Source: Candidatus Methylomirabilota bacterium (lineage in GTDB: Bacteria; Methylomirabilota; Methylomirabilia; Rokubacteriales; CSP1-6). Taken from it: 64,000 nucleotides of DNA. Numbering within the stretch: the stretch's first letter is position 1; each line of letters begins with the position of its first letter. The notes under the pieces were generated by a model, which did not search any database, was not told the DNA's origin, and was given only the letters and a program-made list of their open reading frames with translations. The stretch lies in assembly GCA_036506275.1 (NCBI GenBank), contig DASXSB010000014.1:2402-66401 (forward strand), given 5' to 3'. Below, piece by piece: positions 1-64,000 of this stretch. The position numbers and the translations under genes are program-made.

Positions 1-1
1 C

Positions 2-100
2 ATGCGGGACGGCGTCATCGAGTTGGAGGAACCGCGTGGCGTCGTCGGCTACGTGGATGTTCCGTTCCGTGAGTGGCGCAGCAATCTGCCGTTTGCCTGA
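2..100 (+). CDS. 3' end of a gene cut by the window edge. The tail (..VDVPFREWRSNLPFA) resembles the segment just before the catalytic Cys pair of organomercurial lyase (MerB family). It ends at TGA 98-100, which is in frame with the next ORF.
   Basis: Frame 2 is open from nt 2 to 97. The other frames give Arg-rich shadow translations. The MerB similarity is judged by eye against a recalled sequence only. Confidence 0.45.
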   Translation: MRDGVIELEEPRGVVGYVDVPFREWRSNLPFA

Positions 101-137
101 GCGCGGATGAATCTCTTCCGGTCGGAAGAGCACGCGC
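101..137 (+). other. Two-tier stem-loop directly after the in-frame TGA; bacterial SECIS-like geometry
   Basis: Lower stem gcgcg(101-105)/cgcgc(133-137). Upper perfect stem ctcttcc(113-119)/ggaagag(124-130). Apical loop GGUC(120-123) starts 19 nt after the UGA. Confidence 0.35.
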
Positions 138-340
138 GCCGCTGGTCCGGCTTCAACGCGGAGCACGCGGCGGGACTTCTGACGTTGGCGCAGCTCGCCG
201 GCATCATGAGCACGGCGCTCATGCGGGAGCGATTGAACGGCCACTACGTGTCTTCCGCCGCCGGCTATCGCCGCGAGTTCCTCGATCGGGTGCGGGAGGT
301 GACGGGCGCCGATCCATTCTGGAATCCCGCGGCGCGCTGA
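107..340 (+). CDS. 77-aa ORF (MNLFRSEEHARRW...). Either a small independent protein or the C-terminal continuation of the preceding MerB-like frame.
   Basis: ORF track. Same frame as 2-100, separated only by TGA-GCG-CGG. No Shine-Dalgarno sequence upstream of ATG 107 (gcctgagcgcgg). The FRSEEHARRW motif resembles FFAS..A..W of the MerB C-terminus. Confidence 0.6.
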   Translation: MNLFRSEEHARRWSGFNAEHAAGLLTLAQLAGIMSTALMRERLNGHYVSSAAGYRREFLDRVREVTGADPFWNPAAR

Positions 341-466
341 ACGTCCTTCGCGCCGACGCGGCGTGACGCCGGCGCGGCCGCGCGCGTTGCCGCTTCCGAT
401 GTAGGCACTACGTCGTACCTGCTGCCCTCGCAGAGGCGTCCCGCGTTACCATCGTCCCCATTCCCG

Positions 467-3400
467 ATGACGGGAACGTGTCCCGCGTCATCGGGTGCTG
501 GAGGTTTCGCTATGGCCGGATCGCCGCCAGATCCGCCGCGGTCCTGGGCTCGCCGGCTCCGGAGCACCGTCACGAGGGGGCCGTTCCTCCTCGCCGTCGC
601 GGGGGTGGTCGTGCTCGTCGTCGCGTACGCGCTGGTCGGCTTCTTCCTGGTGCCGCGGCTGATCAGGACGCACGGGCCGCGGTTCGCCGAACAGCAGCTC
701 CAGCGGCGGGCGGAGATCGGTGAGGTACGGTGGAATCCGTTCCTGTTCAAGCTCGAGATCAAGCACTTCCGGCTGCAGGAGCGCGACGGGCGGCCGCTCC
801 TCGCCTTCGATCGCCTCTTCGTCGATTTCGAAGTGACGAGCCTCTTCCGCCGCGCGTGGACCTTCGCCGAGATCCAGCTCGACGCGCCCCGCGTCGACGC
901 CGTCCTCGGTGCCGATGGTCGATTGAACGTGGCCGATCTGCTGGAGTCCTTTCCCAAGCGGAAGGGACCGCCGACGTCGGACCCCCCGCGGATGCTCGTG
1001 CAGCACACCGTGGTCCGCGACGGCATCGTGACCTTCACCGATCATTCGCGCCGCGCGTCCCAGACGGTGACGATGGAGCCGATCAACGTCGAGCTGCACG
1101 ACGTCACGACGGTGCGCGAGCGCCGTGGCCCCTACACGATCACGGCCAGGGTGGCGGGCGCCGCCCTGGGCTGGGAGGGCGAGGTGTCGCTCGTCCCCGT
1201 GGCATCGCGCGGGCGCTTCGACGTTCGGGGCTTTCCGCTGGCGACGGCGTGGCGCTTCGTCCAGGAGCAAATCGCGCTGGCGGAGCCGGGCGGCCGGGTC
1301 GACGCGAGCGTGCGGTACCGGTTCGGCTACCAGGATGGCGCGACGTCACTGAACGTGGAGAACCTCGAGGCGTCGATGACCGGAGTCGTCCTCGCGCATC
1401 GGGACGACAAGGCGGCGCTGGCGACCCTGGAACGAATCCGGGTGACGGGGGCATCGGGCGATCTCATCTCGCGCGAGCTGACGGTGCCGGAGATCTCGGT
1501 GAGCGGGGGCCGGGTCGCGGCCACGATGGCGCCGGACGGTACGGTGAACTGGCAAACGATCGTGATCCCACCGCCGCCGTCCACCGCGCCCGCGCCGACT
1601 GCCGCGCCCCCGCCGTTGGTCGGAGCGGCCGCGCCCGGGGCGGGCCCGCCGTCGGCCGTCGTGCCCGCGTCTCGCGAATCACGCCCGTGGCGGGTCGCGG
1701 TGGGAAGCGTGCGCGTCGCGGACGTCGCCCTTTCCGTCGTCGATCGAAGTCGCGTCAAACCGGTCGCCGTCGACGTGGCCGGCCTGAAACTCGGGTTCTC
1801 CGCGCGGCTCGAGGCGGGAGGGCCGGAGCTGGCGGGCATGGTGGAGGGCATCGGTCTCACGCTCGAGCGCGTGGCGATGCGCGAGGCCGCCGCGCCCGCG
1901 CCCGTGGCCACGCTCGATCAGATCGCGGTGAGCGGTGGCCGCGTCGATCTCGGCGCTCGTCACGTCGCGCTGGAGCGACTCGTCGCCACGGGCGGGGCGG
2001 CGACGGTGGTCCGTGATGCGGACGGCTCCGTCCCCCTTGTGACGATGCTGGAACCCGGCGAGAAGCAGAAGCACGCCCGCGACCAGTCGACGCGCCCGCA
2101 AGCGTCGCCGCCGCCGGCGGCCAGGCCGTGGACGGTGGCGCTGGCGCACGGCGAGCTCGCCAATCATCGCGCCGCCTTCAGCGATCGCACCGTCACTCCT
2201 CCCGTCCAGATCGACGTCGGCGAGATGAAGGCGAGCGTGCGCGACCTCCGCCTGGACGGAAAGAAGCCGTGGCCCTTCGAGACCAGCTTTCGCATCGCCC
2301 AGGGAGGGCGCTTCGCGGCGAAGGGGAACGTGGCGCCGGACGGACGTGCGATCGATGCAACCGTGACCCTGACGCAGTTCGCGATCGCGCCTGCGCAGCC
2401 GTATGTCGCCCAGCACGCCGCCGTCGTGCTCCGGTCCGGCGACGTGTCGACGACGGGACGATTCACGTACCGCGCCGGAGGCGACCGCCCCGCGATCACG
2501 TTCACCGGATCCACCGACGTGGATCGCCTGCTCGTGGTGGAGGCAACCAGCGCCGATCCCGTGGTGTCGTGGAAATCGCTGCACGCGGAGACGGTGCGCT
2601 TCGGCCTCACCCCCGACCGGCTGGAGATTGACGAGGTCCGGGTGGCGGAGCTCGACGGCGAGGTCATCATCTATCGAGACAAGACCATCAACGTCGCGCG
2701 GTTGATGAAGCCGCCGGAGGCGCCGTCGGCTTCGCCCGCCCCGAGCGCGCTGCCGCGCGCGGCCCCCGCCGAGCGCGAGACCCGTCCGATCTTTCCCGTG
2801 ACCATCGGTCGTGTGCGGCTCGACGCGGGGTCCATGCACTTCGCCGATCTGAGCCTCGTTCTTCCGTTCGAGACCCGCATGCACTCGCTGAACGGGGTCG
2901 TGGCCGGTCTCGGGTCGGACACCAACAGCCGCGCCACCGTCAAGCTCGACGGCCAGGTGGACGAGTTCGGATCGGTCAAGGTGGAGGGCGCCCTCAGCGC
3001 GTTTCAGCCCAAGGAGTTCGCCGACATCGCGGTGACGTTCCGCAACGTCGCGATGTCCACGCTGTCGCCCTACAGCGCCACCTTCGCGGGGCGGCGCATC
3101 GCAACGGGAACGATGGACATCGATCTCCAGTACAAGCTCGACCACGGCGCGCTCGTGGGCGAGAACAGGGTCGTGCTCCGGGAGCTGCGGCTCGGCGAAC
3201 GCGTGGAGAGCCCGGGCGCCATGCGGCTGCCGCTCGACCTCGCCATCGCGATCCTGAGCGACTCCGACGGACGCATCGACCTCGAGCTTCCGGTGCGTGG
3301 CAGCGTCGATCACCCCGAGTTCAGCTACGGTCACCTGATCTGGCAGGCGCTGACCACCGTGATCACCAAGGTGGTGACGTCGCCGTTCAAAGCGCTCGGC

Positions 3401-4051
3401 GCGCTCTTCGGCGGCGACTCTCAGACCGTGGAGGCGATCACGTTCGAGGCCGGGAGCGCCGTCGTGCCGCCGCCCGAGCGACAGAAGCTCAAGCGCGTCG
3501 CCGACGTGCTCGCCAAGCGCCCGCGGCTCACGCTCACGGTCCATGGGACGTATGAAGCGAAGATGGACAGCGAGGCTCTGCGGTCGTTCCAGGTCCGCCA
3601 GGATCTCGCCGAGCGGCTGGGCGTGAAGGTGAAGCCAGGCGAGGATCCCGGTCCGGTGGCGTTCGACGACGCCAAGACCCAGCGCGCGCTGGAGGCATTG
3701 CTGACCGAGCGCGCGGGTGACAAAGCGGTCGCCGAGATGTTGCAGGAGCACGAGAAGAGCACGGGAAAGAAACCTGAACGCGCCAACCGGTTGCGGGGGG
3801 TGGTGGGCCGCGCCAGCGGGGATCGCGCGCTCTACGAGGCGATGTTCAAGCGTCTGGTGGAGACGGCGCCGCTCGCGGAAGCGGAGCTGACGGACCTCGC
3901 CAAGCGCCGCGGTGAAGCGGCCGTGCGCGCGCTCCAGGACGGCGCCGCCGCGGCCGGGGAGCGCGCGCACGTGGGTGAGACCGAGATCGCGAAGAGCGCC
4001 GAGCGGAGCGGGGTTCCCACCCGTCTGGAGCTCGGCGCCGCTGGCTCCTGA
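467..4051 (+). CDS. DUF748 domain protein (AsmA-like superfamily), N-terminal membrane anchor, 1194 aa
   Basis: N-terminal TM segment (FLLAVAGVVVLVVAYALVGFFLV) followed by repeated beta-rich modules typical of DUF748/AsmA-like proteins. An alternative start at ATG 512 is possible. Confidence 0.8.
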   Translation: MTGTCPASSGAGGFAMAGSPPDPPRSWARRLRSTVTRGPFLLAVAGVVVLVVAYALVGFFLVPRLIRTHGPRFAEQQLQRRAEIGEVRWNPFLFKLEIKHFRLQERDGRPLLAFDRLFVDFEVTSLFRRAWTFAEIQLDAPRVDAVLGADGRLNVADLLESFPKRKGPPTSDPPRMLVQHTVVRDGIVTFTDHSRRASQTVTMEPINVELHDVTTVRERRGPYTITARVAGAALGWEGEVSLVPVASRGRFDVRGFPLATAWRFVQEQIALAEPGGRVDASVRYRFGYQDGATSLNVENLEASMTGVVLAHRDDKAALATLERIRVTGASGDLISRELTVPEISVSGGRVAATMAPDGTVNWQTIVIPPPPSTAPAPTAAPPPLVGAAAPGAGPPSAVVPASRESRPWRVAVGSVRVADVALSVVDRSRVKPVAVDVAGLKLGFSARLEAGGPELAGMVEGIGLTLERVAMREAAAPAPVATLDQIAVSGGRVDLGARHVALERLVATGGAATVVRDADGSVPLVTMLEPGEKQKHARDQSTRPQASPPPAARPWTVALAHGELANHRAAFSDRTVTPPVQIDVGEMKASVRDLRLDGKKPWPFETSFRIAQGGRFAAKGNVAPDGRAIDATVTLTQFAIAPAQPYVAQHAAVVLRSGDVSTTGRFTYRAGGDRPAITFTGSTDVDRLLVVEATSADPVVSWKSLHAETVRFGLTPDRLEIDEVRVAELDGEVIIYRDKTINVARLMKPPEAPSASPAPSALPRAAPAERETRPIFPVTIGRVRLDAGSMHFADLSLVLPFETRMHSLNGVVAGLGSDTNSRATVKLDGQVDEFGSVKVEGALSAFQPKEFADIAVTFRNVAMSTLSPYSATFAGRRIATGTMDIDLQYKLDHGALVGENRVVLRELRLGERVESPGAMRLPLDLAIAILSDSDGRIDLELPVRGSVDHPEFSYGHLIWQALTTVITKVVTSPFKALGALFGGDSQTVEAITFEAGSAVVPPPERQKLKRVADVLAKRPRLTLTVHGTYEAKMDSEALRSFQVRQDLAERLGVKVKPGEDPGPVAFDDAKTQRALEALLTERAGDKAVAEMLQEHEKSTGKKPERANRLRGVVGRASGDRALYEAMFKRLVETAPLAEAELTDLAKRRGEAAVRALQDGAAAAGERAHVGETEIAKSAERSGVPTRLELGAAGS

Positions 4052-4059
4052 GGTTCAGC

Positions 4060-7000
4060 TCAGCCGTCGAGCTCCGCGAGCAGCCGGCGCGCCGTCTGCA
4101 AGTCGGGCGTCTCCAATCCCTCCGTGAACCACTCGTACACGGGCGCCAGCGTCCGGCGGGCGGCCTCACGCTTGTTCTCTCGCTGCCACAGTCGCGCCAG
4201 GCTCGTGGCGGCGCGCAGCTCCAGCGACTTTTGGCTCCGGCCACGTGCGAGATCGACGGCAGTGATGAGGAGACGCTCGGCCTCCGCGGTGGTGTTATCG
4301 GCGCTCCGGAGCAGCAGCTCCGCCTCCAGTCGATAGACCTCGGGTCCGAACGATGCCTGTCGCGTCGTCTCGTCGATTTCGGCGAGCAAGCGTCGTCCCT
4401 CATCCGGATCACCCGCTTCCACGTAGAGCTCGGCGAGGACGCAAAGGACGAATACCCGACGCCACGACGCCGCCTCCACCTGCACATATCGGTGGAGACC
4501 GGCGAGCGCCTCGCGCCCCGGCCGCTCACCGCGGACGACGGGAAGCAGCACGCGCGCCGAATCCATCCAGGTTCCGAAGCCATGCTCGTGCCCGAGAGCG
4601 AACTGCCGCTCGATCGTGGGCCCGAGCGCGGTCCGGTCACCGCGCAGGTACTGCACGCAGCCGATGATCCAGAGCGCGATCATCGTCGTGAGCGGATGCT
4701 TCAGGTCGTCGACGAAGCGCAAGGCATCACGCGCCGTCGCGGACGCGCGATCGGGGTATCCGAGAAGCCACTGCGCGAGCGAGAGCTGGTAGCGGCAGCA
4801 GGCGCCGGCGTTGTGGTTGCCGTAGAGGAATGTCTGCGCGGCGTGACGCGCCGGATCGTAGAGCGCCATGCCGCGCTCCATGTGGGGCACCGCGACGAGC
4901 GGATTCCCACTCCCGAGCAGCGTCGCCCACACCGCGTGATGCGCCTCCAGGATACGTCCGGAGTCGCCGCCCGCCTCCGCGTCCTCCAGCAAGCGGGTCC
5001 CCGCCTCGAGGGCAGTCGCATACTCCCCGCGCGTGTACCTCACGTACCACGCGCCCCACAGCGCGGGGAATCGACGTGAGGTGTCCTCGAGGACGACGAC
5101 GGTATCGAGAGCGGTCTGGTAGAGGGCATCGACCTCCGGCGACGAGGCGCCCTTGAGGGCGATGAGCGCCGGGCCCATCGCGATCCGGATATCGAGGCCC
5201 TGGGACACGGCGGCGGGTGACGGCGGCAACGTGGACAGCGCGCCGAGGGCAGACTCGAAGTGCTCCAGGGCTTCCCGGTTCGCGGAGCGGGCGAGCGCCT
5301 TCTTTCCCGCCTCGAAGAGGTAATGAACCGCCTTCGCCGTCACCCCGCCCCGCACGGCGTGGTGAGCGAGCAGCTCCACGCGCTCGGATACACGACCGTC
5401 GTCCAGCCGCTCGATGGCCTCGACGATGGCGGCGTGCAGCGCGCGCCGGCGGTCGTGGAGCACGCTGCCGTAGGCGACCTCGTGCGTGAGCGCGTGCTTG
5501 AACGTGTACTCGAGATCCGGAAAGAGACGCATCTCGTAGAGGAACTCGGCCGTCTGTAGCTCGGTGAGCGCTTCCCGCACGTCGCTCCCGCTCATGTCCA
5601 CGATGGCCTCCAGCACCGCCACCGGGACGTCCTTGCCGATCACAGCCGCCGCCTGCAGCAGTCGCTTGCGCTCCGACGGCAGGCGGTCGATGCGGGCGGC
5701 TAGAATGGCCTGGACGGTGCCCGGGATCTCGATGGCCGTGACCGGATTCAGGAGGCGATAGGCGCCGGGGTCGCCCACGAGCGCGCGCGTCTCCACGAGC
5801 GCGCGCACGCTCTCTTCGAGGAAGAGCGGATTGCCCTCGGTGCGCTCGATGAGAAGCCGCGCGAGTGGGCGCACGCTGGCGTCGGTGCCGAGCAGCGTGG
5901 CGAGCAGCTCGTCGGCGCTCGTGGGGGGCAGGGGATCGATGCGAAGCTGCTGGTAGTACGTCTTGCCGCCCCAGCCGTGACGGTACTCCGGGCGATAGTT
6001 CACGGCGAGGAGCACGGCGGTGGTCGGCAATCCGTCCACGAGGCGATCCAGGACTTCTTGGGTCTCCGCATCGATCCAGTGCAGGTCCTCGAAGACGAGC
6101 AGCACCGGTTGCACCTGGCTCTCGCGCAATAGCACGCGCTTCACGCTCTCGATGGCGCGGCGCCGTCGCTGGGCCGCGTCGAGGTGCAGATAGGCGTCGT
6201 TCGGCTCGAGGGCGTCGAACAGCCACGTGAGGGCGGGCACGGCATCCTCGAGGGCGCGGTCGAGCGTCAAGAGGCCGCCCGTGATCTTCGCGCGCACGGT
6301 GCGGGCGTCGTCGCGCTCGTCGATGCGCAGATAGCGGCGCAGCAGATCGACGACGGGCAGGAATGGCGTCGCCTTGCCGTACGAAACCGAGCTCGCCTCG
6401 AGGACGAGCCAGCCGCTCGTCCGGTGCGAGTGGATGAACTCGTAGAACAAACGCGATTTCCCCACCCCGGGCTCGCCGACCACGGCCACGATCTGCCCGC
6501 GTCCGCGCGCGGCGTGCTCGGCCGCCTGTCGGATGCGGTCGATCTCCGCGTCGCGACCGACGAAGGGCGAGAACCCCCGCGCGCGCGCCGCCTCCAGCCG
6601 CGTGCGCGCGGCCGCCGTCCCCGTCAGCTCGAAGACGGGCACCGGTTCCGGAAGGCCCTTGACCGCGATCGGGCCGAGCGGCTTCACGCGGACGAAACCT
6701 TCCGCGAGGGCCAGCGTGTCCGGCGTGATGAGAACCGTGCCGGGGTCCGCGAGCTGCTCCATGCGCGCCGCCAGGTGCGTCGTCTGACCGACGGCGGTGT
6801 AGTCCATGTGGAGGTCGTTGCCGATGGCGCGCACGACGACCTCGCCGGAATTGAGACCGACCCGGATGCGTAACGTGACGCCGTGGTCGCGACGGACTCC
6901 TTCCGCGTACCGCTTCACCGATTCCTGCATCCGCAACGCCGCATAGCACGCGCGCACGGCGTGGTCTTCGTGAGCGAGCGGAGCTCCGAACAGGGCCATG

Positions 7001-7425
7001 ATGCCGTCGCCCATGACCTGGTTCACGGTGCCGTCGAAGCGATGGACGGCCTCCATCATCTGCTCGAGCACGGGATCGAGGAGCTTCCGCGCGGTTTCGG
7101 GGTCGCGGTCGGCGACGACCTCCATCGAGCCTCTGAGGTCCGCGAAGAGAACGGTGACCTGCTTGCGCTCACCCTCGATGGCGGCCTTCGACGTGAGGAT
7201 GCGCTCGGCCAGGTACTTGGGCGTGTAGGAGTCGGGGGCCCCGAAGCGCGATACCGCGGGCGGCGTCTCGGGCCGGCCGGCGGGATGCGCACACTCGGGG
7301 CAGAACTTCGCGGTGGCCGACAGCGGATGGCCGCAGTGCGCGCACACGCGCGCGAGGGGGGCCGCGCATTCCTCGCAGAACTTCGCGCCGGCCTCGTTCG
7401 CGTGCTGGCAGCGGGCACACTTCAT
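4060..7425 (-). CDS. Multidomain signalling protein: double zinc ribbon + class III adenylate/guanylate cyclase + AAA/STAND ATPase + TPR
   Basis: MKCARCQHAN..FCEECAA..CAHCGHP..FCPEC (zinc ribbons); VTVLFADLRGS (cyclase); VVGEPGVGKSRL (P-loop); TPR-like helical C-terminus. Confidence 0.9.
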   Translation of the reverse strand: MKCARCQHANEAGAKFCEECAAPLARVCAHCGHPLSATAKFCPECAHPAGRPETPPAVSRFGAPDSYTPKYLAERILTSKAAIEGERKQVTVLFADLRGSMEVVADRDPETARKLLDPVLEQMMEAVHRFDGTVNQVMGDGIMALFGAPLAHEDHAVRACYAALRMQESVKRYAEGVRRDHGVTLRIRVGLNSGEVVVRAIGNDLHMDYTAVGQTTHLAARMEQLADPGTVLITPDTLALAEGFVRVKPLGPIAVKGLPEPVPVFELTGTAAARTRLEAARARGFSPFVGRDAEIDRIRQAAEHAARGRGQIVAVVGEPGVGKSRLFYEFIHSHRTSGWLVLEASSVSYGKATPFLPVVDLLRRYLRIDERDDARTVRAKITGGLLTLDRALEDAVPALTWLFDALEPNDAYLHLDAAQRRRRAIESVKRVLLRESQVQPVLLVFEDLHWIDAETQEVLDRLVDGLPTTAVLLAVNYRPEYRHGWGGKTYYQQLRIDPLPPTSADELLATLLGTDASVRPLARLLIERTEGNPLFLEESVRALVETRALVGDPGAYRLLNPVTAIEIPGTVQAILAARIDRLPSERKRLLQAAAVIGKDVPVAVLEAIVDMSGSDVREALTELQTAEFLYEMRLFPDLEYTFKHALTHEVAYGSVLHDRRRALHAAIVEAIERLDDGRVSERVELLAHHAVRGGVTAKAVHYLFEAGKKALARSANREALEHFESALGALSTLPPSPAAVSQGLDIRIAMGPALIALKGASSPEVDALYQTALDTVVVLEDTSRRFPALWGAWYVRYTRGEYATALEAGTRLLEDAEAGGDSGRILEAHHAVWATLLGSGNPLVAVPHMERGMALYDPARHAAQTFLYGNHNAGACCRYQLSLAQWLLGYPDRASATARDALRFVDDLKHPLTTMIALWIIGCVQYLRGDRTALGPTIERQFALGHEHGFGTWMDSARVLLPVVRGERPGREALAGLHRYVQVEAASWRRVFVLCVLAELYVEAGDPDEGRRLLAEIDETTRQASFGPEVYRLEAELLLRSADNTTAEAERLLITAVDLARGRSQKSLELRAATSLARLWQRENKREAARRTLAPVYEWFTEGLETPDLQTARRLLAELDG

Positions 7426-7486
7426 GGCGACGCGTCGGAAGTTAGCCGGAGAGGACGGAGCGGGTCAAGCGCCGGCGAGCGCCGGG

Positions 7487-7828
7487 TCAGGCGCGCGCGT
7501 TGACCACGCCCTCGATCACGGCCCGTGGTGCGGCACCGATGACGCGGTCCACGGTCGTCCCGTCCTTCAGGAAGAGAATCGTCGGAATGGAGCGGATCTC
7601 GTACCGGCTCGCGAGGCCCGGGTTCTCGTCGATGTTGACCTTCATCAGCGTCACCCGACCTTCCGAGGCCTCGGCCACGGCGTCGAGGACGGGGGCAATG
7701 GCCTGGCACGGGCCACACCACGCCGCCCAGAAGTCCACCATCACGAGCCCTTCGGCCGCGACCAGTGCCTCGTCGAAGTTCTGCTCGGTCAGATGGATCG
7801 CCTCCGCCACCTTCTGCTCTCGCGTCAT
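7487..7828 (-). CDS. trxA: Thioredoxin
   Basis: 113 aa with the WAAWCGPCQ active site and a typical thioredoxin length. Confidence 0.95.
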   Translation of the reverse strand: MTREQKVAEAIHLTEQNFDEALVAAEGLVMVDFWAAWCGPCQAIAPVLDAVAEASEGRVTLMKVNIDENPGLASRYEIRSIPTILFLKDGTTVDRVIGAAPRAVIEGVVNARA

Positions 7829-7950
7829 CGCTCAGATCCTCCCGTAATCTAGGATGTCGGTCGGAGTGGGCGGGATTCCGTGCGTCCGGCTGTCGATTTC
7901 GGGGCTCGCCGTTCGACTTAGTGCTGGACACGAACGAAGGGGAGAGAGCA

Positions 7951-8451
7951 ATGCCAAAAGCGATGCAGAAGATCACGCCGTTCCTGTGGTTCGACGACAA
8001 CGCCGAGGAGGCCGCCCGGTACTACGTCTCCGTGTTCGAGAATTCGAAGGTCGGCAACGTCGCCCGCTACGACGAAGAGGGCGCGAAGGCGGCGGGGCGG
8101 CCGAAGGGCTCGGTCATGATCGTCGAGTTCGAGCTCGACGGGCAAAAGTTCACGGCGCTGAACGGGGGACCGCTCTTCAAGTTCACGGAGGCGATCTCGT
8201 TCGTCGTGCACTGCGAGACGCAGCAGGAAGTCGACCGCTTCTGGGAGAAGCTCGCCGCGGGGGGCCAGGAAGTCCAGTGCGGTTGGCTCAAGGACCGGTT
8301 CGGCGTGTCGTGGCAGATCGTGCCCACGGTCCTGCTCGAGATGCTGCACGACAAGGATCGCGACAAGTCACGGCGGGTCATGGCCGCCATGCTCAAGATG
8401 GTCAAGATCGATATCGAACCCCTGAAGAAGGCCTACGACGGACGCGGGTAA
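7951..8451 (+). CDS. VOC-superfamily protein of the PhnB / 3-demethylubiquinone-9 3-methyltransferase-domain family
   Basis: Start moved to ATG 7951 (RBS gaagggga). N-terminus MPKAMQKITPFLWFDDNAEEAARYYVSVF is typical of this family. Confidence 0.8.
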   Translation: MPKAMQKITPFLWFDDNAEEAARYYVSVFENSKVGNVARYDEEGAKAAGRPKGSVMIVEFELDGQKFTALNGGPLFKFTEAISFVVHCETQQEVDRFWEKLAAGGQEVQCGWLKDRFGVSWQIVPTVLLEMLHDKDRDKSRRVMAAMLKMVKIDIEPLKKAYDGRG

Positions 8452-8483
8452 CGCCCGCCCCGTCACGGAGGAGTGAAGAGACG

Positions 8484-8897
8484 ATGGCCGACAAGCAATC
8501 GCGACAGATCTTCGTCAACATGGCCGTGCGCGACTTGAAGAAGTCGATGCAGTTCTTCTCGACGCTCGGCTTCCAGTTCAACCCGAAGTTCACGGACGAC
8601 AACGCCGCCTGCATGATCGTCAACGACGGGGCGTACGTCATGCTGCTCACGGAGCCGTTCTTCAAGGGGTTCACCAAGCGCGAGATCTGCGATACGACGC
8701 GGCAGACGGAGGGGCTCTTCGCGCTCTCCTGCGGCAGCCGCGAAGAGGTGGACCATCTCGTGAAGAAGGCGGTGTCCGCGGGCGGCACCCACGCCATGGA
8801 GCCGCAGGACCATGGCTTCATGTACGGCTGGAGCTTCTACGATCCGGACGGACATCACTGGGAAGTGTTCTGGATGGATCCCAAACACGCGCAGTAG
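8484..8897 (+). CDS. VOC family (glyoxalase/bleomycin-resistance-like) protein
   Basis: Start at ATG 8484 (RBS ggaggag). 137 aa; FVNMAVRDLKKSMQFFSTLGF ... FYDPDGHHWEVFW. Confidence 0.8.
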   Translation: MADKQSRQIFVNMAVRDLKKSMQFFSTLGFQFNPKFTDDNAACMIVNDGAYVMLLTEPFFKGFTKREICDTTRQTEGLFALSCGSREEVDHLVKKAVSAGGTHAMEPQDHGFMYGWSFYDPDGHHWEVFWMDPKHAQ

Positions 8898-9146
8898 TCA
8901 CCGGCCGCCGGCGATCTGGGGGAGGAGGAACACCTCGCTGTCGGGAGCAATGGGTTCCAGGAGGGCGTCCTGGTAGATCTGACCGTCGATGGCAACGGCG
9001 ACGCCTTCCTCGAGATGGCGCGCGATACCCGGATGCAGCGCGGCGAGCTGCTGGAATAGCTGCTTCACGGACGTCGCCGAGAGCTCGAACTCGGCGACGC
9101 CCCCCGTGAGCTGCGCGAGGTTCCCGACCAGAACGACTCGGATCAT
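8898..9146 (-). CDS. MoaD/ThiS-family ubiquitin-like (beta-grasp) protein; C-terminus ..IAGGR
   Basis: 82 aa with a MoaD-like pattern, and Gly-Gly followed by one extra Arg. It lies 85 nt downstream of the Mo-hydroxylase large subunit on the same strand. Confidence 0.7.
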   Translation of the reverse strand: MIRVVLVGNLAQLTGGVAEFELSATSVKQLFQQLAALHPGIARHLEEGVAVAIDGQIYQDALLEPIAPDSEVFLLPQIAGGR

Positions 9147-9231
9147 CGCTAACGTGAGGGCCCCGATATGGCCCCCACACCCCCAACGTTCGTCGGGCCC
9201 CGGGGAACCCGGGGCCCTCCTCTATATCTGA

Positions 9232-11529
9232 TCACCCCGCCACTCCCGCACCACCGGCGTACGCCTTCAGCGCCTTCAGGACTTTCGGCGGCGACATCGG
9301 CAGCTCGGTGAAACGGATGCCCGTCGCGTTCTCCATGGCATTGGCGATGGCGCCGAGCGGCGGCACGATGGGCGTCTCGCCCACTCCACGCACGCCGTAC
9401 GGATGCCGCGGGTTCGCGACCTCCACCAGGATGGCGTCGATCATGGGCACGTCGGACGCCACCGGCATCCGGTAGTCGAGGAAGCCGGCGTTCTGGAGCT
9501 TGCCGTCGCTGCCGTAGATGTACTCCTCGTTCAGCGCCCACCCGATGCCCTGCACGGCGCCGCCCTGGAACTGGCCCTCCACGTACGCCGGGTGAAGCGC
9601 GCGCCCGGCGTCCTGGGCGACGGTGTAGCGCAGGATCGTGACGCGCCCGGTCTCGGGATCGACCTCGAGGTCGACCAGGTGCGTGCCGAGGCTCGGACCC
9701 GCGCCCTGGGCGTTGATGCGGCCGTAGCCGCCGATGGGCCCGCCCGTCTTGCCCGCCACCTTCGCGAAATCCGCGATCGACATCGGCTTCACCTTCTCCG
9801 CGAGGGCGCCGAGCGGGCGCACGAGGCCGCTCGCGAACTCGACCTGATCCGGCTTGGCGTCCCACAGCTTGCAGGCGCGCGCGCACAGCTCCTGCTTGAT
9901 CTGCTTGGCGGCCTCCACGATGGCCATCGAGCCCGAGAAGGCGGAGCGGCTGCCGCCGGTGAGGAAGTTGAATCCGAGCGAGCCCGTGTCGCCGATGATC
10001 GGACGCACCTTGTCGTAGGGGATGCCGAGCTCGTCGGCGGCGACCATGGAAAGCGATGCGCGCAGCCCGCCGATGTCCGGCGTGCCCGCCATCAGCGACA
10101 CCGTGCCGTCCTCGTTGATCGTGAGCGACGCGCACGTCTCGCCGCCGATGTTGAACCAGAAGCCGGAGGCGACGCCGCGCCCCTGCCACTTCCGGAGCGG
10201 CGTGTTCCAGTGCTCGGTCTTCTTGATGGAGTTGAGCGTCTCCTCGAGGCCGATGGGACCGAACTTTGGCCCGTAGGCCGCCTTCGTCCCTTCCCGCGCC
10301 GCGTTCATCATGCGCAGCTCGATGGGATCGAGCCCGAGCTTCTTGGCGATCTCGTCCACGACGCTCTCGACCGCGAACTCCGAGATCGGCGCCCCCGGCG
10401 CGCGATACGCCGCCACCTTGGGCCGGTTGGAGACGACGTCGTAGCCGATGACCTTCACGTTCTCGATGTCGTAGGGGGCATACGCGCACATCACGCCGGG
10501 CTGGACGGGCGAGCCCTGGAAGGCGCCCGCCTGGTACTTGAGCTCGGCGAAGGCGGCCACGAACTTGCCGTCCTTGGTGGCGCCCATCTTGACTCGCACG
10601 GTGGCGCCCGAGGTAGGACCGGAGGCCTTGAACACCTCCTCGCGCGACATCACCATCTTCACCGGGCGCTTGGCCTTGCGCGAGAGCGCGATGGCGAGCG
10701 GTTCCAGGTAGACGACGGTCTTGCCGCCGAAGCCGCCGCCGATCTCGGAGGCGGTGACGCGGATCTTGCCGATGTCGAGGCCGAGGAGGCGCGCGCAGTG
10801 CGCGCGCACGATGAAGTGGCCCTGGGTCGTGCACCAGAGCTCGGTGGACCCGTCCTCGGAGACGCTCGCGAGCGCCGCGTGCGGCTCGATGTAGCCCTGA
10901 TGGACCGGCTGCGTCTTGAACTCGCGCTCGACGATGACGTCGGCCTTCGCGAACCCGGCCTCGACGTCGCCGAGGCCGATCTCCACGCGCTTGGCGACGT
11001 TGGACGGTTTCTCCGGCTTCGGCTCCACGCCCGCCGTGAAGAGGTCCTCGTGGAGGAGGGGCGCGTCGGGGCGCATGGCTTCCACGACGTCGATCACGTG
11101 CGGCAGCACCTCGTAGGTCACGTCGATGAGCTTGAGGGCGCGGCGGGCGATGGCGGTGCTGGTGGCGGCGACGGCGGCCACGGCGTGGCCCTCGTAGAGC
11201 GCTTTCTCGCGGGCCATGACGTTCCGCACCACGTCCTTGTAGTTCATCATCATCTCGCCGGCGGGGATGAACTCGGAGGGCTGGTCGCCGAAGTCGTCAC
11301 GCGTGACGACGGCCTTCACGCCGGGGAGCGCCTCCGCCTTCGACGTGTCGATCGAAACGATGCGAGCGTGGGGATGCGGGCTGCGCAGCACGCGACCGTG
11401 GAGCTGCCCGGGCAGATTGAAGTCGGCGCCGAAGCGCGCGCGGCCCGTCACCTTGTCCACCCCGTCCGGCCGGATGGTGCGCGTTCCGACGTACGTCTGC
11501 CCGTGCCCGTTCGTCTGCGTCTCGGCCAT
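9232..11529 (-). CDS. Xanthine dehydrogenase/aldehyde oxidase-family molybdopterin-binding large subunit (CoxL-like)
   Basis: Start at ATG 11529 (MAETQTNGHG..); 765 aa. IRPDGVDKVTGRARFGADF and VAAYRAPGAP motifs. The track ORF is extended upstream through coxS in another frame. Confidence 0.92.
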   Translation of the reverse strand: MAETQTNGHGQTYVGTRTIRPDGVDKVTGRARFGADFNLPGQLHGRVLRSPHPHARIVSIDTSKAEALPGVKAVVTRDDFGDQPSEFIPAGEMMMNYKDVVRNVMAREKALYEGHAVAAVAATSTAIARRALKLIDVTYEVLPHVIDVVEAMRPDAPLLHEDLFTAGVEPKPEKPSNVAKRVEIGLGDVEAGFAKADVIVEREFKTQPVHQGYIEPHAALASVSEDGSTELWCTTQGHFIVRAHCARLLGLDIGKIRVTASEIGGGFGGKTVVYLEPLAIALSRKAKRPVKMVMSREEVFKASGPTSGATVRVKMGATKDGKFVAAFAELKYQAGAFQGSPVQPGVMCAYAPYDIENVKVIGYDVVSNRPKVAAYRAPGAPISEFAVESVVDEIAKKLGLDPIELRMMNAAREGTKAAYGPKFGPIGLEETLNSIKKTEHWNTPLRKWQGRGVASGFWFNIGGETCASLTINEDGTVSLMAGTPDIGGLRASLSMVAADELGIPYDKVRPIIGDTGSLGFNFLTGGSRSAFSGSMAIVEAAKQIKQELCARACKLWDAKPDQVEFASGLVRPLGALAEKVKPMSIADFAKVAGKTGGPIGGYGRINAQGAGPSLGTHLVDLEVDPETGRVTILRYTVAQDAGRALHPAYVEGQFQGGAVQGIGWALNEEYIYGSDGKLQNAGFLDYRMPVASDVPMIDAILVEVANPRHPYGVRGVGETPIVPPLGAIANAMENATGIRFTELPMSPPKVLKALKAYAGGAGVAG

Positions 11530-11531
11530 GG

Positions 11532-12008
11532 CTATCCCTTTCTCAGCGTCGCGGCGGCGTCCTGCACCGCGGTCACGATCTTGTCGTAGCCCGTGCATCG
11601 GCACAGGTTGCCGGCCAGCCAGTAGCGGATCTCCGTCTCCGACGGCTCCGGGTTCTTCTCGAGGAGCGCCTTCGAGGCGACCAGGAAGCCGGGCGTGCAG
11701 ATCCCGCACTGGAGAGCGGCGTGCTCGAGGAATTTCTGCTGCAAGGGATGGAGCGCGTCGCCGGGCGCCATGCCCTCGATCGTCTCGATGCGGAGCCCCC
11801 CGACCTCGCAGCCCAGCACGAGGCACGCGCACACGAGGCGGCCGTCGAGCATCACGCTGCACGCTCCGCAGTCGCCGGAGGCGCAGCCCTCCTTGCTGCC
11901 GGTCAGCTGGAGCGTGTCGCGGAGCACGTCGAGGAGCGTGTCCTCCGTCTCGCAGAGGAACTCCACGGCGTCCCCGTTCACCGTCGCTTCGATGTGGTGC
12001 TTGGCCAT
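11532..12008 (-). CDS. (2Fe-2S)-binding small subunit of the Mo hydroxylase (CoxS-like)
   Basis: CASGDCGACSV and CGICTPG..CRCTGY cluster motifs. Its ATG overlaps the coxM-like stop (ATGA). Confidence 0.95.
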   Translation of the reverse strand: MAKHHIEATVNGDAVEFLCETEDTLLDVLRDTLQLTGSKEGCASGDCGACSVMLDGRLVCACLVLGCEVGGLRIETIEGMAPGDALHPLQQKFLEHAALQCGICTPGFLVASKALLEKNPEPSETEIRYWLAGNLCRCTGYDKIVTAVQDAAATLRKG

Positions 12009-12868
12009 CAGCGCATCCTCGCTCGGTCCAGCGCGATGAGGGCGGCCCGGCGCGCGAGCACGCCCGCCACCTGGATACGGAATTCTACCGTACCGCGCTT
12101 GTCGTCGATCGGCACGCACACCGCTCGCGCCGCCGCCTCCAGCCGATCCTGGGCCGGCTTGTCGAGGCGGCTGCCGATGATGGCGTGCGCGGCTTCGCGC
12201 ACGAGCAGCACACGCGGCGCCACCGCCCCCAGCGAGACGCGCGCGGCCGTGATCGTACCCGCCTCGTCGACCGCGAGGCTCACGCCGGCGCCCACCACCG
12301 CGATGTCCATTTCCGTCCGCGGGATGAAACGGAGGTAGGCGTCGGCCGCGCGCGGGGGGCGCGGCGGCAGCAGGAAGGACACGACGAACTCGCCCTTCGT
12401 GAGCGCGAGCTTCCGCGGTCCGAGCATCACGTCCTCGACGGCGAGGTCCCGGCGGCCGCGGGGGCCGGCGAGGGTGGCGACGGCGCCGGCCGCGATCAGC
12501 GCCGGCACGCTGTCGGCGGCGGGCGACCCGTTGCAGAGGTTGCCGCCGAGGGTTGCGCGTCCCTGCACCTGCGTGGACCCGATGAGGTTCGCGGCTTCCA
12601 CCACGCCCGGCCAGACCTGCTTCAAGCGCGGGTGCTCCTTGAGCTCGGCGCCCGTCACCGCGGCCCCGATCCGGAAGCCGCCGCCCTCCTCCGTAACTCG
12701 CCGGGTCTCTGCGATTTTCTTGATGTCGACGATCAGCGTGGGATCGACGATGTCACTGCGAAGCTGGACGAGGAGATCGGTGCCTCCTGCCAGCACGCGC
12801 ACGTCGCCTGCGGTTCCCGCGAGCAACGCGGCCACCCCTTCCACGGTATCAGGAGCCTCGTATCGCAT
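12008..12868 (-). CDS. FAD-binding medium subunit of the Mo hydroxylase (CoxM-like)
   Basis: 286 aa with the N-terminal VLAGGTDLLVQL FAD-binding pattern. First gene of the M-S-L operon. Confidence 0.92.
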   Translation of the reverse strand: MRYEAPDTVEGVAALLAGTAGDVRVLAGGTDLLVQLRSDIVDPTLIVDIKKIAETRRVTEEGGGFRIGAAVTGAELKEHPRLKQVWPGVVEAANLIGSTQVQGRATLGGNLCNGSPAADSVPALIAAGAVATLAGPRGRRDLAVEDVMLGPRKLALTKGEFVVSFLLPPRPPRAADAYLRFIPRTEMDIAVVGAGVSLAVDEAGTITAARVSLGAVAPRVLLVREAAHAIIGSRLDKPAQDRLEAAARAVCVPIDDKRGTVEFRIQVAGVLARRAALIALDRARMR

Positions 12869-12964
12869 CAGCGGTCGTTCCTCGCTCGTCCTGAATGGTC
12901 GTTCATGTCCCGGAGCATGACGACGGTTCCGGTTCCTGTCAATCGGGCCGCGCCCGCGCGAACG

Positions 12965-15208
12965 CTAATCGCGCGGTGGTGGCGACGGTCGCGCGGCCAC
13001 GCTCGCCACGATCGTCGTGAGCTCGGCAGGATCCACGGGCTTCGGCACGTGCATGCTGTAGCCCGCCGTCAGCGAGAGCATCCGATCCTGAATTCGTCCG
13101 TACGCGGTCACGGCGACGGCGGGAATCCGCCCGCCGCGTTCCGAGTCGAGGGCGCGGATCTTCCTGATGAGCGAATAGCCGTCCTCGCCGGGCATCTCGA
13201 TGTCGGACACGAGCACGTGTGGCCGCCATTCCGGGACGACAACGAGCGCTTCGGCGGCGGACCGACAGCTCCTGACGCTGGCCCCGGCGCCGGTGAGGAT
13301 GGCGCCCGCGAGGTCGAGGGCGTCGGGATCGTCGTCGACCACCAGCACGCGCAGACCGTCGAGACGAACGCCCGCTACCGACGCCGGCAATGACTCCGCC
13401 GTCGGATGGACGCGCGCGAGCGCGGCGGGAAGCTGCGCGATGGTGACGGGGAGCTTCACGACGAACGTCGCGCCCTGACCCGGGCCCGCGCTGTGGGCGA
13501 CCACGGTACCGCCGTGCAGCTCGACGAGGTACTTGACGAGCGCCAGGCCAAGTCCGAGACCGGCGTGCGCGCGCGTGGTCGAGCTGTCGGCCTGCCGGAA
13601 GCGGTCGAAGATGAAGGGCAGGATGTCGGCCGCGATGCCTTCGCCCGTGTCGCTCACGGCGATCTCGACGTGCGAGTTGACGCGCCGCAGGTGAACCTCG
13701 ACCCGACCGCCCTTGGGCGTGAACTTCACGGCGTTCGCGAGCAAGTTCCAGACGACTTGCTGGAGCCGGGAGGGATCGCCGGTGGTGGGACCGGCGCGCG
13801 GATCGAGCAATTTCTGGAGCCGGACGCCTTTGGCCTCGGCGGCGGGGCGAATCGCATCGAGAGACGCCTCGATGACCGCCTGGAGATCGACGGACTGGAC
13901 GTCGAGACGCATCTTTCCCGTGACGACCCGGGAGACGTCGAGGAGGTCGTCGATCAAGTGCACCTGCGCGTCGGCGTTCCGGATGATGGCGTCGAGCGCC
14001 CGCTCTGCGCCGTCCCGGCTCGTTTGACCGGCGCGCAGCATTCGCGCCCAGCCGTACACGGCGTTGAGCGGCGTGCGTAGCTCGTGGGAGAGAATCGCGA
14101 GGAACTGGTCCTTGGCGCGGCCGGCCGCCTCCGCCGCCTCGCGCGCATGCTGCTCCTTGCGCAGCAGCTCCTCGCGCTGAGCGGCGGCGGCGAGCAAGGC
14201 GTCGGCGACCTCGCGGATCTCCTGGATCGAGGTGGCCGGGGACTTCAACGTCTCGCCCCGGCCCAGCGCGTGCGCGACGGCGCGCAGCTCGCTGATCGGA
14301 TGGGCGATGCTGCGGGCGATCACGATGGCGGCGAGCGCGCCGAGGACGATCGACAGCAGAATCCCGCCGCCGTAGGCGGCGAAGGAACGCAACGCGGCGC
14401 CCTCCACGAGGGCGGCGGGAATGCCGGGGGCGGCGGTCCAGCCGCTCTCCTTCAGCCGGCTGAACGACGTGTAGAGCCGGTCGCCCTCGAGGCTGAAGGT
14501 CTGGCCGACACCTTCGTCGGCGCCGCTGGCCATGAGCTTCTGCAGGGAGACGGCCGCCTGCCCACCGAGAGTCTCGCGATGGGCGCGAGAGCGCGCCACC
14601 CTCAGGCCGTTGGCGTCGAAGATGGAAATGACCCAGTCGTCGGGCACGCGCTGGCGCTTGACAACGTCGAGGACTTCGTCGGGATTGACGATCGCGCTCA
14701 AGACGTAGCGCAGCTCGCCGTCTCGGATGACGGGAACCCGCACGGGAAAGGCCAGGCTCCCGTCGACCGACCGTGCGAGGTTGCCGACGGCGGGGGCCCG
14801 CGTGCGCGCCACGACCTCGAAGCTCTTCGCCTCCACGAGAGGCCGCGACGGCACGTTGCCGGGGAAGCGTGTGTCGGCAACGCGGTTGCCGGCGGGATCG
14901 GTGAGGGTCACCGCCAGCCAGTGCGGCTGCGTCCGGAGCACGCGCTGGGCGCGCTCCCGGAAGCCGGCGACATCGTTCCGATCGAGCGTCAAGGTGGTGG
15001 CGAGCGATTCGAGAACCGAGACCGAGCTGCGCAGCTCGGCATCGACAGCGGTGGCAAGGGCGCGCGCCAGCTCCAGAGTCACGCGCTCCGCCCGGACCCG
15101 CTGCTGCTGGAGCAGGAGGTAGAGTCCAACGCCCGACATCGCGGCAATCGGTATGATTGCCGCAGCAGCGAGAAGGAAGAGCCTCCGGCGAAGGGGGACT
15201 CCTAGCAT
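12965..15208 (-). CDS. Hybrid sensor histidine kinase/response regulator with a periplasmic Cache-like sensor domain
   Basis: Start at ATG 15208. Two TM segments flank a roughly 290-aa periplasmic domain. HAMP, H-box FLAILSHELRTPLNAV, HATPase, and C-terminal REC (VLVVDDDPD..DIEMPGEDG). Confidence 0.9.
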   Translation of the reverse strand: MLGVPLRRRLFLLAAAAIIPIAAMSGVGLYLLLQQQRVRAERVTLELARALATAVDAELRSSVSVLESLATTLTLDRNDVAGFRERAQRVLRTQPHWLAVTLTDPAGNRVADTRFPGNVPSRPLVEAKSFEVVARTRAPAVGNLARSVDGSLAFPVRVPVIRDGELRYVLSAIVNPDEVLDVVKRQRVPDDWVISIFDANGLRVARSRAHRETLGGQAAVSLQKLMASGADEGVGQTFSLEGDRLYTSFSRLKESGWTAAPGIPAALVEGAALRSFAAYGGGILLSIVLGALAAIVIARSIAHPISELRAVAHALGRGETLKSPATSIQEIREVADALLAAAAQREELLRKEQHAREAAEAAGRAKDQFLAILSHELRTPLNAVYGWARMLRAGQTSRDGAERALDAIIRNADAQVHLIDDLLDVSRVVTGKMRLDVQSVDLQAVIEASLDAIRPAAEAKGVRLQKLLDPRAGPTTGDPSRLQQVVWNLLANAVKFTPKGGRVEVHLRRVNSHVEIAVSDTGEGIAADILPFIFDRFRQADSSTTRAHAGLGLGLALVKYLVELHGGTVVAHSAGPGQGATFVVKLPVTIAQLPAALARVHPTAESLPASVAGVRLDGLRVLVVDDDPDALDLAGAILTGAGASVRSCRSAAEALVVVPEWRPHVLVSDIEMPGEDGYSLIRKIRALDSERGGRIPAVAVTAYGRIQDRMLSLTAGYSMHVPKPVDPAELTTIVASVAARPSPPPRD

Positions 15209-15269
15209 TGGGTCCGCGCTCGACCATTTTCGCCGGTGGGTAGGTGATGTCAAGGAGGCCGCCGTCGTC

Positions 15270-16388
<1,119 letters not shown>

Positions 16389-17680
16389 TCGGGCTCCGGC
16401 GACTCCGCGGGCGGGCGCTCGCCTTCGGGGACGTGACGGAGATTGACCCGGATGCGCGTCCACGTGGTCGAGCGGCCTCGCATCGAATCCACGAGGACGT
16501 CGTCGACGTGGAGCCGCGCCGCCGCTTGCGGATGCCGCGCCTTCCAGCGTTCGAGCCCGGCGAGCGCGTCGGCTTTCTGCGCCGCCTTCGCGACCGTGAC
16601 GACCGTCGGCGTCGCTCGCCGGCGAGCGGCGCCCTCGCTGCGGGCGCCCTCGCGGCCGCCAGCGGTCGCCTTCCGGCGTGACGGCGCCACCCGGGGCGGC
16701 TCGTCGCGCTGCTTCTTGTAGTGCGGCGGCCACGGGGCATCGCCGAGTCCCGCCGCTTCCTGCGCCGCCGCCAGCGTGAGCAGCCCGTCCAGTGATCCCG
16801 CCGCGGCGTCGATGCCGGCGGCGGCGTCGCCCCGCGCCGTGAACCGCGCGGGCGCGGTCGTGAGCGTGAACGCGGCCGGATCGCAGCCGGCCACCTCGTC
16901 CCACGCGAGTGGCATCGACACGCGGGCGTCGGGCGTCGGTCGCACCGACCACGCCGACGCCACTGTGCGGTCCTTGGCGTTCTGGTTGTAGTCGAGGAAG
17001 ACGCCGTGCCGTTCCTCCTTCCACCACTTGCTGCTCGCGCGATCTGGCGCGCGCCGCTCCACTTCGCGGGCGAGCGCCAGCGCCGCCCGCCGCACGTCGT
17101 CGAAGCCCCAGCGGCGCTCGACGCGCACGTTGACGTGCATGCCGCGTGACCCCGAGGTCTTGGGCCAGCCGACGAGACCGTGCTCCCGAAGGACGTCGCG
17201 CACGAGCAGCGTGACGTGCCGCACGTCGTCCCAGCTCACGCCGGGACCGGGATCGAGATCGACGCGCAGCTCGTCGGGATGCTCCAGATCCTCCGCGCGC
17301 ACCGGGTGGGGATTGAGGTCGATGCATCCGAGGTTCACGATCCAGAGGAGCTGCGCGGCATCGCGCACGACGATCTCGCGCGCCGTTCGTCCGGACGGAA
17401 AGCGCAGCTCCACCGTGTCCACCCACGGCGGCCGCGACTCCGGGGCGCGCTTCTGGAAGAACGGCTCGCCCTCGGCCCCGTCCACGTAGCGCTTGAGCAC
17501 GATCGGCCGGCCCGCGATGCCGCGCAGCGCGCCGTCGGCGACGGCCGCGTAGTACCGTGCGAGGTCGAGCTTCGTGTGGCCGGTTTGCGGAAAGAAGACC
17601 TTGTCGGGGTTGGTGATCGGAACCTCACGCCCCGCCGCCTCGATCACGGTCTCCGCCGCCTTTCCCACGGCGACAGTGTC

Positions 17681-19330
17681 TCACCGTACCGCCGCCGCCG
17701 TTTCCGCGAGGACGGTGTGGAGCTGCGCCACCACCGCCGCCCCCTCGCCGATGGCGGCGCCCACCCGCTTCACCGATTCCGCGCGGACGTCACCCACCGC
17801 GAACACGCCCGGGATGCTGGATTCGAGCGGCAGCGGCCGGGGGGCGTGACCGTCTGAACCTGTGCGGATGAAGCCCTTGGCGTCGAGGGCGATGCCGCAG
17901 TCCCGCAGCCACTCCGTGGCGGGATCGGCGCCGATGAACAGAAAGACGTTCCGGATCGGCAGGTCGGCGACGTCGCCGGTGTGGTCGCGGCGCCAGCGCA
18001 CGCGCTCCAGGTGCAATCCCGGCGTGCCGATCAGCTCCACGATCTCGGTCCGCGTCAGGACCTCGACGTTCGACGTGGCCTCGATGCGGTCGATGAGATA
18101 GCGCGACATCGAGGCGGCGAGGCCGTCGCCGCGGACCACGATCGACACGCGGGCGGCGAACGGGGACAGGAAGACGGCCGCCTGGCCCGCGGAATTGCCG
18201 CCGCCCACGAGCGCGACGTGCTGGTCGCGGCACAGCCGCGCCTCGATCGGCGAGGCCCAGTACCAGATGCCGCGGCCCTCGAACGCCTCCAGATTGGCGA
18301 GGGCGGGACGCCGATAGCGCGCGCCGCTCGCCACCACGGCCGTGCGCGCCTTCACGCGGTGTCCATCGGCCAGCTCGAGGGCGAGGCACGCCTCGGAGCA
18401 GTGCAAGCGCACCACCTGATCCGGGATCACCATCTCGGCGCCGAACTTCTGCGCCTGCACGTAGGCGCGGCCCATGAGATCTTGCCCCGACACGCCGGCG
18501 GGGAAGCCGAGGTAATTCTCGATGCGGGCGCTCGCCCCCGCCTGTCCGCCGAAGGCGACGGAGTCGACGACGATGACCGACAGTCCCTCGGAGGCCGCGT
18601 ACACCGCCGTCGCGAGGCCGGCGGGGCCTGCTCCCACCACCGCCACGTCATAGATGCGCTCGGGATGATCGATGCGCACCATGCCGAGACACCTCGCGAG
18701 CTCTCCCTCGCCCGGGTTTTTCAAGACGGATCCGTCCGCGCACACGACCAGAGGAAGATCCGACGGACGGGGCGCATACCGCTCGACGAGCGTTGCCGCC
18801 TCGTGATCGTCCGTGGGGTCGAGCACCTGATAGGGGAACGCGTTGCGAGCGAGGAATCCTTGCAGGCGCAGCACGTCGCGCCCGCCGGCGGGCCCGATGA
18901 GGACGGGACCGGCGCCCATCTCGATCAAGCCGACACGGCGAAGGATGAGCGCGCGTATGATTCGTTCGCCCATCTCGGCCTCGGCGATGAGCACGGTTCT
19001 CAGCGCGTCGGTCGGCACGAGCACGGTCTCGACGTCGGTCACGGCGCGGGCGTCCACGAAGGAAGGACGGCCCGAGAGCTGCCCGACCTCGGCCGTGAAG
19101 TCGCCGGGACCGGCATCGAGGATCGGCCGCACGGCACCGAGACCTTCGTGCCGGGTGATGGCGACGGTGCCCGAGAGGACGACGAACATCCCGGGGCTGA
19201 TCTCGCCCGCCCTGAACAGGAACGTCCCCGCCGGGTAGCGCCGCGCGCTGCCGTAGCGGCGGAGACGGTCGATCTCCGCCGCGCTGAATTTCGGGAACAT
19301 CTGCTCGCGTCGGGTCTCGAGAGTCGACAT
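17681..19330 (-). CDS. Cyclic-nucleotide-binding domain fused to a thioredoxin-reductase-like FAD/NAD(P) disulfide oxidoreductase
   Basis: The N-terminal 130 aa form a cNMP-binding fold (FRAGEISPGMFVVLSGTV). Then VAVVGAGPAGLATAVYAASEG, VALVGGGNSAGQAA and GVFAVGDVR motifs. Confidence 0.88.
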   Translation of the reverse strand: MSTLETRREQMFPKFSAAEIDRLRRYGSARRYPAGTFLFRAGEISPGMFVVLSGTVAITRHEGLGAVRPILDAGPGDFTAEVGQLSGRPSFVDARAVTDVETVLVPTDALRTVLIAEAEMGERIIRALILRRVGLIEMGAGPVLIGPAGGRDVLRLQGFLARNAFPYQVLDPTDDHEAATLVERYAPRPSDLPLVVCADGSVLKNPGEGELARCLGMVRIDHPERIYDVAVVGAGPAGLATAVYAASEGLSVIVVDSVAFGGQAGASARIENYLGFPAGVSGQDLMGRAYVQAQKFGAEMVIPDQVVRLHCSEACLALELADGHRVKARTAVVASGARYRRPALANLEAFEGRGIWYWASPIEARLCRDQHVALVGGGNSAGQAAVFLSPFAARVSIVVRGDGLAASMSRYLIDRIEATSNVEVLTRTEIVELIGTPGLHLERVRWRRDHTGDVADLPIRNVFLFIGADPATEWLRDCGIALDAKGFIRTGSDGHAPRPLPLESSIPGVFAVGDVRAESVKRVGAAIGEGAAVVAQLHTVLAETAAAVR

Positions 19331-19463
19331 GTCGGCGCTCCTTCGCGTGCACGCTCGTCGCTCGCGGTCGCTCTCGGCGCGCGAGACGGCGGACGGCGCA
19401 CGGAGATGGTACAGGCGTTCGAGGGTGGCCGCGCGCGGAGGGCCGAGCGGCGCCGGCGCTCCG

Positions 19464-19492
19464 TTGACTATGCTTCGCAGAGCAGGTATGGT
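19464..19492 (+). promoter_or_regulatory. Sigma-70-like promoter TTGACT-N17-TATGGT facing the modE-like operon
   Basis: TTGACT at 19464-19469, 17-nt spacer, TATGGT at 19487-19492. Sequence match only. Confidence 0.4.
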
Positions 19493-19619
19493 CCGAGACG
19501 TCTCCTCCGGCCTTCCCGGAAGCGATCACATGCCACCACGGACCGATGACGACGCGAGGACTCGACGCCGGGGGGGCGGTGCCCGGAGGCGGACATCATC
19601 GCGCCGCTCTCGGAATCCG

Positions 19620-19952
19620 ATGAAGCCCAAGGTCAAGCTGTGGGTGGCGTTCGGCGAAACCCTCAAATTCGGAGATGGTCGGGCGCGACTGCTGGAGCGG
19701 ATCGGAGAGCGCGGCTCGCTGCAGAAAGCGGCCGACGACTTCGAGATGTCGTACCGCAACGCGTGGGGATATCTCGGTGAGCTCGAGCGCGGCGCCGGCT
19801 TCAAGTTCGTCCAGCGGACGGCGGGGGGCGGGCCCGCGAGCGGGATGCGGCTGACCGACGACGCGCGACGTTTTCTCGCGCGCTACTGGAAATTTCGCGA
19901 GGCCATCGAGCGGGCGGTGAAGCACGAGTTCGCGCGAACGTTTCACCGGTGA
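19620..19952 (+). CDS. ModE N-terminal-domain-like winged-helix regulator (no fused Mop domains)
   Basis: Start chosen at ATG 19620. GRARLLERIGERGSLQKAADDFEMSYRNAWGYL matches the ModE/LysR-type HTH pattern. An upstream ATG at 19530 would add an Arg-rich extension. Confidence 0.8.
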   Translation: MKPKVKLWVAFGETLKFGDGRARLLERIGERGSLQKAADDFEMSYRNAWGYLGELERGAGFKFVQRTAGGGPASGMRLTDDARRFLARYWKFREAIERAVKHEFARTFHR

Positions 19953-20016
19953 TCTACCCGCTCGGCGCGGGCGCGTTTCACCAGTGACGGGCCACGTCCG
20001 GACGGGAGAGGGGACG

Positions 20017-20226
20017 ATGAAGCTGAGTGCACGCAACGTGCTGAAGGGAAAGATTCTCGAGGTGAAGAAGGGCGCCACCACCGCTCACGTCCGGATCCAG
20101 CTCCCGGGCGGCGCCGTGGTGACGTCGTCCATCACCAACGAGGCGGTGGAGGAGCTGCGTCTCGCCGTCGGCGACGACGCCTATGCCGTCATCAAGGCGT
20201 CGGACGTGATGATCGCGCGCGACTGA
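20017..20226 (+). CDS. mop: Molybdenum-pterin-binding (Mop/TOBE) single-domain protein
   Basis: 69 aa; MKLSARNVLKGKILEVKKGATTAHVRIQL.. is a typical TOBE/Mop sequence. RBS gggagagggga. Confidence 0.85.
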   Translation: MKLSARNVLKGKILEVKKGATTAHVRIQLPGGAVVTSSITNEAVEELRLAVGDDAYAVIKASDVMIARD

Positions 20227-20227
20227 C

Positions 20228-21046
20228 GTGCTGCGTCCCATCGTCGCGGGGCTGGTGCTGACGATGGCGCTGCTGTCCGCCGCGCGGGGGGCGGCGGAGG
20301 AGGCCGTACGCGTGTACGCGGCGGGAAGCTTGCGGGCGCCGTTCACCGCCATCGCCGAGCGCTTCACCGCTGAGTACGCGATTGCCGTGCGCTTCGAGTT
20401 CGGCGCTTCCGGATTGCTGAAGGAGCGGCTGGAGCGGGGCGAAGCGGCGGACGTGTTCGCGTCGGCCAACATGGAACACCCGCTCGCGCTCGCCCGCCAG
20501 GGCAAGGCCGGCCCCGTCGTGCTCTTCGCTCGCAACGAGCTGTGCGCTCTCGCGCGCGGCGGTCTCTCCATCACGCCCGCGACTCTGCTCGACATCATGC
20601 TCGATCCCGCCATCAAGCTCGGGACGTCGACGCCGAAGGCAGATCCCAGCGGGGACTACGCCTGGGAGGTGTTCCGCAAGGCCGACGCCGTGCGGGCCGG
20701 CAGCCGCGTCCAGCTCGAGCAGAAAGCGCTCACGCTGACCGGCGGTCCCAGCCGCGTCCAACCTCCGGCGGGGACGAGCGTCTACGCGTACGTGATCCAG
20801 CAACGCCAGGCCGATGTCTTTCTCACGTACTGCACGAGCGCGCGCGCCGCTCGGGACGCGGTCCCGGGGGCATCCGTGGTGACGTTGCCGCCGGCGCTCA
20901 GCGTGGGCGCCGACTATGGTTTGACGGCGCTCAACTCCGCGCAGACCGACAAGGCGCTGAAGCTCGTGCTCTTCATTCTCTCCGCGGACGGGCAGGAGAT
21001 CCTCGCGCGCCACGGCTTCGCGGCGCCGACACGACCCGGTCAATGA
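20228..21046 (+). CDS. modA: Molybdate ABC transporter substrate-binding protein (ModA-like)
   Basis: GTG start, signal peptide, AAGSLRAPF..FGASGLL..ADVFASAN motifs. Confidence 0.85.
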   Translation: MLRPIVAGLVLTMALLSAARGAAEEAVRVYAAGSLRAPFTAIAERFTAEYAIAVRFEFGASGLLKERLERGEAADVFASANMEHPLALARQGKAGPVVLFARNELCALARGGLSITPATLLDIMLDPAIKLGTSTPKADPSGDYAWEVFRKADAVRAGSRVQLEQKALTLTGGPSRVQPPAGTSVYAYVIQQRQADVFLTYCTSARAARDAVPGASVVTLPPALSVGADYGLTALNSAQTDKALKLVLFILSADGQEILARHGFAAPTRPGQ

Positions 21047-21074
21047 CGGCGGCCCTGCCGCCGGGGAGGACTCG

Positions 21075-21947
21075 ATGAAGCATTCGACGATTCGTGCGCT
21101 GACGCTCGCGCTGGTCATGGTCTTCAGCGCCCTCGTGATCGCCGGTCCGGACTCCATCGCGGCTCAGGGACAGCGGTCGCCGGTGATCCTGTCCACGACG
21201 ACGAGCACGCAGGATTCGGGATTGCTCGACACGCTCGTCCCCATGTTCGAGCGCCAGAGCGGCTACGCGATCAAGACGATCGCCGTGGGAACGGGCCAGG
21301 CGCTCGCCCTCGCCGCCCGTGGTGAGGCCGACGTGGTGCTCGTTCACGCGCCCGCCCTCGAGAAGAAGTTCGTCGAGGAGGGCAAGATGCGAAACCGTCG
21401 CCTCGTCATGTACAACGACTTCGTCATCATCGGGCCCGAGAACGATCCCGCCCGCATCAAGGGCATGACCTTCGCCGCGCAGGCCATGAAGGCGATCGCG
21501 CAGACGGGCTCGCGCTTCGTCTCGCGCGGCGACAATTCCGGCACCCACATCCTCGAAAAGTCGCTGTGGAAGGCGGCGGGAGTGCAGCCGGCCGCGCCCT
21601 GGTACATCGAATCCGGGCAAGGGATGGGAATGACGCTCGGCGTGGCCGACGATCGCAACGCGTACACGATCACCGACCGCGGCACCTATCTCGCGTTCCA
21701 GAAGCGGCTGCGCTTGCCGATCCTCGTCCAGGGCGACAAGCCTCTGCTGAACGTCTACTCCGTCATGGAGGTGAACCCGGCCAACGGCCCCAAGATCAAC
21801 GTCGAGGGCGGCAAGGCGTTCGCCGACTTCATGCTGGCGCCCGAGACCCAGAGCGTGATCAAGGCGTTCGGCGTCGACAAGTACGGTCAAGCCTTGTTCG
21901 TCCCCATCGCGGGGACGCCAGAGGATAAGGTCGGGGTCAAGCGGTGA
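21075..21947 (+). CDS. tupA: Tungstate/oxyanion-binding periplasmic protein (TupA-like, PBP_like_2)
   Basis: Signal peptide. The TTTSTQDSGLLD motif is characteristic of TupA-type binding proteins. RBS ggggagga. Confidence 0.8.
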   Translation: MKHSTIRALTLALVMVFSALVIAGPDSIAAQGQRSPVILSTTTSTQDSGLLDTLVPMFERQSGYAIKTIAVGTGQALALAARGEADVVLVHAPALEKKFVEEGKMRNRRLVMYNDFVIIGPENDPARIKGMTFAAQAMKAIAQTGSRFVSRGDNSGTHILEKSLWKAAGVQPAAPWYIESGQGMGMTLGVADDRNAYTITDRGTYLAFQKRLRLPILVQGDKPLLNVYSVMEVNPANGPKINVEGGKAFADFMLAPETQSVIKAFGVDKYGQALFVPIAGTPEDKVGVKR

Positions 21948-21971
21948 GCCGGTTCGTCGCCGGCGCGCACG

Positions 21972-23261
21972 TCACGCCTCCGACGACTGCACCTCGCGGA
22001 GCCGGCGCTCGAGGAAGCGGCGCTCGGCCGCGTTGGTGACCAGCTCGATCGCCGCCTCGTAGCTCTTCGCCGCTTCCGCCGGGGATCCCAGGCGGCGGAG
22101 CAGGTCGGCGCGCGCTGAATGCATGAGATGGTAGCGGTCGAGTCCACCGGCGCCGGCCAGCTCGTCGATGATGGTGAGCGCGCGTTCCGGCCCCTCCACC
22201 ATGGCCACCGCCGCCGCCCGGTTCAAGGAGACGATCGGCGACGGCTGAACGCGCTCGAGCACGTCGTAGAGGCGGACGATCTGCTTCCAGTCCGTCTCCT
22301 CCGCCCGCGCCGCCTGACAGTGGAGCGCCGCGATCGCGGCCTGGAGCGCGAACGGCCCGGGGCCGCCGCGCAGCGCTTCCTCGACGAGCGGCAGCGCCTC
22401 CGCGATCTGCGCGTGGTTCCAGCGGTGGCGGTCCTGCTCTTCGAGCAGCACGACGTCGCCCGCCGCATCGAGGCGGGCTTCGCGCCGCGAATCGTGGAGC
22501 AGCATCAGGGCAAGTAAACCCGTCGCCTCCGGCGGAGGCGGTGGCATCAGCGCCCTCACCAGGCGCGCGAGACGGATCGCTTCCAGGCAGAGATCGGCCC
22601 GCACCAGCGCGTCGCCGCGCGTGGGCGCGTAGCCTTCCGTGAAGATCAGATAGATCACGGTCAGCACCGCCTCGAGCCGGTGCGGCATGTCCTTCGTGTC
22701 GGGAACGGTGTACGGAATTCCGGCGTCGCGAATCTTGGCCTTGGCGCGCACCAGTCGCTGCGCCATGGTGGCCGTCGGCACCAGGAACGCGCGCGCGATC
22801 TGGTCGGTCTCGAGGCCGCCGAGGGTGCGGAGCGTGAGGGCCACCTGGCTTTCGCGCGCGAGCGCCGGGTGACAGCAGGTGAAGACCAGGCGAAGACGAT
22901 CGTCGGGGATGTCGCCGGGGTCGAATTCGGAAGCGTCCACGGTGAGGTTGGCGCCGGCGGCGGTGAACGCCTCCAGCTTGTCCGCGAACCGCGTCCGGCG
23001 CCGGATGCGGTCGATTGCCTTGTGGCGGGCGGTCTGGATGATCCACGCTCGCGGCGACGCGGGCACCCCGTCCCCCCGCCATTGATCGACGGCGGCGGCA
23101 AAGGCTTCCTGCGCCGCCTCCTCCGCGATATCGAAGTCCCGGACGAGGCGGATCAGGGTGGCGACGATCCGGCCCCGGTCCGAGCAATAGACGGCATCGA
23201 CGGCGGCGTCGGCATCCGCGGCCATGTCAGTTAGATAATGATCTCCCGGGTGTCGATTCAT
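21972..23261 (-). CDS. ECF42-type sigma factor (sigma-70 regions 2 and 4 plus a long TPR-like C-terminal extension)
   Basis: 429 aa. AEEAAQEAFAAAVDQW..PRAWIIQTARHKAIDRIRR (region 2), a region 4 HTH, then about 200 aa of helical repeats. The alternative start ATG 23225 would free the intergenic promoter. Confidence 0.85.
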   Translation of the reverse strand: MNRHPGDHYLTDMAADADAAVDAVYCSDRGRIVATLIRLVRDFDIAEEAAQEAFAAAVDQWRGDGVPASPRAWIIQTARHKAIDRIRRRTRFADKLEAFTAAGANLTVDASEFDPGDIPDDRLRLVFTCCHPALARESQVALTLRTLGGLETDQIARAFLVPTATMAQRLVRAKAKIRDAGIPYTVPDTKDMPHRLEAVLTVIYLIFTEGYAPTRGDALVRADLCLEAIRLARLVRALMPPPPPEATGLLALMLLHDSRREARLDAAGDVVLLEEQDRHRWNHAQIAEALPLVEEALRGGPGPFALQAAIAALHCQAARAEETDWKQIVRLYDVLERVQPSPIVSLNRAAAVAMVEGPERALTIIDELAGAGGLDRYHLMHSARADLLRRLGSPAEAAKSYEAAIELVTNAAERRFLERRLREVQSSEA

Positions 23262-23277
23262 GCCACCGCCGTTCGAC
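23251..23277 (+). promoter_or_regulatory. Candidate ECF42-type promoter TGTCGA-N17-CGAC upstream of the DGPF gene
   Basis: TGTCGA at 23251-23256 and CGAC at 23274-23277, about 19 nt before GTG 23296. Matches the ECF42 target motif as I recall it from the literature. Confidence 0.45.
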
Positions 23278-23295
23278 TATCGAGTGGAGGCCGCC

Positions 23296-23652
23296 GTGAA
23301 ATACATGCTGCTGATCTGCCGTGACGAGCCCGCCTGGGATGCCCTCCCGGCGAAGGAGCGACAGCAAGTCTACGCAGAGATGGTAAAGATTTCCGAGGAG
23401 CTCACGAGGCGCGGAGTGTACCTCGGTGGTAATCCCTTGCATTCCTCGGCGACGGCCACCGCTGTCCGCATCCGCGACGGCAAGCAACTGGTGACGGACG
23501 GGCCGTTCGCGGAGTCCCGCGAGCAGCTCGGCGGTTACATGCTGATCGATGTCAAGGATCTCGACGAGGCCATCGCCATCGCCGCCCGTATCCCATTGGC
23601 CCGGACCAGCACCGTCGAGGTGCGACCGGTGCGCGAGGGACCACCGACGTAG
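23296..23652 (+). CDS. YCII-related / DGPF-domain protein
   Basis: GTG start at 23296 (RBS ggagg 6 nt upstream). KYMLLICRDE ... LVTDGPFAESREQLGGYMLIDV. Confidence 0.85.
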   Translation: MKYMLLICRDEPAWDALPAKERQQVYAEMVKISEELTRRGVYLGGNPLHSSATATAVRIRDGKQLVTDGPFAESREQLGGYMLIDVKDLDEAIAIAARIPLARTSTVEVRPVREGPPT

Positions 23653-23703
23653 TCCGCGCTGCCCGCGCCGCACGACGATGCCGATCGTGGGAGGACATCG
23701 ATC

Positions 23704-24108
23704 ATGAACGCTGTGCTGTGGATCATTCAGGGGTTGCTGGCGGCTCTCTTCCTGTTCGCGGGCGTCATGAAGCTCGTGATGCCGATCGAGGCGATGACCG
23801 CCGACATCAAGCTGCCGGGACTCTTTCTCCGGTTCATCGGCGTGGCGGAGACGCTCGGCGCCGTCGGGCTGATCCTTCCTGGCCTCCTGCGCATCAGGAC
23901 CGGCCTCACGCCGCTCGCGGCCGTCGGGCTCGCCATCATCACCGCCGGCGCGACCGTGCTCTCGATCACCATGATGGGCCTGCTCGTCGCCATCCCCCCG
24001 CTGGTGGCGTGCGTCCTCTGCACGTTCGTCGCCTACGGCCGCTGGCGGCTGGCTCCGCTCCCGCGGACGTCGCGCCGCTCCACGCTGCCGTCGCGGTCGC
24101 AGGCATGA
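23704..24108 (+). CDS. DoxX-like family membrane protein
   Basis: 134 aa, four predicted TM helices. N-terminal LWIIQGLLAALFLFAGVMKL is typical of DoxX-like proteins. Confidence 0.75.
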   Translation: MNAVLWIIQGLLAALFLFAGVMKLVMPIEAMTADIKLPGLFLRFIGVAETLGAVGLILPGLLRIRTGLTPLAAVGLAIITAGATVLSITMMGLLVAIPPLVACVLCTFVAYGRWRLAPLPRTSRRSTLPSRSQA

Positions 24109-25316
24109 GCGCCGCATCACTGTCGCGCGCGCGACTCGGCCGCATGCACGACGTCATGGCGGCATACGTCGAGCGCGGCGAGGTGCCCGGCATCGTGGCG
24201 CTCGTGAGCCGGCGCGGCGACGTCCACGTGGACGCGATCGGCGCCATCACGGTCGGCGGCGGTGCCCCGATGCGGCGCGACACCATCTTCCGTATCGCCT
24301 CCCTGACGAAGCCGATCGCGGCGGCGGCGGCCATGATCCTGGTCGAGGAGTGCAAGCTGCGGCTCGACGAGCCGGTGGATCGCCTTCTGCCCGAGCTCGC
24401 GGGCCGAGCCGTCTTGAAACGGCTCGAAGGGCCGCTCGACGACACCGTCCCCGCGCAGCGGTCGATCACCGTGCGCGACGTGCTCACGTTTCGCATGGGC
24501 TACGGCATCGTGATGGCGCCGCCCGACACATATCCGATCCAGCAAGCCATGAGCGAGGAGCGCCTCGGGCAGGGACCACCGCGGCCGCAGACGCCGCCGC
24601 CGCCCGACGAGTGGATCCGCCGCCTCGGAACGCTTCCGCTGATGCATCAGCCGGGCGAGAAGTGGATGTACCACACGGCGTCGGACGTGCTGGGCGTGCT
24701 GATCGCGCGCGCGGCGGGCCGGCCACTGGAGGTGTTCCTCCGGGAGCGCATCTTCGATCCCCTGGGGATGAAGGACACGGGGTTCAGCGTGCCGCCCTCG
24801 GCCATCGACCGTCTGGCGACCAGCTACGAGGTCGATCAGCGAACGGGCGCCCTCGTGGTCTACGACCAGGGGAAGGGCGGGGAGTGGAGTCGCCCGCCCG
24901 CGTTTCCGTCGGCGGGCGGCGGGCTCGTCTCCACCATCGACGACTACTTCGCCTTCGGCCGCATGATGCTGAACAAGGGCAAGCAGGGGAGCGAGCGAAT
25001 TCTCTCGCGGGCCTCCATCGAGACCATGATCAGCGATCACCTCACACCGGAGCAGAAGGCGGCGTCGGGACTCGTGGAGGGCTACTTCGATGACCACGGG
25101 TGGGGATTCGGTGTCGGTGTGGTCACACGGCGCCACGACGTGGCGGGATCGGTGGGAACGTTCGGCTGGGACGGCGGTCTCGGTACGTCGTGGCGCTCCG
25201 ACCCGCGAGAGGAGTTGGTCGGAATTCTCATGACCCAGCGCGCGTGGACGTCTCCCAATCCGCCGGACGTTTGCCGCGATTTCTGGACGTTGGCCTACCA
25301 GGCGATCGACGACTAG
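24105..25316 (+). CDS. Serine hydrolase (beta-lactamase/transpeptidase-like, class C esterase family)
   Basis: Start ATG 24105 overlaps the DoxX stop (ATGA). The S-x-x-K motif is FRIASLTKP. 403 aa. Confidence 0.88.
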   Translation: MSAASLSRARLGRMHDVMAAYVERGEVPGIVALVSRRGDVHVDAIGAITVGGGAPMRRDTIFRIASLTKPIAAAAAMILVEECKLRLDEPVDRLLPELAGRAVLKRLEGPLDDTVPAQRSITVRDVLTFRMGYGIVMAPPDTYPIQQAMSEERLGQGPPRPQTPPPPDEWIRRLGTLPLMHQPGEKWMYHTASDVLGVLIARAAGRPLEVFLRERIFDPLGMKDTGFSVPPSAIDRLATSYEVDQRTGALVVYDQGKGGEWSRPPAFPSAGGGLVSTIDDYFAFGRMMLNKGKQGSERILSRASIETMISDHLTPEQKAASGLVEGYFDDHGWGFGVGVVTRRHDVAGSVGTFGWDGGLGTSWRSDPREELVGILMTQRAWTSPNPPDVCRDFWTLAYQAIDD

Positions 25317-25440
25317 ATCGCGGCATCGAGCGGGCGTTCGTCGCGACGACACTGCGAACGGCGGAGGAGCCGCCGACTCGCGCGTACAATGACGTCGATC
25401 TCGCGCCCGAGGAGCGGCACGTGGCAGGAAGGAGCGGAGC

Positions 25441-26556
25441 ATGAGCGGAGTTCGGGTTCTCGTCGGCACACGGAAGGGCGCCTTCATCCTCACCGCGGAC
25501 GGCGCACGGAAACACTGGGAGGTGAGCGGCCCCCACTTCGGAGGGTGGGAGATCTATCACGTCAAGGGATCGCCCGTGGACCACGATCGGTTGTATGCGT
25601 CCCAATCGAGTAGCTGGTTCGGGCAGGTGATCCAGCGCTCGCGCGACGGCGGCCGGACGTGGGAAACGGCGGGAAACAAGTTCGTGTACGAGGGCGCCGT
25701 GGGCACGCACCTCTGGTACGACGGAACGCCGCGTACGTGGGAGTTCGCGCGCGTCTGGCATCTCGAGCCCTCGCTGACCGACCCGGATACGGTCTACGCC
25801 GGCATCCAGGACGCGGCGTTGTTCCGCACGACCGACGGTGGCCAGACGTGGGAGGAGCTGACGGGGCTGCGCATGCACAAGTCGGCGCCGGTGTGGCAGC
25901 CGGGGGCGGGCGGCATGTGCCTGCACACGATCGTGCTCGACGCCGCCCATCCCGACCGGATCTTCGTCGCCATCTCGGCGGCGGGCGTGTTCCGGAGCGA
26001 CGACGCCGGCAAGACGTGGCGGCCGATGAACCAGGGGCTGCGGTCGGAGCAGATCCCCGATCCCACGGCGGAGGTGGGCCACTGCGTTCATCGCATTGCG
26101 ATGCATCCCTCGCGCCCGCGCGTGCTCTTCATGCAGAAGCACTGGGACGTCATGCGCAGTGACGACGCCGGCGAATCGTGGCGGGAGGTCAGCGGAAACC
26201 TGCCCACCGACTTCGGATTCCCGATCGACGTGCACGCCCACGAGCCCGAGACCATCTACGTCGTTCCGATCAAGAGCGACTCCGAGCACTATCTGCCGGA
26301 GGGAAAGCTGCGCGTCTACCGGAGTCGAACGGGCGGCAACGAATGGGAGGCGCTCACGAAGGGGCTGCCGCAGAGCCACTGCTACGTCAACGTGCTGCGC
26401 GACGCCATGACCCTCGATGCCCTCGACCCCTGCGGCGTGTACTTCGGCACCACCGGCGGCCAGGTGTACGCGTCGGCCGACGCCGGAGATAGCTGGACCC
26501 CCATCGTCCGCGATCTGCCGTCGGTGGTCTCGGTCGAGGTCCAGACGCTGCCGTGA
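25441..26556 (+). CDS. BNR/Asp-box repeat beta-propeller protein (annotated elsewhere as exo-alpha-sialidase / WD40-YVTN-BNR-like)
   Basis: Repeated S-x-D-x-G-x-T-W Asp-boxes: [45 protein letters not shown]. Confidence 0.8.
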
Positions 26557-26852
26557 TCGTCCGTGTCGTGCTCCCCGCCCATCTCCGGACGCTGGCGCGC
26601 ATCGACGGCGAGGTGAAGCTCGACGTCGGGGCCGACGCCACGCAACGGTCGGTGCTCGACGCGCTCGAAGCCGCCTATCCGATGCTGCGCGGGACCATCC
26701 GCGACCATGTCACGTGCGAGCGCCGAGCCTTCTTGCGATTCTTCGCGTGCGAGCAGGATGTCTCGCACGAATCGCCGGATGCGCCCCTCCCCGACGCGGT
26801 CGCGCGAGGGGTGGAGCCGCTGCTGATCGTGGGAGCCATGGCGGGGGGCTAG
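26553..26852 (+). CDS. MoaD/ThiS-family ubiquitin-like protein ending in Gly-Gly
   Basis: GTG start overlaps the upstream stop (GTGA). 99 aa; the C-terminus is ..GAMAGG followed directly by the stop. Confidence 0.75.
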
Positions 26853-26900
26853 CGTCGGTGCCGAGGGGGGCGCACGTGGCGGGGGCTGGCGTCGCGCTCT

Positions 26901-27554
26901 ATGATCGTTGCTGCCGTGAATGCGCGCACGAATGCCGAATGGCTGCGGGCTCTCAAGAGCGGTGGCGAGGACCAGGCCGTGGCGCTCGCGGACCTGCGCG
27001 CCTACCTCCTGCGCGCGGCCACGTTCGCGCTGGAGCGGCGCGGAGGAGTGGCGGCTCCGCACCTCTCGCAGCTCGCGGAGGACTGCGCCCAGGAGGCGGT
27101 CGTCGCCGTCCTCGCTCATCTCGACGACTTCCGTGGCGAGAGTCGCTTCACGACGTGGGCGTACGTCTTCGCGATCAACCGCGCCCTCATGGCCGCCCGT
27201 CGCGAGCGCTGGCAGAACGTGTCCCTCGACGCGTTGCTGGCGACCTCGCCCACGACCTCGGATCGCGCCGCCGCCGAGACGCCCGCCGAGAATCCCGAGC
27301 GGCGGATGCTGCAGCACGAGCTCGAGGTCACCCTCTGGAAGGGGATGGACGAGTGCCTGAGCGACCGACAACGCCAGGCCATTCGGGCGGTCGTGCTGGA
27401 AGCGGTGCCGCTCGACGAGGTCGTGCGGCACTGGCAATCGAACCGGAATGCCGTCTACAAGCTCCTGCACGACGCCCGGCGCAAGCTACGCGCCTATCTC
27501 GAGGCTCACGGCTATTCCGCGGCCGAGGTGCGAGCGGTGCTCGATGATCGCTAG
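26901..27554 (+). CDS. ECF-type RNA polymerase sigma factor
   Basis: Region 2 (DCAQEAVVAVLAHLDDFRGESRFTTWAYVFAINRAL) and region 4 (LSDRQRQAIRAVVLEAVPLDEVV). The exact start is uncertain (ATG 26901 or GTG 26916). Confidence 0.88.
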   Translation: MIVAAVNARTNAEWLRALKSGGEDQAVALADLRAYLLRAATFALERRGGVAAPHLSQLAEDCAQEAVVAVLAHLDDFRGESRFTTWAYVFAINRALMAARRERWQNVSLDALLATSPTTSDRAAAETPAENPERRMLQHELEVTLWKGMDECLSDRQRQAIRAVVLEAVPLDEVVRHWQSNRNAVYKLLHDARRKLRAYLEAHGYSAAEVRAVLDDR

Positions 27555-27572
27555 GCGGGTAAGATCGGCGGC

Positions 27573-27860
27573 GTGCCCGCATCCAATGGGAGAGGTGAAC
27601 TGTCGGTGAATGCGTCCGGTCCTCTCCATCACCTGCTCCGGCTCATCGCCGGCACCGCCGAGAGCGAGATCTCGTGCTCGGAGTGCTTCCGGCTTCTGCC
27701 GCAGTACGCGGAGCTCGAGCTTGCCGATCCGTCCGCCGTCGTCGCGCCGTCCCCGCTGAGCCAGCATCTCCAGCAGTGCGGCGTCTGCCGCGAGGAATAC
27801 GAGGTCCTGCGCGACCTCCTCCGCGCCGACGCCGGCCCGCCGCCTTCCGAGCCCACGTAA
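27573..27860 (+). CDS. Soluble zinc-binding anti-sigma factor (zf-HC2 / ZAS family, RsrA-like)
   Basis: CSEC .. HLQQCGVC gives the H-x3-C-x2-C ZAS motif. No TM segment. Immediately downstream of the ECF sigma. The start may be GTG 27573 or GTG 27606. Confidence 0.75.
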   Translation: MPASNGRGELSVNASGPLHHLLRLIAGTAESEISCSECFRLLPQYAELELADPSAVVAPSPLSQHLQQCGVCREEYEVLRDLLRADAGPPPSEPT

Positions 27861-27954
27861 GAATCTCCGCCCTCGCCGCATCGTAGACGGTGACAGCGCC
27901 CGCAGGGCGCCCGGCGCCGCTCAGGGCACCGGAACGTCTCCATGGAGGTATGCG

Positions 27955-28371
27955 ATGCGCAAAGGAATCGTAGCGGCGAGCATCACGTTGGCGGCTCTCG
28001 TCGCCGCCGGGTCGGCGGTGACGGCACAGCAGATGGCGCCGCCCGGAGGCGACTACAAGAAGGTCAGCACCCTCGTGTCGCTCCCGGACTTCGTCCCCGG
28101 CCTCGGCACGCTCTACGTCGATCCCAAGACGCTTCCCGCCGGTCCTTTCCTTGCCTATGACCGGAGCGGAAAGCTCGTCAGCTCCGTCTACATGATCCCC
28201 GTCAAGGACCTCACGGCGCACAAGGCCTTCAACGACCTCACCGCCGCCCACGAGAAGGTCGACCACGTGGATCTCTACTACAACGCGGGTCATCCGGGCG
28301 TGACGGAGCCGCACTATCACGTCGTCGTCTGGTATGTCTCGCCGCAGCAGGCCGCCGCGCTCAAGCAGTAG
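27955..28371 (+). CDS. Secreted hypothetical protein (signal peptide; His-rich C-terminal motif GHPGVTEPHYHVVVW)
   Basis: RBS ggagg. Sec-type signal peptide ..GSAVTAQQ. Its stop directly abuts the next ATG. Confidence 0.65.
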   Translation: MRKGIVAASITLAALVAAGSAVTAQQMAPPGGDYKKVSTLVSLPDFVPGLGTLYVDPKTLPAGPFLAYDRSGKLVSSVYMIPVKDLTAHKAFNDLTAAHEKVDHVDLYYNAGHPGVTEPHYHVVVWYVSPQQAAALKQ

Positions 28372-28920
28372 ATGGTCACACGGCGAGCCTTCCTCACGGG
28401 CAGCGCGGTCGCGTTCCTGGGCGCGGCCGCGCCGCGCCCGCTGCGGGCGGCGCCGCCCCTCGAGATCCGGATGCGCGCGACCGAGCGTGGCGAGCAGGTC
28501 TGGTTCGATCCCATCGGTGTGCTCGTCACCCCCGGACAGACGATCCGATGGGTGGTGGAGCGCGACGTCCACACCACGACCGCCTATCACCCCGCGAACG
28601 ATCATCACTCCCGGCGAATCCCGGAAGCGGCGGCGCCGTGGGACTCCGGATTCCTGGTGCAGAAGGGCGCGCATTTCGACGTGACGCTCACGGTGGACGG
28701 CGTCTACGACTACTACTGCCTCCCCCACGAGGAAGCGGGCATGGTGGGCCGGATCATCGTCGGCAAGCCGGGCGGCCCCGGCGCGTGGCCTTTCGACTAC
28801 TGGAAGGGCGCCGCCTTCGCCTCCGGCTGGAAGCCGGTACCGATGGCCGCGCAGCAAGCCCTTCCCGCCATCGAGACGATCATGAAGCGCAAGGTGGTCC
28901 GGCGCGCGCCGCCCGCCTAG
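28372..28920 (+). CDS. Tat-exported type-1 copper (plastocyanin/pseudoazurin-like cupredoxin) protein
   Basis: Twin-arginine signal MVTRRAFLTG. Copper ligands His (VHTTT) and YYCLPHEEAGMVG (C-x2-H-x4-M). Confidence 0.88.
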   Translation: MVTRRAFLTGSAVAFLGAAAPRPLRAAPPLEIRMRATERGEQVWFDPIGVLVTPGQTIRWVVERDVHTTTAYHPANDHHSRRIPEAAAPWDSGFLVQKGAHFDVTLTVDGVYDYYCLPHEEAGMVGRIIVGKPGGPGAWPFDYWKGAAFASGWKPVPMAAQQALPAIETIMKRKVVRRAPPA

Positions 28921-29139
28921 CCGAGCCTCCGGCGCGGATCCGCGATCTCGTCGTGCAAGACACCAAGATGAAAAAACCGAGGATGAAACTTGTCGGTTCC
29001 CGAAAAAACCTGGGGCCGATGCTGCTGGCTGAGAAATCAGCTATTGGTTTGCGGGCGCAGAAATTGCTCCGCCGTCAGTCGTCCCATCCGCACATGGTGG
29101 TTCCGCGCGTCCTGACCGGCCTGGCAGATGGAGGAAGCG

Positions 29140-30438
29140 ATGAAGTCTAGCGTGATGATCCCCATCGCAAGCGTACTCGTCCTTTTCGTGGCGACGGTCG
29201 TCTGGGTATCGCGAGGCATGAGCGACGAGCCCACGCGGGCGCCGTTCGACCGCGTCATCGCCGCGAACGCGCGCGCGCAGCTCGAGGAAGGCCGGCAGAC
29301 GTTCCGCTTCGACACCTTCGGCGACGAAGACTTCTGGGGGGGCGTGCTCCGCTTGCACGAGGCCATCGCGACCGTCACTCCGCGCACCGCGCTCGCGGTG
29401 GGCCTGAAGGTCGACGTCGATGCGCTACCGCCCGATCTCGTCGATGCTTTCCGTGGACGGCGAATCAAGTTCGACGATCCCGCCAACACCCTCGCCCTTC
29501 TCAAGCTGAATGCCGTCATCGGTGTGACGGGATTCTTCGGCGCTGACGGCCGGCTCCGCTCGTTCGGAATCCAGTGCGCGCTCTGTCACTCCACCGTCGA
29601 CGACTCGTTCGCGCCCGGGATCGGCCACCGGCTGGACGGCTGGGCGAATCGGGATCTGAACGTGGGCGCCATCGTCGCCCTCGCCCCCAATCTCAAGCCC
29701 GTCGCCGATCTCCTCGGGGTCAGCGAGGCCACGCTGCGCGCAGTGCTGAATAGCTGGGGTCCCGGAAAGTTCGACGCGGGGGTCTTCATGGACGGCAAGG
29801 CGCTGCCGCCGAGCGGGGGACCGACGCTGATTCCGCCCGCGTTCGGCCTCGCCGGCGTCAACCTGCACACGTGGACGGGCTGGGGATCGGTCACGCACTG
29901 GAACGCGTTCGTCGCCAATCTCGAGATGCACGGCAAGGGTACCTTCTACGATCCCCGCTTGAACGATCCCGCGCAGTTCCCGATCGCGGCCGCGAACGGG
30001 TTCGGCAACGTGCGGACGGAGCCGGATCTGATCACACCGAAGCTGGCCGCGCTCCATCTCTACCAGCTCGCCATTCCCGCTCCGAGACCGCCGGCGGGGT
30101 CGTTCGACGTCGGCGCCGCCGCCCGCGGCGAGACGCTGTTCCGGGCCAAGGCCCAGTGCGCGACGTGCCACGTTCCACCGATCTTCACCGAGCCCGGCTG
30201 GAACATGCACCGCGGGGAAGAAATCGGCATCGACAACTTCCAGGCGGATCGTGCGCCCGATCGGCGCTACCGGACGTCGCCCCTCAAAGGTCTCTGGACT
30301 CATCAGAAGGGCGGGTTCTACCACGACGGGCGATTCCCGACCCTGCGCGACGTCGTCGATCACTACAACGCGGTGAAAAGCCTCGGGCTCACGGGCGATG
30401 AGGTGGCGGACGTCGTCGAGTATCTCAGGTCGCTGTGA
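29140..30438 (+). CDS. Membrane-anchored di-heme c-type cytochrome (peroxidase/MauG-like size class, family not identified)
   Basis: Start at ATG 29140 (RBS ggagga), N-terminal TM helix, and two CxxCH motifs (CALCH, CATCH). Confidence 0.8.
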   Translation: MKSSVMIPIASVLVLFVATVVWVSRGMSDEPTRAPFDRVIAANARAQLEEGRQTFRFDTFGDEDFWGGVLRLHEAIATVTPRTALAVGLKVDVDALPPDLVDAFRGRRIKFDDPANTLALLKLNAVIGVTGFFGADGRLRSFGIQCALCHSTVDDSFAPGIGHRLDGWANRDLNVGAIVALAPNLKPVADLLGVSEATLRAVLNSWGPGKFDAGVFMDGKALPPSGGPTLIPPAFGLAGVNLHTWTGWGSVTHWNAFVANLEMHGKGTFYDPRLNDPAQFPIAAANGFGNVRTEPDLITPKLAALHLYQLAIPAPRPPAGSFDVGAAARGETLFRAKAQCATCHVPPIFTEPGWNMHRGEEIGIDNFQADRAPDRRYRTSPLKGLWTHQKGGFYHDGRFPTLRDVVDHYNAVKSLGLTGDEVADVVEYLRSL

Positions 30439-31354
30439 GGGGCGCCTCGCGCACCACCGCGTCCGCGATCGTCACCTCGACGAGATCCTCGTACCGGTGC
30501 CGGCGCTCGATGAAGCCGCCGTCGAGGAGGATTTGCTGGAGGTACTCGTAGCCGTCGCGGCGGATGATCGGGTCGTGCGCCCAGGTGTTCTGCCGTCGAT
30601 AGCGGTCGACGACGCGCACGAGAATCTCGTGCTCGGTGTCGGGGAAGGCGGGAGCGATGGCGGCGGCCATCGCCGCCGCGTCGTGCTCGACGATCCACCG
30701 TTGCGTCCGATGGATGGCGCGCGTGAAGGCGCGGACGACGTCCGTATGGCGCCGAAGGAAGTCGGGCGTCGTCATGTAGGACGAAAACGGAACGGGGCCG
30801 GTGGCGTCGCCCATCGACACCACGACGTGAGCGACGCCCTCGGCGACCAGGCGCTCCACCACGGGCTGTCCCTGCTCCAGATAATCGCCGTGCCCTGCGC
30901 AAAAGGCCGCCACCGCCTCCGCCACCGGCCGCTCTCGCTCGATCGTCACCGCCGCGGGGTCGACGCCGGCGCGGCGCAGCACGGTCAGCATGCACTGCCA
31001 CGGCGTGGGCGCCTCCGCGAACGAGAGGACGGTCTTGCCGACGAGGTCCGTCCACGCAAAGCGCGGCGGCGGCCGGCGCGCGAGCAGGAAGAAGCCGTTG
31101 CGGCTGTTGACCTCGATGACGTGCGGAAGGAAAGGGCCGCCTCGGTCCGCGAGCTCCAGGCTGCGCATGATGCCGCCCAGGCAGATCTGAGCCTCGCCGT
31201 GGAGGAGGGCATCCACCGTGCCCCCGCTGCGAGGGGCGGTGCGCACGGTGACGTCGAGGCCCTCGTCCGTGAAGTGGCCCTGCGCCAGCGCCACGAACTG
31301 CGGCGCGTAGAACGGCGATCGGAACGGCTCCACCACGAGGACGGCGCGGCCCAT
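30425..31354 (-). CDS. NMT1/THI5-like (NitT/TauT-type) substrate-binding-fold protein without a signal peptide
   Basis: Only the 3' 930 nt of the 907-aa track ORF look coding (MGRAVLVVEPFRSPFYAPQFVALAQGHF..). The remainder is an Arg-rich shadow frame. Confidence 0.75.
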   Translation of the reverse strand: MGRAVLVVEPFRSPFYAPQFVALAQGHFTDEGLDVTVRTAPRSGGTVDALLHGEAQICLGGIMRSLELADRGGPFLPHVIEVNSRNGFFLLARRPPPRFAWTDLVGKTVLSFAEAPTPWQCMLTVLRRAGVDPAAVTIERERPVAEAVAAFCAGHGDYLEQGQPVVERLVAEGVAHVVVSMGDATGPVPFSSYMTTPDFLRRHTDVVRAFTRAIHRTQRWIVEHDAAAMAAAIAPAFPDTEHEILVRVVDRYRRQNTWAHDPIIRRDGYEYLQQILLDGGFIERRHRYEDLVEVTIADAVVREAPLTAT

Positions 31355-31371
31355 GAGGGCGCGAGTATACG

Positions 31372-32685
31372 TCAGCGCGTCTCCGCCTTCTCCTGATCCG
31401 CCACGCGCGTGCCGTCCTTGACGCCGTCGGGCGCGTTGATCACGAGCCGCTCCGCCCCCGTGAGGCCGGCCACCACTTCGACGGATTGCCCGAGATCGCG
31501 GCCCAGCTCCACCTTCCGGTAGTGCACGGTGTGATCGTCCCCCACGCTCAGGACCTGGGTTCCCGACGCGCGGGTGATGAGGGCGGTGGCGGGCACCAGC
31601 CACACGGCGTCGGCGGGGGCCACGCTGAACTTCACCTGCGCGTACATTCCCGGCAGGAGCGCGTGGTCCTCGTTGCGCAGTCGCACCTCGGTGAGCAACG
31701 TCCGCGACGTGGGATCGAGAGCGCCCGCCGTGCTCGCGATCTTCCCCACGAAGGTGCGCTGCGGGTATTCCGGCGCGAGGACGCGCGCCTCCTGCCCGGG
31801 CGCGATCGAGCGCACGAACGTCTGGGGAACGCTCACGAAGATGCGGAGGTTCTCGACGCGGGCGATCCGGAACAGCGGGCCGTTGGCGGTGGCGCTGCCG
31901 GCGGTGATGAGGGCACCGCGGTCGATGCCGCGGGCGGTGATGATTCCCGCGAACGGCGCTTCCACCTTCTGGAACGACTGGAGCGCCATGAGCCGCTGTA
32001 CGTTGGCCTCGTTGGCGGCTACGTTGGCGGCGGCGGCGCCGACGCTCGCCTCGAGGGCGCCGATGTTGGCCTGCATGGCGTCGACGTTGGCCTGGGCGGC
32101 GGCCGTCGCCGCCCGCGCGGAGGCGAAGCCGGCGCGCTTTTCGTCCGCATCCTGATGGGCAACGAGCTCTCGGCGCTCGAGCTCGGTGAAGCGAGTCGAG
32201 GTGGCGCCCGCGAATCCTTCGTTCGCTTTCGACTGCTCGAGCGTGGCCCGCGCCTGTTGCAGCGTGGCCCGCGCCTGCGTCAGGCCCGCCTGGCTCTGCG
32301 CGAGAGCGGCGCGCGTCTGGGCGAGAGCGGCCCGCGCCTGGCCGAGCTCCTGGTCGAGCTCCGGCGTATCGATCTGGGCGAGGACCTTGCCGGCGGGCAC
32401 GCGGTCGCCGATGTCGACGTAGCGCTCGCGCACGTAGCCGTTCGTGCGGGCGTAGATGGCGGTCTCCTCGATCGCCTGGATGCTGCTCGGGAGGACGAGG
32501 TCGGTGGGACCGTCGGCGCGACGCGGATGCACCACCGTCACCGACGGCAGTCCGGAGTCGGGCGCCGTCGCCGCCGCCACCAGCTCCGCGTCCTGTCGCA
32601 GGCGCGGGAGCACGCCGATGGCGAGCACGATCACGAGGAGCACCACGCCGAGGAGCGCGACCCACGTCTTTCGAAATCCACGCAT
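31372..32685 (-). CDS. Efflux RND transporter periplasmic adaptor subunit (HlyD/MFP family)
   Basis: Start at ATG 32685 (RBS aaggag). Membrane anchor, coiled-coil QELGQARAALAQ.., lipoyl and beta-barrel segments. Confidence 0.9.
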   Translation of the reverse strand: MRGFRKTWVALLGVVLLVIVLAIGVLPRLRQDAELVAAATAPDSGLPSVTVVHPRRADGPTDLVLPSSIQAIEETAIYARTNGYVRERYVDIGDRVPAGKVLAQIDTPELDQELGQARAALAQTRAALAQSQAGLTQARATLQQARATLEQSKANEGFAGATSTRFTELERRELVAHQDADEKRAGFASARAATAAAQANVDAMQANIGALEASVGAAAANVAANEANVQRLMALQSFQKVEAPFAGIITARGIDRGALITAGSATANGPLFRIARVENLRIFVSVPQTFVRSIAPGQEARVLAPEYPQRTFVGKIASTAGALDPTSRTLLTEVRLRNEDHALLPGMYAQVKFSVAPADAVWLVPATALITRASGTQVLSVGDDHTVHYRKVELGRDLGQSVEVVAGLTGAERLVINAPDGVKDGTRVADQEKAETR

Positions 32686-32703
32686 GACCAAGGCTCCTTG
32701 CCG

Positions 32704-35700
32704 TCAGCTCTCGCCGAGGAAGTCCTCGCGGGGAGGACGGCGGCGAAGCAGGCTGTAGACGACGGGCACCAGGAACAACGTCGCGAACGTCGCCACGGAA
32801 AGACCGCCGATGACGGCGCGACCGAGGGGCGCGTTCTGCTCTCCGCCTTCGCCGAGCCCGAGCGACATCGGGAGCATGCCGATGATCATGGCGAGGGCGG
32901 TCATCAGCACCGGACGCAAGCGCGTGGCGCCGGCGGCGAGGGCGGCCTCGCGAGCGTCGCCGCTCTCCCGCATCCGGCCGTTCGCGAAGGACACCATGAG
33001 GATGCTGTTGGCGGTGGCCACGCCCACGCTCATGATGGCGCCCATGAGGGCCGGCACGCTGAACGTGGTGTGCGTCACGAAGAGCATCCAGACGATGCCG
33101 CAGAAGCCGGCCGGCAGCGCCGTGATGATGATGAACGGATCGAGCCACGACTGGAAGTTCACGACCATGAGCAGGTAGACGAGCACGACCGCGAAGATGA
33201 GCCCCAGGCCGAGGCGGAGGAAGGCGGAGTTCATGCTTTCCACCTGACCTCGCACGGCGATGGTGTGGCCGGGCGGAAGCTCTCGCCGCGCATCGGCCAC
33301 GATGCGCTGGACGGCCGCCGCCACGCTGCCGAGGTCACGATCCTGGACGTTGGCGTAGATGTCGAAGACGGGTTGCACGTTGGAATGACTGATGACGGCG
33401 GGTGTCTCCCGCCGCTCCAGCGTGGCCAGGTTGCTGAGGAGCTGCTGGCGGCCGGCGGTGCTCTGGGTGATCGACGTGTTCATGAGGGTGTTGACGGAAT
33501 CGATCCGGTCCGGCGGCGTCTGCACGACCACCGGGTACGTGATCCCGGTGCGGGGATCGGACCAGTAATTCGGCGCCACCACCGCGCTCGAGCTCAGGGA
33601 GACGAGCACGTTGTTGGCGACGTCGCGCTGGGTGAGACCGAGTTCCGCCGCGCGCGAGCGGTCGACGTTCACGAGCAGCGAGGGCGTGTTGACGACCTGA
33701 TGCAGGTGCACGTCGACGGCGCCCGGGATCCGGGCCATGCGCGCCGCCACGTCGAGGGCCACGTCGTGCGTCGCCTTCTGGTTGTAGCCGGTGACCTGGA
33801 CGTCGATGGGGGCCGGTAGCCCGAAGTTCAGGATCTGGCTCACCATGTCGGCGGGCTGGAAGAAGAAGGTGACGCCCGGAAACTCGCGCGGGAGCCGCTC
33901 GCGGAGGATCTTCATCCACCGCGCCGTCGGCTGGTGACGTTCCGGGTTCAGGGAGACGAGGATCTCGCCGTCCGACGGCCCCAGCGTCACGCTGTCGGTG
34001 AAGCCGAGGTTCACCGGCTGCGGCTGCCCGATGTTGTCGAGCACGAGCGCGATTTCGTCCTTGGGGATGATGCGACGGATGGCACCCTCGACGTCGGCGA
34101 ACACCTGCTCCGTCTCCTCGATCCGGGTACCGGCGGGCGCCCGCACGTGCAGGCGGAACTGCCCGGTGTCCACCGTGGGAAAGAAGTCGCGTCCCACGAA
34201 CGGCAGGAGCCCGAGCCCGCTCGCGACGATCAGGCCGAAGACGAGGAAGACACGCGCGCGTCTGCCGAGAGCCGCTTCCAGGAGCGTGACGTAAGCGGCC
34301 CGTAGTCGCTCGAACCCCCGGTTGAAGGCGTCGTGAACGCGACCGAACACGCCCCTGGCCGTCGGCTCCGCCGTGTGTCCCCCCGCCTCGTACGCGAGGA
34401 GATAGCGGACGAGGGTGGGGATGATCGTCCGCGACAGGAGATACGAGGCCAGCATCGCGAACACGACGGCCATCCCGAGCGGCGTGAACAGGTACTTCGC
34501 GGGACCGACGAGAAACACCACCGGCACGAAGACGATGCAGATGGAGAGCGTCGAGACGAACGCCGGCGTCGCGATCTCAGCGGCGCCGTCGAGGATCGCC
34601 TGGACGAGTCGCTTACCGAGGCCGAGATTCCGGTGGATGTTCTCGATCTCCACGGTGGCGTCGTCGACGAGGATGCCCACGGCAAGGGCCAGGCCTCCGA
34701 GCGTCATCACGTTGAGCGTCTCGCCGAGTCCGCTCAGGATCGTCACCGACGTGAGGATCGAGAGCGGGATGGAGACGATCACGATGAGGGTGCTGCGCCA
34801 GCTCCCGAGGAAGAGCAGGATCATGAGGCCGGTGAGGGCGGCCGCGATCGCTCCCTCCGTCAGCACGCCCGCGATGGCCGCCCGCACGAAGAGCGACTGA
34901 TCGAAGAGCTCCTTGATCTCGAGTCCGGGGGGAGCGGCCGCCCGCAGCGTGGGCAGCAGCTCCTTGAGCTGCTTGACGATCGTCAGCGTGGAGGCGCCGC
35001 CCTTCTTGATGACGGTGAGGAGGGCCGACCGCCGGCCGTCGAGCCGCACCATGTTCGTCTGCACCGCGAAGCCGTCGCGGACGTGGGCGACGTCGCGCAC
35101 GTAGACGGTGGCGCCGTTGACCTGCTTCACGGGCAGGTCGTTGAGGGCGGCCAGCACGTCCGGGCTGCTGTTGAGGCTCACCCGGTACTCTCGCGGTCCC
35201 AGCTTCACGCTCCCCGAGGGCAGGGTCAGGTTCTGGAGGTTGACGGCGCCGCTCACGTCCGCCGCCGAGATCGTCTTCGCGAGAAGCGCCTGTGGATCGA
35301 GATCCACCATGACCTGTCGCGGCTTGCCGCCGTAGGGGAGCGGCAGCGTGATGCCCTGGATGGGCGCGATCTGCTGCCGGATGCGGTAGATGCCGTAATC
35401 GTAGAGCTCCGCCTCGGACAACGTCTTCCCGCCGAGGGCGAGCTGAATGATCGGCACGCTCGACGCGTTGTAGCGCACGATGAACGGCGGCACCGCCCCC
35501 GGCGGCATCACGCGCAGGATCGTCTGCGACACCGCCGTCACCTGGGCGAGAGCCGCTTCGATGTTCACGTTGGGCTGGAAATAGATCTTGATGACGCTCA
35601 CGCCGGGATAGGTCTGCGACTCGATCGTGCGTACGTCGCTCACCACGGACGAGATCGTGTACTCGGAGTAGGTGGTGATGCGGGATGCCATCTCCTCCGT

Positions 35701-35865
35701 GGAGAGGCCGCCGTAGTTCCAGATGACGGAGACGACGGGGATGTCGATCTCGGGGAAGATGTCGGTCGGGGTCGTCACGATCGCGAAGACGCCGAGCAGT
35801 ACGATCGCGAGGCCCATCACCACGAAGGTGTAGGGACGACGAAGCGCGAGCCGAACGATCCACAT
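32704..35865 (-). CDS. Efflux RND transporter permease (AcrB/HAE1-like), 1053 aa
   Basis: MWIVRLALRRPYTFVVMGLAIVLLG..DIFPEIDIPVVSV and a 12-TM architecture. No outer-membrane factor gene is adjacent. Confidence 0.95.
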   Translation of the reverse strand: MWIVRLALRRPYTFVVMGLAIVLLGVFAIVTTPTDIFPEIDIPVVSVIWNYGGLSTEEMASRITTYSEYTISSVVSDVRTIESQTYPGVSVIKIYFQPNVNIEAALAQVTAVSQTILRVMPPGAVPPFIVRYNASSVPIIQLALGGKTLSEAELYDYGIYRIRQQIAPIQGITLPLPYGGKPRQVMVDLDPQALLAKTISAADVSGAVNLQNLTLPSGSVKLGPREYRVSLNSSPDVLAALNDLPVKQVNGATVYVRDVAHVRDGFAVQTNMVRLDGRRSALLTVIKKGGASTLTIVKQLKELLPTLRAAAPPGLEIKELFDQSLFVRAAIAGVLTEGAIAAALTGLMILLFLGSWRSTLIVIVSIPLSILTSVTILSGLGETLNVMTLGGLALAVGILVDDATVEIENIHRNLGLGKRLVQAILDGAAEIATPAFVSTLSICIVFVPVVFLVGPAKYLFTPLGMAVVFAMLASYLLSRTIIPTLVRYLLAYEAGGHTAEPTARGVFGRVHDAFNRGFERLRAAYVTLLEAALGRRARVFLVFGLIVASGLGLLPFVGRDFFPTVDTGQFRLHVRAPAGTRIEETEQVFADVEGAIRRIIPKDEIALVLDNIGQPQPVNLGFTDSVTLGPSDGEILVSLNPERHQPTARWMKILRERLPREFPGVTFFFQPADMVSQILNFGLPAPIDVQVTGYNQKATHDVALDVAARMARIPGAVDVHLHQVVNTPSLLVNVDRSRAAELGLTQRDVANNVLVSLSSSAVVAPNYWSDPRTGITYPVVVQTPPDRIDSVNTLMNTSITQSTAGRQQLLSNLATLERRETPAVISHSNVQPVFDIYANVQDRDLGSVAAAVQRIVADARRELPPGHTIAVRGQVESMNSAFLRLGLGLIFAVVLVYLLMVVNFQSWLDPFIIITALPAGFCGIVWMLFVTHTTFSVPALMGAIMSVGVATANSILMVSFANGRMRESGDAREAALAAGATRLRPVLMTALAMIIGMLPMSLGLGEGGEQNAPLGRAVIGGLSVATFATLFLVPVVYSLLRRRPPREDFLGES

Positions 35866-36025
35866 GTCCTTGCACAGGTGATGCGGCTTCGGCAGGACGC
35901 GATTCGTGCTCGGGATTTCTTCCAGATTCGGGCGGAGTGCCCGATCCGGTTACGGCAACGTCGGGGCGAGCGCGCCCTCCATCACGGCCGGGCGCCGCCG
36001 GTCGCGAGGAGGGCGCGTGAGGCCG

Positions 36026-36982
36026 CTATCCGGTCGGGCGGAGCGCCCGCGCTCCTCCCGCGGCGTACCACGCGGACACGCCGCCGCGGATGTAGCGTGC
36101 GTCGAGCCCACGCTCCCGCAGCGTTCGCGTGACGTTGCAGCCGACGTGAAAGCCGTAGGCGCAGTAGACCGCGATGGGCTCGTCAGGCGACAGCTCTCCG
36201 ATCCACTCCTCCACGCGATCGGGATCGCGCCAGATCGCGCCCTCCATGAGGTCGACCGTCCTCGAAATGTGATGGCGCGGGCGGGCGTCCAGGAGTTGCA
36301 CCCGTTCGCCCTTGGCGAGCCGCGCCGACAGCTCCTCGATGGACAGCGACGGGAGGCTCTGGTCCGAGGGATCTTCCGACGGGAGCGCCCGGTCGGCGCG
36401 CGCCGCCGCGATCCGCTCCGTGACCGCCGCCCAGTTCACGTTACGCATGAAGGCGTCGATGTAGGCGGTGGCATTGGCGCCGAAATCCATGTGGTAAGCG
36501 TGCTCGTACATGTCGAGAGCGAGGACGGGAGCGGCGTCGATGGCCGCCTGTGAATGATCGAACGCGAGCTGGGTGCCGAGGCGCTTGGTTCTTCGGGAGT
36601 AGGTGAGCAGGGCCCAGCCGGAGCCACCCGCCAGCGATTGCGCGGTGCCCACGAACTCACGCCGCCACGCGGCCACGCTTCCGAAGTGCTCCTCGAGCGT
36701 GGCGCCGATGCCGGCGGCGATCTTGTTGCCCTCGCCACCCAGATTTCCGAAATACAGCTCGTGGAGCACGACGGAGTTCATGGCGATGAGCTCCTCGCGC
36801 TTGAGGCCACGGAGCCGGTAGCCGGGGGCGCCCGCGTCCAGTCCGGCCAGCTCGCGCCGGACCGCGTTCAGCGTGCGCACGGCGCCGCCGTAGTTGTTCT
36901 CGTAATGGCTGACGATGAGGCGCTCCGAGAGTCCATTCAGCGTCCACGGTCGCACGGGAATGGGGGTGATCTGCTCGTTCAT
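36026..36982 (-). CDS. Fe/Mn superoxide-dismutase-like domain fused to a C-terminal rhodanese domain
   Basis: Start at ATG 36982 (RBS aaggagagga). SOD signatures VSHYENNY, VLHELYF, LDMYEHAYHMDF. Rhodanese part LLDARP...IAVYCAYGFHVG..IRGGVSAW. Confidence 0.85.
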   Translation of the reverse strand: MNEQITPIPVRPWTLNGLSERLIVSHYENNYGGAVRTLNAVRRELAGLDAGAPGYRLRGLKREELIAMNSVVLHELYFGNLGGEGNKIAAGIGATLEEHFGSVAAWRREFVGTAQSLAGGSGWALLTYSRRTKRLGTQLAFDHSQAAIDAAPVLALDMYEHAYHMDFGANATAYIDAFMRNVNWAAVTERIAAARADRALPSEDPSDQSLPSLSIEELSARLAKGERVQLLDARPRHHISRTVDLMEGAIWRDPDRVEEWIGELSPDEPIAVYCAYGFHVGCNVTRTLRERGLDARYIRGGVSAWYAAGGARALRPTG

Positions 36983-37112
36983 GGCGTCTATCCTCTCCTT
37001 GTCGTGGGCCGTCCTCGATTGCGACGCGTTCTTTCGCGTCGTCACCGCCCTCCGGGCTCGTGACGGGCGCCGTTCCGCATCGCTTTCTCCTTCCGGCCTG
37101 GCCGACGACTTT

Positions 37113-37149
37113 GTTTCTGAATGAAACAATAGTTTCACCACGATGTCAA
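37113..37149 (-). promoter_or_regulatory. Promoter/operator module A: TTGACA-N6-TGAAAC-TATT-GTTTCA-TTCA-GAAAC, with -10 TTTCAT embedded in the palindrome
   Basis: Read on the minus strand from 37149 to 37113. -35 TTGACA (37149-37144), 17-nt spacer, -10 TTTCAT (37126-37121). 29 of 37 positions are identical to module B. It is an AT-rich island in GC-rich DNA. Confidence 0.6.
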
Positions 37150-37188
37150 GCCGTGATCTGCCGGGGGACGGCCCGGGCGCGGAGGCGC

Positions 37189-37784
37189 TCAGGGCGCGAG
37201 GCCGCGGACGATCAGATCGTCGAAGGCCGTCACGGAGTCGGCCTTCGTCCACAAGCCGACCCGCCCCGCGCGATAGCGCGCGTCGCGGTGATCGAGGCGC
37301 AGGGTGCCGTCGAGATAGCCCTGGATGTGATCCCCCACGGCGACGACCCGGATGGTGTGCCACTGACCGAGGTGCGGCGGCGTCACGCGCGCGCTGGCGA
37401 GCTGGCGCGGATGAGATAGTAGTGACCCTCCGCGAAGCGGAAGACGATTCCGCCCGAGGCATCCTCGCGTCCCGAGATCGGCTTGAAGCGAACGGTCACG
37501 TCGACGTCGCCGTAGGGCCCCGCCGGCGCCACGATCACGTCGTACGTCTTCGCCGTCTCGCGCTGGAGCAGCGCGCGCCGCCCGCTGGGGGCGCCGGCGA
37601 CCTCTTCGATGGTCCAGCGCCCGTCGACGATCTGCCAGCCCTGGAGATCACCGGTTTCGAAGTCGTAGGCGGTGGCGGCGGCGGTGGCGACGGCGCCGGC
37701 CGCCGCCCGCGCGGGCAGCGGTGGCAGCGCGCTCACGACGAAGACGAGCACGAGCACGAGACGGAACCAGGCGGCCTGCTTCAT
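37189..37784 (-). pseudogene. Frameshifted secreted LamG/DUF1080-like (3-keto-disaccharide-hydrolase-domain-like) gene
   Basis: Track ORFs 37383-37823 and 37189-37386 are the N- and C-halves of one domain (..GGIVFRFAEGHYYLIRA / ..HLGQWHTIRVVAVGDHIQGYLDG..GLWTKADSVTAFDDLIV). They are offset by one nucleotide. Signal peptide starts at ATG 37784 (RBS gggaggg). Confidence 0.7.
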
Positions 37785-37810
37785 GACAACCCTCCCGGGA
37801 GCGATTGGGC

Positions 37811-37847
37811 TTGACAGTATCATGAAACTACTGTTTCATACCGAAAC
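37811..37847 (+). promoter_or_regulatory. Promoter/operator module B: TTGACA-N6-TGAAAC-TACT-GTTTCA-TACC-GAAAC, ending 1 nt before the chrB ATG
   Basis: -35 TTGACA (37811-37816), 17-nt spacer, -10 TTTCAT (37834-37839). Perfect inverted repeat ATGAAAC-N4-GTTTCAT at 37822-37839. A third half-site GAAAC lies at 37843-37847. Confidence 0.6.
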
Positions 37848-38798
37848 ATGAGCCAGCCATCGGTCCTTCTGCTCCTGGTCGGGGTTCCGCCCACGCCGTC
37901 GAGCCTGCGCGTGCGCGTGTGGCGCCGCCTCCGTTCGCTGGGCGCGGTGGCCCTCAAGCGGTCCGCCTATCTCCTCCCCGACACTCCCGAGCTCTACGAG
38001 GATTTCCAGTGGCTTGCCCAGGAGATCCAGCGGGAAGGGGGGGACGCCACGCTCGTCCGCGTCCATCAGATCGAGAACCTGACCGACGCCGACGTGCTCC
38101 GTCTCTTCCAGGAGCCCCGCGACCAGGACTACCGGCACCTCGCGGCGCGCTATCGCAAGATGCTGCAGGGCCTCGAGCGCAAGGGGGCGGCGACGCGGAC
38201 ACGAGTGCAAGACGACCTCGCCCGGCTCGCCAAGGACCATCAGCGTATCCGTGACATCGACTTCTTCGACGCCCCCGGCGGCGCCGAAGTGCGGCGTCTC
38301 GAGGAGGCCATCGCCATGCGCACCCGGCGCCCGGAATCCGTCCGTCGCGAAGAGCGGCCCACCCTCGATCTCGCCGCCCTGCGCCGTCGGCGGTGGGTCA
38401 CCCGCCCGCGCCCGCACATCGATCGCATCGCCTCCGCGTGGCTGATCAAGCGCTTCATCGACGCCGATGCCCAGTTCGTGTTCGCGCCGGCGTCGGAGTT
38501 CCCGAAGGACGCCATCCCGTTCGACGCGCCGGGGGTGGAGCTCAGTCACCAGGGTGAGGACTGCACGTTCGAGACGCTCCTGAAACGCGCGCGGCTGCGC
38601 GATCGACGACTCGCCCGCCTCGCCGAGATCGTCCACGAGGCCGACCTCCGCGACGGCAAGTACCCGCGCGAGGAAGCCCGCGGTATCGACGTCGCCGTGC
38701 GCGCGCTGCTCGCCGCGTCCACCGACGACCACCAGGTGCTCGCCCAGGGCATGACCCTGTTCGACGGTCTTTACGCCACGACGTCACGGAAGGGTTAG
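37848..38798 (+). CDS. chrB: Chromate resistance regulator-like protein ChrB (N-terminal ChrB domain + C-terminal Chrome_Resist domain)
   Basis: 316 aa; ..LRVRVWRRLRSLGAVALKRSAYLLP.. and ..WVTRPRPHIDRIASAWLIKRFIDADAQFVF.. are typical ChrB motifs. Confidence 0.88.
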   Translation: MSQPSVLLLLVGVPPTPSSLRVRVWRRLRSLGAVALKRSAYLLPDTPELYEDFQWLAQEIQREGGDATLVRVHQIENLTDADVLRLFQEPRDQDYRHLAARYRKMLQGLERKGAATRTRVQDDLARLAKDHQRIRDIDFFDAPGGAEVRRLEEAIAMRTRRPESVRREERPTLDLAALRRRRWVTRPRPHIDRIASAWLIKRFIDADAQFVFAPASEFPKDAIPFDAPGVELSHQGEDCTFETLLKRARLRDRRLARLAEIVHEADLRDGKYPREEARGIDVAVRALLAASTDDHQVLAQGMTLFDGLYATTSRKG

Positions 38799-38799
38799 C

Positions 38800-39780
38800 A
38801 TGCTGATCCTGTCCCGCCGCGACGTGATCGAGCTCCTGACGCTGCGCGACTGCATCGACGCCGTGGAGCAGGCCTTCCGACTCCATGTCGAGGGGCGCAC
38901 GCTGCGCCCGCGCGTGCTCGGGATGCCGGCCGCCGACGGCGGGTTCCACATCAAGGCGGCGGGGTTGGCGGGGGCGAGGAGTTATTTCGCGGCCAAGATC
39001 AACGCGAACTTCCCGGAGAATCCGCGGCGCTACGGGCGGCCCGCCATCCAGGGCACGGTCGTGCTCGCCGACGCGACGACGGGCGAGCCGCTGGCGGTGA
39101 TGGACTCCGGGAGCGTGACCGCCTTGCGGACGGGCGCGGCCACGGCGGTGGCGGCGAAATATCTCGCGCGCACGGACGCGCGCACGGCCACGATCGTGGG
39201 CGCGGGCGTCCAGGGCGAGCCCCAGCTGGCGGCGATCGCGGCCGTGCTGCCGCTCACGCGCGCGTGGGTGTTCGACCTCGATCAGGCGCGCGCGGAAGGC
39301 ATGGCGGCCCGCGCCACCGCGCAGCTCGGCGTGGCGGTGGTGGCCGGGCGCGATCTTCGCGCCGCCCTGCGTGACAGCGACGTCTGCGTCACGTGCACGC
39401 CGTCGCGGCGCGTCCTCGTGGCGGCCGGCGACGTCGGCCCCGGAATCTTCATCGCGGCCGTCGGCGCCGACAGCGAAGGCAAACAGGAGCTCGACCCCGC
39501 CCTCGTCGCCTCCGCCACCCTCGTCGTCGACATGCTCGACCAGTGCGCCGTCATCGGCGAATTGCAGCACGCGCTCGCCGCCGGGCTGCTCGGGCGCGAG
39601 GACGTCCACGCCGAGCTGGCCGACGTCGTCGTCGGACGGCGTCCCGGGCGATCGCGCGCGGACGAGATCACGATCTTCGACAGCTCGGGCACCGCCCTCG
39701 AGGACGTTGCCGCCGCCCTCTGCGTCTACGAGAAGGCGTGCGCGGTGGGGCGGGGGATGGAGGTCAAGCTCGATGCCTGA
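38800..39780 (+). CDS. Ornithine cyclodeaminase / mu-crystallin family NAD(P)-dependent protein
   Basis: 326 aa. MLILSRRDVIELLTLRDCIDAVEQAF.., SVTALRTGAATAVAAKYLAR, IVGAGVQG. ATG lies 1 nt after the chrB stop. Confidence 0.88.
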   Translation: MLILSRRDVIELLTLRDCIDAVEQAFRLHVEGRTLRPRVLGMPAADGGFHIKAAGLAGARSYFAAKINANFPENPRRYGRPAIQGTVVLADATTGEPLAVMDSGSVTALRTGAATAVAAKYLARTDARTATIVGAGVQGEPQLAAIAAVLPLTRAWVFDLDQARAEGMAARATAQLGVAVVAGRDLRAALRDSDVCVTCTPSRRVLVAAGDVGPGIFIAAVGADSEGKQELDPALVASATLVVDMLDQCAVIGELQHALAAGLLGREDVHAELADVVVGRRPGRSRADEITIFDSSGTALEDVAAALCVYEKACAVGRGMEVKLDA

Positions 39781-40996
39781 ACCCACGGATGGCGGGACCA
39801 CGAATCGCTGGAAGGAAATCGCGACCGGCTTTCTGAAGATCGGCGCCACCGGGTACGGCGGTCCCGCCATCATGGGCGTGATGCAGGCGGAGTTTCAGGA
39901 GCGGCGTCAGTGGGTTTCGAAGCCGCAATTCGTGGAAGGCCTGGCCCTCGTCAACGTCCTCCCCGGCGCCACCGCCGTCGAGCTCGGTATTTTTCTCGGG
40001 TATGCCCGCGGCGGATGGTGGGGCGGCCTCGTGGCCGGACTCTGCTTCGCCGCCCCCGGCTTCGTGGTGATGCTCGCTCTCGCACTGGCGTACGCCACGC
40101 TTGACGTGAATCCGATCGTTCGGAGCGCGCTCTACGGTCTGGGGCCGGTCGTGCTCGCGATCTTCGTGGTGGCCCTCGTGCGCCTCGGGCGGTCAGCCCT
40201 GCGCGCGTGGCCGCAGCGACTCATCGCGACCGCCGCCGCCGTCGCCGCGCTCCTGAGCCCGATCGGCGCCGCCGCCATCCTGCTCCTCGCGGGAGCCGTC
40301 GGTCTCTTCCTCTTCCACTCGCGGCGCGCGGGGGCCATCGTGCTTCTCGCGCTGACGGCCGGCATCGCCCTCATGCCGTTCGTCGTGTGGTCTCCCCTCG
40401 GCTCCCTGATCACGAGCGGCGGTCCCGGGTTCGGGAGGGTCATCGCGCTCTTCTCGACCATCGGCACCGTCACCTTCGGCGGTGGGTTGTCGATGATCGC
40501 GCTCGTGGAGGAGCACGTGGTCCATCGCCTGCACTGGCTGACGCCGCCAGAGTTCATCGCGGGCCTCGCCCTCGGCCAGCTCACGCCGGGTCCGATATTG
40601 ATGGTGGCCGCGTTCATCGGCTACAAGCTGCTCGGCGTCGGCGGCGCCGTCGCCGCCGCGGTCGCGATGTTCCTGCCGTCGTTCGTGCTCATGCTGGCAA
40701 TCCTGCCCGCGTTCGACCGCGTGCGGAAACTCACGTGGATGAAGGCCGTCATCCAGGGCATCGGTCCCGCCGTCATCGGCGTCATGGCGGTGGCGCTTTC
40801 TCGCCTGGCGCCGGCCTCGGCGCCCGATCCCGTCGCCGTCATCGTGCTGGTGGCGGCGGTGGCCGTGCTCCTGTTCGGGCAGGTGGCGCCCCTGCCGGCG
40901 ATGCTCGGGGGCGCCGTGCTTGGAGTGGCGCGGAGCTGGCTCGCGGCGCTGCCGGGTCTGAAGCCGGCTCTCGGTCTCGGCCTCTGGGTTCGATGA
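39773..40996 (+). CDS. chrA: Chromate ion transporter (CHR family, full-length two-domain ChrA), copy 1
   Basis: Start at ATG 39773, an 8-nt overlap with the upstream gene. FLKIGATGYGGPAIMGVMQ..LPGATAVELGIFLGY and a second CHR repeat TVTFGGGLSMIALV..LTPGPILMVAAFIGY. Confidence 0.92.
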   Translation: MPEPTDGGTTNRWKEIATGFLKIGATGYGGPAIMGVMQAEFQERRQWVSKPQFVEGLALVNVLPGATAVELGIFLGYARGGWWGGLVAGLCFAAPGFVVMLALALAYATLDVNPIVRSALYGLGPVVLAIFVVALVRLGRSALRAWPQRLIATAAAVAALLSPIGAAAILLLAGAVGLFLFHSRRAGAIVLLALTAGIALMPFVVWSPLGSLITSGGPGFGRVIALFSTIGTVTFGGGLSMIALVEEHVVHRLHWLTPPEFIAGLALGQLTPGPILMVAAFIGYKLLGVGGAVAAAVAMFLPSFVLMLAILPAFDRVRKLTWMKAVIQGIGPAVIGVMAVALSRLAPASAPDPVAVIVLVAAVAVLLFGQVAPLPAMLGGAVLGVARSWLAALPGLKPALGLGLWVR

Positions 40997-42117
40997 TGGT
41001 GCGGCCCACCACCACCGAGCTCCTGAAGTACTTCCTCTATCTGGGGAGCCTCGGATTCGGTGGGCCCGTCGCGCTCGTGGGCTACATGCAGCGCGATCTC
41101 GTCGAGCGCCGCCCCTGGTTCTCGAAAGAGGAGTACATGAAGTCGCTCGCCCTCGCGCAGCTCGCGCCCGGCCCGCTCGCGGCCCAGCTCGCGATCTGTC
41201 TCGGCTACGTCCACTCGCGCGTGCGCGGAGCGAGCCTGGTCGCCCTCACCTTCGTGCTGCCGTCGTTCGTGATGACGGTCGTCATCAGCTGGCTCTACGT
41301 CCGCTTCGGCGGCTTGCCGTGGATGCAGGCCGCGTTCTACGGCGTGGGCGCGACCGTGATCGGGATCATCGTGCTCGCCGCCTACAAGCTGGCGCGCCTC
41401 ACCATGGCCAAGGACAAGGTCCAGTGGCTGCTGTTCGTGATGATGGCCGCGGTCACGGCGTGGACGGAGTCCGAGATCCTCTGGCTCTTCCTGCTCTGTG
41501 GCGTGGTGGCGGTGGTCGCGCAGGCGCCGCCGGCGTGGCTCCGGCGCTCCGCGCCCGCCTGCCTCGCGGTGGCGGCGACTCCCGACGTGCTCGCGCAGCT
41601 CTTCTGGTTCTTCGCGAAGGCGGGCGCCTTCGTGTTCGGGAGCGGCCTCGCCATCGTGCCGTTCCTGTATGGCGGGGTGGTGCAGCAGTACGGTTGGCTG
41701 AACGACCAGCAGTTCCTCGACGCCGTCGCCGTCGCCATGCTGACGCCGGGTCCGATCGTCATCACGGTCGCCTTCATCGGATACCTGGTGGCGAGCTTTC
41801 CGGGGGCGGTGGCGGCCGCCGTCGGCGTCTTCCTGCCCGTTTACCTGTTCGTGGTGATCCCGTTTCCCTTCTTCGATCGCATCAGCGGAAACCCGAAGGT
41901 GAAGGCCTTCGTGGCCGGGCTCACCGCGGCCGCCTCCGGCACCATCGCCGGCGCCTGCGTCGTACTCGCACGCCGGGCCATCGTCGACGTGCCGACGCTC
42001 CTCATCGCCGCCGCCGCCCTCGGGCTCTCCATTCGCTTCAAGGTTCCGGAGCCCGTGCTCATCGCGGCCGGGGCGGCGGCCGGCTTCGTGATCTTTTCCG
42101 TTCGTAGAGGAGGATGA
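40993..42117 (+). CDS. chrA: Chromate ion transporter (CHR family, two-domain ChrA), copy 2
   Basis: ATGA overlap with copy 1. LGSLGFGGPVALVGYMQ..LAPGPLAAQLAICLGY and GAFVFGSGLAIVPFL..LTPGPIVITVAFIGY. Confidence 0.92.
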   Translation: MMVRPTTTELLKYFLYLGSLGFGGPVALVGYMQRDLVERRPWFSKEEYMKSLALAQLAPGPLAAQLAICLGYVHSRVRGASLVALTFVLPSFVMTVVISWLYVRFGGLPWMQAAFYGVGATVIGIIVLAAYKLARLTMAKDKVQWLLFVMMAAVTAWTESEILWLFLLCGVVAVVAQAPPAWLRRSAPACLAVAATPDVLAQLFWFFAKAGAFVFGSGLAIVPFLYGGVVQQYGWLNDQQFLDAVAVAMLTPGPIVITVAFIGYLVASFPGAVAAAVGVFLPVYLFVVIPFPFFDRISGNPKVKAFVAGLTAAASGTIAGACVVLARRAIVDVPTLLIAAAALGLSIRFKVPEPVLIAAGAAAGFVIFSVRRGG

Positions 42118-42947
42118 CCATGAAGTGGATCACGCGTGAGCGTGCTCGTGTGGATCGCATCGCCTGTCCGTGGTTGATCACGCGCTTCATCGATCCGAGT
42201 CCCGTGTTTCTCTTCGTCCCTGCCTCGGAGGTCGTCGCCGCCGCGCAGCGGGAAGGCGCCATTCCGTACGACATTCCGAACGTCGAGCTCGGTCATCACG
42301 GGAGGCGCTGCTCGTTCGATGCGTTCATCGATCGCTACGAGCTCGGCGATCCCGCCCTCGGCACCCTCGCCGACATCGTGCGCGGCGCCGATACCGACGA
42401 TCGTGCGCTCACGCCGGAATCGGCGGGCCTGTACGCGGCCGCCACCGGGTTCCAGGCGATCAGCCGGGACGACTTCGACAACATGGAGCGGCAATTCCCG
42501 ATGTACGACGCGCTCTACGCGTTTGCGCGCACGAAGGCGGCCCCCGTGGGCACGCCCCCGGCGCGAGTCCTGTTCGTGTGCCTCCACGGCGCCGCCAAGA
42601 GCGTCGTCGCGGCGGCTCACCTCCGCCGACTGGCGGCCGCGCGGGGGCTTCCCATCGAGGCCGTGGCGGCGGGCACGGAGCCCGATCGTGAGCTGGCCCC
42701 GGCGGCGGTGAAGGGCCTCGCGGGAGACGGCCTGACGGCGGCGCCGCGCCGGCCGCGGCCGGTCACGCTGTACGACCTCCAGCGCGCCACGCGCGTGGTG
42801 ACGTTCGGCTGCGACGTCGTGCCCGCTCACGGCCAGCCGACGGAACAGTGGGATGTCCCGGCCGTGAGCGACGGCTACGAGGCGGCGCGGGACCGCATCG
42901 TCGCCCACGTGGAGCGCCTGGTGGCCGACGTCGCGCGCGGGGCCTGA
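42114..42947 (+). CDS. Fusion of a ChrB C-terminal-type (Chrome_Resist) domain with a low-molecular-weight phosphatase/ArsC-like domain carrying a C-X5-K loop
   Basis: ATGA overlap with chrA copy 2. WITRERARVDRIACPWLITRFIDPSPVFLFV (Chrome_Resist). VLFVCLHGAAKSVVAAAHL (P-loop-like, nt 42579-42602). Confidence 0.8.
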   Translation: MTMKWITRERARVDRIACPWLITRFIDPSPVFLFVPASEVVAAAQREGAIPYDIPNVELGHHGRRCSFDAFIDRYELGDPALGTLADIVRGADTDDRALTPESAGLYAAATGFQAISRDDFDNMERQFPMYDALYAFARTKAAPVGTPPARVLFVCLHGAAKSVVAAAHLRRLAAARGLPIEAVAAGTEPDRELAPAAVKGLAGDGLTAAPRRPRPVTLYDLQRATRVVTFGCDVVPAHGQPTEQWDVPAVSDGYEAARDRIVAHVERLVADVARGA

Positions 42948-42962
42948 GCGCGCGGACGTCGA

Positions 42963-42984
42963 GGCGCGCGGCGTCGAGCGCGCC
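42963..42984. terminator. GC-rich hairpin between convergent genes (possible bidirectional terminator, no U-tract)
   Basis: ggcgcgc(42963-42969), 8-nt loop, gcgcgcc(42978-42984). Embedded in a 16/15-nt tandem repeat. Confidence 0.25.
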
Positions 42985-43002
42985 GCCGCCGGGCGCACGG
43001 CC

Positions 43003-43374
43003 TCAGACGCGGCCCACGTGCGCGGCGACCGCCAGCCAGCGCCCGTCGCGTCGCGCCCACACGTCCGTGTAGCGCCCGCGCCCGTCCTGGCCGTCCGGGC
43101 GCCGGTACGTCGTGCGCGCGTGGATGATGGCGACGTCGCCTATGATGCGGACGTTCACGTCGTGGGCGGCGAGATCCTTGATCTGCACGGGACGCGCCGT
43201 CTGCGCGAGGAAGGCGGTGCGATCGACGAGAGTCCCATCCGGATTGCTGCACAGGAAGTCGGGCGCGAGGATCTCGTCGAACCGTCGCACGTCGCCGTCC
43301 TGGACCGATCGAATGTATTCCCGATTCAGCTCGAGCAGGGTCTCGAGATCCGGCCTGGCTGCGCTGTCGGTCAT
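43003..43374 (-). CDS. SnoaL-like / NTF2-family (DUF4440-like) protein
   Basis: Start at ATG 43374 (RBS ggaggag). 123 aa; ..LLELNREYIRSVQDGDVRRFDEILAPDF....YTDVWARRDGRWLAVAAH. Confidence 0.75.
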   Translation of the reverse strand: MTDSAARPDLETLLELNREYIRSVQDGDVRRFDEILAPDFLCSNPDGTLVDRTAFLAQTARPVQIKDLAAHDVNVRIIGDVAIIHARTTYRRPDGQDGRGRYTDVWARRDGRWLAVAAHVGRV

Positions 43375-43505
43375 GCAGTCTCCTCCTCGGCGCTCCCGGC
43401 GAGCGGGTGCCGCCGCCCCCAGTGTATTCCTCCCCCGCGTCGACGGAAGCCTGCGGGTGGGCGGACGCGCGAGCGTGCGATACTGCGCCGTTGGAGGGAT
43501 CGGCC

Positions 43506-45230
43506 ATGGGGTTTCGGACGCTGCATCCCGAGACGACGGCGGAGGCGTACCTCGAGCTGCTGAAGGACCGCGGCATCGACGTCTTTCTCGGCAACGCCGG
43601 CACCGACTTCGCATCGCTCGTGGAAGCGTTCGCGCGCTTCGAGGCGGAGGACGGCCGCGGACCGCGCCCGCTGGTGGTGCCGCACGAGTTCGTGGCGGTG
43701 TCGATGGCGCACGGCTACTACGCGGCGAGCGGCCGCCCGGCGGCGGTGATGGTCCACGTCAACGTGGGCACCGGCAACGCCGCCACCGCCATCATCACCG
43801 CCGCCCGCGCCAACGTGCCCGTCCTCATGACGGCGGGGCGGACGCCGATCACCGAGGAGGGCCTGCCCGGCGCCCGCGACCTGCACATCCACTGGGCGCA
43901 GGAGAGCTTCGACCAGGCGGCGATGCTGCGCGAATACGTGAAGTGGGACTACGAGCTGCGCACGCCCGTGCAGCTCGAGTCGGTGGTCGATCGCGCCTTC
44001 GAGCTGATGCAGGCGGATCCGCGCGGGCCCGTCTACCTGACGCTGCCGCGGGAGGTGCTGGCCGCCCGTCCCGGCGCGCTCACGATCACGTCGCCGCCGC
44101 GGCGAGAGTCCCGGAGCGAGCGGTTTCCGGATCCCGCGCGGATCGACGAGGCCGCGCGCATCCTCGCCCGCGCCGACTATCCGATCGTCCTCACCTCGGC
44201 GGCGGGCATCGACGCGCGCGCGGTCGCCGGCCTCGTCGAGCTGGCGGAGGCGGGCGGGATCGGCGTCGTGGAAGCGGATCCGATCTATCTGAACTTCTCG
44301 CACGGACACGATCTCCACCTCGGCTACAACCAGGCGGGAGCGACGAATCCCTCCGTCGGCGACGCCGACGCGATCATGGTCGTGGAGGCGGACGTCCCCT
44401 GGTATCCGGCGCTGAAGAAGCCCGCCCCCCACGCGCCGGTCATCCATCTCGGTGTCGATCCGTTCTTCTCGCGCTATCCGATGCGCAGCTATCCGTGCGA
44501 CGTGCCGATCGCGGCCACGCCGGCGGCAGCCCTGCCCCTGCTCGCGGACGCGGTCCGTCGCCACGCCGATCCGGCGGCGGTGATGCGGCGTCGCGAGCGT
44601 CTTGCCGCCGAGCACCGACGGCGCCAGGCCGCCTGGGAACAGACGGCGCTCGGACAGTCGAGCTCGTCGACGATCGGCTTCGCATGGGCGTCGCGCTGCA
44701 TCGGCGAGATCGTGGACGAGAGCACGGCCGTCGTGAACGAATATCCGCTCGATCGACGCTTCGCCGTCCTCACACGATCCGGCAGCTACTTCGGGTCGCC
44801 GCACTCGAGCGGCCTCGGGTTCGGTCTGGGAGCCGCCCTCGGTGTGAAGCTCGCCCGTCCGGCGTCGACGGTCATCGCCACCGTCGGCGACGGCGCCTAC
44901 TTCTTCGGAGAGCCGCTGTCCTGCCTGTTCGTGCAGCGCGCGCACCGACTGCCGATCCTCACCGTCGTCTTCAACAACCAGCAATGGGAAGCGGTGAAGT
45001 TCGGGGCGCTGGCGGTGCATCCGGCCGGCGTCGCGAAATCGCGCGGGCGCTTCCCGCTCAGCGAGCTCCGGCCCTCGCCGCGCTTCGAGGAGATGGCGAA
45101 GACAGTGGACGGCTACGGTGAGCGGGTGGAGGGTCCGAGCGAGCTGCCGGGCGCGCTCAAGCGCGGGCTGGCGGCCGTGCGCGAAGGGCGGCCCGCCATC
45201 CTGAACGTCCTTTGCCAGCGTGAGGTCTAG
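43506..45230 (+). CDS. Thiamine-pyrophosphate-dependent enzyme (acetolactate synthase large-subunit-like family)
   Basis: Start at ATG 43506 (RBS ggaggga). LKDRGIDVFLGNAGTDF..HEFVAVSMAHGYY..NVGTGNAATAI; C-terminal TPP-binding VGDGAYFF. Confidence 0.9.
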   Translation: MGFRTLHPETTAEAYLELLKDRGIDVFLGNAGTDFASLVEAFARFEAEDGRGPRPLVVPHEFVAVSMAHGYYAASGRPAAVMVHVNVGTGNAATAIITAARANVPVLMTAGRTPITEEGLPGARDLHIHWAQESFDQAAMLREYVKWDYELRTPVQLESVVDRAFELMQADPRGPVYLTLPREVLAARPGALTITSPPRRESRSERFPDPARIDEAARILARADYPIVLTSAAGIDARAVAGLVELAEAGGIGVVEADPIYLNFSHGHDLHLGYNQAGATNPSVGDADAIMVVEADVPWYPALKKPAPHAPVIHLGVDPFFSRYPMRSYPCDVPIAATPAAALPLLADAVRRHADPAAVMRRRERLAAEHRRRQAAWEQTALGQSSSSTIGFAWASRCIGEIVDESTAVVNEYPLDRRFAVLTRSGSYFGSPHSSGLGFGLGAALGVKLARPASTVIATVGDGAYFFGEPLSCLFVQRAHRLPILTVVFNNQQWEAVKFGALAVHPAGVAKSRGRFPLSELRPSPRFEEMAKTVDGYGERVEGPSELPGALKRGLAAVREGRPAILNVLCQREV

Positions 45231-47010
45231 GGGACTGACCGTTCGCGGCGCCGGCGCTCGTCGAGTGCCGCGATGGGTGGAGTGGGCAAGGGTGATCGTC
45301 GCGCTCGCGCTGTTCGCGGGTTCCGCCCAGACGGCGGCACAGCCGCGACCGGCGGCGCCCGGATGGACGGTGATCCGCGACATTCCCTACCCCGGCGCCG
45401 CCAAGGGCGACCGCCGCCGCAGTCTCGATCTCTATCAGCCGTCCGAGCGCGGACAGAAGCCGCCGCTCGTGATCTTCATCCACGGCGGATTCTGGTTGCT
45501 CGACGACGACCACTATCGGATCGGCCCCGCCTTCGCGGAGTCCCTCGCGAAGGAGGGAGTGGCGGTGGCGCTCCTGCGCTATCGGCTGGCGCCGGGCGCC
45601 CGCCATCCCGCGCAGGCGGAGGACGTCGCCGCCGGTGTCGCGCTCCTCGTCCGCCAGGCGGAGCGCTACGGATACGACGGCAAACGCATCTATCTCGCGG
45701 GCCATTCGGCGGGCGGACATCTCGCCGCCCTCGTCGCTCTCGACCCGAGGTACCTGGCCCGGCACCAGGTCACTCCGGCCGCGCTCGCGGGCGTGATCCC
45801 GTTCAGCGGCATCTACGATCTCTCGCTCCGCCCCGGGATCTCCGACAATCAGCGCGAGGCAACGGAGAAAACGTTCGGCAAGGATCCCGGCGTGCTCGAG
45901 CAGGCCTCGCCGCTGCGTCACGTGCGGGCGACGGCGCCGCCGTTCCTGATCCTCGGTGCCCAGAACGACTTCCCCGAGTTCCTTCCCGACATGAAACGTT
46001 TCTCCGACGCCCTCATGCGCGCCGGGCAGCCGTCGGCGGAGCGGTGGATCGTACCGAACGTGGACCATTTCAGCCTCGTCCAGCTCGACGACCGGGACAA
46101 CAGCGTCCGCTTCCTGGTGCTGGACTTCATCAAGGTCACGCCGCTGCCGCCATCGGTCAAGATGTGGGCGGACGCCCGACGGCGCTGGCGCGATCCGCCC
46201 TTCACCACACTACCGTTCTGGCGCCACGCCAATCTCATTCGCCCGTACCCGGTCGATCAGCGCTTCGTGGCCAGCCTCATCGCCGTCTTCGGCGACTCGC
46301 GGCACGAGCTCCTTGAATGGCCGCTGGAACGGTTCCACGCCATCGGCCTCTTCGACTATCTGGCGGCGCTGCCGGCGGCCAAGCTCGGCCGCGGCGACTA
46401 TCTGGTGGTCACCAACGTTCAGAACGAGAAGCGCTTCTGGCGACGGGAAACGATTGCCCCCTACGACCCCGTCCTCGTCGTGGGGCTCGACGACGAGAAG
46501 AACCTCTTCCGGCTCAGCATCTTCTATCGCGGCCAGCGCGAGTATTCGTGGAAGGACGGTCCCATGCCGCCCATGATGGCGCGCCCGCTGGGCGCATTCG
46601 TCCACTTCATGAAGGAGCCGCCCCCTGACGTCGAATTGGAGGCCCGGCACTTCGGACTCACCGACGATTCGTTCCGTCTGGTGGCGAACGATCCTCTCGC
46701 CGCCCTCCGCGACCTTCCCAAGGACGTCTTCGACACCGTCACGGAGCGCAACGCCTGCGTGTACTGCCATAGCTGGCGCGGCGCGGGGACGACCAGCCAC
46801 CACGTGACGGCGGAGACCGGCAGCGCCCACGGTGGGATGGCGCTGCCGCTGGAATCGTATCCGCCCGAAGTATGGAAGGCGTTTCTCTTCGACCACGAGG
46901 CGGTGGTGCGGAAGATCGGGGTCCGGCCCAACCCCGTGGCCGATCCCGCGCGGCAAGCGCTGTACGAGCTGGTGAACGAGTCGCGACGCGTCCAGGAGCG
47001 GAAACGATAG
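45220..47010 (+). CDS. Secreted alpha/beta-hydrolase (esterase/lipase HGG type) with a long C-terminal extension ending in a cytochrome-c-like CxxCH module
   Basis: GTG start with an 11-nt overlap on the TPP gene. Signal peptide. VIFIHGGFW and GHSAGGHL motifs. CVYCH at nt 46756-46770, followed by ..HGGMALPL (candidate axial Met). Confidence 0.8.
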   Translation: MRSRGLTVRGAGARRVPRWVEWARVIVALALFAGSAQTAAQPRPAAPGWTVIRDIPYPGAAKGDRRRSLDLYQPSERGQKPPLVIFIHGGFWLLDDDHYRIGPAFAESLAKEGVAVALLRYRLAPGARHPAQAEDVAAGVALLVRQAERYGYDGKRIYLAGHSAGGHLAALVALDPRYLARHQVTPAALAGVIPFSGIYDLSLRPGISDNQREATEKTFGKDPGVLEQASPLRHVRATAPPFLILGAQNDFPEFLPDMKRFSDALMRAGQPSAERWIVPNVDHFSLVQLDDRDNSVRFLVLDFIKVTPLPPSVKMWADARRRWRDPPFTTLPFWRHANLIRPYPVDQRFVASLIAVFGDSRHELLEWPLERFHAIGLFDYLAALPAAKLGRGDYLVVTNVQNEKRFWRRETIAPYDPVLVVGLDDEKNLFRLSIFYRGQREYSWKDGPMPPMMARPLGAFVHFMKEPPPDVELEARHFGLTDDSFRLVANDPLAALRDLPKDVFDTVTERNACVYCHSWRGAGTTSHHVTAETGSAHGGMALPLESYPPEVWKAFLFDHEAVVRKIGVRPNPVADPARQALYELVNESRRVQERKR

Positions 47011-47014
47011 CCCC

Positions 47015-48190
47015 ATGACCGCTCACGGGTTCTGGCTCTTCGACACCGCCATCGGCCGCTGCGGCATCGCGTGGGGCGCGCACGGCGTCGCCGGCGTGCA
47101 GCTTCCGGAGGCGCGCGAAGCGGCCACCCGCGCGCGCGTGACCGAGCGCTTTCCGGACGCCACGGAAGGGACGCCGCCCCCCGCCGTGCAGCGCGCCGTC
47201 GATGGTATCGTCGCCCTCCTTCGCGGCGAGTCGAGCCAGCTCGACGACGTCGTCCTCGACATGGACGGCGTGCCGCCGTTCCACCGCCGCGTCTACGAGG
47301 TCGCGCGGACGATCCCGCCCGGCGCCACGCTCTCGTACGGCGACGTGGCGGCGCGGATGGGCGCGGCCGGCGCCGCGCGCGCGGTGGGACAGGCGCTGGG
47401 CCGCAATCCATTTGCGATCGTGGTGCCGTGCCACCGCGTGCTCGCCGCCGGCGGCAAGGTCGGCGGCTTCTCCGCGAACGGCGGGCTCCGCACCAAGCTC
47501 CGGCTCCTCGCCATCGAAGGCGCGCGTGCGCGCGGCGACGGGGCGGGCGGGGACAAGGGGTTCGCGTTCGATCCCGCCGTCGCCGTCGCGCACCTGCGCA
47601 CGGCCGATCCCGCCTTCGCGCGCGTCATCGAGGCCGTGGGGCCGTTTCGCATGCACATCAGACCGACGCCGAGCCTCTTCGCCGCCCTCGCGGAGGCGAT
47701 CGTCTACCAACAGCTCAACGGGATCGCGGCGGGGACGATCTTCGCGCGCGTGTGCGCGCTCTTCCCGCGCGCGCACGAGGGCCTCACACCTGCCCACATC
47801 CTGCGCGCCTCCGACGCCCGCTTGCGGGGCGCCGGCCTCTCGCGGTCGAAGCTCCTCTCCCTCCGCGACCTCGCGCGCCGCGCGAGCGCGGGCGAGATCC
47901 CCACCCTCGCCGAGGTCCACGGCATGGACGACGAGGCGATCATCGAGCGCCTCACGCACGTGCGCGGGATCGGACGGTGGACGGTGGAGATGCTGCTCAT
48001 GTTCCGTCTCGGCCGCGCCGACGTGCTGCCCGCGGACGACTACGGCATCCGGAAGGGGTTTTCGATCGCGTTCAAGAAACGCGAGCTGCCGTCACGCCGG
48101 GACCTCGAGAAGCGCGGCGCCCGGTGGAAGCCGTACCGCACGGTGGCGAGCTGGTATCTGTGGCGGGCGGTGGAGCTGGCCCCGCGATAG
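47015..48190 (+). CDS. Bifunctional methylated-DNA-protein-cysteine methyltransferase (Ogt) / DNA-3-methyladenine glycosylase II (AlkA, HhH-GPD) fusion
   Basis: The N-half has YGDVA..NPFAIVVPCHRVL (PCHR active site). The C-half has the HhH-GPD motif VRGIGRWTVEMLLMF..LPADDYGIRKG. Confidence 0.9.
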   Translation: MTAHGFWLFDTAIGRCGIAWGAHGVAGVQLPEAREAATRARVTERFPDATEGTPPPAVQRAVDGIVALLRGESSQLDDVVLDMDGVPPFHRRVYEVARTIPPGATLSYGDVAARMGAAGAARAVGQALGRNPFAIVVPCHRVLAAGGKVGGFSANGGLRTKLRLLAIEGARARGDGAGGDKGFAFDPAVAVAHLRTADPAFARVIEAVGPFRMHIRPTPSLFAALAEAIVYQQLNGIAAGTIFARVCALFPRAHEGLTPAHILRASDARLRGAGLSRSKLLSLRDLARRASAGEIPTLAEVHGMDDEAIIERLTHVRGIGRWTVEMLLMFRLGRADVLPADDYGIRKGFSIAFKKRELPSRRDLEKRGARWKPYRTVASWYLWRAVELAPR

Positions 48191-48203
48191 CTCGCGCGGG
48201 AGC

Positions 48204-49739
48204 TCAGCGCCCGGGCTTGAGCTTCAGGTCCTCGTAGGGCGCGGAATACGAAAAACCCTTGATGTGATCGACGGCCGCCTCTTCCACTCGCGGCCCGATG
48301 CCCCACAGGAAGGCGAGCTCGTAGATCGGCACGTGCATCACCCGATCGTGCATGATCTGCTGGATCTGGTAGAGCATGGCCTCGCGCTTCTTCCGATCGA
48401 GCTCGCGGGCCTGGCGCTCGTAGAGATCCTCGATTTCCGGCACCACGCCCGACGAATAGATCCCGTTCTTGGTGACGTAGACCTCGATGCGCGTGGCCGC
48501 GTTCCCGGCGGGAGCGCCGAGACCCATGATGACGCCCTTGAGCTTGTGCTCGCGCCAGGCCGTGAGGAACGTGGCGCGCTCCATCGTGCGCATGCGCGTG
48601 CGGATGCCCACCGACTGGAGATAGTTCCCGATCGCCTCCGCGAGCGAGAAGAACGGCGGAAACGGCGTGAGGTCGCCGGCGTCGAAGCCGGACGGGTATC
48701 CGGCCTCGGCCAGGAGCTTCCGGGCCTGCGCGGGATCGTAGGCGGGCGGCTCGTACGCCCGCGCGAAGTCGAGCGTCCGCGGCACGAGGCCGCCGGTGGG
48801 GCGCGACATCCCGAGCGTCTCCGCCTGGTTGAGCCCGTTGCGGTCGAGCGCGTAGCTGGCCGCGAGGCGAACGCGGCGGTCGTGCCATGGCGACTTCGGA
48901 TCCCACTGCTCGGGCAGATCGAGGAAGACGACGCCGGGAGGCTTGGCGGCGGCGAGGCGCAATCCCGGTGTGCGCTTGATGTCCTCTGCCGTGGGCCCGC
49001 TCAGTAGATAGACGATGTCGACGTCGCCCGACTTGAGAGCGGCGGCGCGCGTGGTCTCGTCGGGCATGCTGCGAAAGACCAGTCGCTTCACGGACGGGAT
49101 CTTGCGCCAGTAGCCGTCGAAGGCCTCCATCACCAGCTCGACGCCCGGGTTGAAGCTAACCACCCGGTACGGGCCCGCGCCCACCGGCGCCTTCTTGAAG
49201 CCGTCGTCACCGACCTTCTCGACGTACTTCTTGGGCACGATCCAGGCGGCGCCGGTGGCGGAGGTGCCGTAGAAGGTCATGAAGTCCGGCCACGGCTCCT
49301 TCAACTGGAAGCTGACGCGGCCGGGCGCGACGACGGAGACCTCGCGCACCTTGTCCTTGAGGAGTTTGGCGGCGGCGCCCTTGTAGCGGTCGAAGGAGAA
49401 CTTCACGTCTTCGGCCGTCACCGGATCGCCGTTGTGAAACTTCACGCCCTTCCGGAGGACGAACTCGTACGTGAGGCTGTCCTTCGACACCGTCCACGAC
49501 TCCGCCAGGCTCGGCGTGTTGTCCCCCGCCGGCATCGGCTTCACGAGCGCGTCGTGGATGGCGTACAGGACCATGAACGGATTGATGAAGGCCTCGGTGT
49601 CGCTGGGATCGAGCCAGCGCGCGGCGAGGGTGACGTGGAGTCCCCACGTGAGCGTTCCCTCGGGTGCGGCCACCGCCGATCCGGAGAGCACCGCGAGCAA
49701 GATCAGGACGCCGAGCGCGTAGCGCAGGGAATTCGCCAT
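48204..49739 (-). CDS. ABC transporter substrate-binding protein, family 5 (peptide/nickel/opine type)
   Basis: Start at ATG 49739; 511 aa. Signal peptide MANSLRYALGVLILLAVLSGSAVAAP. The rest of the 844-aa track ORF is a shadow frame. Confidence 0.9.
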   Translation of the reverse strand: MANSLRYALGVLILLAVLSGSAVAAPEGTLTWGLHVTLAARWLDPSDTEAFINPFMVLYAIHDALVKPMPAGDNTPSLAESWTVSKDSLTYEFVLRKGVKFHNGDPVTAEDVKFSFDRYKGAAAKLLKDKVREVSVVAPGRVSFQLKEPWPDFMTFYGTSATGAAWIVPKKYVEKVGDDGFKKAPVGAGPYRVVSFNPGVELVMEAFDGYWRKIPSVKRLVFRSMPDETTRAAALKSGDVDIVYLLSGPTAEDIKRTPGLRLAAAKPPGVVFLDLPEQWDPKSPWHDRRVRLAASYALDRNGLNQAETLGMSRPTGGLVPRTLDFARAYEPPAYDPAQARKLLAEAGYPSGFDAGDLTPFPPFFSLAEAIGNYLQSVGIRTRMRTMERATFLTAWREHKLKGVIMGLGAPAGNAATRIEVYVTKNGIYSSGVVPEIEDLYERQARELDRKKREAMLYQIQQIMHDRVMHVPIYELAFLWGIGPRVEEAAVDHIKGFSYSAPYEDLKLKPGR

Positions 49740-49768
49740 GGCCGCGCTAGGGTAACACCGCCCCTGCC

Positions 49769-49798
49769 TTGACAAGCAGCGACGAATGACGGTAGGGT
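49769..49798 (+). promoter_or_regulatory. Sigma-70-like promoter TTGACA-N18-TAGGGT facing the liv-like operon
   Basis: TTGACA at 49769-49774 and TAGGGT at 49793-49798, about 140 nt upstream of the livG-like ATG. Sequence match only. Confidence 0.35.
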
Positions 49799-49937
49799 GC
49801 GCCCCACTCGCGCACCCGGTCGTCCGACCCTCGAGGGAAATCACATGACCCGGAGTAGGGTTGAGGACAATCTTGCGACGCCCCCTCTGGTCCTCGTGGC
49901 CGGCGGGGGCGTTCGCGCGTGTGCCGCCTGAGCGGCG

Positions 49938-50708
49938 ATGCTCACCCTGGACGCGCTCCACCTGAGCTTCGGGGGCGTGGCCGCCCTCGCCGGCGTGAGC
50001 CTCCACGTCGACGCGGGCGACTTCTTCGCCATCATCGGTCCCAACGGCGCCGGCAAGACGAGCGTCTTCAACTGCATCAGCGGAATCTACGCCCCCACCC
50101 GCGGGCGCATCCTGTTCGAGGGCAAGGACATCACCGCCCTCAAGCCGCACCAGCGCGCTCAGCTCCGCATCGCGCGCACGTTCCAGAACATCGCGCTCTT
50201 CCGCGGCATGACGGTGCTCGACAACGTCAAGATCGGCCGTCACGTTCACCTCCGATCGGGCGTGCTCGCCTGCGGCGTCTACTATGGTCGCGCCGCGCGT
50301 GAGGAGCGGCTCCATCGCGCCGCCATCGAGCGCGAGATCATCGACCTTCTCGAGCTCCAGGACATCCGTCACCAGATCGTCGGCACGCTGCCCTACGGGT
50401 TGCAGAAGCGGGTGGAGCTCGCGCGCGCGCTCGCCCTCGACCCCGTCCTCCTCCTTCTCGACGAGCCCACGGCCGGCATGAACGCCGAGGAGACGGAGGA
50501 CATGGTGCGGTTCATCCTCTACGTCAAGCAGGTGAAGCGTCTCACGGTGGTGATGATCGAGCACGACATGGGCGTGGTGATGGACATCTCGGATCGCGTG
50601 GCCGTGCTCGATTTCGGTCAGAAGATCGCAGAGGGGGCGCCCGCCTTCGTGCAGCGGGATCCCGTCGTGATCAAGGCTTACCTCGGCGAGGATTTCCAGG
50701 TCGCGTGA
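49938..50708 (+). CDS. livG: Branched-chain-amino-acid-type ABC transporter ATP-binding protein (LivG-like)
   Basis: Walker A GPNGAGKTS, LivG-type insert, signature/Walker B LLLLDEPTAGMN. Confidence 0.92.
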   Translation: MLTLDALHLSFGGVAALAGVSLHVDAGDFFAIIGPNGAGKTSVFNCISGIYAPTRGRILFEGKDITALKPHQRAQLRIARTFQNIALFRGMTVLDNVKIGRHVHLRSGVLACGVYYGRAAREERLHRAAIEREIIDLLELQDIRHQIVGTLPYGLQKRVELARALALDPVLLLLDEPTAGMNAEETEDMVRFILYVKQVKRLTVVMIEHDMGVVMDISDRVAVLDFGQKIAEGAPAFVQRDPVVIKAYLGEDFQVA

Positions 50709-52564
50709 GGGGCGACGTGGACACGGCCACGCTGCCACGCTTGCTCGCCGCCCAGGCGCTCCGCCTCGGCCGCCGTCAGGCCGCGCTGCGCGAGAAGAAG
50801 TACGGCATCTGGCAGGAGGTGACCTGGGAGGAATACGCGGCCTGCGTGCGAGCGGTGTGTCTCGGTCTGGCCGCCCTCGGGCTCGAGCGCGGCGAGAAGG
50901 TGGCGCTGATCTCCGGCAACCGACCCGCGTGGCCGTACGTGGAGCTGGCGGCGCAGTCGCTGGGAGCGATTCCGCTCGGAATCTTCGTGGACGCGCTCCC
51001 CGAGCAGGTGCGGGCCGTCCTCGAGCACAGCGAGGCGCGCATCGTGCTGGTCGAGGACCAGGAGCAGGCCGACAAGGTGCTGAGCGTGCGCGACGCCGTG
51101 CCGCGCCTGCGATGGATCGTCGTGGACGACATGCGGGGCCTGGAGACGTATCGGGACCCGATGCTCGTGAGCCTGGCGGAGGTGACGGCGCGCGGGCGCG
51201 AAGAGGAACGGCGCGCGCCGAACCGCTACGACACCATGCTCGCGGACGGGGCCGGGACCGACGTGGCGCTCCTCGCGTACACCTCCGGTACCACCGGCGC
51301 CTCCAAAGCCGCCATGGTGAGTCATCGCAACCTCCTCGCGATGGCGACAGGCGTCGCGCAGGTCGATCCCGTCCGCGAGGGTGATCAGATCGTTTCCTTC
51401 CTGCCCTTCGCGTGGGTGGGCGAGCAGCTCATCAGCGTCGCCATCGCCCTCCACGTGGGCGCCACCGTGAACTTCGCCGAGAAGCCGGAGACGACGCGCG
51501 AGGACTTGCGCGAGATCGGCCCCCACGTCGTGATCGCGCCCCCGCGCTTCTGGGAGACGATGTGCTCGGAGTACCAGGTGAGGATCGCCGGCGCCGGCTG
51601 GCTCAAACGCCGGGCGGCCCGCCTCGCCTTTGCACTCGGTACGCGCGCGCTCGCGGGTGACGCGCAGGCCGGCCGGCGACAGTGGAACACCCGCGTGCTC
51701 CGCGGCCTCGCCCGACTCCTCGCGTTCCGGAGCTTGCACGACAAGTTCGGGCTCTCGCGCATTCGCTACGCGTACACGGGCGGGGCGCCGCTCGGTCCGG
51801 AGATCTTCCGCTTCTTCCGTGCCACCGGCCTCAACTTGAAGCAGGTCTACGGTCAGACGGAGACGGCCGGCATCTGCGTGCTCCACCCGGACGACGACGT
51901 GCGGGCGGAGACGGTGGGGAAGCCGGCGCCGGGGACGCGGGTGCGCGTCGCCGAGACGGGCGAGATCCTCGTCGCCGGCGACAGCGTGTTCCTCGGCTAC
52001 TACAAGGACCCCGCCGCCACCGCGCGTGCCCTCGACGACGGTTGGTTGCACACGGGCGACGCCGGCACCCTCGACGCTCGTGGCCATCTCGTCATGATCG
52101 ATCGGCTCCAGGACGTGCTGCGCCTGGCCGACGGCTCGCGCTTCTCGGCGGCGTTGATCGAAAACAAGCTCAAGTTCAGCCCCTACGTGCGGGAGGCGGT
52201 GGTGATCGGCGCCGATCGCCCGTACGTGGTCGCCCTCATCCAGATCGACATCGACAACGTGGGAAGCTGGGCGGAGGCGAGTCGACTGCCCTTCACCACC
52301 TTCCAGGATCTCTCGCACAAGACGGAGGTCACGGCGCTGGTGGAGGCGGTGGTCACGCGCGTGAACGGCGAGCTGCCCGCGCCCGCCCGCATCGTACGCT
52401 TCGCGCTGTTCGACAAGGAGCTCCACGCCGACGACGGCGAGCTCACCCGCACCCAGAAGGTCCGGCGCGGCGCCATCCAGGACAAGTACCGGGACATGAT
52501 CACCGCCCTCTACGCGTCCACGGAGGTGCCGGCGCCGCCGCTGGCGGCGGGAGGCGTGCGGTGA
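50705..52564 (+). CDS. AMP-dependent synthetase/ligase (long-chain acyl-CoA ligase-like)
   Basis: GTGA overlap with livG. AMP-binding motif LAYTSGTTGASKAAMVSHRN; YGQTE; GWLHTGDAG. Confidence 0.9.
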   Translation: MRGDVDTATLPRLLAAQALRLGRRQAALREKKYGIWQEVTWEEYAACVRAVCLGLAALGLERGEKVALISGNRPAWPYVELAAQSLGAIPLGIFVDALPEQVRAVLEHSEARIVLVEDQEQADKVLSVRDAVPRLRWIVVDDMRGLETYRDPMLVSLAEVTARGREEERRAPNRYDTMLADGAGTDVALLAYTSGTTGASKAAMVSHRNLLAMATGVAQVDPVREGDQIVSFLPFAWVGEQLISVAIALHVGATVNFAEKPETTREDLREIGPHVVIAPPRFWETMCSEYQVRIAGAGWLKRRAARLAFALGTRALAGDAQAGRRQWNTRVLRGLARLLAFRSLHDKFGLSRIRYAYTGGAPLGPEIFRFFRATGLNLKQVYGQTETAGICVLHPDDDVRAETVGKPAPGTRVRVAETGEILVAGDSVFLGYYKDPAATARALDDGWLHTGDAGTLDARGHLVMIDRLQDVLRLADGSRFSAALIENKLKFSPYVREAVVIGADRPYVVALIQIDIDNVGSWAEASRLPFTTFQDLSHKTEVTALVEAVVTRVNGELPAPARIVRFALFDKELHADDGELTRTQKVRRGAIQDKYRDMITALYASTEVPAPPLAAGGVR

Positions 52565-53460
52565 GCGAGCATGTGGTGTTCATGCTCCAGCTCATCATCA
52601 GCGGCATCGCCGTCGGCGGCGTGTACTCGCTGATGGCGCTCGGCTTCGTGCTGATCTTCAAGGCGTCGAGCGTCGTCAACTTCGGGCCGGGCGAGCTGGT
52701 GCTGTTCGGGGCCTACGTGTCGTGGGCGACGATCCTCCAGATGAAGCTCCCGCTCCTCCTCGCGTTTCCCCTCACGCTCGCGGTCGCCGTCCTCCTCGGC
52801 CTCGTCATCGAGCGGGGAGTGCTCCGGCCGCTCATCGGAGAGCCGATCATCTCGGTGATCATGGTGACGTTCGGCTTCGCGAGCGTCATCCGCGGATTCC
52901 TGAACATGACGTGGGGGAGCGACACGCGCCCGTTCCCGGTGCTCTTCTCGCAGGAGCCGTTCCGGCTGGGAGCGGTGGCGGTGTCACCCGTGCATCTCTG
53001 GAGCTTCGTCGGCGTCATGCTCCTGCTCGGCGGCTTCTCGCTGTTCTTCCGGTGGTCGCTGACGGGCATGGCCATGCGCGCCACCGCCGACAACCAGCAG
53101 GTGGCGCAGTCGCTCGGGGTGAGCGTCAAGTGGATCTTCGCGCTCTCCTGGTGCATCGCCACCGGCGTCTCGACGCTGGGAGGGATCATCCTCGGCAGCG
53201 TGCGCGGGGGCGTGGACTTCTCCCTCGCCGAGCTCGGGCTGAAGGTGTTCCCGGTGGTGATCCTGGGCGGCCTCGACAGCGTGGCGGGCGCCATCATCGG
53301 CGGTGTCCTCATCGGCGTCCTCGAGAATCTCTCCGGCGGCTACCTGGACCCGATCATGGGCGGCGGCGTCAAGGAGGTGGCGCCGTTCGTGGCGCTGGTG
53401 GTGATCCTGATGCTGCGGCCCCACGGGTTCTTCGGCAAGGCCGAGATCGAGCGCGTCTGA
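52561..53460 (+). CDS. livH: Branched-chain-type ABC transporter permease (LivH-like)
   Basis: GTG start overlaps the upstream stop. LIISGIAVGGVYSLMALGFVLIF. The track ORF is extended upstream in a shadow frame. Confidence 0.92.
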   Translation: MSEHVVFMLQLIISGIAVGGVYSLMALGFVLIFKASSVVNFGPGELVLFGAYVSWATILQMKLPLLLAFPLTLAVAVLLGLVIERGVLRPLIGEPIISVIMVTFGFASVIRGFLNMTWGSDTRPFPVLFSQEPFRLGAVAVSPVHLWSFVGVMLLLGGFSLFFRWSLTGMAMRATADNQQVAQSLGVSVKWIFALSWCIATGVSTLGGIILGSVRGGVDFSLAELGLKVFPVVILGGLDSVAGAIIGGVLIGVLENLSGGYLDPIMGGGVKEVAPFVALVVILMLRPHGFFGKAEIERV

Positions 53461-53472
53461 GGGAGCGACGGG

Positions 53473-54516
53473 ATGAAGTGCGGCGGGTTCCGGGTCAGCT
53501 ACGAGAGCGACGAGCGGATGTTCGACACCCGGCTGCCCGTGATCGCGCTCGTGATCTTCCTCGTCGTGCTCGCCTTCGTGCCGCGGTTCGCCGGCACGTA
53601 CTGGCTCGACGTGCTGAACCGCATCGGCATCGCGGTCATCGGCGCCCTCGGCCTCAACATCCTGGTCGGGTTCACGGGGCAGATCTCCATCGGTCACGCC
53701 GCCTTCCTCGCCGTCGGCGCCTATGGCACTGCCATCCTCGAGACCAACGCGGGGTTGCCGTTCTACGTGGCCATTCCGCTCGCCGCCCTTCTCACCTCGG
53801 CGTTCGGTCTCGTCTTCGGCATCCCGTCCCTCCGGCTGAAGGGCCTCTACCTGGCCATTGCCACCCTCGCCGCCCACTTCATCACCACGTACGGGATCAT
53901 CCACTGGGAGAGCATGACCAAGGGCGTGCTCGGTCTCATGGTGCCGCCCGCCACCCTCTTCGGACGCCCCCTCGACTCCGACGCGCGCATCTTCTACGTG
54001 ATCTTCGCGCTCGCGGTGCCCGCCGTGCTCTTCACGAAGAACCTCTTTCGCACCAAGGTGGGCCGCGCCTTCATCGCCATTCGCGACCGCGACGTCGCCG
54101 CCAGCGTGATGGGCGTGAGCCTCTACCGCTACAAGCTCCTCGCCTTCGTGATCAGCTCCTTCTACGCGGGGGTGGCGGGCGGCCTCATGGCGCACCACTC
54201 GCGCATCCTCTTTCCGGACGCCTTCACGCTGCTCGTGGCCATCGACTATCTCGCGATGATCATCATCGGCGGCATGGGCAGCATCCTGGGATCGGTCTTC
54301 GGCGCCGTCTTCATGACGCTGCTGCCCGAAGTGCTGAAGCTGACGGCGACGTCGCTCACCGGAATCTATCCGCAGGCGTTCGGCGCCATCGCCTCCGCCC
54401 GCGACATCGTCTTCGGTCTCGCCGTCATTCTCTTCCTCACGTTCGAGCCGCAGGGGCTCGCGCGCATCTGGGTACGGATGCGCAGCTACTGGACGCTGTG
54501 GCCCTATTCCTACTGA
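53473..54516 (+). CDS. livM: Branched-chain-type ABC transporter permease (LivM-like)
   Basis: 347 aa, multi-TM; GLNILVGFTGQISIGHAAFLAVGAY. Confidence 0.92.
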   Translation: MKCGGFRVSYESDERMFDTRLPVIALVIFLVVLAFVPRFAGTYWLDVLNRIGIAVIGALGLNILVGFTGQISIGHAAFLAVGAYGTAILETNAGLPFYVAIPLAALLTSAFGLVFGIPSLRLKGLYLAIATLAAHFITTYGIIHWESMTKGVLGLMVPPATLFGRPLDSDARIFYVIFALAVPAVLFTKNLFRTKVGRAFIAIRDRDVAASVMGVSLYRYKLLAFVISSFYAGVAGGLMAHHSRILFPDAFTLLVAIDYLAMIIIGGMGSILGSVFGAVFMTLLPEVLKLTATSLTGIYPQAFGAIASARDIVFGLAVILFLTFEPQGLARIWVRMRSYWTLWPYSY

Positions 54517-54544
54517 CAACGTCACCTCTCGACAGGAGGTCGCC

Positions 54545-55741
54545 ATGAGTGGCGTGCACGGTCCGCTCGTCCGCCTCGTCCTCGCCGGTCTGGTGCTCTG
54601 GAGCCTCGGCGCCCTGCCCGCCTTTGCGCAGGCGCCGATCAAGATCGGCAACCTCGTCGACCTCACCGGTCCCACCTCCGACCAGGGCAAGGACATCGCC
54701 CAGGGCCGGATCGACGCCGTGCAGTACCTGAACGAGCGCGGCGGCATCAACGGCCGGAAGATCGAGCTCGTCAGCGTCGAGTACGGATTCCAGCCGCCGC
54801 GCGCGGTGGCCGCCTACAAGAAGTTCGTCGACAACGACAAGGTCCTCCTCGTGCTCGGGTACGGCACGCCCGACACCGAGGCCCTGCGCCCCTACATCAC
54901 CAAGGACAAGGTGCCGTACCTCTCGGGCTCGTACTCCGGCCACCTCACGGATCCGCGGCAGACGCCGTACAACTTCCCGGGCGGCATCGACTACACGAGC
55001 CAGATCCGGATTTTCATGAACTACGTCAAGGAGACGTGGAAGGACACGAGCCGCAAGCCGCGCGTGGCGTTCATCTACGCCGACAACGCGTACGGCCGCG
55101 CGCCCATCGAGGCGGGACGGCTCTATGCGAAGGAGGCCGGCATCGACCTCGTGGACGAGGAGGTCATTCCCACCGTCCTCACCGACGCCACCTCCCAGCT
55201 CCTGACCATGCAGAAGAAGGATCCCGACTTCGCCTATATCAACACCAACACGCAGTGGGTGCCGGTGGTGCTGAAGGATTCTTACAAGCTCGGCCTCAAG
55301 ACCAAGTACGTCGTCAACAACTACGGTCTCGACGAGCGCACCCCGAGCCTGGCCGGCGACGCCGCCGAGGGCGCGATCGGGATCCAGGATGTCGCGTTCT
55401 GGGGTGACAACGTGCCCGGCATGAAGACCCTGATGGACTTCCACGCCAAGCACCACGGGAGCGACACGCACGCCTCGCCGTACATGCGGGGGTGGCTGTG
55501 GGTGATCGTGGCGTCGGAGGCGATCAAGCGGGCGGGGCCGAACCTGACGGGGGAATCCGTCAAGAACGCACTCGAGAGCCTGCGCGAGTTCGACACGTGG
55601 GGCCTCACCCCACCCTTCACGTACACCAACGAGGATCATCGGCCCACGAACCGGGCGCGCCTCGTCCAGATCAAGGGCGGCAAGATCACGCTCCTGCGGG
55701 AGGTCACCGTGGACCGTGACATGAAGTGGATCGGCAAGTGA
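54545..55741 (+). CDS. ABC transporter substrate-binding protein (LivJ/K-like type I PBP)
   Basis: Signal peptide ..ALPAFAQAP, IKIGNLVDLTGPTS, and a typical length of 398 aa. Confidence 0.9.
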   Translation: MSGVHGPLVRLVLAGLVLWSLGALPAFAQAPIKIGNLVDLTGPTSDQGKDIAQGRIDAVQYLNERGGINGRKIELVSVEYGFQPPRAVAAYKKFVDNDKVLLVLGYGTPDTEALRPYITKDKVPYLSGSYSGHLTDPRQTPYNFPGGIDYTSQIRIFMNYVKETWKDTSRKPRVAFIYADNAYGRAPIEAGRLYAKEAGIDLVDEEVIPTVLTDATSQLLTMQKKDPDFAYINTNTQWVPVVLKDSYKLGLKTKYVVNNYGLDERTPSLAGDAAEGAIGIQDVAFWGDNVPGMKTLMDFHAKHHGSDTHASPYMRGWLWVIVASEAIKRAGPNLTGESVKNALESLREFDTWGLTPPFTYTNEDHRPTNRARLVQIKGGKITLLREVTVDRDMKWIGK

Positions 55742-55754
55742 GCCGGAGGCGCGG

Positions 55755-56549
55755 TTGCTCCGGCTGAACAACGTCGAGGTCATCTACAGCGACGTCATTC
55801 TCGTCCTCAAGGGACTATCGCTGGAGGTGCCGGCGGGGGAGATCGTCGCCCTCCTCGGCGCCAACGGGGCGGGCAAGACGACGACGCTGAAGGCGATCTC
55901 GGGGCTGCTCAAGACCGAGGACGGCCGCGTCACCGACGGTCGCATCGAGCTCATGGGGCGGCGCATCGACGGGCTCGATCCCGAGGACATCTGCCGCCTC
56001 GGGATCGTGCAGGTGATGGAGGGGCGCAAGGTCCTCGAGTCGCTCAGCGTGGAGGAGAATCTTCGGATCGGGGGCTACACGCGCCGCGACCCCGACGGCG
56101 TCCGCCGGGATCTGGAGACGATCTACGCCTATTTCCCGCGCCTCGTGGAACGGCGGACGCAGCTCGCCGGCTATCTGAGCGGCGGCGAGCAGCAGATGCT
56201 GGTGATCGGGCGCGCCCTCATGGCCAATCCGAAGCTGCTCCTCCTCGACGAGCCCTCGCTGGGCCTGGCGCCGCTGCTGGTCCGCGAGATCTTCGACATC
56301 ATCCAGAAGATCAACGCCGAGCGCGGGACCACGATCCTGCTCGTGGAGCAGAACGCGCAGATCGCGCTCGCCATCGCTCACCGTGGTTACATCATGGAGA
56401 ACGGCCGGATCGTCCTCGACGGTCCGGCCGCGAAGCTGCGGGGCAACGACGACGTCCGCGAGTTCTACCTGGGGCTGAGCGAGGTCGGGCGGCGCAAGAG
56501 CTTCCGCGAGATCAAGTTCTACAAGCGGCGCAAGCGCTGGGCGTTCTGA
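55755..56549 (+). CDS. livF: Branched-chain-type ABC transporter ATP-binding protein (LivF-like)
   Basis: TTG start per the track. Walker A GANGAGKTT, signature LSGGEQQML, Walker B LLLLDEPSLGL. Confidence 0.92.
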   Translation: MLRLNNVEVIYSDVILVLKGLSLEVPAGEIVALLGANGAGKTTTLKAISGLLKTEDGRVTDGRIELMGRRIDGLDPEDICRLGIVQVMEGRKVLESLSVEENLRIGGYTRRDPDGVRRDLETIYAYFPRLVERRTQLAGYLSGGEQQMLVIGRALMANPKLLLLDEPSLGLAPLLVREIFDIIQKINAERGTTILLVEQNAQIALAIAHRGYIMENGRIVLDGPAAKLRGNDDVREFYLGLSEVGRRKSFREIKFYKRRKRWAF

Positions 56550-57469
56550 GCGCCCGCGCGCGCGCTCATGCGCTGCGGCTTGATGAGCAGCGTCCTGACC
56601 TCCGGGTTCGTCTTGCGCACGCGGTCCTCGACGGCGGCCACGATCCCTTCCACGTCCCCCGCGGAGAGGTCGTCCACGAAGTCGACGGCGATGGCGGCCA
56701 CGATCTGGTCGGGCCCGAGATGCACGGTGAACAGGCCCTCCGCGCGCTCGATCCCCGGCTGGGCGCGCGCGATGGAGCAGATCGACGCCACCACCTTCGA
56801 TTGCGCGGGCTCGCCGATGAGGAGGCCCTTGGCCTCGCGGGCGAGGAACATGGCGACGACGGCGAGGAGGACGCCGATGCCGATGGACGCGACGCCGTCG
56901 AGGACGGGGAGCCCGAGGACCTCGCTGGCCGCGATGCCGGCGAAGGCGATGACGATGCCGAGGAGGGCGGCGGTGTCCTCGAAGACGACCATGAACATCG
57001 TGGGGTCCTTGCTCTCCCGCGCCGCCTCGAGGTAACCGCGGTCACCCTTGGCGGCGCGAAACTCCCTGAGCGCCACCAGCCAGGAGCCGGCTTCGAACAG
57101 GAACGCGAGGACGAGGACGACGTAGTTGGCGCGGGAATTCCGGATGGGGACGGGGGCGAGGACGTGCTGCACGCCCTCGTAGGTGGAGACGCCCGCCCCG
57201 AGGCCGAAGATCACCAGCGTCACGATGAAGCTCCAGAAATACAGCTCGCGCCCGTGCCCGAGGGGGTGGATCTCATCGGGCGGGCGTGACGCGCGCCGCA
57301 GGCCGTAGAGCAGCAGCAGCTCGTTGCCGGTGTCGACGAGCGAGTGCACGGCCTCGCTCAGCATGGCGGCGCTGCCGGTGATGGCGGCCGCCGTGAGCTT
57401 GGTGGCGGCCACGAGGAGATTCCCCACCAGCGCGGCGTAGATGACCTTCCGGGACGAGCCCCTCGCCAT
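56519..57469 (-). CDS. Cation diffusion facilitator (CDF) family metal efflux transporter
   Basis: 316 aa; AMLSEAVHSLVDTGNE..HPLGHGRELYFW. The 3' end overlaps livF by 31 nt (convergent). Confidence 0.9.
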   Translation of the reverse strand: MARGSSRKVIYAALVGNLLVAATKLTAAAITGSAAMLSEAVHSLVDTGNELLLLYGLRRASRPPDEIHPLGHGRELYFWSFIVTLVIFGLGAGVSTYEGVQHVLAPVPIRNSRANYVVLVLAFLFEAGSWLVALREFRAAKGDRGYLEAARESKDPTMFMVVFEDTAALLGIVIAFAGIAASEVLGLPVLDGVASIGIGVLLAVVAMFLAREAKGLLIGEPAQSKVVASICSIARAQPGIERAEGLFTVHLGPDQIVAAIAVDFVDDLSAGDVEGIVAAVEDRVRKTNPEVRTLLIKPQRMSARAGAQNAQRLRRL

Positions 57470-57582
57470 GCCGTCATCTTATGGGCGGTTTCCATCCCGC
57501 GCACCGCGAAGGGAGCGGCGCGCCCGTGGGGACCGCGAAGTTTCTGTTCCTCCGGGCGGCGACGGTAGAGTAGTTCGAGCGC

Positions 57583-58803
57583 GTGTACATCGGAGTCTTC
57601 GCATCGAAAGCGTTGCTCGCCGTCGCCGTCTCGTGCGCGCTCGGCTGCGCGGGCCGGGCCGTGGTCATCGGCGACGACCTCGCACCCCGCGATCTCCGAT
57701 CCCTCGTGGATTCCGACGCCGCCCGCGACCTCCTCGCCGATCTCGTCGCACAGCGATCGCTCGATCCGAGTCTCGAGGCGCGCGCGCCCGGCGTCGCCCG
57801 CCCCGACATTCTGTGGGAGCGCCGGGCCAGCGCGGACGCCTACCGGCCCGACCTTCCCGACCAGACGCGTCTCCGCGACCTCGCTCGGCACACGTCCGTG
57901 GATTTCGCGGCGCTCTCCTTCGCGCGCGCGCTCACCGCGGATGCGATGAGCCGCGCCGTGCAGGCGGCCTTCGACCGGTTTCTCCACGACGGGACCGACG
58001 CCGCCGACGAGCTGCGGCCGCGGCCGGGAGTCTTCCCGTATACGGTGCTGTTCGCACCCTCTTGGATGCACCGCACGCATCCGGAGACGGGCGCCGACTT
58101 CGCGGCGCCGCGCCGCCTCGCCGCCCGTCTCGGCATCCGGCATCGCGTCATCGATACGGAGGAGAACGCGTCGATCGAGGACAACGCGGTGGTGATCGCC
58201 GCCGCCATCCGCGCCGCCCGGACGGAGACGGGCGGCGTGATCGTCATCTCCGCCAGCAAGTCGGGTGCGGAGGTGGCGCTCGCTCTCACGCGCCTGCTCG
58301 CGCCCGAGGAGACGCGCCACGTGGCGGCGTGGGTGAACGTCGTCGGCGCCCTCCACGGCAGCCCGCTCGCCGACGCGGGACTCCGTCCGCCGCTGTCCTG
58401 GTTCACGCGCACGGTGTTCTGGGTGAGGGGATGGAACTGGGACGGTGTGGCCTCGATGGCGACGGACCGGAGCCGTCGGCGGCTCCAGGGGGCGCGGATG
58501 CCGGAGTCGATCGCCGTCGTCAACGTGGTCGCGATTCCCGTCTCCGGGAGCGTCGGTGCCACGGTGTGGTGGGGCTACCGCCTCCTGCTCCGGCACGGTC
58601 CGAACGACGGCGTGGTGCTCCTTGCCGACACCGTGTGGCCGGGAGGCGCCAACATCGTGGCCATCGGGCCCGATCACCTCTTCGCGCCCCGGGAGGACGA
58701 TCAGCACAGCGTGGCGCTCATGCGCGCGATCGACGTCGCTGTACAGCTCCATCGCCTCCGCCGCGAGCGCGCCGCGCGCGTGCTAGGATCTGCGCGCCCA
58801 TGA
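57583..58803 (+). CDS. Putative lipoprotein with an alpha/beta-hydrolase (lipase/PGAP1-like) core
   Basis: GTG start. Lipobox-like AVSCALGC. VIVISASKSGAEVAL (nucleophile-elbow-like) and HGPNDGVV motifs. The family assignment is tentative. Confidence 0.7.
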   Translation: MYIGVFASKALLAVAVSCALGCAGRAVVIGDDLAPRDLRSLVDSDAARDLLADLVAQRSLDPSLEARAPGVARPDILWERRASADAYRPDLPDQTRLRDLARHTSVDFAALSFARALTADAMSRAVQAAFDRFLHDGTDAADELRPRPGVFPYTVLFAPSWMHRTHPETGADFAAPRRLAARLGIRHRVIDTEENASIEDNAVVIAAAIRAARTETGGVIVISASKSGAEVALALTRLLAPEETRHVAAWVNVVGALHGSPLADAGLRPPLSWFTRTVFWVRGWNWDGVASMATDRSRRRLQGARMPESIAVVNVVAIPVSGSVGATVWWGYRLLLRHGPNDGVVLLADTVWPGGANIVAIGPDHLFAPREDDQHSVALMRAIDVAVQLHRLRRERAARVLGSARP

Positions 58804-60377
58804 CGTCTGCCGTCCCCGACCCCGGAGTGCCGACCGGCGCGCTGCCGCTGCGGCTGGGCAGCGACAAGGACTTCGCGCGTGTCCGCGCCCTGTTCCGGGA
58901 TGCGAGCTTCGAGGAGCGCACGGTCTGCGAGCTGCTCGGGATCGACGACCCCTCCCTGATCGGCCGTGTCGACCCCGCCACGCCGCGCCTCGCCGACGCC
59001 AAGTCCCCCGTCCTGACCCTGCTCGTGCGGCTCTTTCTGTTCTTACAGTCGGTGCCCCGAGCCGACGTGGATCGGGTGATCGACGGGACGGCGAGGGAGG
59101 CGCTGCTCGCCCTCGATTTGCTGAGGCCCGTGGACGCCGCCGGCGGCGGGCCGTCCTACTACGCCCCCGTGTTCTTGAGTCCGGTCGCCGGTTTCGTGGT
59201 GGCGTCCGACCGGCACAGCAACCCCGACGGCTCACCCGCGATCGCCGCTCCCGACGCCGTCTTTCCCGCCATCTGGGGCGGGACGCTGCGCTTCCTGCGC
59301 GTGATCCCGAAGACGGACGCGGGGGCTGCGCTCGATCTCGGCGCCGGCTCCGGGATCGGCGCGTTCGTGCTCAGCCGACGGGCCCAGCGCGCGGTCGCCG
59401 CCGACATCACGGCTCGTGCCACTCACTTCGCCGCGTTCAACGCCGTGCTCAACGAGTGCCCGAACGTGGAGGCGCGGGAGGGCGACCTCTACGCGGCTGT
59501 CCCCGGGGAGACGTTCGATCGCATCGTCGCCCATCCGCCGTACGTCCCGTCGCTCGACACCGCGATGATCTTCCGCGACGGCGGCGAGACGGGCGAGGTT
59601 CTGGTGAGACGCATCATCGAAGGCCTCGACCGTCACCTGCGCCCGGGAGGAACGCTCTCGATCGTGTGCGCGGGCTGGGATACCGACAGCGGTCCCTTCG
59701 AGGCGCGCGCGCGGCTCTGGCTCGGCGCCTGCGACTCGGAATTCGACGTGATCTTCGCCTACACCAACGAGCTCTCGCCGCAGCAGCTCGCCACCCAGCT
59801 CGCGGGGCGGCGCCGCGGCGACGACGGCGGCGGGTTCGCGCGCTGGGACGACATCTTTCGCCGGGGCGGAATGCGCCGCCTGATGTACGGCGCGCTCGTC
59901 ATGCAGCGCCGGCGGACGGGCGCGCGGGAAGCGCCGGGTACGCCGTTGACGGCGCGTGTACGGCTGAGCGCCAGCACCGATGGCGCCTGTTTCGAATCGG
60001 CGTTCCGCTGGTACGACTGGCTCCGGGCCACGCCCGTGTCCGAGGTGGTGGAGGCGCTGGGGCGTAGCCGCCCGCGCCTCTCGGAAGCGCTCCGGGTGCG
60101 CGTCACACACGTCCCACATTCCGGAATGCTGGTGCCGGCGGAGTTCGTGTTGGAGAGCGACCGCCCCTTCTTCGCGGAGACGCGGGTGGAGCCGTGGATG
60201 GCAGCCGTGCTGGCGCAGCTCGACGGGGAGGCCACGGCCACCGCCGTCTACGCGAAGGCGCGGGAGGACGTGGTCATTCCGGAGTCGTTCGAGCACGCGG
60301 ACTTCATCGGCTTCCTGGCGAAGGCGATCGAGCGGGGGTACGTGGACATGCCTCCGTCCATCCTGTCTCCCGCCTGA
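58800..60377 (+). CDS. Class I SAM-dependent methyltransferase (HemK/PrmC-like, HPPY motif) flanked by extra N- and C-terminal domains
   Basis: ATGA overlap with the upstream gene. SAM-binding ALDLGAGSGIGAF. Motif IV IVAHPPYVP. 525 aa. The track ORF is extended upstream in a shadow frame. Confidence 0.8.
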   Translation: MTSAVPDPGVPTGALPLRLGSDKDFARVRALFRDASFEERTVCELLGIDDPSLIGRVDPATPRLADAKSPVLTLLVRLFLFLQSVPRADVDRVIDGTAREALLALDLLRPVDAAGGGPSYYAPVFLSPVAGFVVASDRHSNPDGSPAIAAPDAVFPAIWGGTLRFLRVIPKTDAGAALDLGAGSGIGAFVLSRRAQRAVAADITARATHFAAFNAVLNECPNVEAREGDLYAAVPGETFDRIVAHPPYVPSLDTAMIFRDGGETGEVLVRRIIEGLDRHLRPGGTLSIVCAGWDTDSGPFEARARLWLGACDSEFDVIFAYTNELSPQQLATQLAGRRRGDDGGGFARWDDIFRRGGMRRLMYGALVMQRRRTGAREAPGTPLTARVRLSASTDGACFESAFRWYDWLRATPVSEVVEALGRSRPRLSEALRVRVTHVPHSGMLVPAEFVLESDRPFFAETRVEPWMAAVLAQLDGEATATAVYAKAREDVVIPESFEHADFIGFLAKAIERGYVDMPPSILSPA

Positions 60378-60522
60378 ACGGCGGCGTGTCGCGCTGGCAG
60401 CGGGCCACCCCGCCGCGACGGCCCCCGGCCCTGTAAGCCCTCTCAACTAAGCGATTCCTGGCGGACGTGGGAGTGGTCCCTTCCTTGCTCCTGGCCGGTA
60501 TGAAAGGAGGAGCGGAAGGGCG

Positions 60523-60924
60523 ATGCCGGCGCTCGGGATGTGGTCAACCCAGACGATCCTGCGTACCGTCCTGGTCGTCCACGACGAGCCGCAGACCCGG
60601 AGCCTCCTCTCCGAGCTGCTGACCCGCTGCGATTACGAGGTGGTGACGGCTGCCAACGGCGCGGAAGCGGTGGCCGCCCTCCGCGAAACGCCGCCCGACG
60701 TGGTGCTCCTCGACCTCACGATCCCGGGTATGTCGGGCCTCGAGGTGATGGAGCGAATCCAAGCAGCGCGTCCGAGCACCCCGGTCATCGTCCTTTCCGG
60801 CTCTCCCGACGATTCCGCCGCGCTCGGCGCCGTGCGCATGGGCGCCTACGCCTACCTGCCGAAGCCGTTCGAGTTCGAGCACCTCCAGCGTCTGGTCGCG
60901 TCCGCTCTCGCCGCCCGGTCATAA
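60523..60924 (+). CDS. Single-domain response regulator (CheY-like receiver)
   Basis: VLVVHDEP..VVLLDLTIPGMSG..VIVLSGS..YLPKPF. The start may be ATG 60538. Confidence 0.88.
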   Translation: MPALGMWSTQTILRTVLVVHDEPQTRSLLSELLTRCDYEVVTAANGAEAVAALRETPPDVVLLDLTIPGMSGLEVMERIQAARPSTPVIVLSGSPDDSAALGAVRMGAYAYLPKPFEFEHLQRLVASALAARS

Positions 60925-61012
60925 ACTTCGTCCTTGACCGCCGCCCGCGGCCGGGGTATCGAGGTCGGGCGGCGACCCGGGGAAGCGCTCCCACCGCCCG
61001 AGAGGACGAACC

Positions 61013-61897
61013 ATGCAGCCCACGCGCGTCCGCCCCGCGCGGAGCCGCCACCCTCGTCACTGGTGGCTCATCGTGCTCGCCGCCACTGCGCTCGCGCTCG
61101 CCTCCGGGGAATCGCCGGCGGGGCCCTATCGCGAATACGAGATCCGCGTCACGGCGGACATGCCGGCCGCCCTCGCGCGCAATCCGACCGACAGCGACCT
61201 CATCCACGCCATCGCCTCGCTGATGACGACCAGGCTCGAGCTGCCGCTCCCGCCCAGCGTCCGCGCCTACGTCTACGTCAACGAGGCCACGCTCGTGGAC
61301 GGCCTCATCACGCTCGCGGGCGAGAAGAGCGAGGACGCCTGGGACCGTGGCCGTTTCGCGGCGGGCGTGGCCACGCGCGTGGGGATCTTCTTCCGCGGCG
61401 ACTATCTCGCCCAGATGCACCTGCTCGCGCGGGCGGGACTCTTCGCGCACGAGCTCACGCACGTAAGCCAGCGCACGCTCGCCAAGAACCGCCGCGTCCG
61501 CGGCGACCAGTGGCTGCGGGAGGGTCACGCCGACTGGGTGAAGTTCCGCGTGCTCGATCTGCTCGGATTTCGTCGCTTCAGCGAGTCGCGGGACGAAGTG
61601 ATGCGCGCGGTCCTGCGCTCGACGACGCCGCTTCATCTCTTCCCGTCCCTGGACACCCTCGCCAGCAACACGAGCTGGACGGCATCCATGAACCGGCTCG
61701 GCGCCCCCGCCACCTATGGCCAGGCGTTCCTGGCCGTGGACTGGCTCGTGGAGCGGCACGGCGACGACAAGGTGCGGGAGATCTTCACCCGTCATCAGGC
61801 CGACGGCGATTTCCAGGCGCAGTGGGCGAAAGTCTTTTCGATCTCCTACCGGGAGTTCGTGGAGGAGTTCCGGGCTCGCCTGGAGCTGATGCGCTGA
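61013..61897 (+). CDS. Secreted HExxH zinc metallopeptidase-like protein (peptidase MA-like)
   Basis: N-terminal signal/anchor WWLIVLAATALALASG. FAHELTHVSQ with a downstream EGHADW. Confidence 0.75.
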   Translation: MQPTRVRPARSRHPRHWWLIVLAATALALASGESPAGPYREYEIRVTADMPAALARNPTDSDLIHAIASLMTTRLELPLPPSVRAYVYVNEATLVDGLITLAGEKSEDAWDRGRFAAGVATRVGIFFRGDYLAQMHLLARAGLFAHELTHVSQRTLAKNRRVRGDQWLREGHADWVKFRVLDLLGFRRFSESRDEVMRAVLRSTTPLHLFPSLDTLASNTSWTASMNRLGAPATYGQAFLAVDWLVERHGDDKVREIFTRHQADGDFQAQWAKVFSISYREFVEEFRARLELMR

Positions 61898-61916
61898 CGC
61901 GCGGAGAGCGGCGGTG

Positions 61917-62318
61917 CTAGAAGCGGCGCCGGAAGTCGTCGGATTCGATACGCTCCCAGGCGAAGACGCTTACCCGGTACGCCGGCGCCGGGTCCCGCAC
62001 CGGCACCTCGAAGTACGACGAGTCGAACGGACCCAGCGTGCGGCCAAACCAGCTCACCTGCTGCGACAGGATCTGGCCGGACTGATCGAGGCCTTCCACG
62101 AGGAGCTGGATGCGGGTGGCGCCGCTCCCGTAGTCGTTGGTGAGGCGCCCTTCGATGACGGGCCGGCCGCGGCGTTCGGCGACCGTCCACGTGATCTTGA
62201 AGTAACGCTCCCAGCCGACGATCATCGGCTGCAGGAGCTCGGCGCCAACGGCGAAGCTCGGTCCCGTCACCCCGAGGGCGATCGCGAGAACGACTGCGTG
62301 AAGCGCCCACCGCCGCAT
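61917..62318 (-). CDS. Secreted hypothetical protein
   Basis: 133 aa, signal peptide MRRWALHAVVLAIALGVTGPSFA, no recognised motif. Confidence 0.6.
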   Translation of the reverse strand: MRRWALHAVVLAIALGVTGPSFAVGAELLQPMIVGWERYFKITWTVAERRGRPVIEGRLTNDYGSGATRIQLLVEGLDQSGQILSQQVSWFGRTLGPFDSSYFEVPVRDPAPAYRVSVFAWERIESDDFRRRF

Positions 62319-62431
62319 GACATGAGTGTGCGCCGTACGGGCGCACGCGTCAAACGTCGTGGGCGCGATGCGTCGTGCCTACCGGCGGTACGATGATCGT
62401 ACGACGCGAGTTCACCGACGGAGGCGGAGGC

Positions 62432-62785
62432 ATGGCGACGAGCATCGACGTTCAGGGATTGCCGCAGAGCCGGGCGTTGCGGGCGCTCATCGTCCGCCAG
62501 CTTTCCGCGATCTTTGCCACGCTCCGCGTTCCCCCCGTCAGCGCCCGCGCCATCTTCAGCGACGAAAACGGTCCCAAGGGCGGCGACGCCCTGCGCTGCG
62601 CGCTCACGGTGAAGCTACCGCGCGCGGCGTCGGTCCACGTCGAGGAGTGGTCGTCGACGCCGCGCCTCGCCTTCGATGGCGCCCTCGTCAAGCTCGAACG
62701 TCAGCTCGCCCGTCACCGTGAAGGGGCACGGGCGCTCCGGCGGCGACCGAAGAAGTACTTCGTCGCGAAACGCTTGCTCGCCTAG
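62432..62785 (+). CDS. HPF/RaiA-family-like ribosome-associated protein (short form)
   Basis: Start at ATG 62432 (RBS ggaggcggagg). SDENGPKGGDALRCALTVKL resembles the short HPF/RaiA-like family. Confidence 0.7.
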   Translation: MATSIDVQGLPQSRALRALIVRQLSAIFATLRVPPVSARAIFSDENGPKGGDALRCALTVKLPRAASVHVEEWSSTPRLAFDGALVKLERQLARHREGARALRRRPKKYFVAKRLLA

Positions 62786-62815
62786 CCGCCCTCGGAGCGC
62801 CCGCGCGGCGCCGAC

Positions 62816-63259
62816 CTAGGCCGCGCGCTGCTTGAGCGCGCGCACTCGATCGTGGGCATCCTTCACGCCGGCGTACTGGCGCTCCACGAGCCGGCGCACG
62901 TCGGGCGTGAGCTCCGCGCGCAGGGCTTTCTCGTAGCTCGTCTTCGCGACGTCCTCGCCCTCTTCGGCGGCGGCGATGACCGACGCGTCGTTCTGCCCGG
63001 TGACCGCCGACTTTAGATTTATCCATCCCCGGTGGAGACTCGCGGTGACGCTTCCGCTGCGCTCGGGCTCGCCGCCGAGCGCGCTCACTTGGCGCTGGAG
63101 CTCAGCCGAGAACTGGGACCGCTGCTGAGCGTATCCGAGGAAGAGCTGCTTCACGGCCGGATCACGGATGGCGTCGGCCGCCGTCGTGAATCCCTGCTCG
63201 CCGTCCTTGCACGTCTCGATCAGATCGTTGAGGGTGGAGATCGCCTCTTTCAAGGCCAT
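62816..63259 (-). CDS. PA2169-family four-helix-bundle (DUF2383, ferritin-like) protein
   Basis: 147 aa; LNDLIETCKDGEQGFTTAAD..LFLGYAQQR..EGEDVAKTSYEKAL. RBS aggagg. Confidence 0.8.
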   Translation of the reverse strand: MALKEAISTLNDLIETCKDGEQGFTTAADAIRDPAVKQLFLGYAQQRSQFSAELQRQVSALGGEPERSGSVTASLHRGWINLKSAVTGQNDASVIAAAEEGEDVAKTSYEKALRAELTPDVRRLVERQYAGVKDAHDRVRALKQRAA

Positions 63260-63331
63260 GGCATGGTCCTCCTGGTCCGATTCGACCGCTGCGGGCGGAG
63301 GGCTCCTCCATCGAGAGGCCCTCGTGATGAC

Positions 63332-63664
63332 TTAGAAACCGCGCTGCTTCATGCAGTCGCGGTACGCCTGCTGATACGCGGAGTCGTTCTGGCCGGCCGA
63401 CGCCATCCCGCGCAGTTGCGCGTCGCTCGCGCTCGACCCCGACCCGCTGGACATGGAGCCGGACGTGCTGCTGCGACTCGAAGGGCTCGCCCCGCCGGCG
63501 CGGCTCCCGGGCGCGGCGCTCGCGCTGGAGGACGATTGCGCCTCCTTGTTACACGCGTCGAAGTCGGCCTGGGCGGGTGTCTTGCTCTGCGCGAAGGCGC
63601 CCCCGGACACGGCGACGACGGTGGCGGCGGTGAAGATCGCCGTCGCGGTCTTGAAACCGTTCAT
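63332..63664 (-). CDS. Small secreted Ser/Gly-rich protein with a conserved-looking Cys-containing C-terminus
   Basis: Start at ATG 63664 (RBS aaggaggagg). Signal peptide ..SGGAFAQ. Low-complexity SSSSASAAPGS..SGSGSS. Tail AYQQAYRDCMKQRGF. Confidence 0.6.
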   Translation of the reverse strand: MNGFKTATAIFTAATVVAVSGGAFAQSKTPAQADFDACNKEAQSSSSASAAPGSRAGGASPSSRSSTSGSMSSGSGSSASDAQLRGMASAGQNDSAYQQAYRDCMKQRGF

Positions 63665-63788
63665 GATGCCTCCTCCTTGGGTTTCGCCGTAACGTTGAGG
63701 ACGGACGGCCCCTTCGACTTCAATGGCGGTGCCAGCAGGGAGCGGCGTGCGCCCGGAGTGCCGCAATTTCTACAAAGCGACAGCTTCC

Positions 63789-63817
63789 TTGCGGGCCCGG
63801 GGTGGGATAGGTATGCT
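63789..63817 (+). promoter_or_regulatory. Sigma-70-like promoter TTGCGG-N17-TATGCT upstream of tRNA-Leu
   Basis: Hexamers at 63789-63794 and 63812-63817, about 24 nt before the tRNA 5' end. Confidence 0.4.
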
Positions 63818-63840
63818 GCTTTCGCAGCCGTCGCAACACC

Positions 63841-63927
63841 GCGAGAGTGGCGAAACTGGCAGACGCGCTGGACTTAGGATCCAGTGGGCGAAAGCCCTTG
63901 GGGGTTCGACTCCCCCCTCTCGCACCA
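63841..63927 (+). tRNA. tRNA-Leu, anticodon UAG, class II (long variable arm), CCA encoded
   Basis: Manual cloverleaf. Acceptor GCGAGAG/CTCTCGC. D stem GCG/CGC. Anticodon stem CTGGA/TCCAG with loop CTTAGGA. Variable arm GGGC-GAAA-GCCC. T arm GGGGG-TTCGACT-CCCCC. Discriminator A plus CCA. Confidence 0.93.
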
Positions 63928-63977
63928 GCGTCGAGGCCTGCAGTGATGGTCGCGGAAAACGCCGGAGCCCAACGTTC

Positions 63978-64000
63978 ATGAAGGTCGACGTCGAAACGCT
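63978..64000 (+). CDS. 5' end of a gene cut by the window edge (MKVDVET..), possibly trigger factor
   Basis: Only 7 codons are visible. The trigger-factor guess rests on the N-terminal pattern and the common tRNA-Leu/tig neighbourhood. Confidence 0.3.

Follow-up and report, generated by a model that had tools for sequence, protein, structure and literature searches.

A MerB-like gene whose in-frame UGA very probably encodes selenocysteine at the catalytic cysteine position

What is the function of a single in-frame UGA in an otherwise open reading frame? In the window (the whole 64-kb stretch of DNA analyzed here), frame 2 reads from nt 2 to a stop codon at 338-340 with a TGA at 98-100 as its sole interruption, and a 77-aa ORF begins in the same frame at ATG 107-109, two codons past that TGA and without a Shine-Dalgarno sequence ahead of it. 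The initial annotation had described this arrangement accurately, and its joined translation, VDVPFREWRSNLPFA-U-ARMNLFRSEEHARRW, correctly renders what frame 2 gives across the TGA as ..VDVPFREWRSNLPFA*ARMNLFRSEEHARRW... Based on sequence comparisons, we consider it highly likely that nt 2-340 form the 3′ portion of a single gene of 232 codons, that this gene encodes a MerB-fold enzyme, and that its UGA is decoded as selenocysteine (U153); TGA 98-100 would thus very probably be a selenocysteine codon at the catalytic Cys position of this enzyme. The features of the locus are as follows.

2 to 97, forward strand: codons 121-152 of the MerB-like coding sequence, clipped by the window edge (identity with contig L001; Pfam MerB match of the full protein)
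98 to 100, forward strand: in-frame UGA, putative selenocysteine codon U153, in the column of the MerB catalytic Cys159 (TGA in 78/79 loci; alignment with the MerB and MerB2 active-site Cys; TGC in distant homologs)
101 to 337, forward strand: codons 154-232, the C-terminal part of the MerB-like protein (contains the invariant MNLFRSEEH..W, which corresponds to a MerB motif)
101 to 139, forward strand: extended lower helix in the window organism (GCGCG 101-105 with CGCGC 135-139 or 133-137; UG 108-109 with CA 131-132; AAU 110-112 bulged)
113 to 130, forward strand: core SECIS hairpin, a 7-bp stem CUCUUCC/GGAAGAG with loop GGUC at 120-123, putative SelB-binding element (RNAalifold, codon entropy, bSECIS criteria, likeness to fdhF)
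338 to 340, forward strand: true stop codon TGA of the MerB-like gene (ORF list and translation)

The part of the gene upstream of the window, whose recovery the initial annotation had proposed, was supplied by metagenome contig L001, which is 100% identical to window positions 1-400; codons 1-120 were read from this contig and not from the window, of which nt 2-340 hold the final 112 of the 232 codons. The full 232-aa protein matches the Pfam MerB family (PF03243) with 62.9 bits against a GA cutoff of 27, over aa 70-184 and hence across the UGA, bearing out the earlier suggestion of a MerB-like joined frame; the window fragment alone gives 20.3 bits, under the cutoff of 27, though its match spans the TGA. 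A profile of the family matches MerB2 at E = 4e-29 and MerB at 1.4e-14. The initial annotation had also placed the UGA on a catalytic Cys, and the HMMER alignments agree, with the U column falling on MerB Cys159 and on the MerB2 active-site Cys, and with C88 and E91 of the window protein falling on MerB Cys96 and Asp99. The MerB triad Cys96/Asp99/Cys159 thus corresponds here to Cys88/Glu91/Sec153, in which two of three residues are substituted and which, judged from the alignment, is of the same chemistry class. Evidence on the fold comes from the family member P0125 (49% identical to the window protein, whose own N terminus lies outside the window): its AlphaFold model (pLDDT 96.2, pTM 0.90) has 11 significant PDB matches, all of them MerB or MerB2 (E = 2.5e-9, TM 0.58/0.68). 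The window protein consists of a winged-helix-like N-terminal region and a MerB catalytic domain.

Relatives of the gene are carried by at least 285 species-level genomes. The closest of these are Lambdaproteobacteria and Rokuibacteriota metagenome-assembled genomes, with 53-54% identity over the C-terminal part, and relatives at 80-87% identity share the architecture of the window gene. In 79 loci compared across species-level genomes with 41-73% GC, the protein is conserved in frame on both sides of the TGA, and TGA occupies the U153 column in 78, TAA and TAG in none, the single exception being locus L076 with GTA. The comparison that the initial annotation had suggested, namely whether orthologs carry Cys or TGA in this column and keep the hairpin, therefore turned out in favor of a selenoprotein, with TGA in 78/79, TGC in distant homologs, and the hairpin retained together with TGA. 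The Cys-bearing sequences lie outside the subfamily: no Cys codon was found at the U153 column anywhere within it, whereas P0240, P0243, P0244, and 11 further full-length homologs have Cys there (codon TGC verified in L091), and distant full-length homologs have Cys at both catalytic columns. P0224, near the Rokubacteria forms and known as a protein without a contig on record, likewise has Cys at both columns. At the second catalytic column, equivalent to Cys96, the interchange takes place among the orthologs themselves, with TGA in 57 and TGC in 18, including the window organism; each of the 57 has its own hairpin at this site, and that hairpin is missing from the TGC forms. The only database protein that reads through the U153 column, P0002, does so as Arg; with CGA at the column, ATC replacing the ATG, and a polymorphic extra stop, we rejected it as a functional Arg form and judge it to be a decaying copy.

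The hairpin that follows the UGA is under constraint at the RNA level. The initial annotation had described a two-tier stem-loop; the upper tier stands, as CTCTTCC 113-119 pairs with GGAAGAG 124-130 around a GGTC loop (120-123) that begins 19 nt past the TGA, and the stem and loop of this tier hardly vary among the TGA orthologs, synonymous sites included. The lower tier needs revision: RNAfold prefers CGCGC 135-139 over 133-137 as the partner of GCGCG, the CGCGCGC run permitting both registers, and the GC-rich lower stem is organism specific rather than conserved, since in the RNAalifold analysis columns 4-9 and 36-45 vary and lie outside the consensus structure, while an AUG/CAY pairing occurs in many orthologs. 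RNAalifold on the 79 sequences returned the consensus stem with one compensatory change (L017, C-G to A-U). Since the hairpin is too invariant for covariation to be informative, we used a test of synonymous-codon entropy in its place. The hairpin is encoded by Leu-Phe-Arg-Ser-Glu-Glu codons, and among the 79 loci these are CTC in 79, TTC in 77, CGG in 77, TCG in 77, and GAA in 77, whereas the Asn and His codons on either side split about 50:50 between their two wobble forms. Normalized entropy is 0-0.19 at five of the hairpin codons and 0.60 at the sixth, whereas the other 32 conserved columns with degenerate codons span 0.68-1.0; the minimum is restricted to the hairpin, so that only its six codons are synonymously frozen. 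In the Cys homologs, the MNLFRSEEH motif relaxes and the frozen stretch is missing.

Taken alone, the window hairpin is no more stable than chance would give in a 69% GC window, with a minimum free energy (MFE) of -20.8 kcal/mol against -18.1 +/- 2.7 for shuffled sequences (z = -1.0; 33/200 shuffles at least as stable), and its significance comes from the ortholog comparison and not from single-sequence stability. A scan of the whole window at Rfam gathering thresholds returned a tRNA-Leu only and no SECIS family, a result that is uninformative because, to our knowledge, no general covariance model exists for bacterial SECIS elements. Published bSECIS criteria specify an apical loop of 3-9 nt, an upper stem of 4-16 bp, a G in the first two loop positions, a UGA-to-loop distance of 16-37 nt, and an MFE of at most -7.5 kcal/mol (PMC13188914); the values here, all within these limits, are a 4-nt GGUC loop, 7 bp, GG at the first positions, 19 nt, and -20.4 kcal/mol. 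The earlier comparison with Escherichia coli fdhF, which has the best-characterized SECIS of any bacterial gene, proved apt as well: in fdhF, whose sequence was verified in >5,400 genomes, the SECIS also lies inside the coding sequence directly past the UGA, with a short G/C-containing stem and a GGUC loop at 18 nt. This likeness is one of sequence and predicted fold, and it has limits, in that the 7-bp upper stem is perfect here but carries a bulged U in fdhF, and the lower parts differ in sequence. A conserved in-frame UGA, a bSECIS consensus, and Cys-aligned homologs, the features by which bacterial selenoprotein genes are recognized, are thus all present.

A Sec-for-Cys protein of the MerB type had been called unusual, and this is only partly so, as SaoL, a MerB-like organometallic lyase selenoprotein, was described in 2022 (NCBIfam NF040728; Haft and Gwadz, bioRxiv 10.1101/2022.07.06.499078). 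The window protein and SaoL have in common the MerB fold and Sec in the MerB Cys159 column, database entries for both routinely break off at the UGA, both are found in anaerobes (Deltaproteobacteria among them), and each probably uses Se and S to bind a soft metal. The window family is nevertheless distinct from SaoL in that (i) the window protein scores 28.1 bits, and three relatives 35.6-43.4, against an NF040728 cutoff of 140; (ii) the residue before U is A, S, L, T, R, or N (A-U in the window) and never forms the CU dipeptide of SaoL; (iii) 79 residues follow U, compared to ~50, in a protein of ~232-240 aa compared to ~213; (iv) the acid residue is Glu and not Asp; (v) a second Sec stands in the Cys96 column of 57/75 orthologs, which is not reported for SaoL; and (vi) the nine-gene SAO locus (saoTECXLBPAD) is absent around the window gene and its relatives. 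Membership in SaoL was rejected on the HMM cutoff, the motif, and the context, and the same three grounds exclude canonical MerB. With MerB (plasmid R831b, PDB 3F0P/1S6L) and MerB2 (PDB 5C17), the family shares the fold noted above for P0125, the N-terminal helical domain, and the order of a Cys, an acid three residues on, and a second (seleno)cysteine followed by hhFFxSxxxAxxW. It differs from MerB in having Sec for Cys159 and Glu for Asp99, in an identity of only ~20%, and in failing the NCBIfam equivalogs (22.5 versus 193 bits for NF009710 and 21.4 versus 200 for NF033555). Genes of the window family are chromosomal, stand-alone, and found in uncultured, mostly anaerobic lineages. The window gene has no conserved neighbor of any kind: MerA, MerR, and MerT partner genes are not found beside it, no mer genes (merR/T/P/A) occur at the window, L001, L086, L089, or L082 or among the clustered neighbors of 78 loci, and the largest neighbor cluster, a response-regulator-type protein, is present at 11/78.

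Four other explanations of the UGA have to be weighed. The first accepts a selenoprotein gene by descent and holds that the Sec machinery is absent or lost in this organism, leaving an untranslatable relic or a recent transfer. The 64-kb window contains no tRNA-Sec, and no SelA, SelB, or SelD Pfam domains were detected in the 20 ORFs scanned in it, including every size-matched ORF; this stretch amounts to ~1-2% of a genome, however, and the absence of four sel genes from it says almost nothing. The lack of a conserved neighborhood and the patchy distribution over phyla are compatible with horizontal transfer. Against a relic, the UGA, the hairpin, and the frame are intact, the hairpin is the exact family consensus, and the architecture is kept in the relatives at 80-87% identity, so that we regard this explanation as very unlikely. 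As an observation on the same window, three other in-frame TGA junctions with coding-like GC3 (17681 and 32704 on the reverse strand and 53458 on the forward strand) are all ordinary adjacent-gene boundaries.

The two alternatives that the initial annotation had itself put forward, two separate genes and a pseudogene, both fit poorly with a TGA kept in frame in 78/79 loci, with Sec/Cys interchange at the second column, and with Cys homologs that are contiguous. In the two-gene version, MerB is split: translation ends at the UGA and, by termination-reinitiation, begins anew at the AUG six nt on, a coupling that the hairpin would serve. The AUG at +3 codons is indeed invariant in 79/79 loci at a constant gap of 6 nt from the UGA, as a restart predicts, and gene callers list two ORFs everywhere; the invariant AUG thus also fits the restart model, and covariation in the hairpin is limited to the one compensatory change. 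Yet a stop that served only to terminate would hardly be TGA in 78/78 species when the true stops of the same genes are TAG or TAA in 46/78 (TGA 32, TAG 29, TAA 17), nor does a restart need the frame that is always kept, and no Shine-Dalgarno sequence is present. The second site is still harder to accommodate, as the UGA there is followed, in 57 orthologs, by Gly-Phe/Leu-Glu and no start codon, which leaves read-through only, and alternates with Cys codons. The Cys homologs are, moreover, single polypeptides, and a break at U153 would fall on an active-site residue and divide the MerB fold in two. We give a split gene only a slim chance.

A pseudogene, in which a TGC-to-TGA nonsense mutation killed a Cys-type MerB-like gene in the window organism, would take one transversion, high-GC genomes use TGA more than any other stop, and a few relatives do look decayed (P0002 and the frameshifted L014, L042, L048, and L055). 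A recent lesion is nonetheless hard to reconcile with TGA in 78/79 diverged species (36-54% protein identity), with conservation in frame on both sides and, downstream, the synonymous wobble typical of coding sequence, with an identical copy in the independent contig L001, or with a subfamily devoid of Cys codons at the U153 column, and we hold it to be extremely improbable. An alternative genetic code in which UGA is read as Trp or Gly, as assumed in some automatic annotations that translate it as W (P0125, P0132, P0133, P0150, P0173, and P0200), can be practically dismissed: UGA is the true stop in 32/78 genes, the window gene included, the column aligns with a catalytic Cys and not with Trp or Gly, and the standard code applies in Desulfobacterales, Syntrophales, Rokuibacteriota, and the other lineages that carry the gene.

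If the UGA is a selenocysteine codon, as we favor, a ribosome nearing it would meet the CUCUUCC-GGUC-GGAAGAG hairpin, which starts 12 nt downstream with its loop at 19 nt; release factor 2 would be out-competed, and translation would run on through ARMNLFRSEEH... to the stop at 338-340. By homology, the likely chemistry of the product would be protonolysis of a carbon-metal bond, in which the selenolate (soft and fully ionized) and a thiolate would bind the metal of an organomercurial or other organometal(loid) and Glu91 would act as the proton donor. The selenolate may confer a very high affinity, suited to the trace substrate levels of anoxic habitats. That the gene stands alone without MerA, MerR, or MerT suggests a housekeeping or metabolic role rather than plasmid-type mercury resistance. 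Three points weigh on a mercury function: the change of Asp99 to Glu, the lack of mercury genes nearby, and the strength of Hg-Se bonds. These bonds are strong enough to make release of the product from a Sec enzyme chemically difficult, and the family raises the question of how Se ligands would let go of a bound metal. Chemists have built selenium-based mimics of MerB, and an active site of the MerB type with one selenolate or a pair of them would be their counterpart in nature.

What appears to be new, on the comparisons made here, is a widespread branch that differs from the published MerB-like selenoprotein SaoL and is routinely misannotated as two or three small genes. Gene callers list the C-terminal part in the window as a separate 77-aa ORF from ATG 107, >100 database entries of ~73-77 aa start at the equivalent ATG, and database fragments of ~90, 155, 64, and 75 aa break exactly at the two UGAs of family genes, so that databases contain the window gene, along with hundreds of relatives, either as two or three separate "hypothetical proteins" or as wrong-code translations. 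The six entries with W named above read both UGAs in this way. Because entries are split or mistranslated, merB-based surveys of mercury cycling miss or truncate the family. The carriers belong to the anaerobic lineages where methylmercury is made. Methylmercury degradation in such lineages is an acknowledged gap (PMC10114901). We speculate, tentatively and as a possibility that we ourselves rate as doubtful, that these proteins form an undescribed, widespread, and SaoL-distinct family of MerB-fold selenoenzymes that could be the catalyst of mer-operon-independent degradation of methylmercury or other organometal(loid)s in anoxic sediments and soils. Under the same tentative reading, most members, chiefly from Desulfobacterales, Syntrophales, and Syntrophobacterales, would carry two Sec, one per metal-binding catalytic position and each with its own SECIS, and Rokubacteria-like members, including the one in the window, would carry Cys...Sec. 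If so, a degradation enzyme would have been overlooked in merB surveys as its gene was split into fragments at the UGAs; being stand-alone with a clear active site, the gene makes the question of methylmercury degradation directly testable. The family also offers a natural experiment, in which the SECIS hairpin freezes six codons where the catalytic codon is UGA and frees them where it is Cys.

Frame 2 of the window is open from nt 2 to 340 save for a single TGA, its translation being MRDGVIELEEPRGVVGYVDVPFREWRSNLPFA*ARMNLFRSEEHARRW...NPAAR*. The initial annotation, which had interpreted this frame as a candidate MerB-like selenoprotein, proved essentially correct: the observation is real, and the UGA very probably encodes selenocysteine (Sec) in this gene family. 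The following features, together with a GC-rich lower stem below the listed one, are present in the sequence:

98-100, forward strand: internal TGA, the only one in the open frame
107-109, forward strand: ATG start of the 77-aa ORF reported by ORF finders
113-119 and 124-130, forward strand: stem CTCTTCC/GGAAGAG
120-123, forward strand: loop GGTC
338-340, forward strand: stop codon of the MerB-like gene

L001, a 2.9-kb metagenome contig, codes for the same 77-aa product, is identical to the window across 400 shared bases, and reaches further upstream. If the TGA is read through, the gene has 232 codons, with a GTG start aligned with the starts of its orthologs and with codons 121-232 inside the window. 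Evidence from the window by itself is weak, because the hairpin is not more stable than shuffled sequence at 69% GC (z-score of -1.0, with 33 of 200 shuffles folding at least this well), Rfam has no match at the hairpin region, and the 112-aa fragment scores 20.3 bits against Pfam MerB, under the cutoff of 27, though the match crosses the TGA.

Relatives were sought in one genome per species, which gave 285 relatives, and the best 80 loci were read. Among the 79 loci covering the TGA column, 78 carry TGA, in frame and with protein conservation on both sides, in genomes of 41 to 73% GC; the lone exception has GTA (L076:5992-5994), and neither TAA nor TAG occurs there among the 79, while the true stops of the same 78 genes are divided among TGA (32), TAG (29), and TAA (17). 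More distant full-length homologs (18 to 39% identity) have Cys at both catalytic columns, confirmed as TGC in the DNA of the closest one. Database proteins of the family are nearly all fragments of about 90, 155, 64, or 75 residues, split at the two UGAs of the family, and the "full-length" public entries (P0125, P0132, P0133, P0150, P0173, P0200, and P0188) have Trp at both UGA columns, evidently because a code reading TGA as Trp was applied to their contigs, an annotation artifact that conceals the selenoprotein.

The hairpin is conserved among the TGA orthologs at synonymous sites. The nine residues MNLFRSEEH, which follow the UGA+2 position, are invariant, and in the 79 loci their codons are nearly fixed as well (Leu CTC in all 79; Phe TTC, Arg CGG, Ser TCG, and Glu GAA in 77 each), while the Asn and His codons on either side vary at about 50:50. 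Across 38 conserved degenerate columns, normalized codon entropy is 0.68 to 1.0 except at six codons, five at 0 to 0.19 and the sixth at 0.60, which coincide exactly with the hairpin. RNAalifold recovers a 6- to 7-bp stem with a GGUC loop; in that alignment only one locus has an altered closing pair, and there both sides have changed (C-G to A-U). The resemblance to bacterial SECIS elements of the E. coli fdhF type noted at the outset holds: the loop is GGUC in both, at 18 nt from the UGA in fdhF (an element sequence confirmed against >5,400 genomes) and at 19 nt in the window, and the hairpin agrees with all four constraints of a published model, namely, an apical loop of 3 to 9 nt with an upper stem of 4 to 16 bp, a G within the first two nucleotides of the loop, a UGA-to-loop distance of 16 to 37 nt, and a minimum free energy of -7.5 kcal/mol or lower (PMC13188914).

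A second column, site 1, is equivalent to MerB Cys96 and carries TGA in 57 of 75 readable orthologs and TGC in the other 18, the window organism included; in the gene of that organism it corresponds to codon 88, upstream of the window. Two examples among L002-L081, loci of relatives, are as follows:

L012:5797-5799: second in-frame TGA
L062:5788-5790: second in-frame TGA

The site-1 codon is followed by Gly-Phe/Leu-Glu without a start codon, so that site 1 can be read by read-through only. A hairpin, GCUGGC-NGUNN-GCUGGC, is conserved after every site-1 TGA, and no conserved structure follows TGC in the 18 TGC forms; since, in addition, MNLFRSEEH is loosened in the Cys homologs (MHLFCSEDH, MNIFVSKET, INFFPDLEH, and similar), the structure travels with the UGA. 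Given the second TGA and the hairpin that goes with it, the predicted active site contains two selenocysteines in most of the family and one in the window member.

The most serious rival is a split gene, with a real stop at the UGA and a restart at the invariant AUG, which would leave unexplained why TGA alone is used, why the frame is always kept, how site 1 does without a start codon, and why the Cys homologs are contiguous. The gene may also be a relic whose host lacks Sec machinery: no tRNA-Sec was found within the 64-kb window and no SelA, SelB, or SelD among the 20 window ORFs scanned, an absence that weighs neither for nor against Sec competence because only 64 kb were covered. An alternative genetic code is excluded, as TGA terminates 32 of the genes, that of the window included. 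A pseudogene, raised initially along with two separate genes, is likewise excluded, given that 78 species conserve the arrangement.

The MerB relationship of the predicted protein was examined at full length, with U replaced by C in profile searches. Pfam MerB then matches residues 70-184 at 62.9 bits (cutoff, 27), with the TGA inside the matched span. The family profile aligns to MerB2 (PDB 5C17; E = 4e-29) and MerB (1S6L/3F0P; E = 1.4e-14) with the TGA column on Cys159 and "YAQ-C-GF-E" on Cys96 and Asp99, and an AlphaFold model of P0125, a family member 49% identical (pLDDT 96.2; pTM 0.90), has as its sole significant PDB matches 11 MerB/MerB2 chains (E down to 2.5e-9; TM 0.58/0.68). On this evidence, the by-eye alignment that had placed the UGA on a catalytic Cys was right, and the predicted active site is Cys88/Glu91/residue 153 (UGA). 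A CxxC motif (C-L-D-C, codons 110-113; L001:2352-2363, upstream of the window) is invariant in the Sec-containing subfamily; Cys110 falls in the region of MerB Cys117, and Cys113 is variable in distant Cys-type homologs. We speculate that the pair might receive the metal once it is released, or else might serve in resolving a selenenyl-sulfide.

In the mechanism we propose, SelB and Sec-tRNA(Sec) would bind the hairpin and decode the UGA by standard bacterial Sec insertion, so that one MerB-fold selenoenzyme of 232 residues would result. Homology suggests that Cys88 and Sec153 would hold the metal of an organometallic substrate between them and that the carbon-metal bond would be cut by protonolysis with a proton from Glu91. 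The chance that the enzyme works as an organometal lyase on organomercurials is about even or somewhat lower.

This is not the first MerB-like selenoprotein, since SaoL, of about 213 aa with a CU motif, was described in 2022 within a nine-gene SAO locus, mostly in Firmicutes (NCBIfam NF040728; bioRxiv 10.1101/2022.07.06.499078); SaoL is the sole MerB-like entry in two reviews of prokaryotic selenoproteomes, and no other was found in further literature (open-access full text). Both proteins share the MerB fold and Sec in place of Cys159. However, the window protein departs from SaoL in all its other defining features: it scores 28 bits on NF040728 (cutoff, 140), has A-U instead of C-U and 79 residues after U instead of about 50, and lacks SAO genes. 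Nor is it canonical MerB (21 to 23 bits against equivalog cutoffs of 193 to 200). As it scores below the cutoffs of both families and NCBIfam release 20 holds no fitting model, we file it as a putative distinct, stand-alone branch of MerB-like selenoproteins. The data point to a large, misannotated branch, apparently not described before, whose predicted active site is unusual in having Se (or Se/Se) and which is carried by lineages that matter for mercury cycling (PMC10114901).

No mercury-related genes flank the gene (downstream in the window, upstream on L001). Its upstream neighbor on L001 is a response-regulator/metallo-beta-lactamase-fold gene, and the following neighbors lie downstream:

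467-4051, forward strand: DUF748/AsmA-like protein (1194 aa; 909 bits)
4060-7425, reverse strand: zinc-ribbon/adenylate-cyclase/AAA-ATPase protein
7487-7828, reverse strand: thioredoxin
9232-11862, reverse strand: molybdopterin-binding xanthine-dehydrogenase-family subunit

None of these four is kept beside orthologs; neighbors at other loci are unrelated, and clustering those of 78 loci gave no recurrent partner. A ChrB-family (chromate-resistance regulator) gene (37848-38798, forward strand) and an HlyD/AcrB-type RND efflux pair (31372-35865, reverse strand) are metal or efflux related, yet at least 30 kb away from the MerB-like gene. Three other TGAs join long same-frame ORFs with coding-like GC3; as candidates for recoding they were rejected, all being ordinary borders of adjacent genes:

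17681, reverse strand: LigD primase-polymerase/cNMP-binding pyridine-nucleotide-disulfide oxidoreductase
32704, reverse strand: HlyD-type/AcrB-type efflux
53458, forward strand: unidentified ORF/branched-chain amino-acid ABC permease

Several family loci deviate. In the P0002 lineage (L082-L085), CGA (Arg) stands in for the Sec codon and ATC for the otherwise invariant ATG, and there is an additional, polymorphic stop; the upstream halves of L014, L042, L048, and L055 are frameshifted; these and L076 look like decaying or misassembled copies. In an Actinomycetota MAG (L068:5992-7074) the frame stays open for 360 codons past the Sec codon, against about 79 elsewhere; the C-terminal extension so gained spans about 290 aa, includes a P-loop-like GSGKTY motif, and may have arisen by gene fusion or by loss of the stop codon. 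Archaeal SECIS elements sit in 3' UTRs; two archaeal bins, a Bathyarchaeia (L005:1320-1562) and a Nitrosocosmicus (L040:2758-3009), have the gene with a bacterial-type in-frame hairpin and are likely misbinned bacterial contigs or cases of horizontal transfer.
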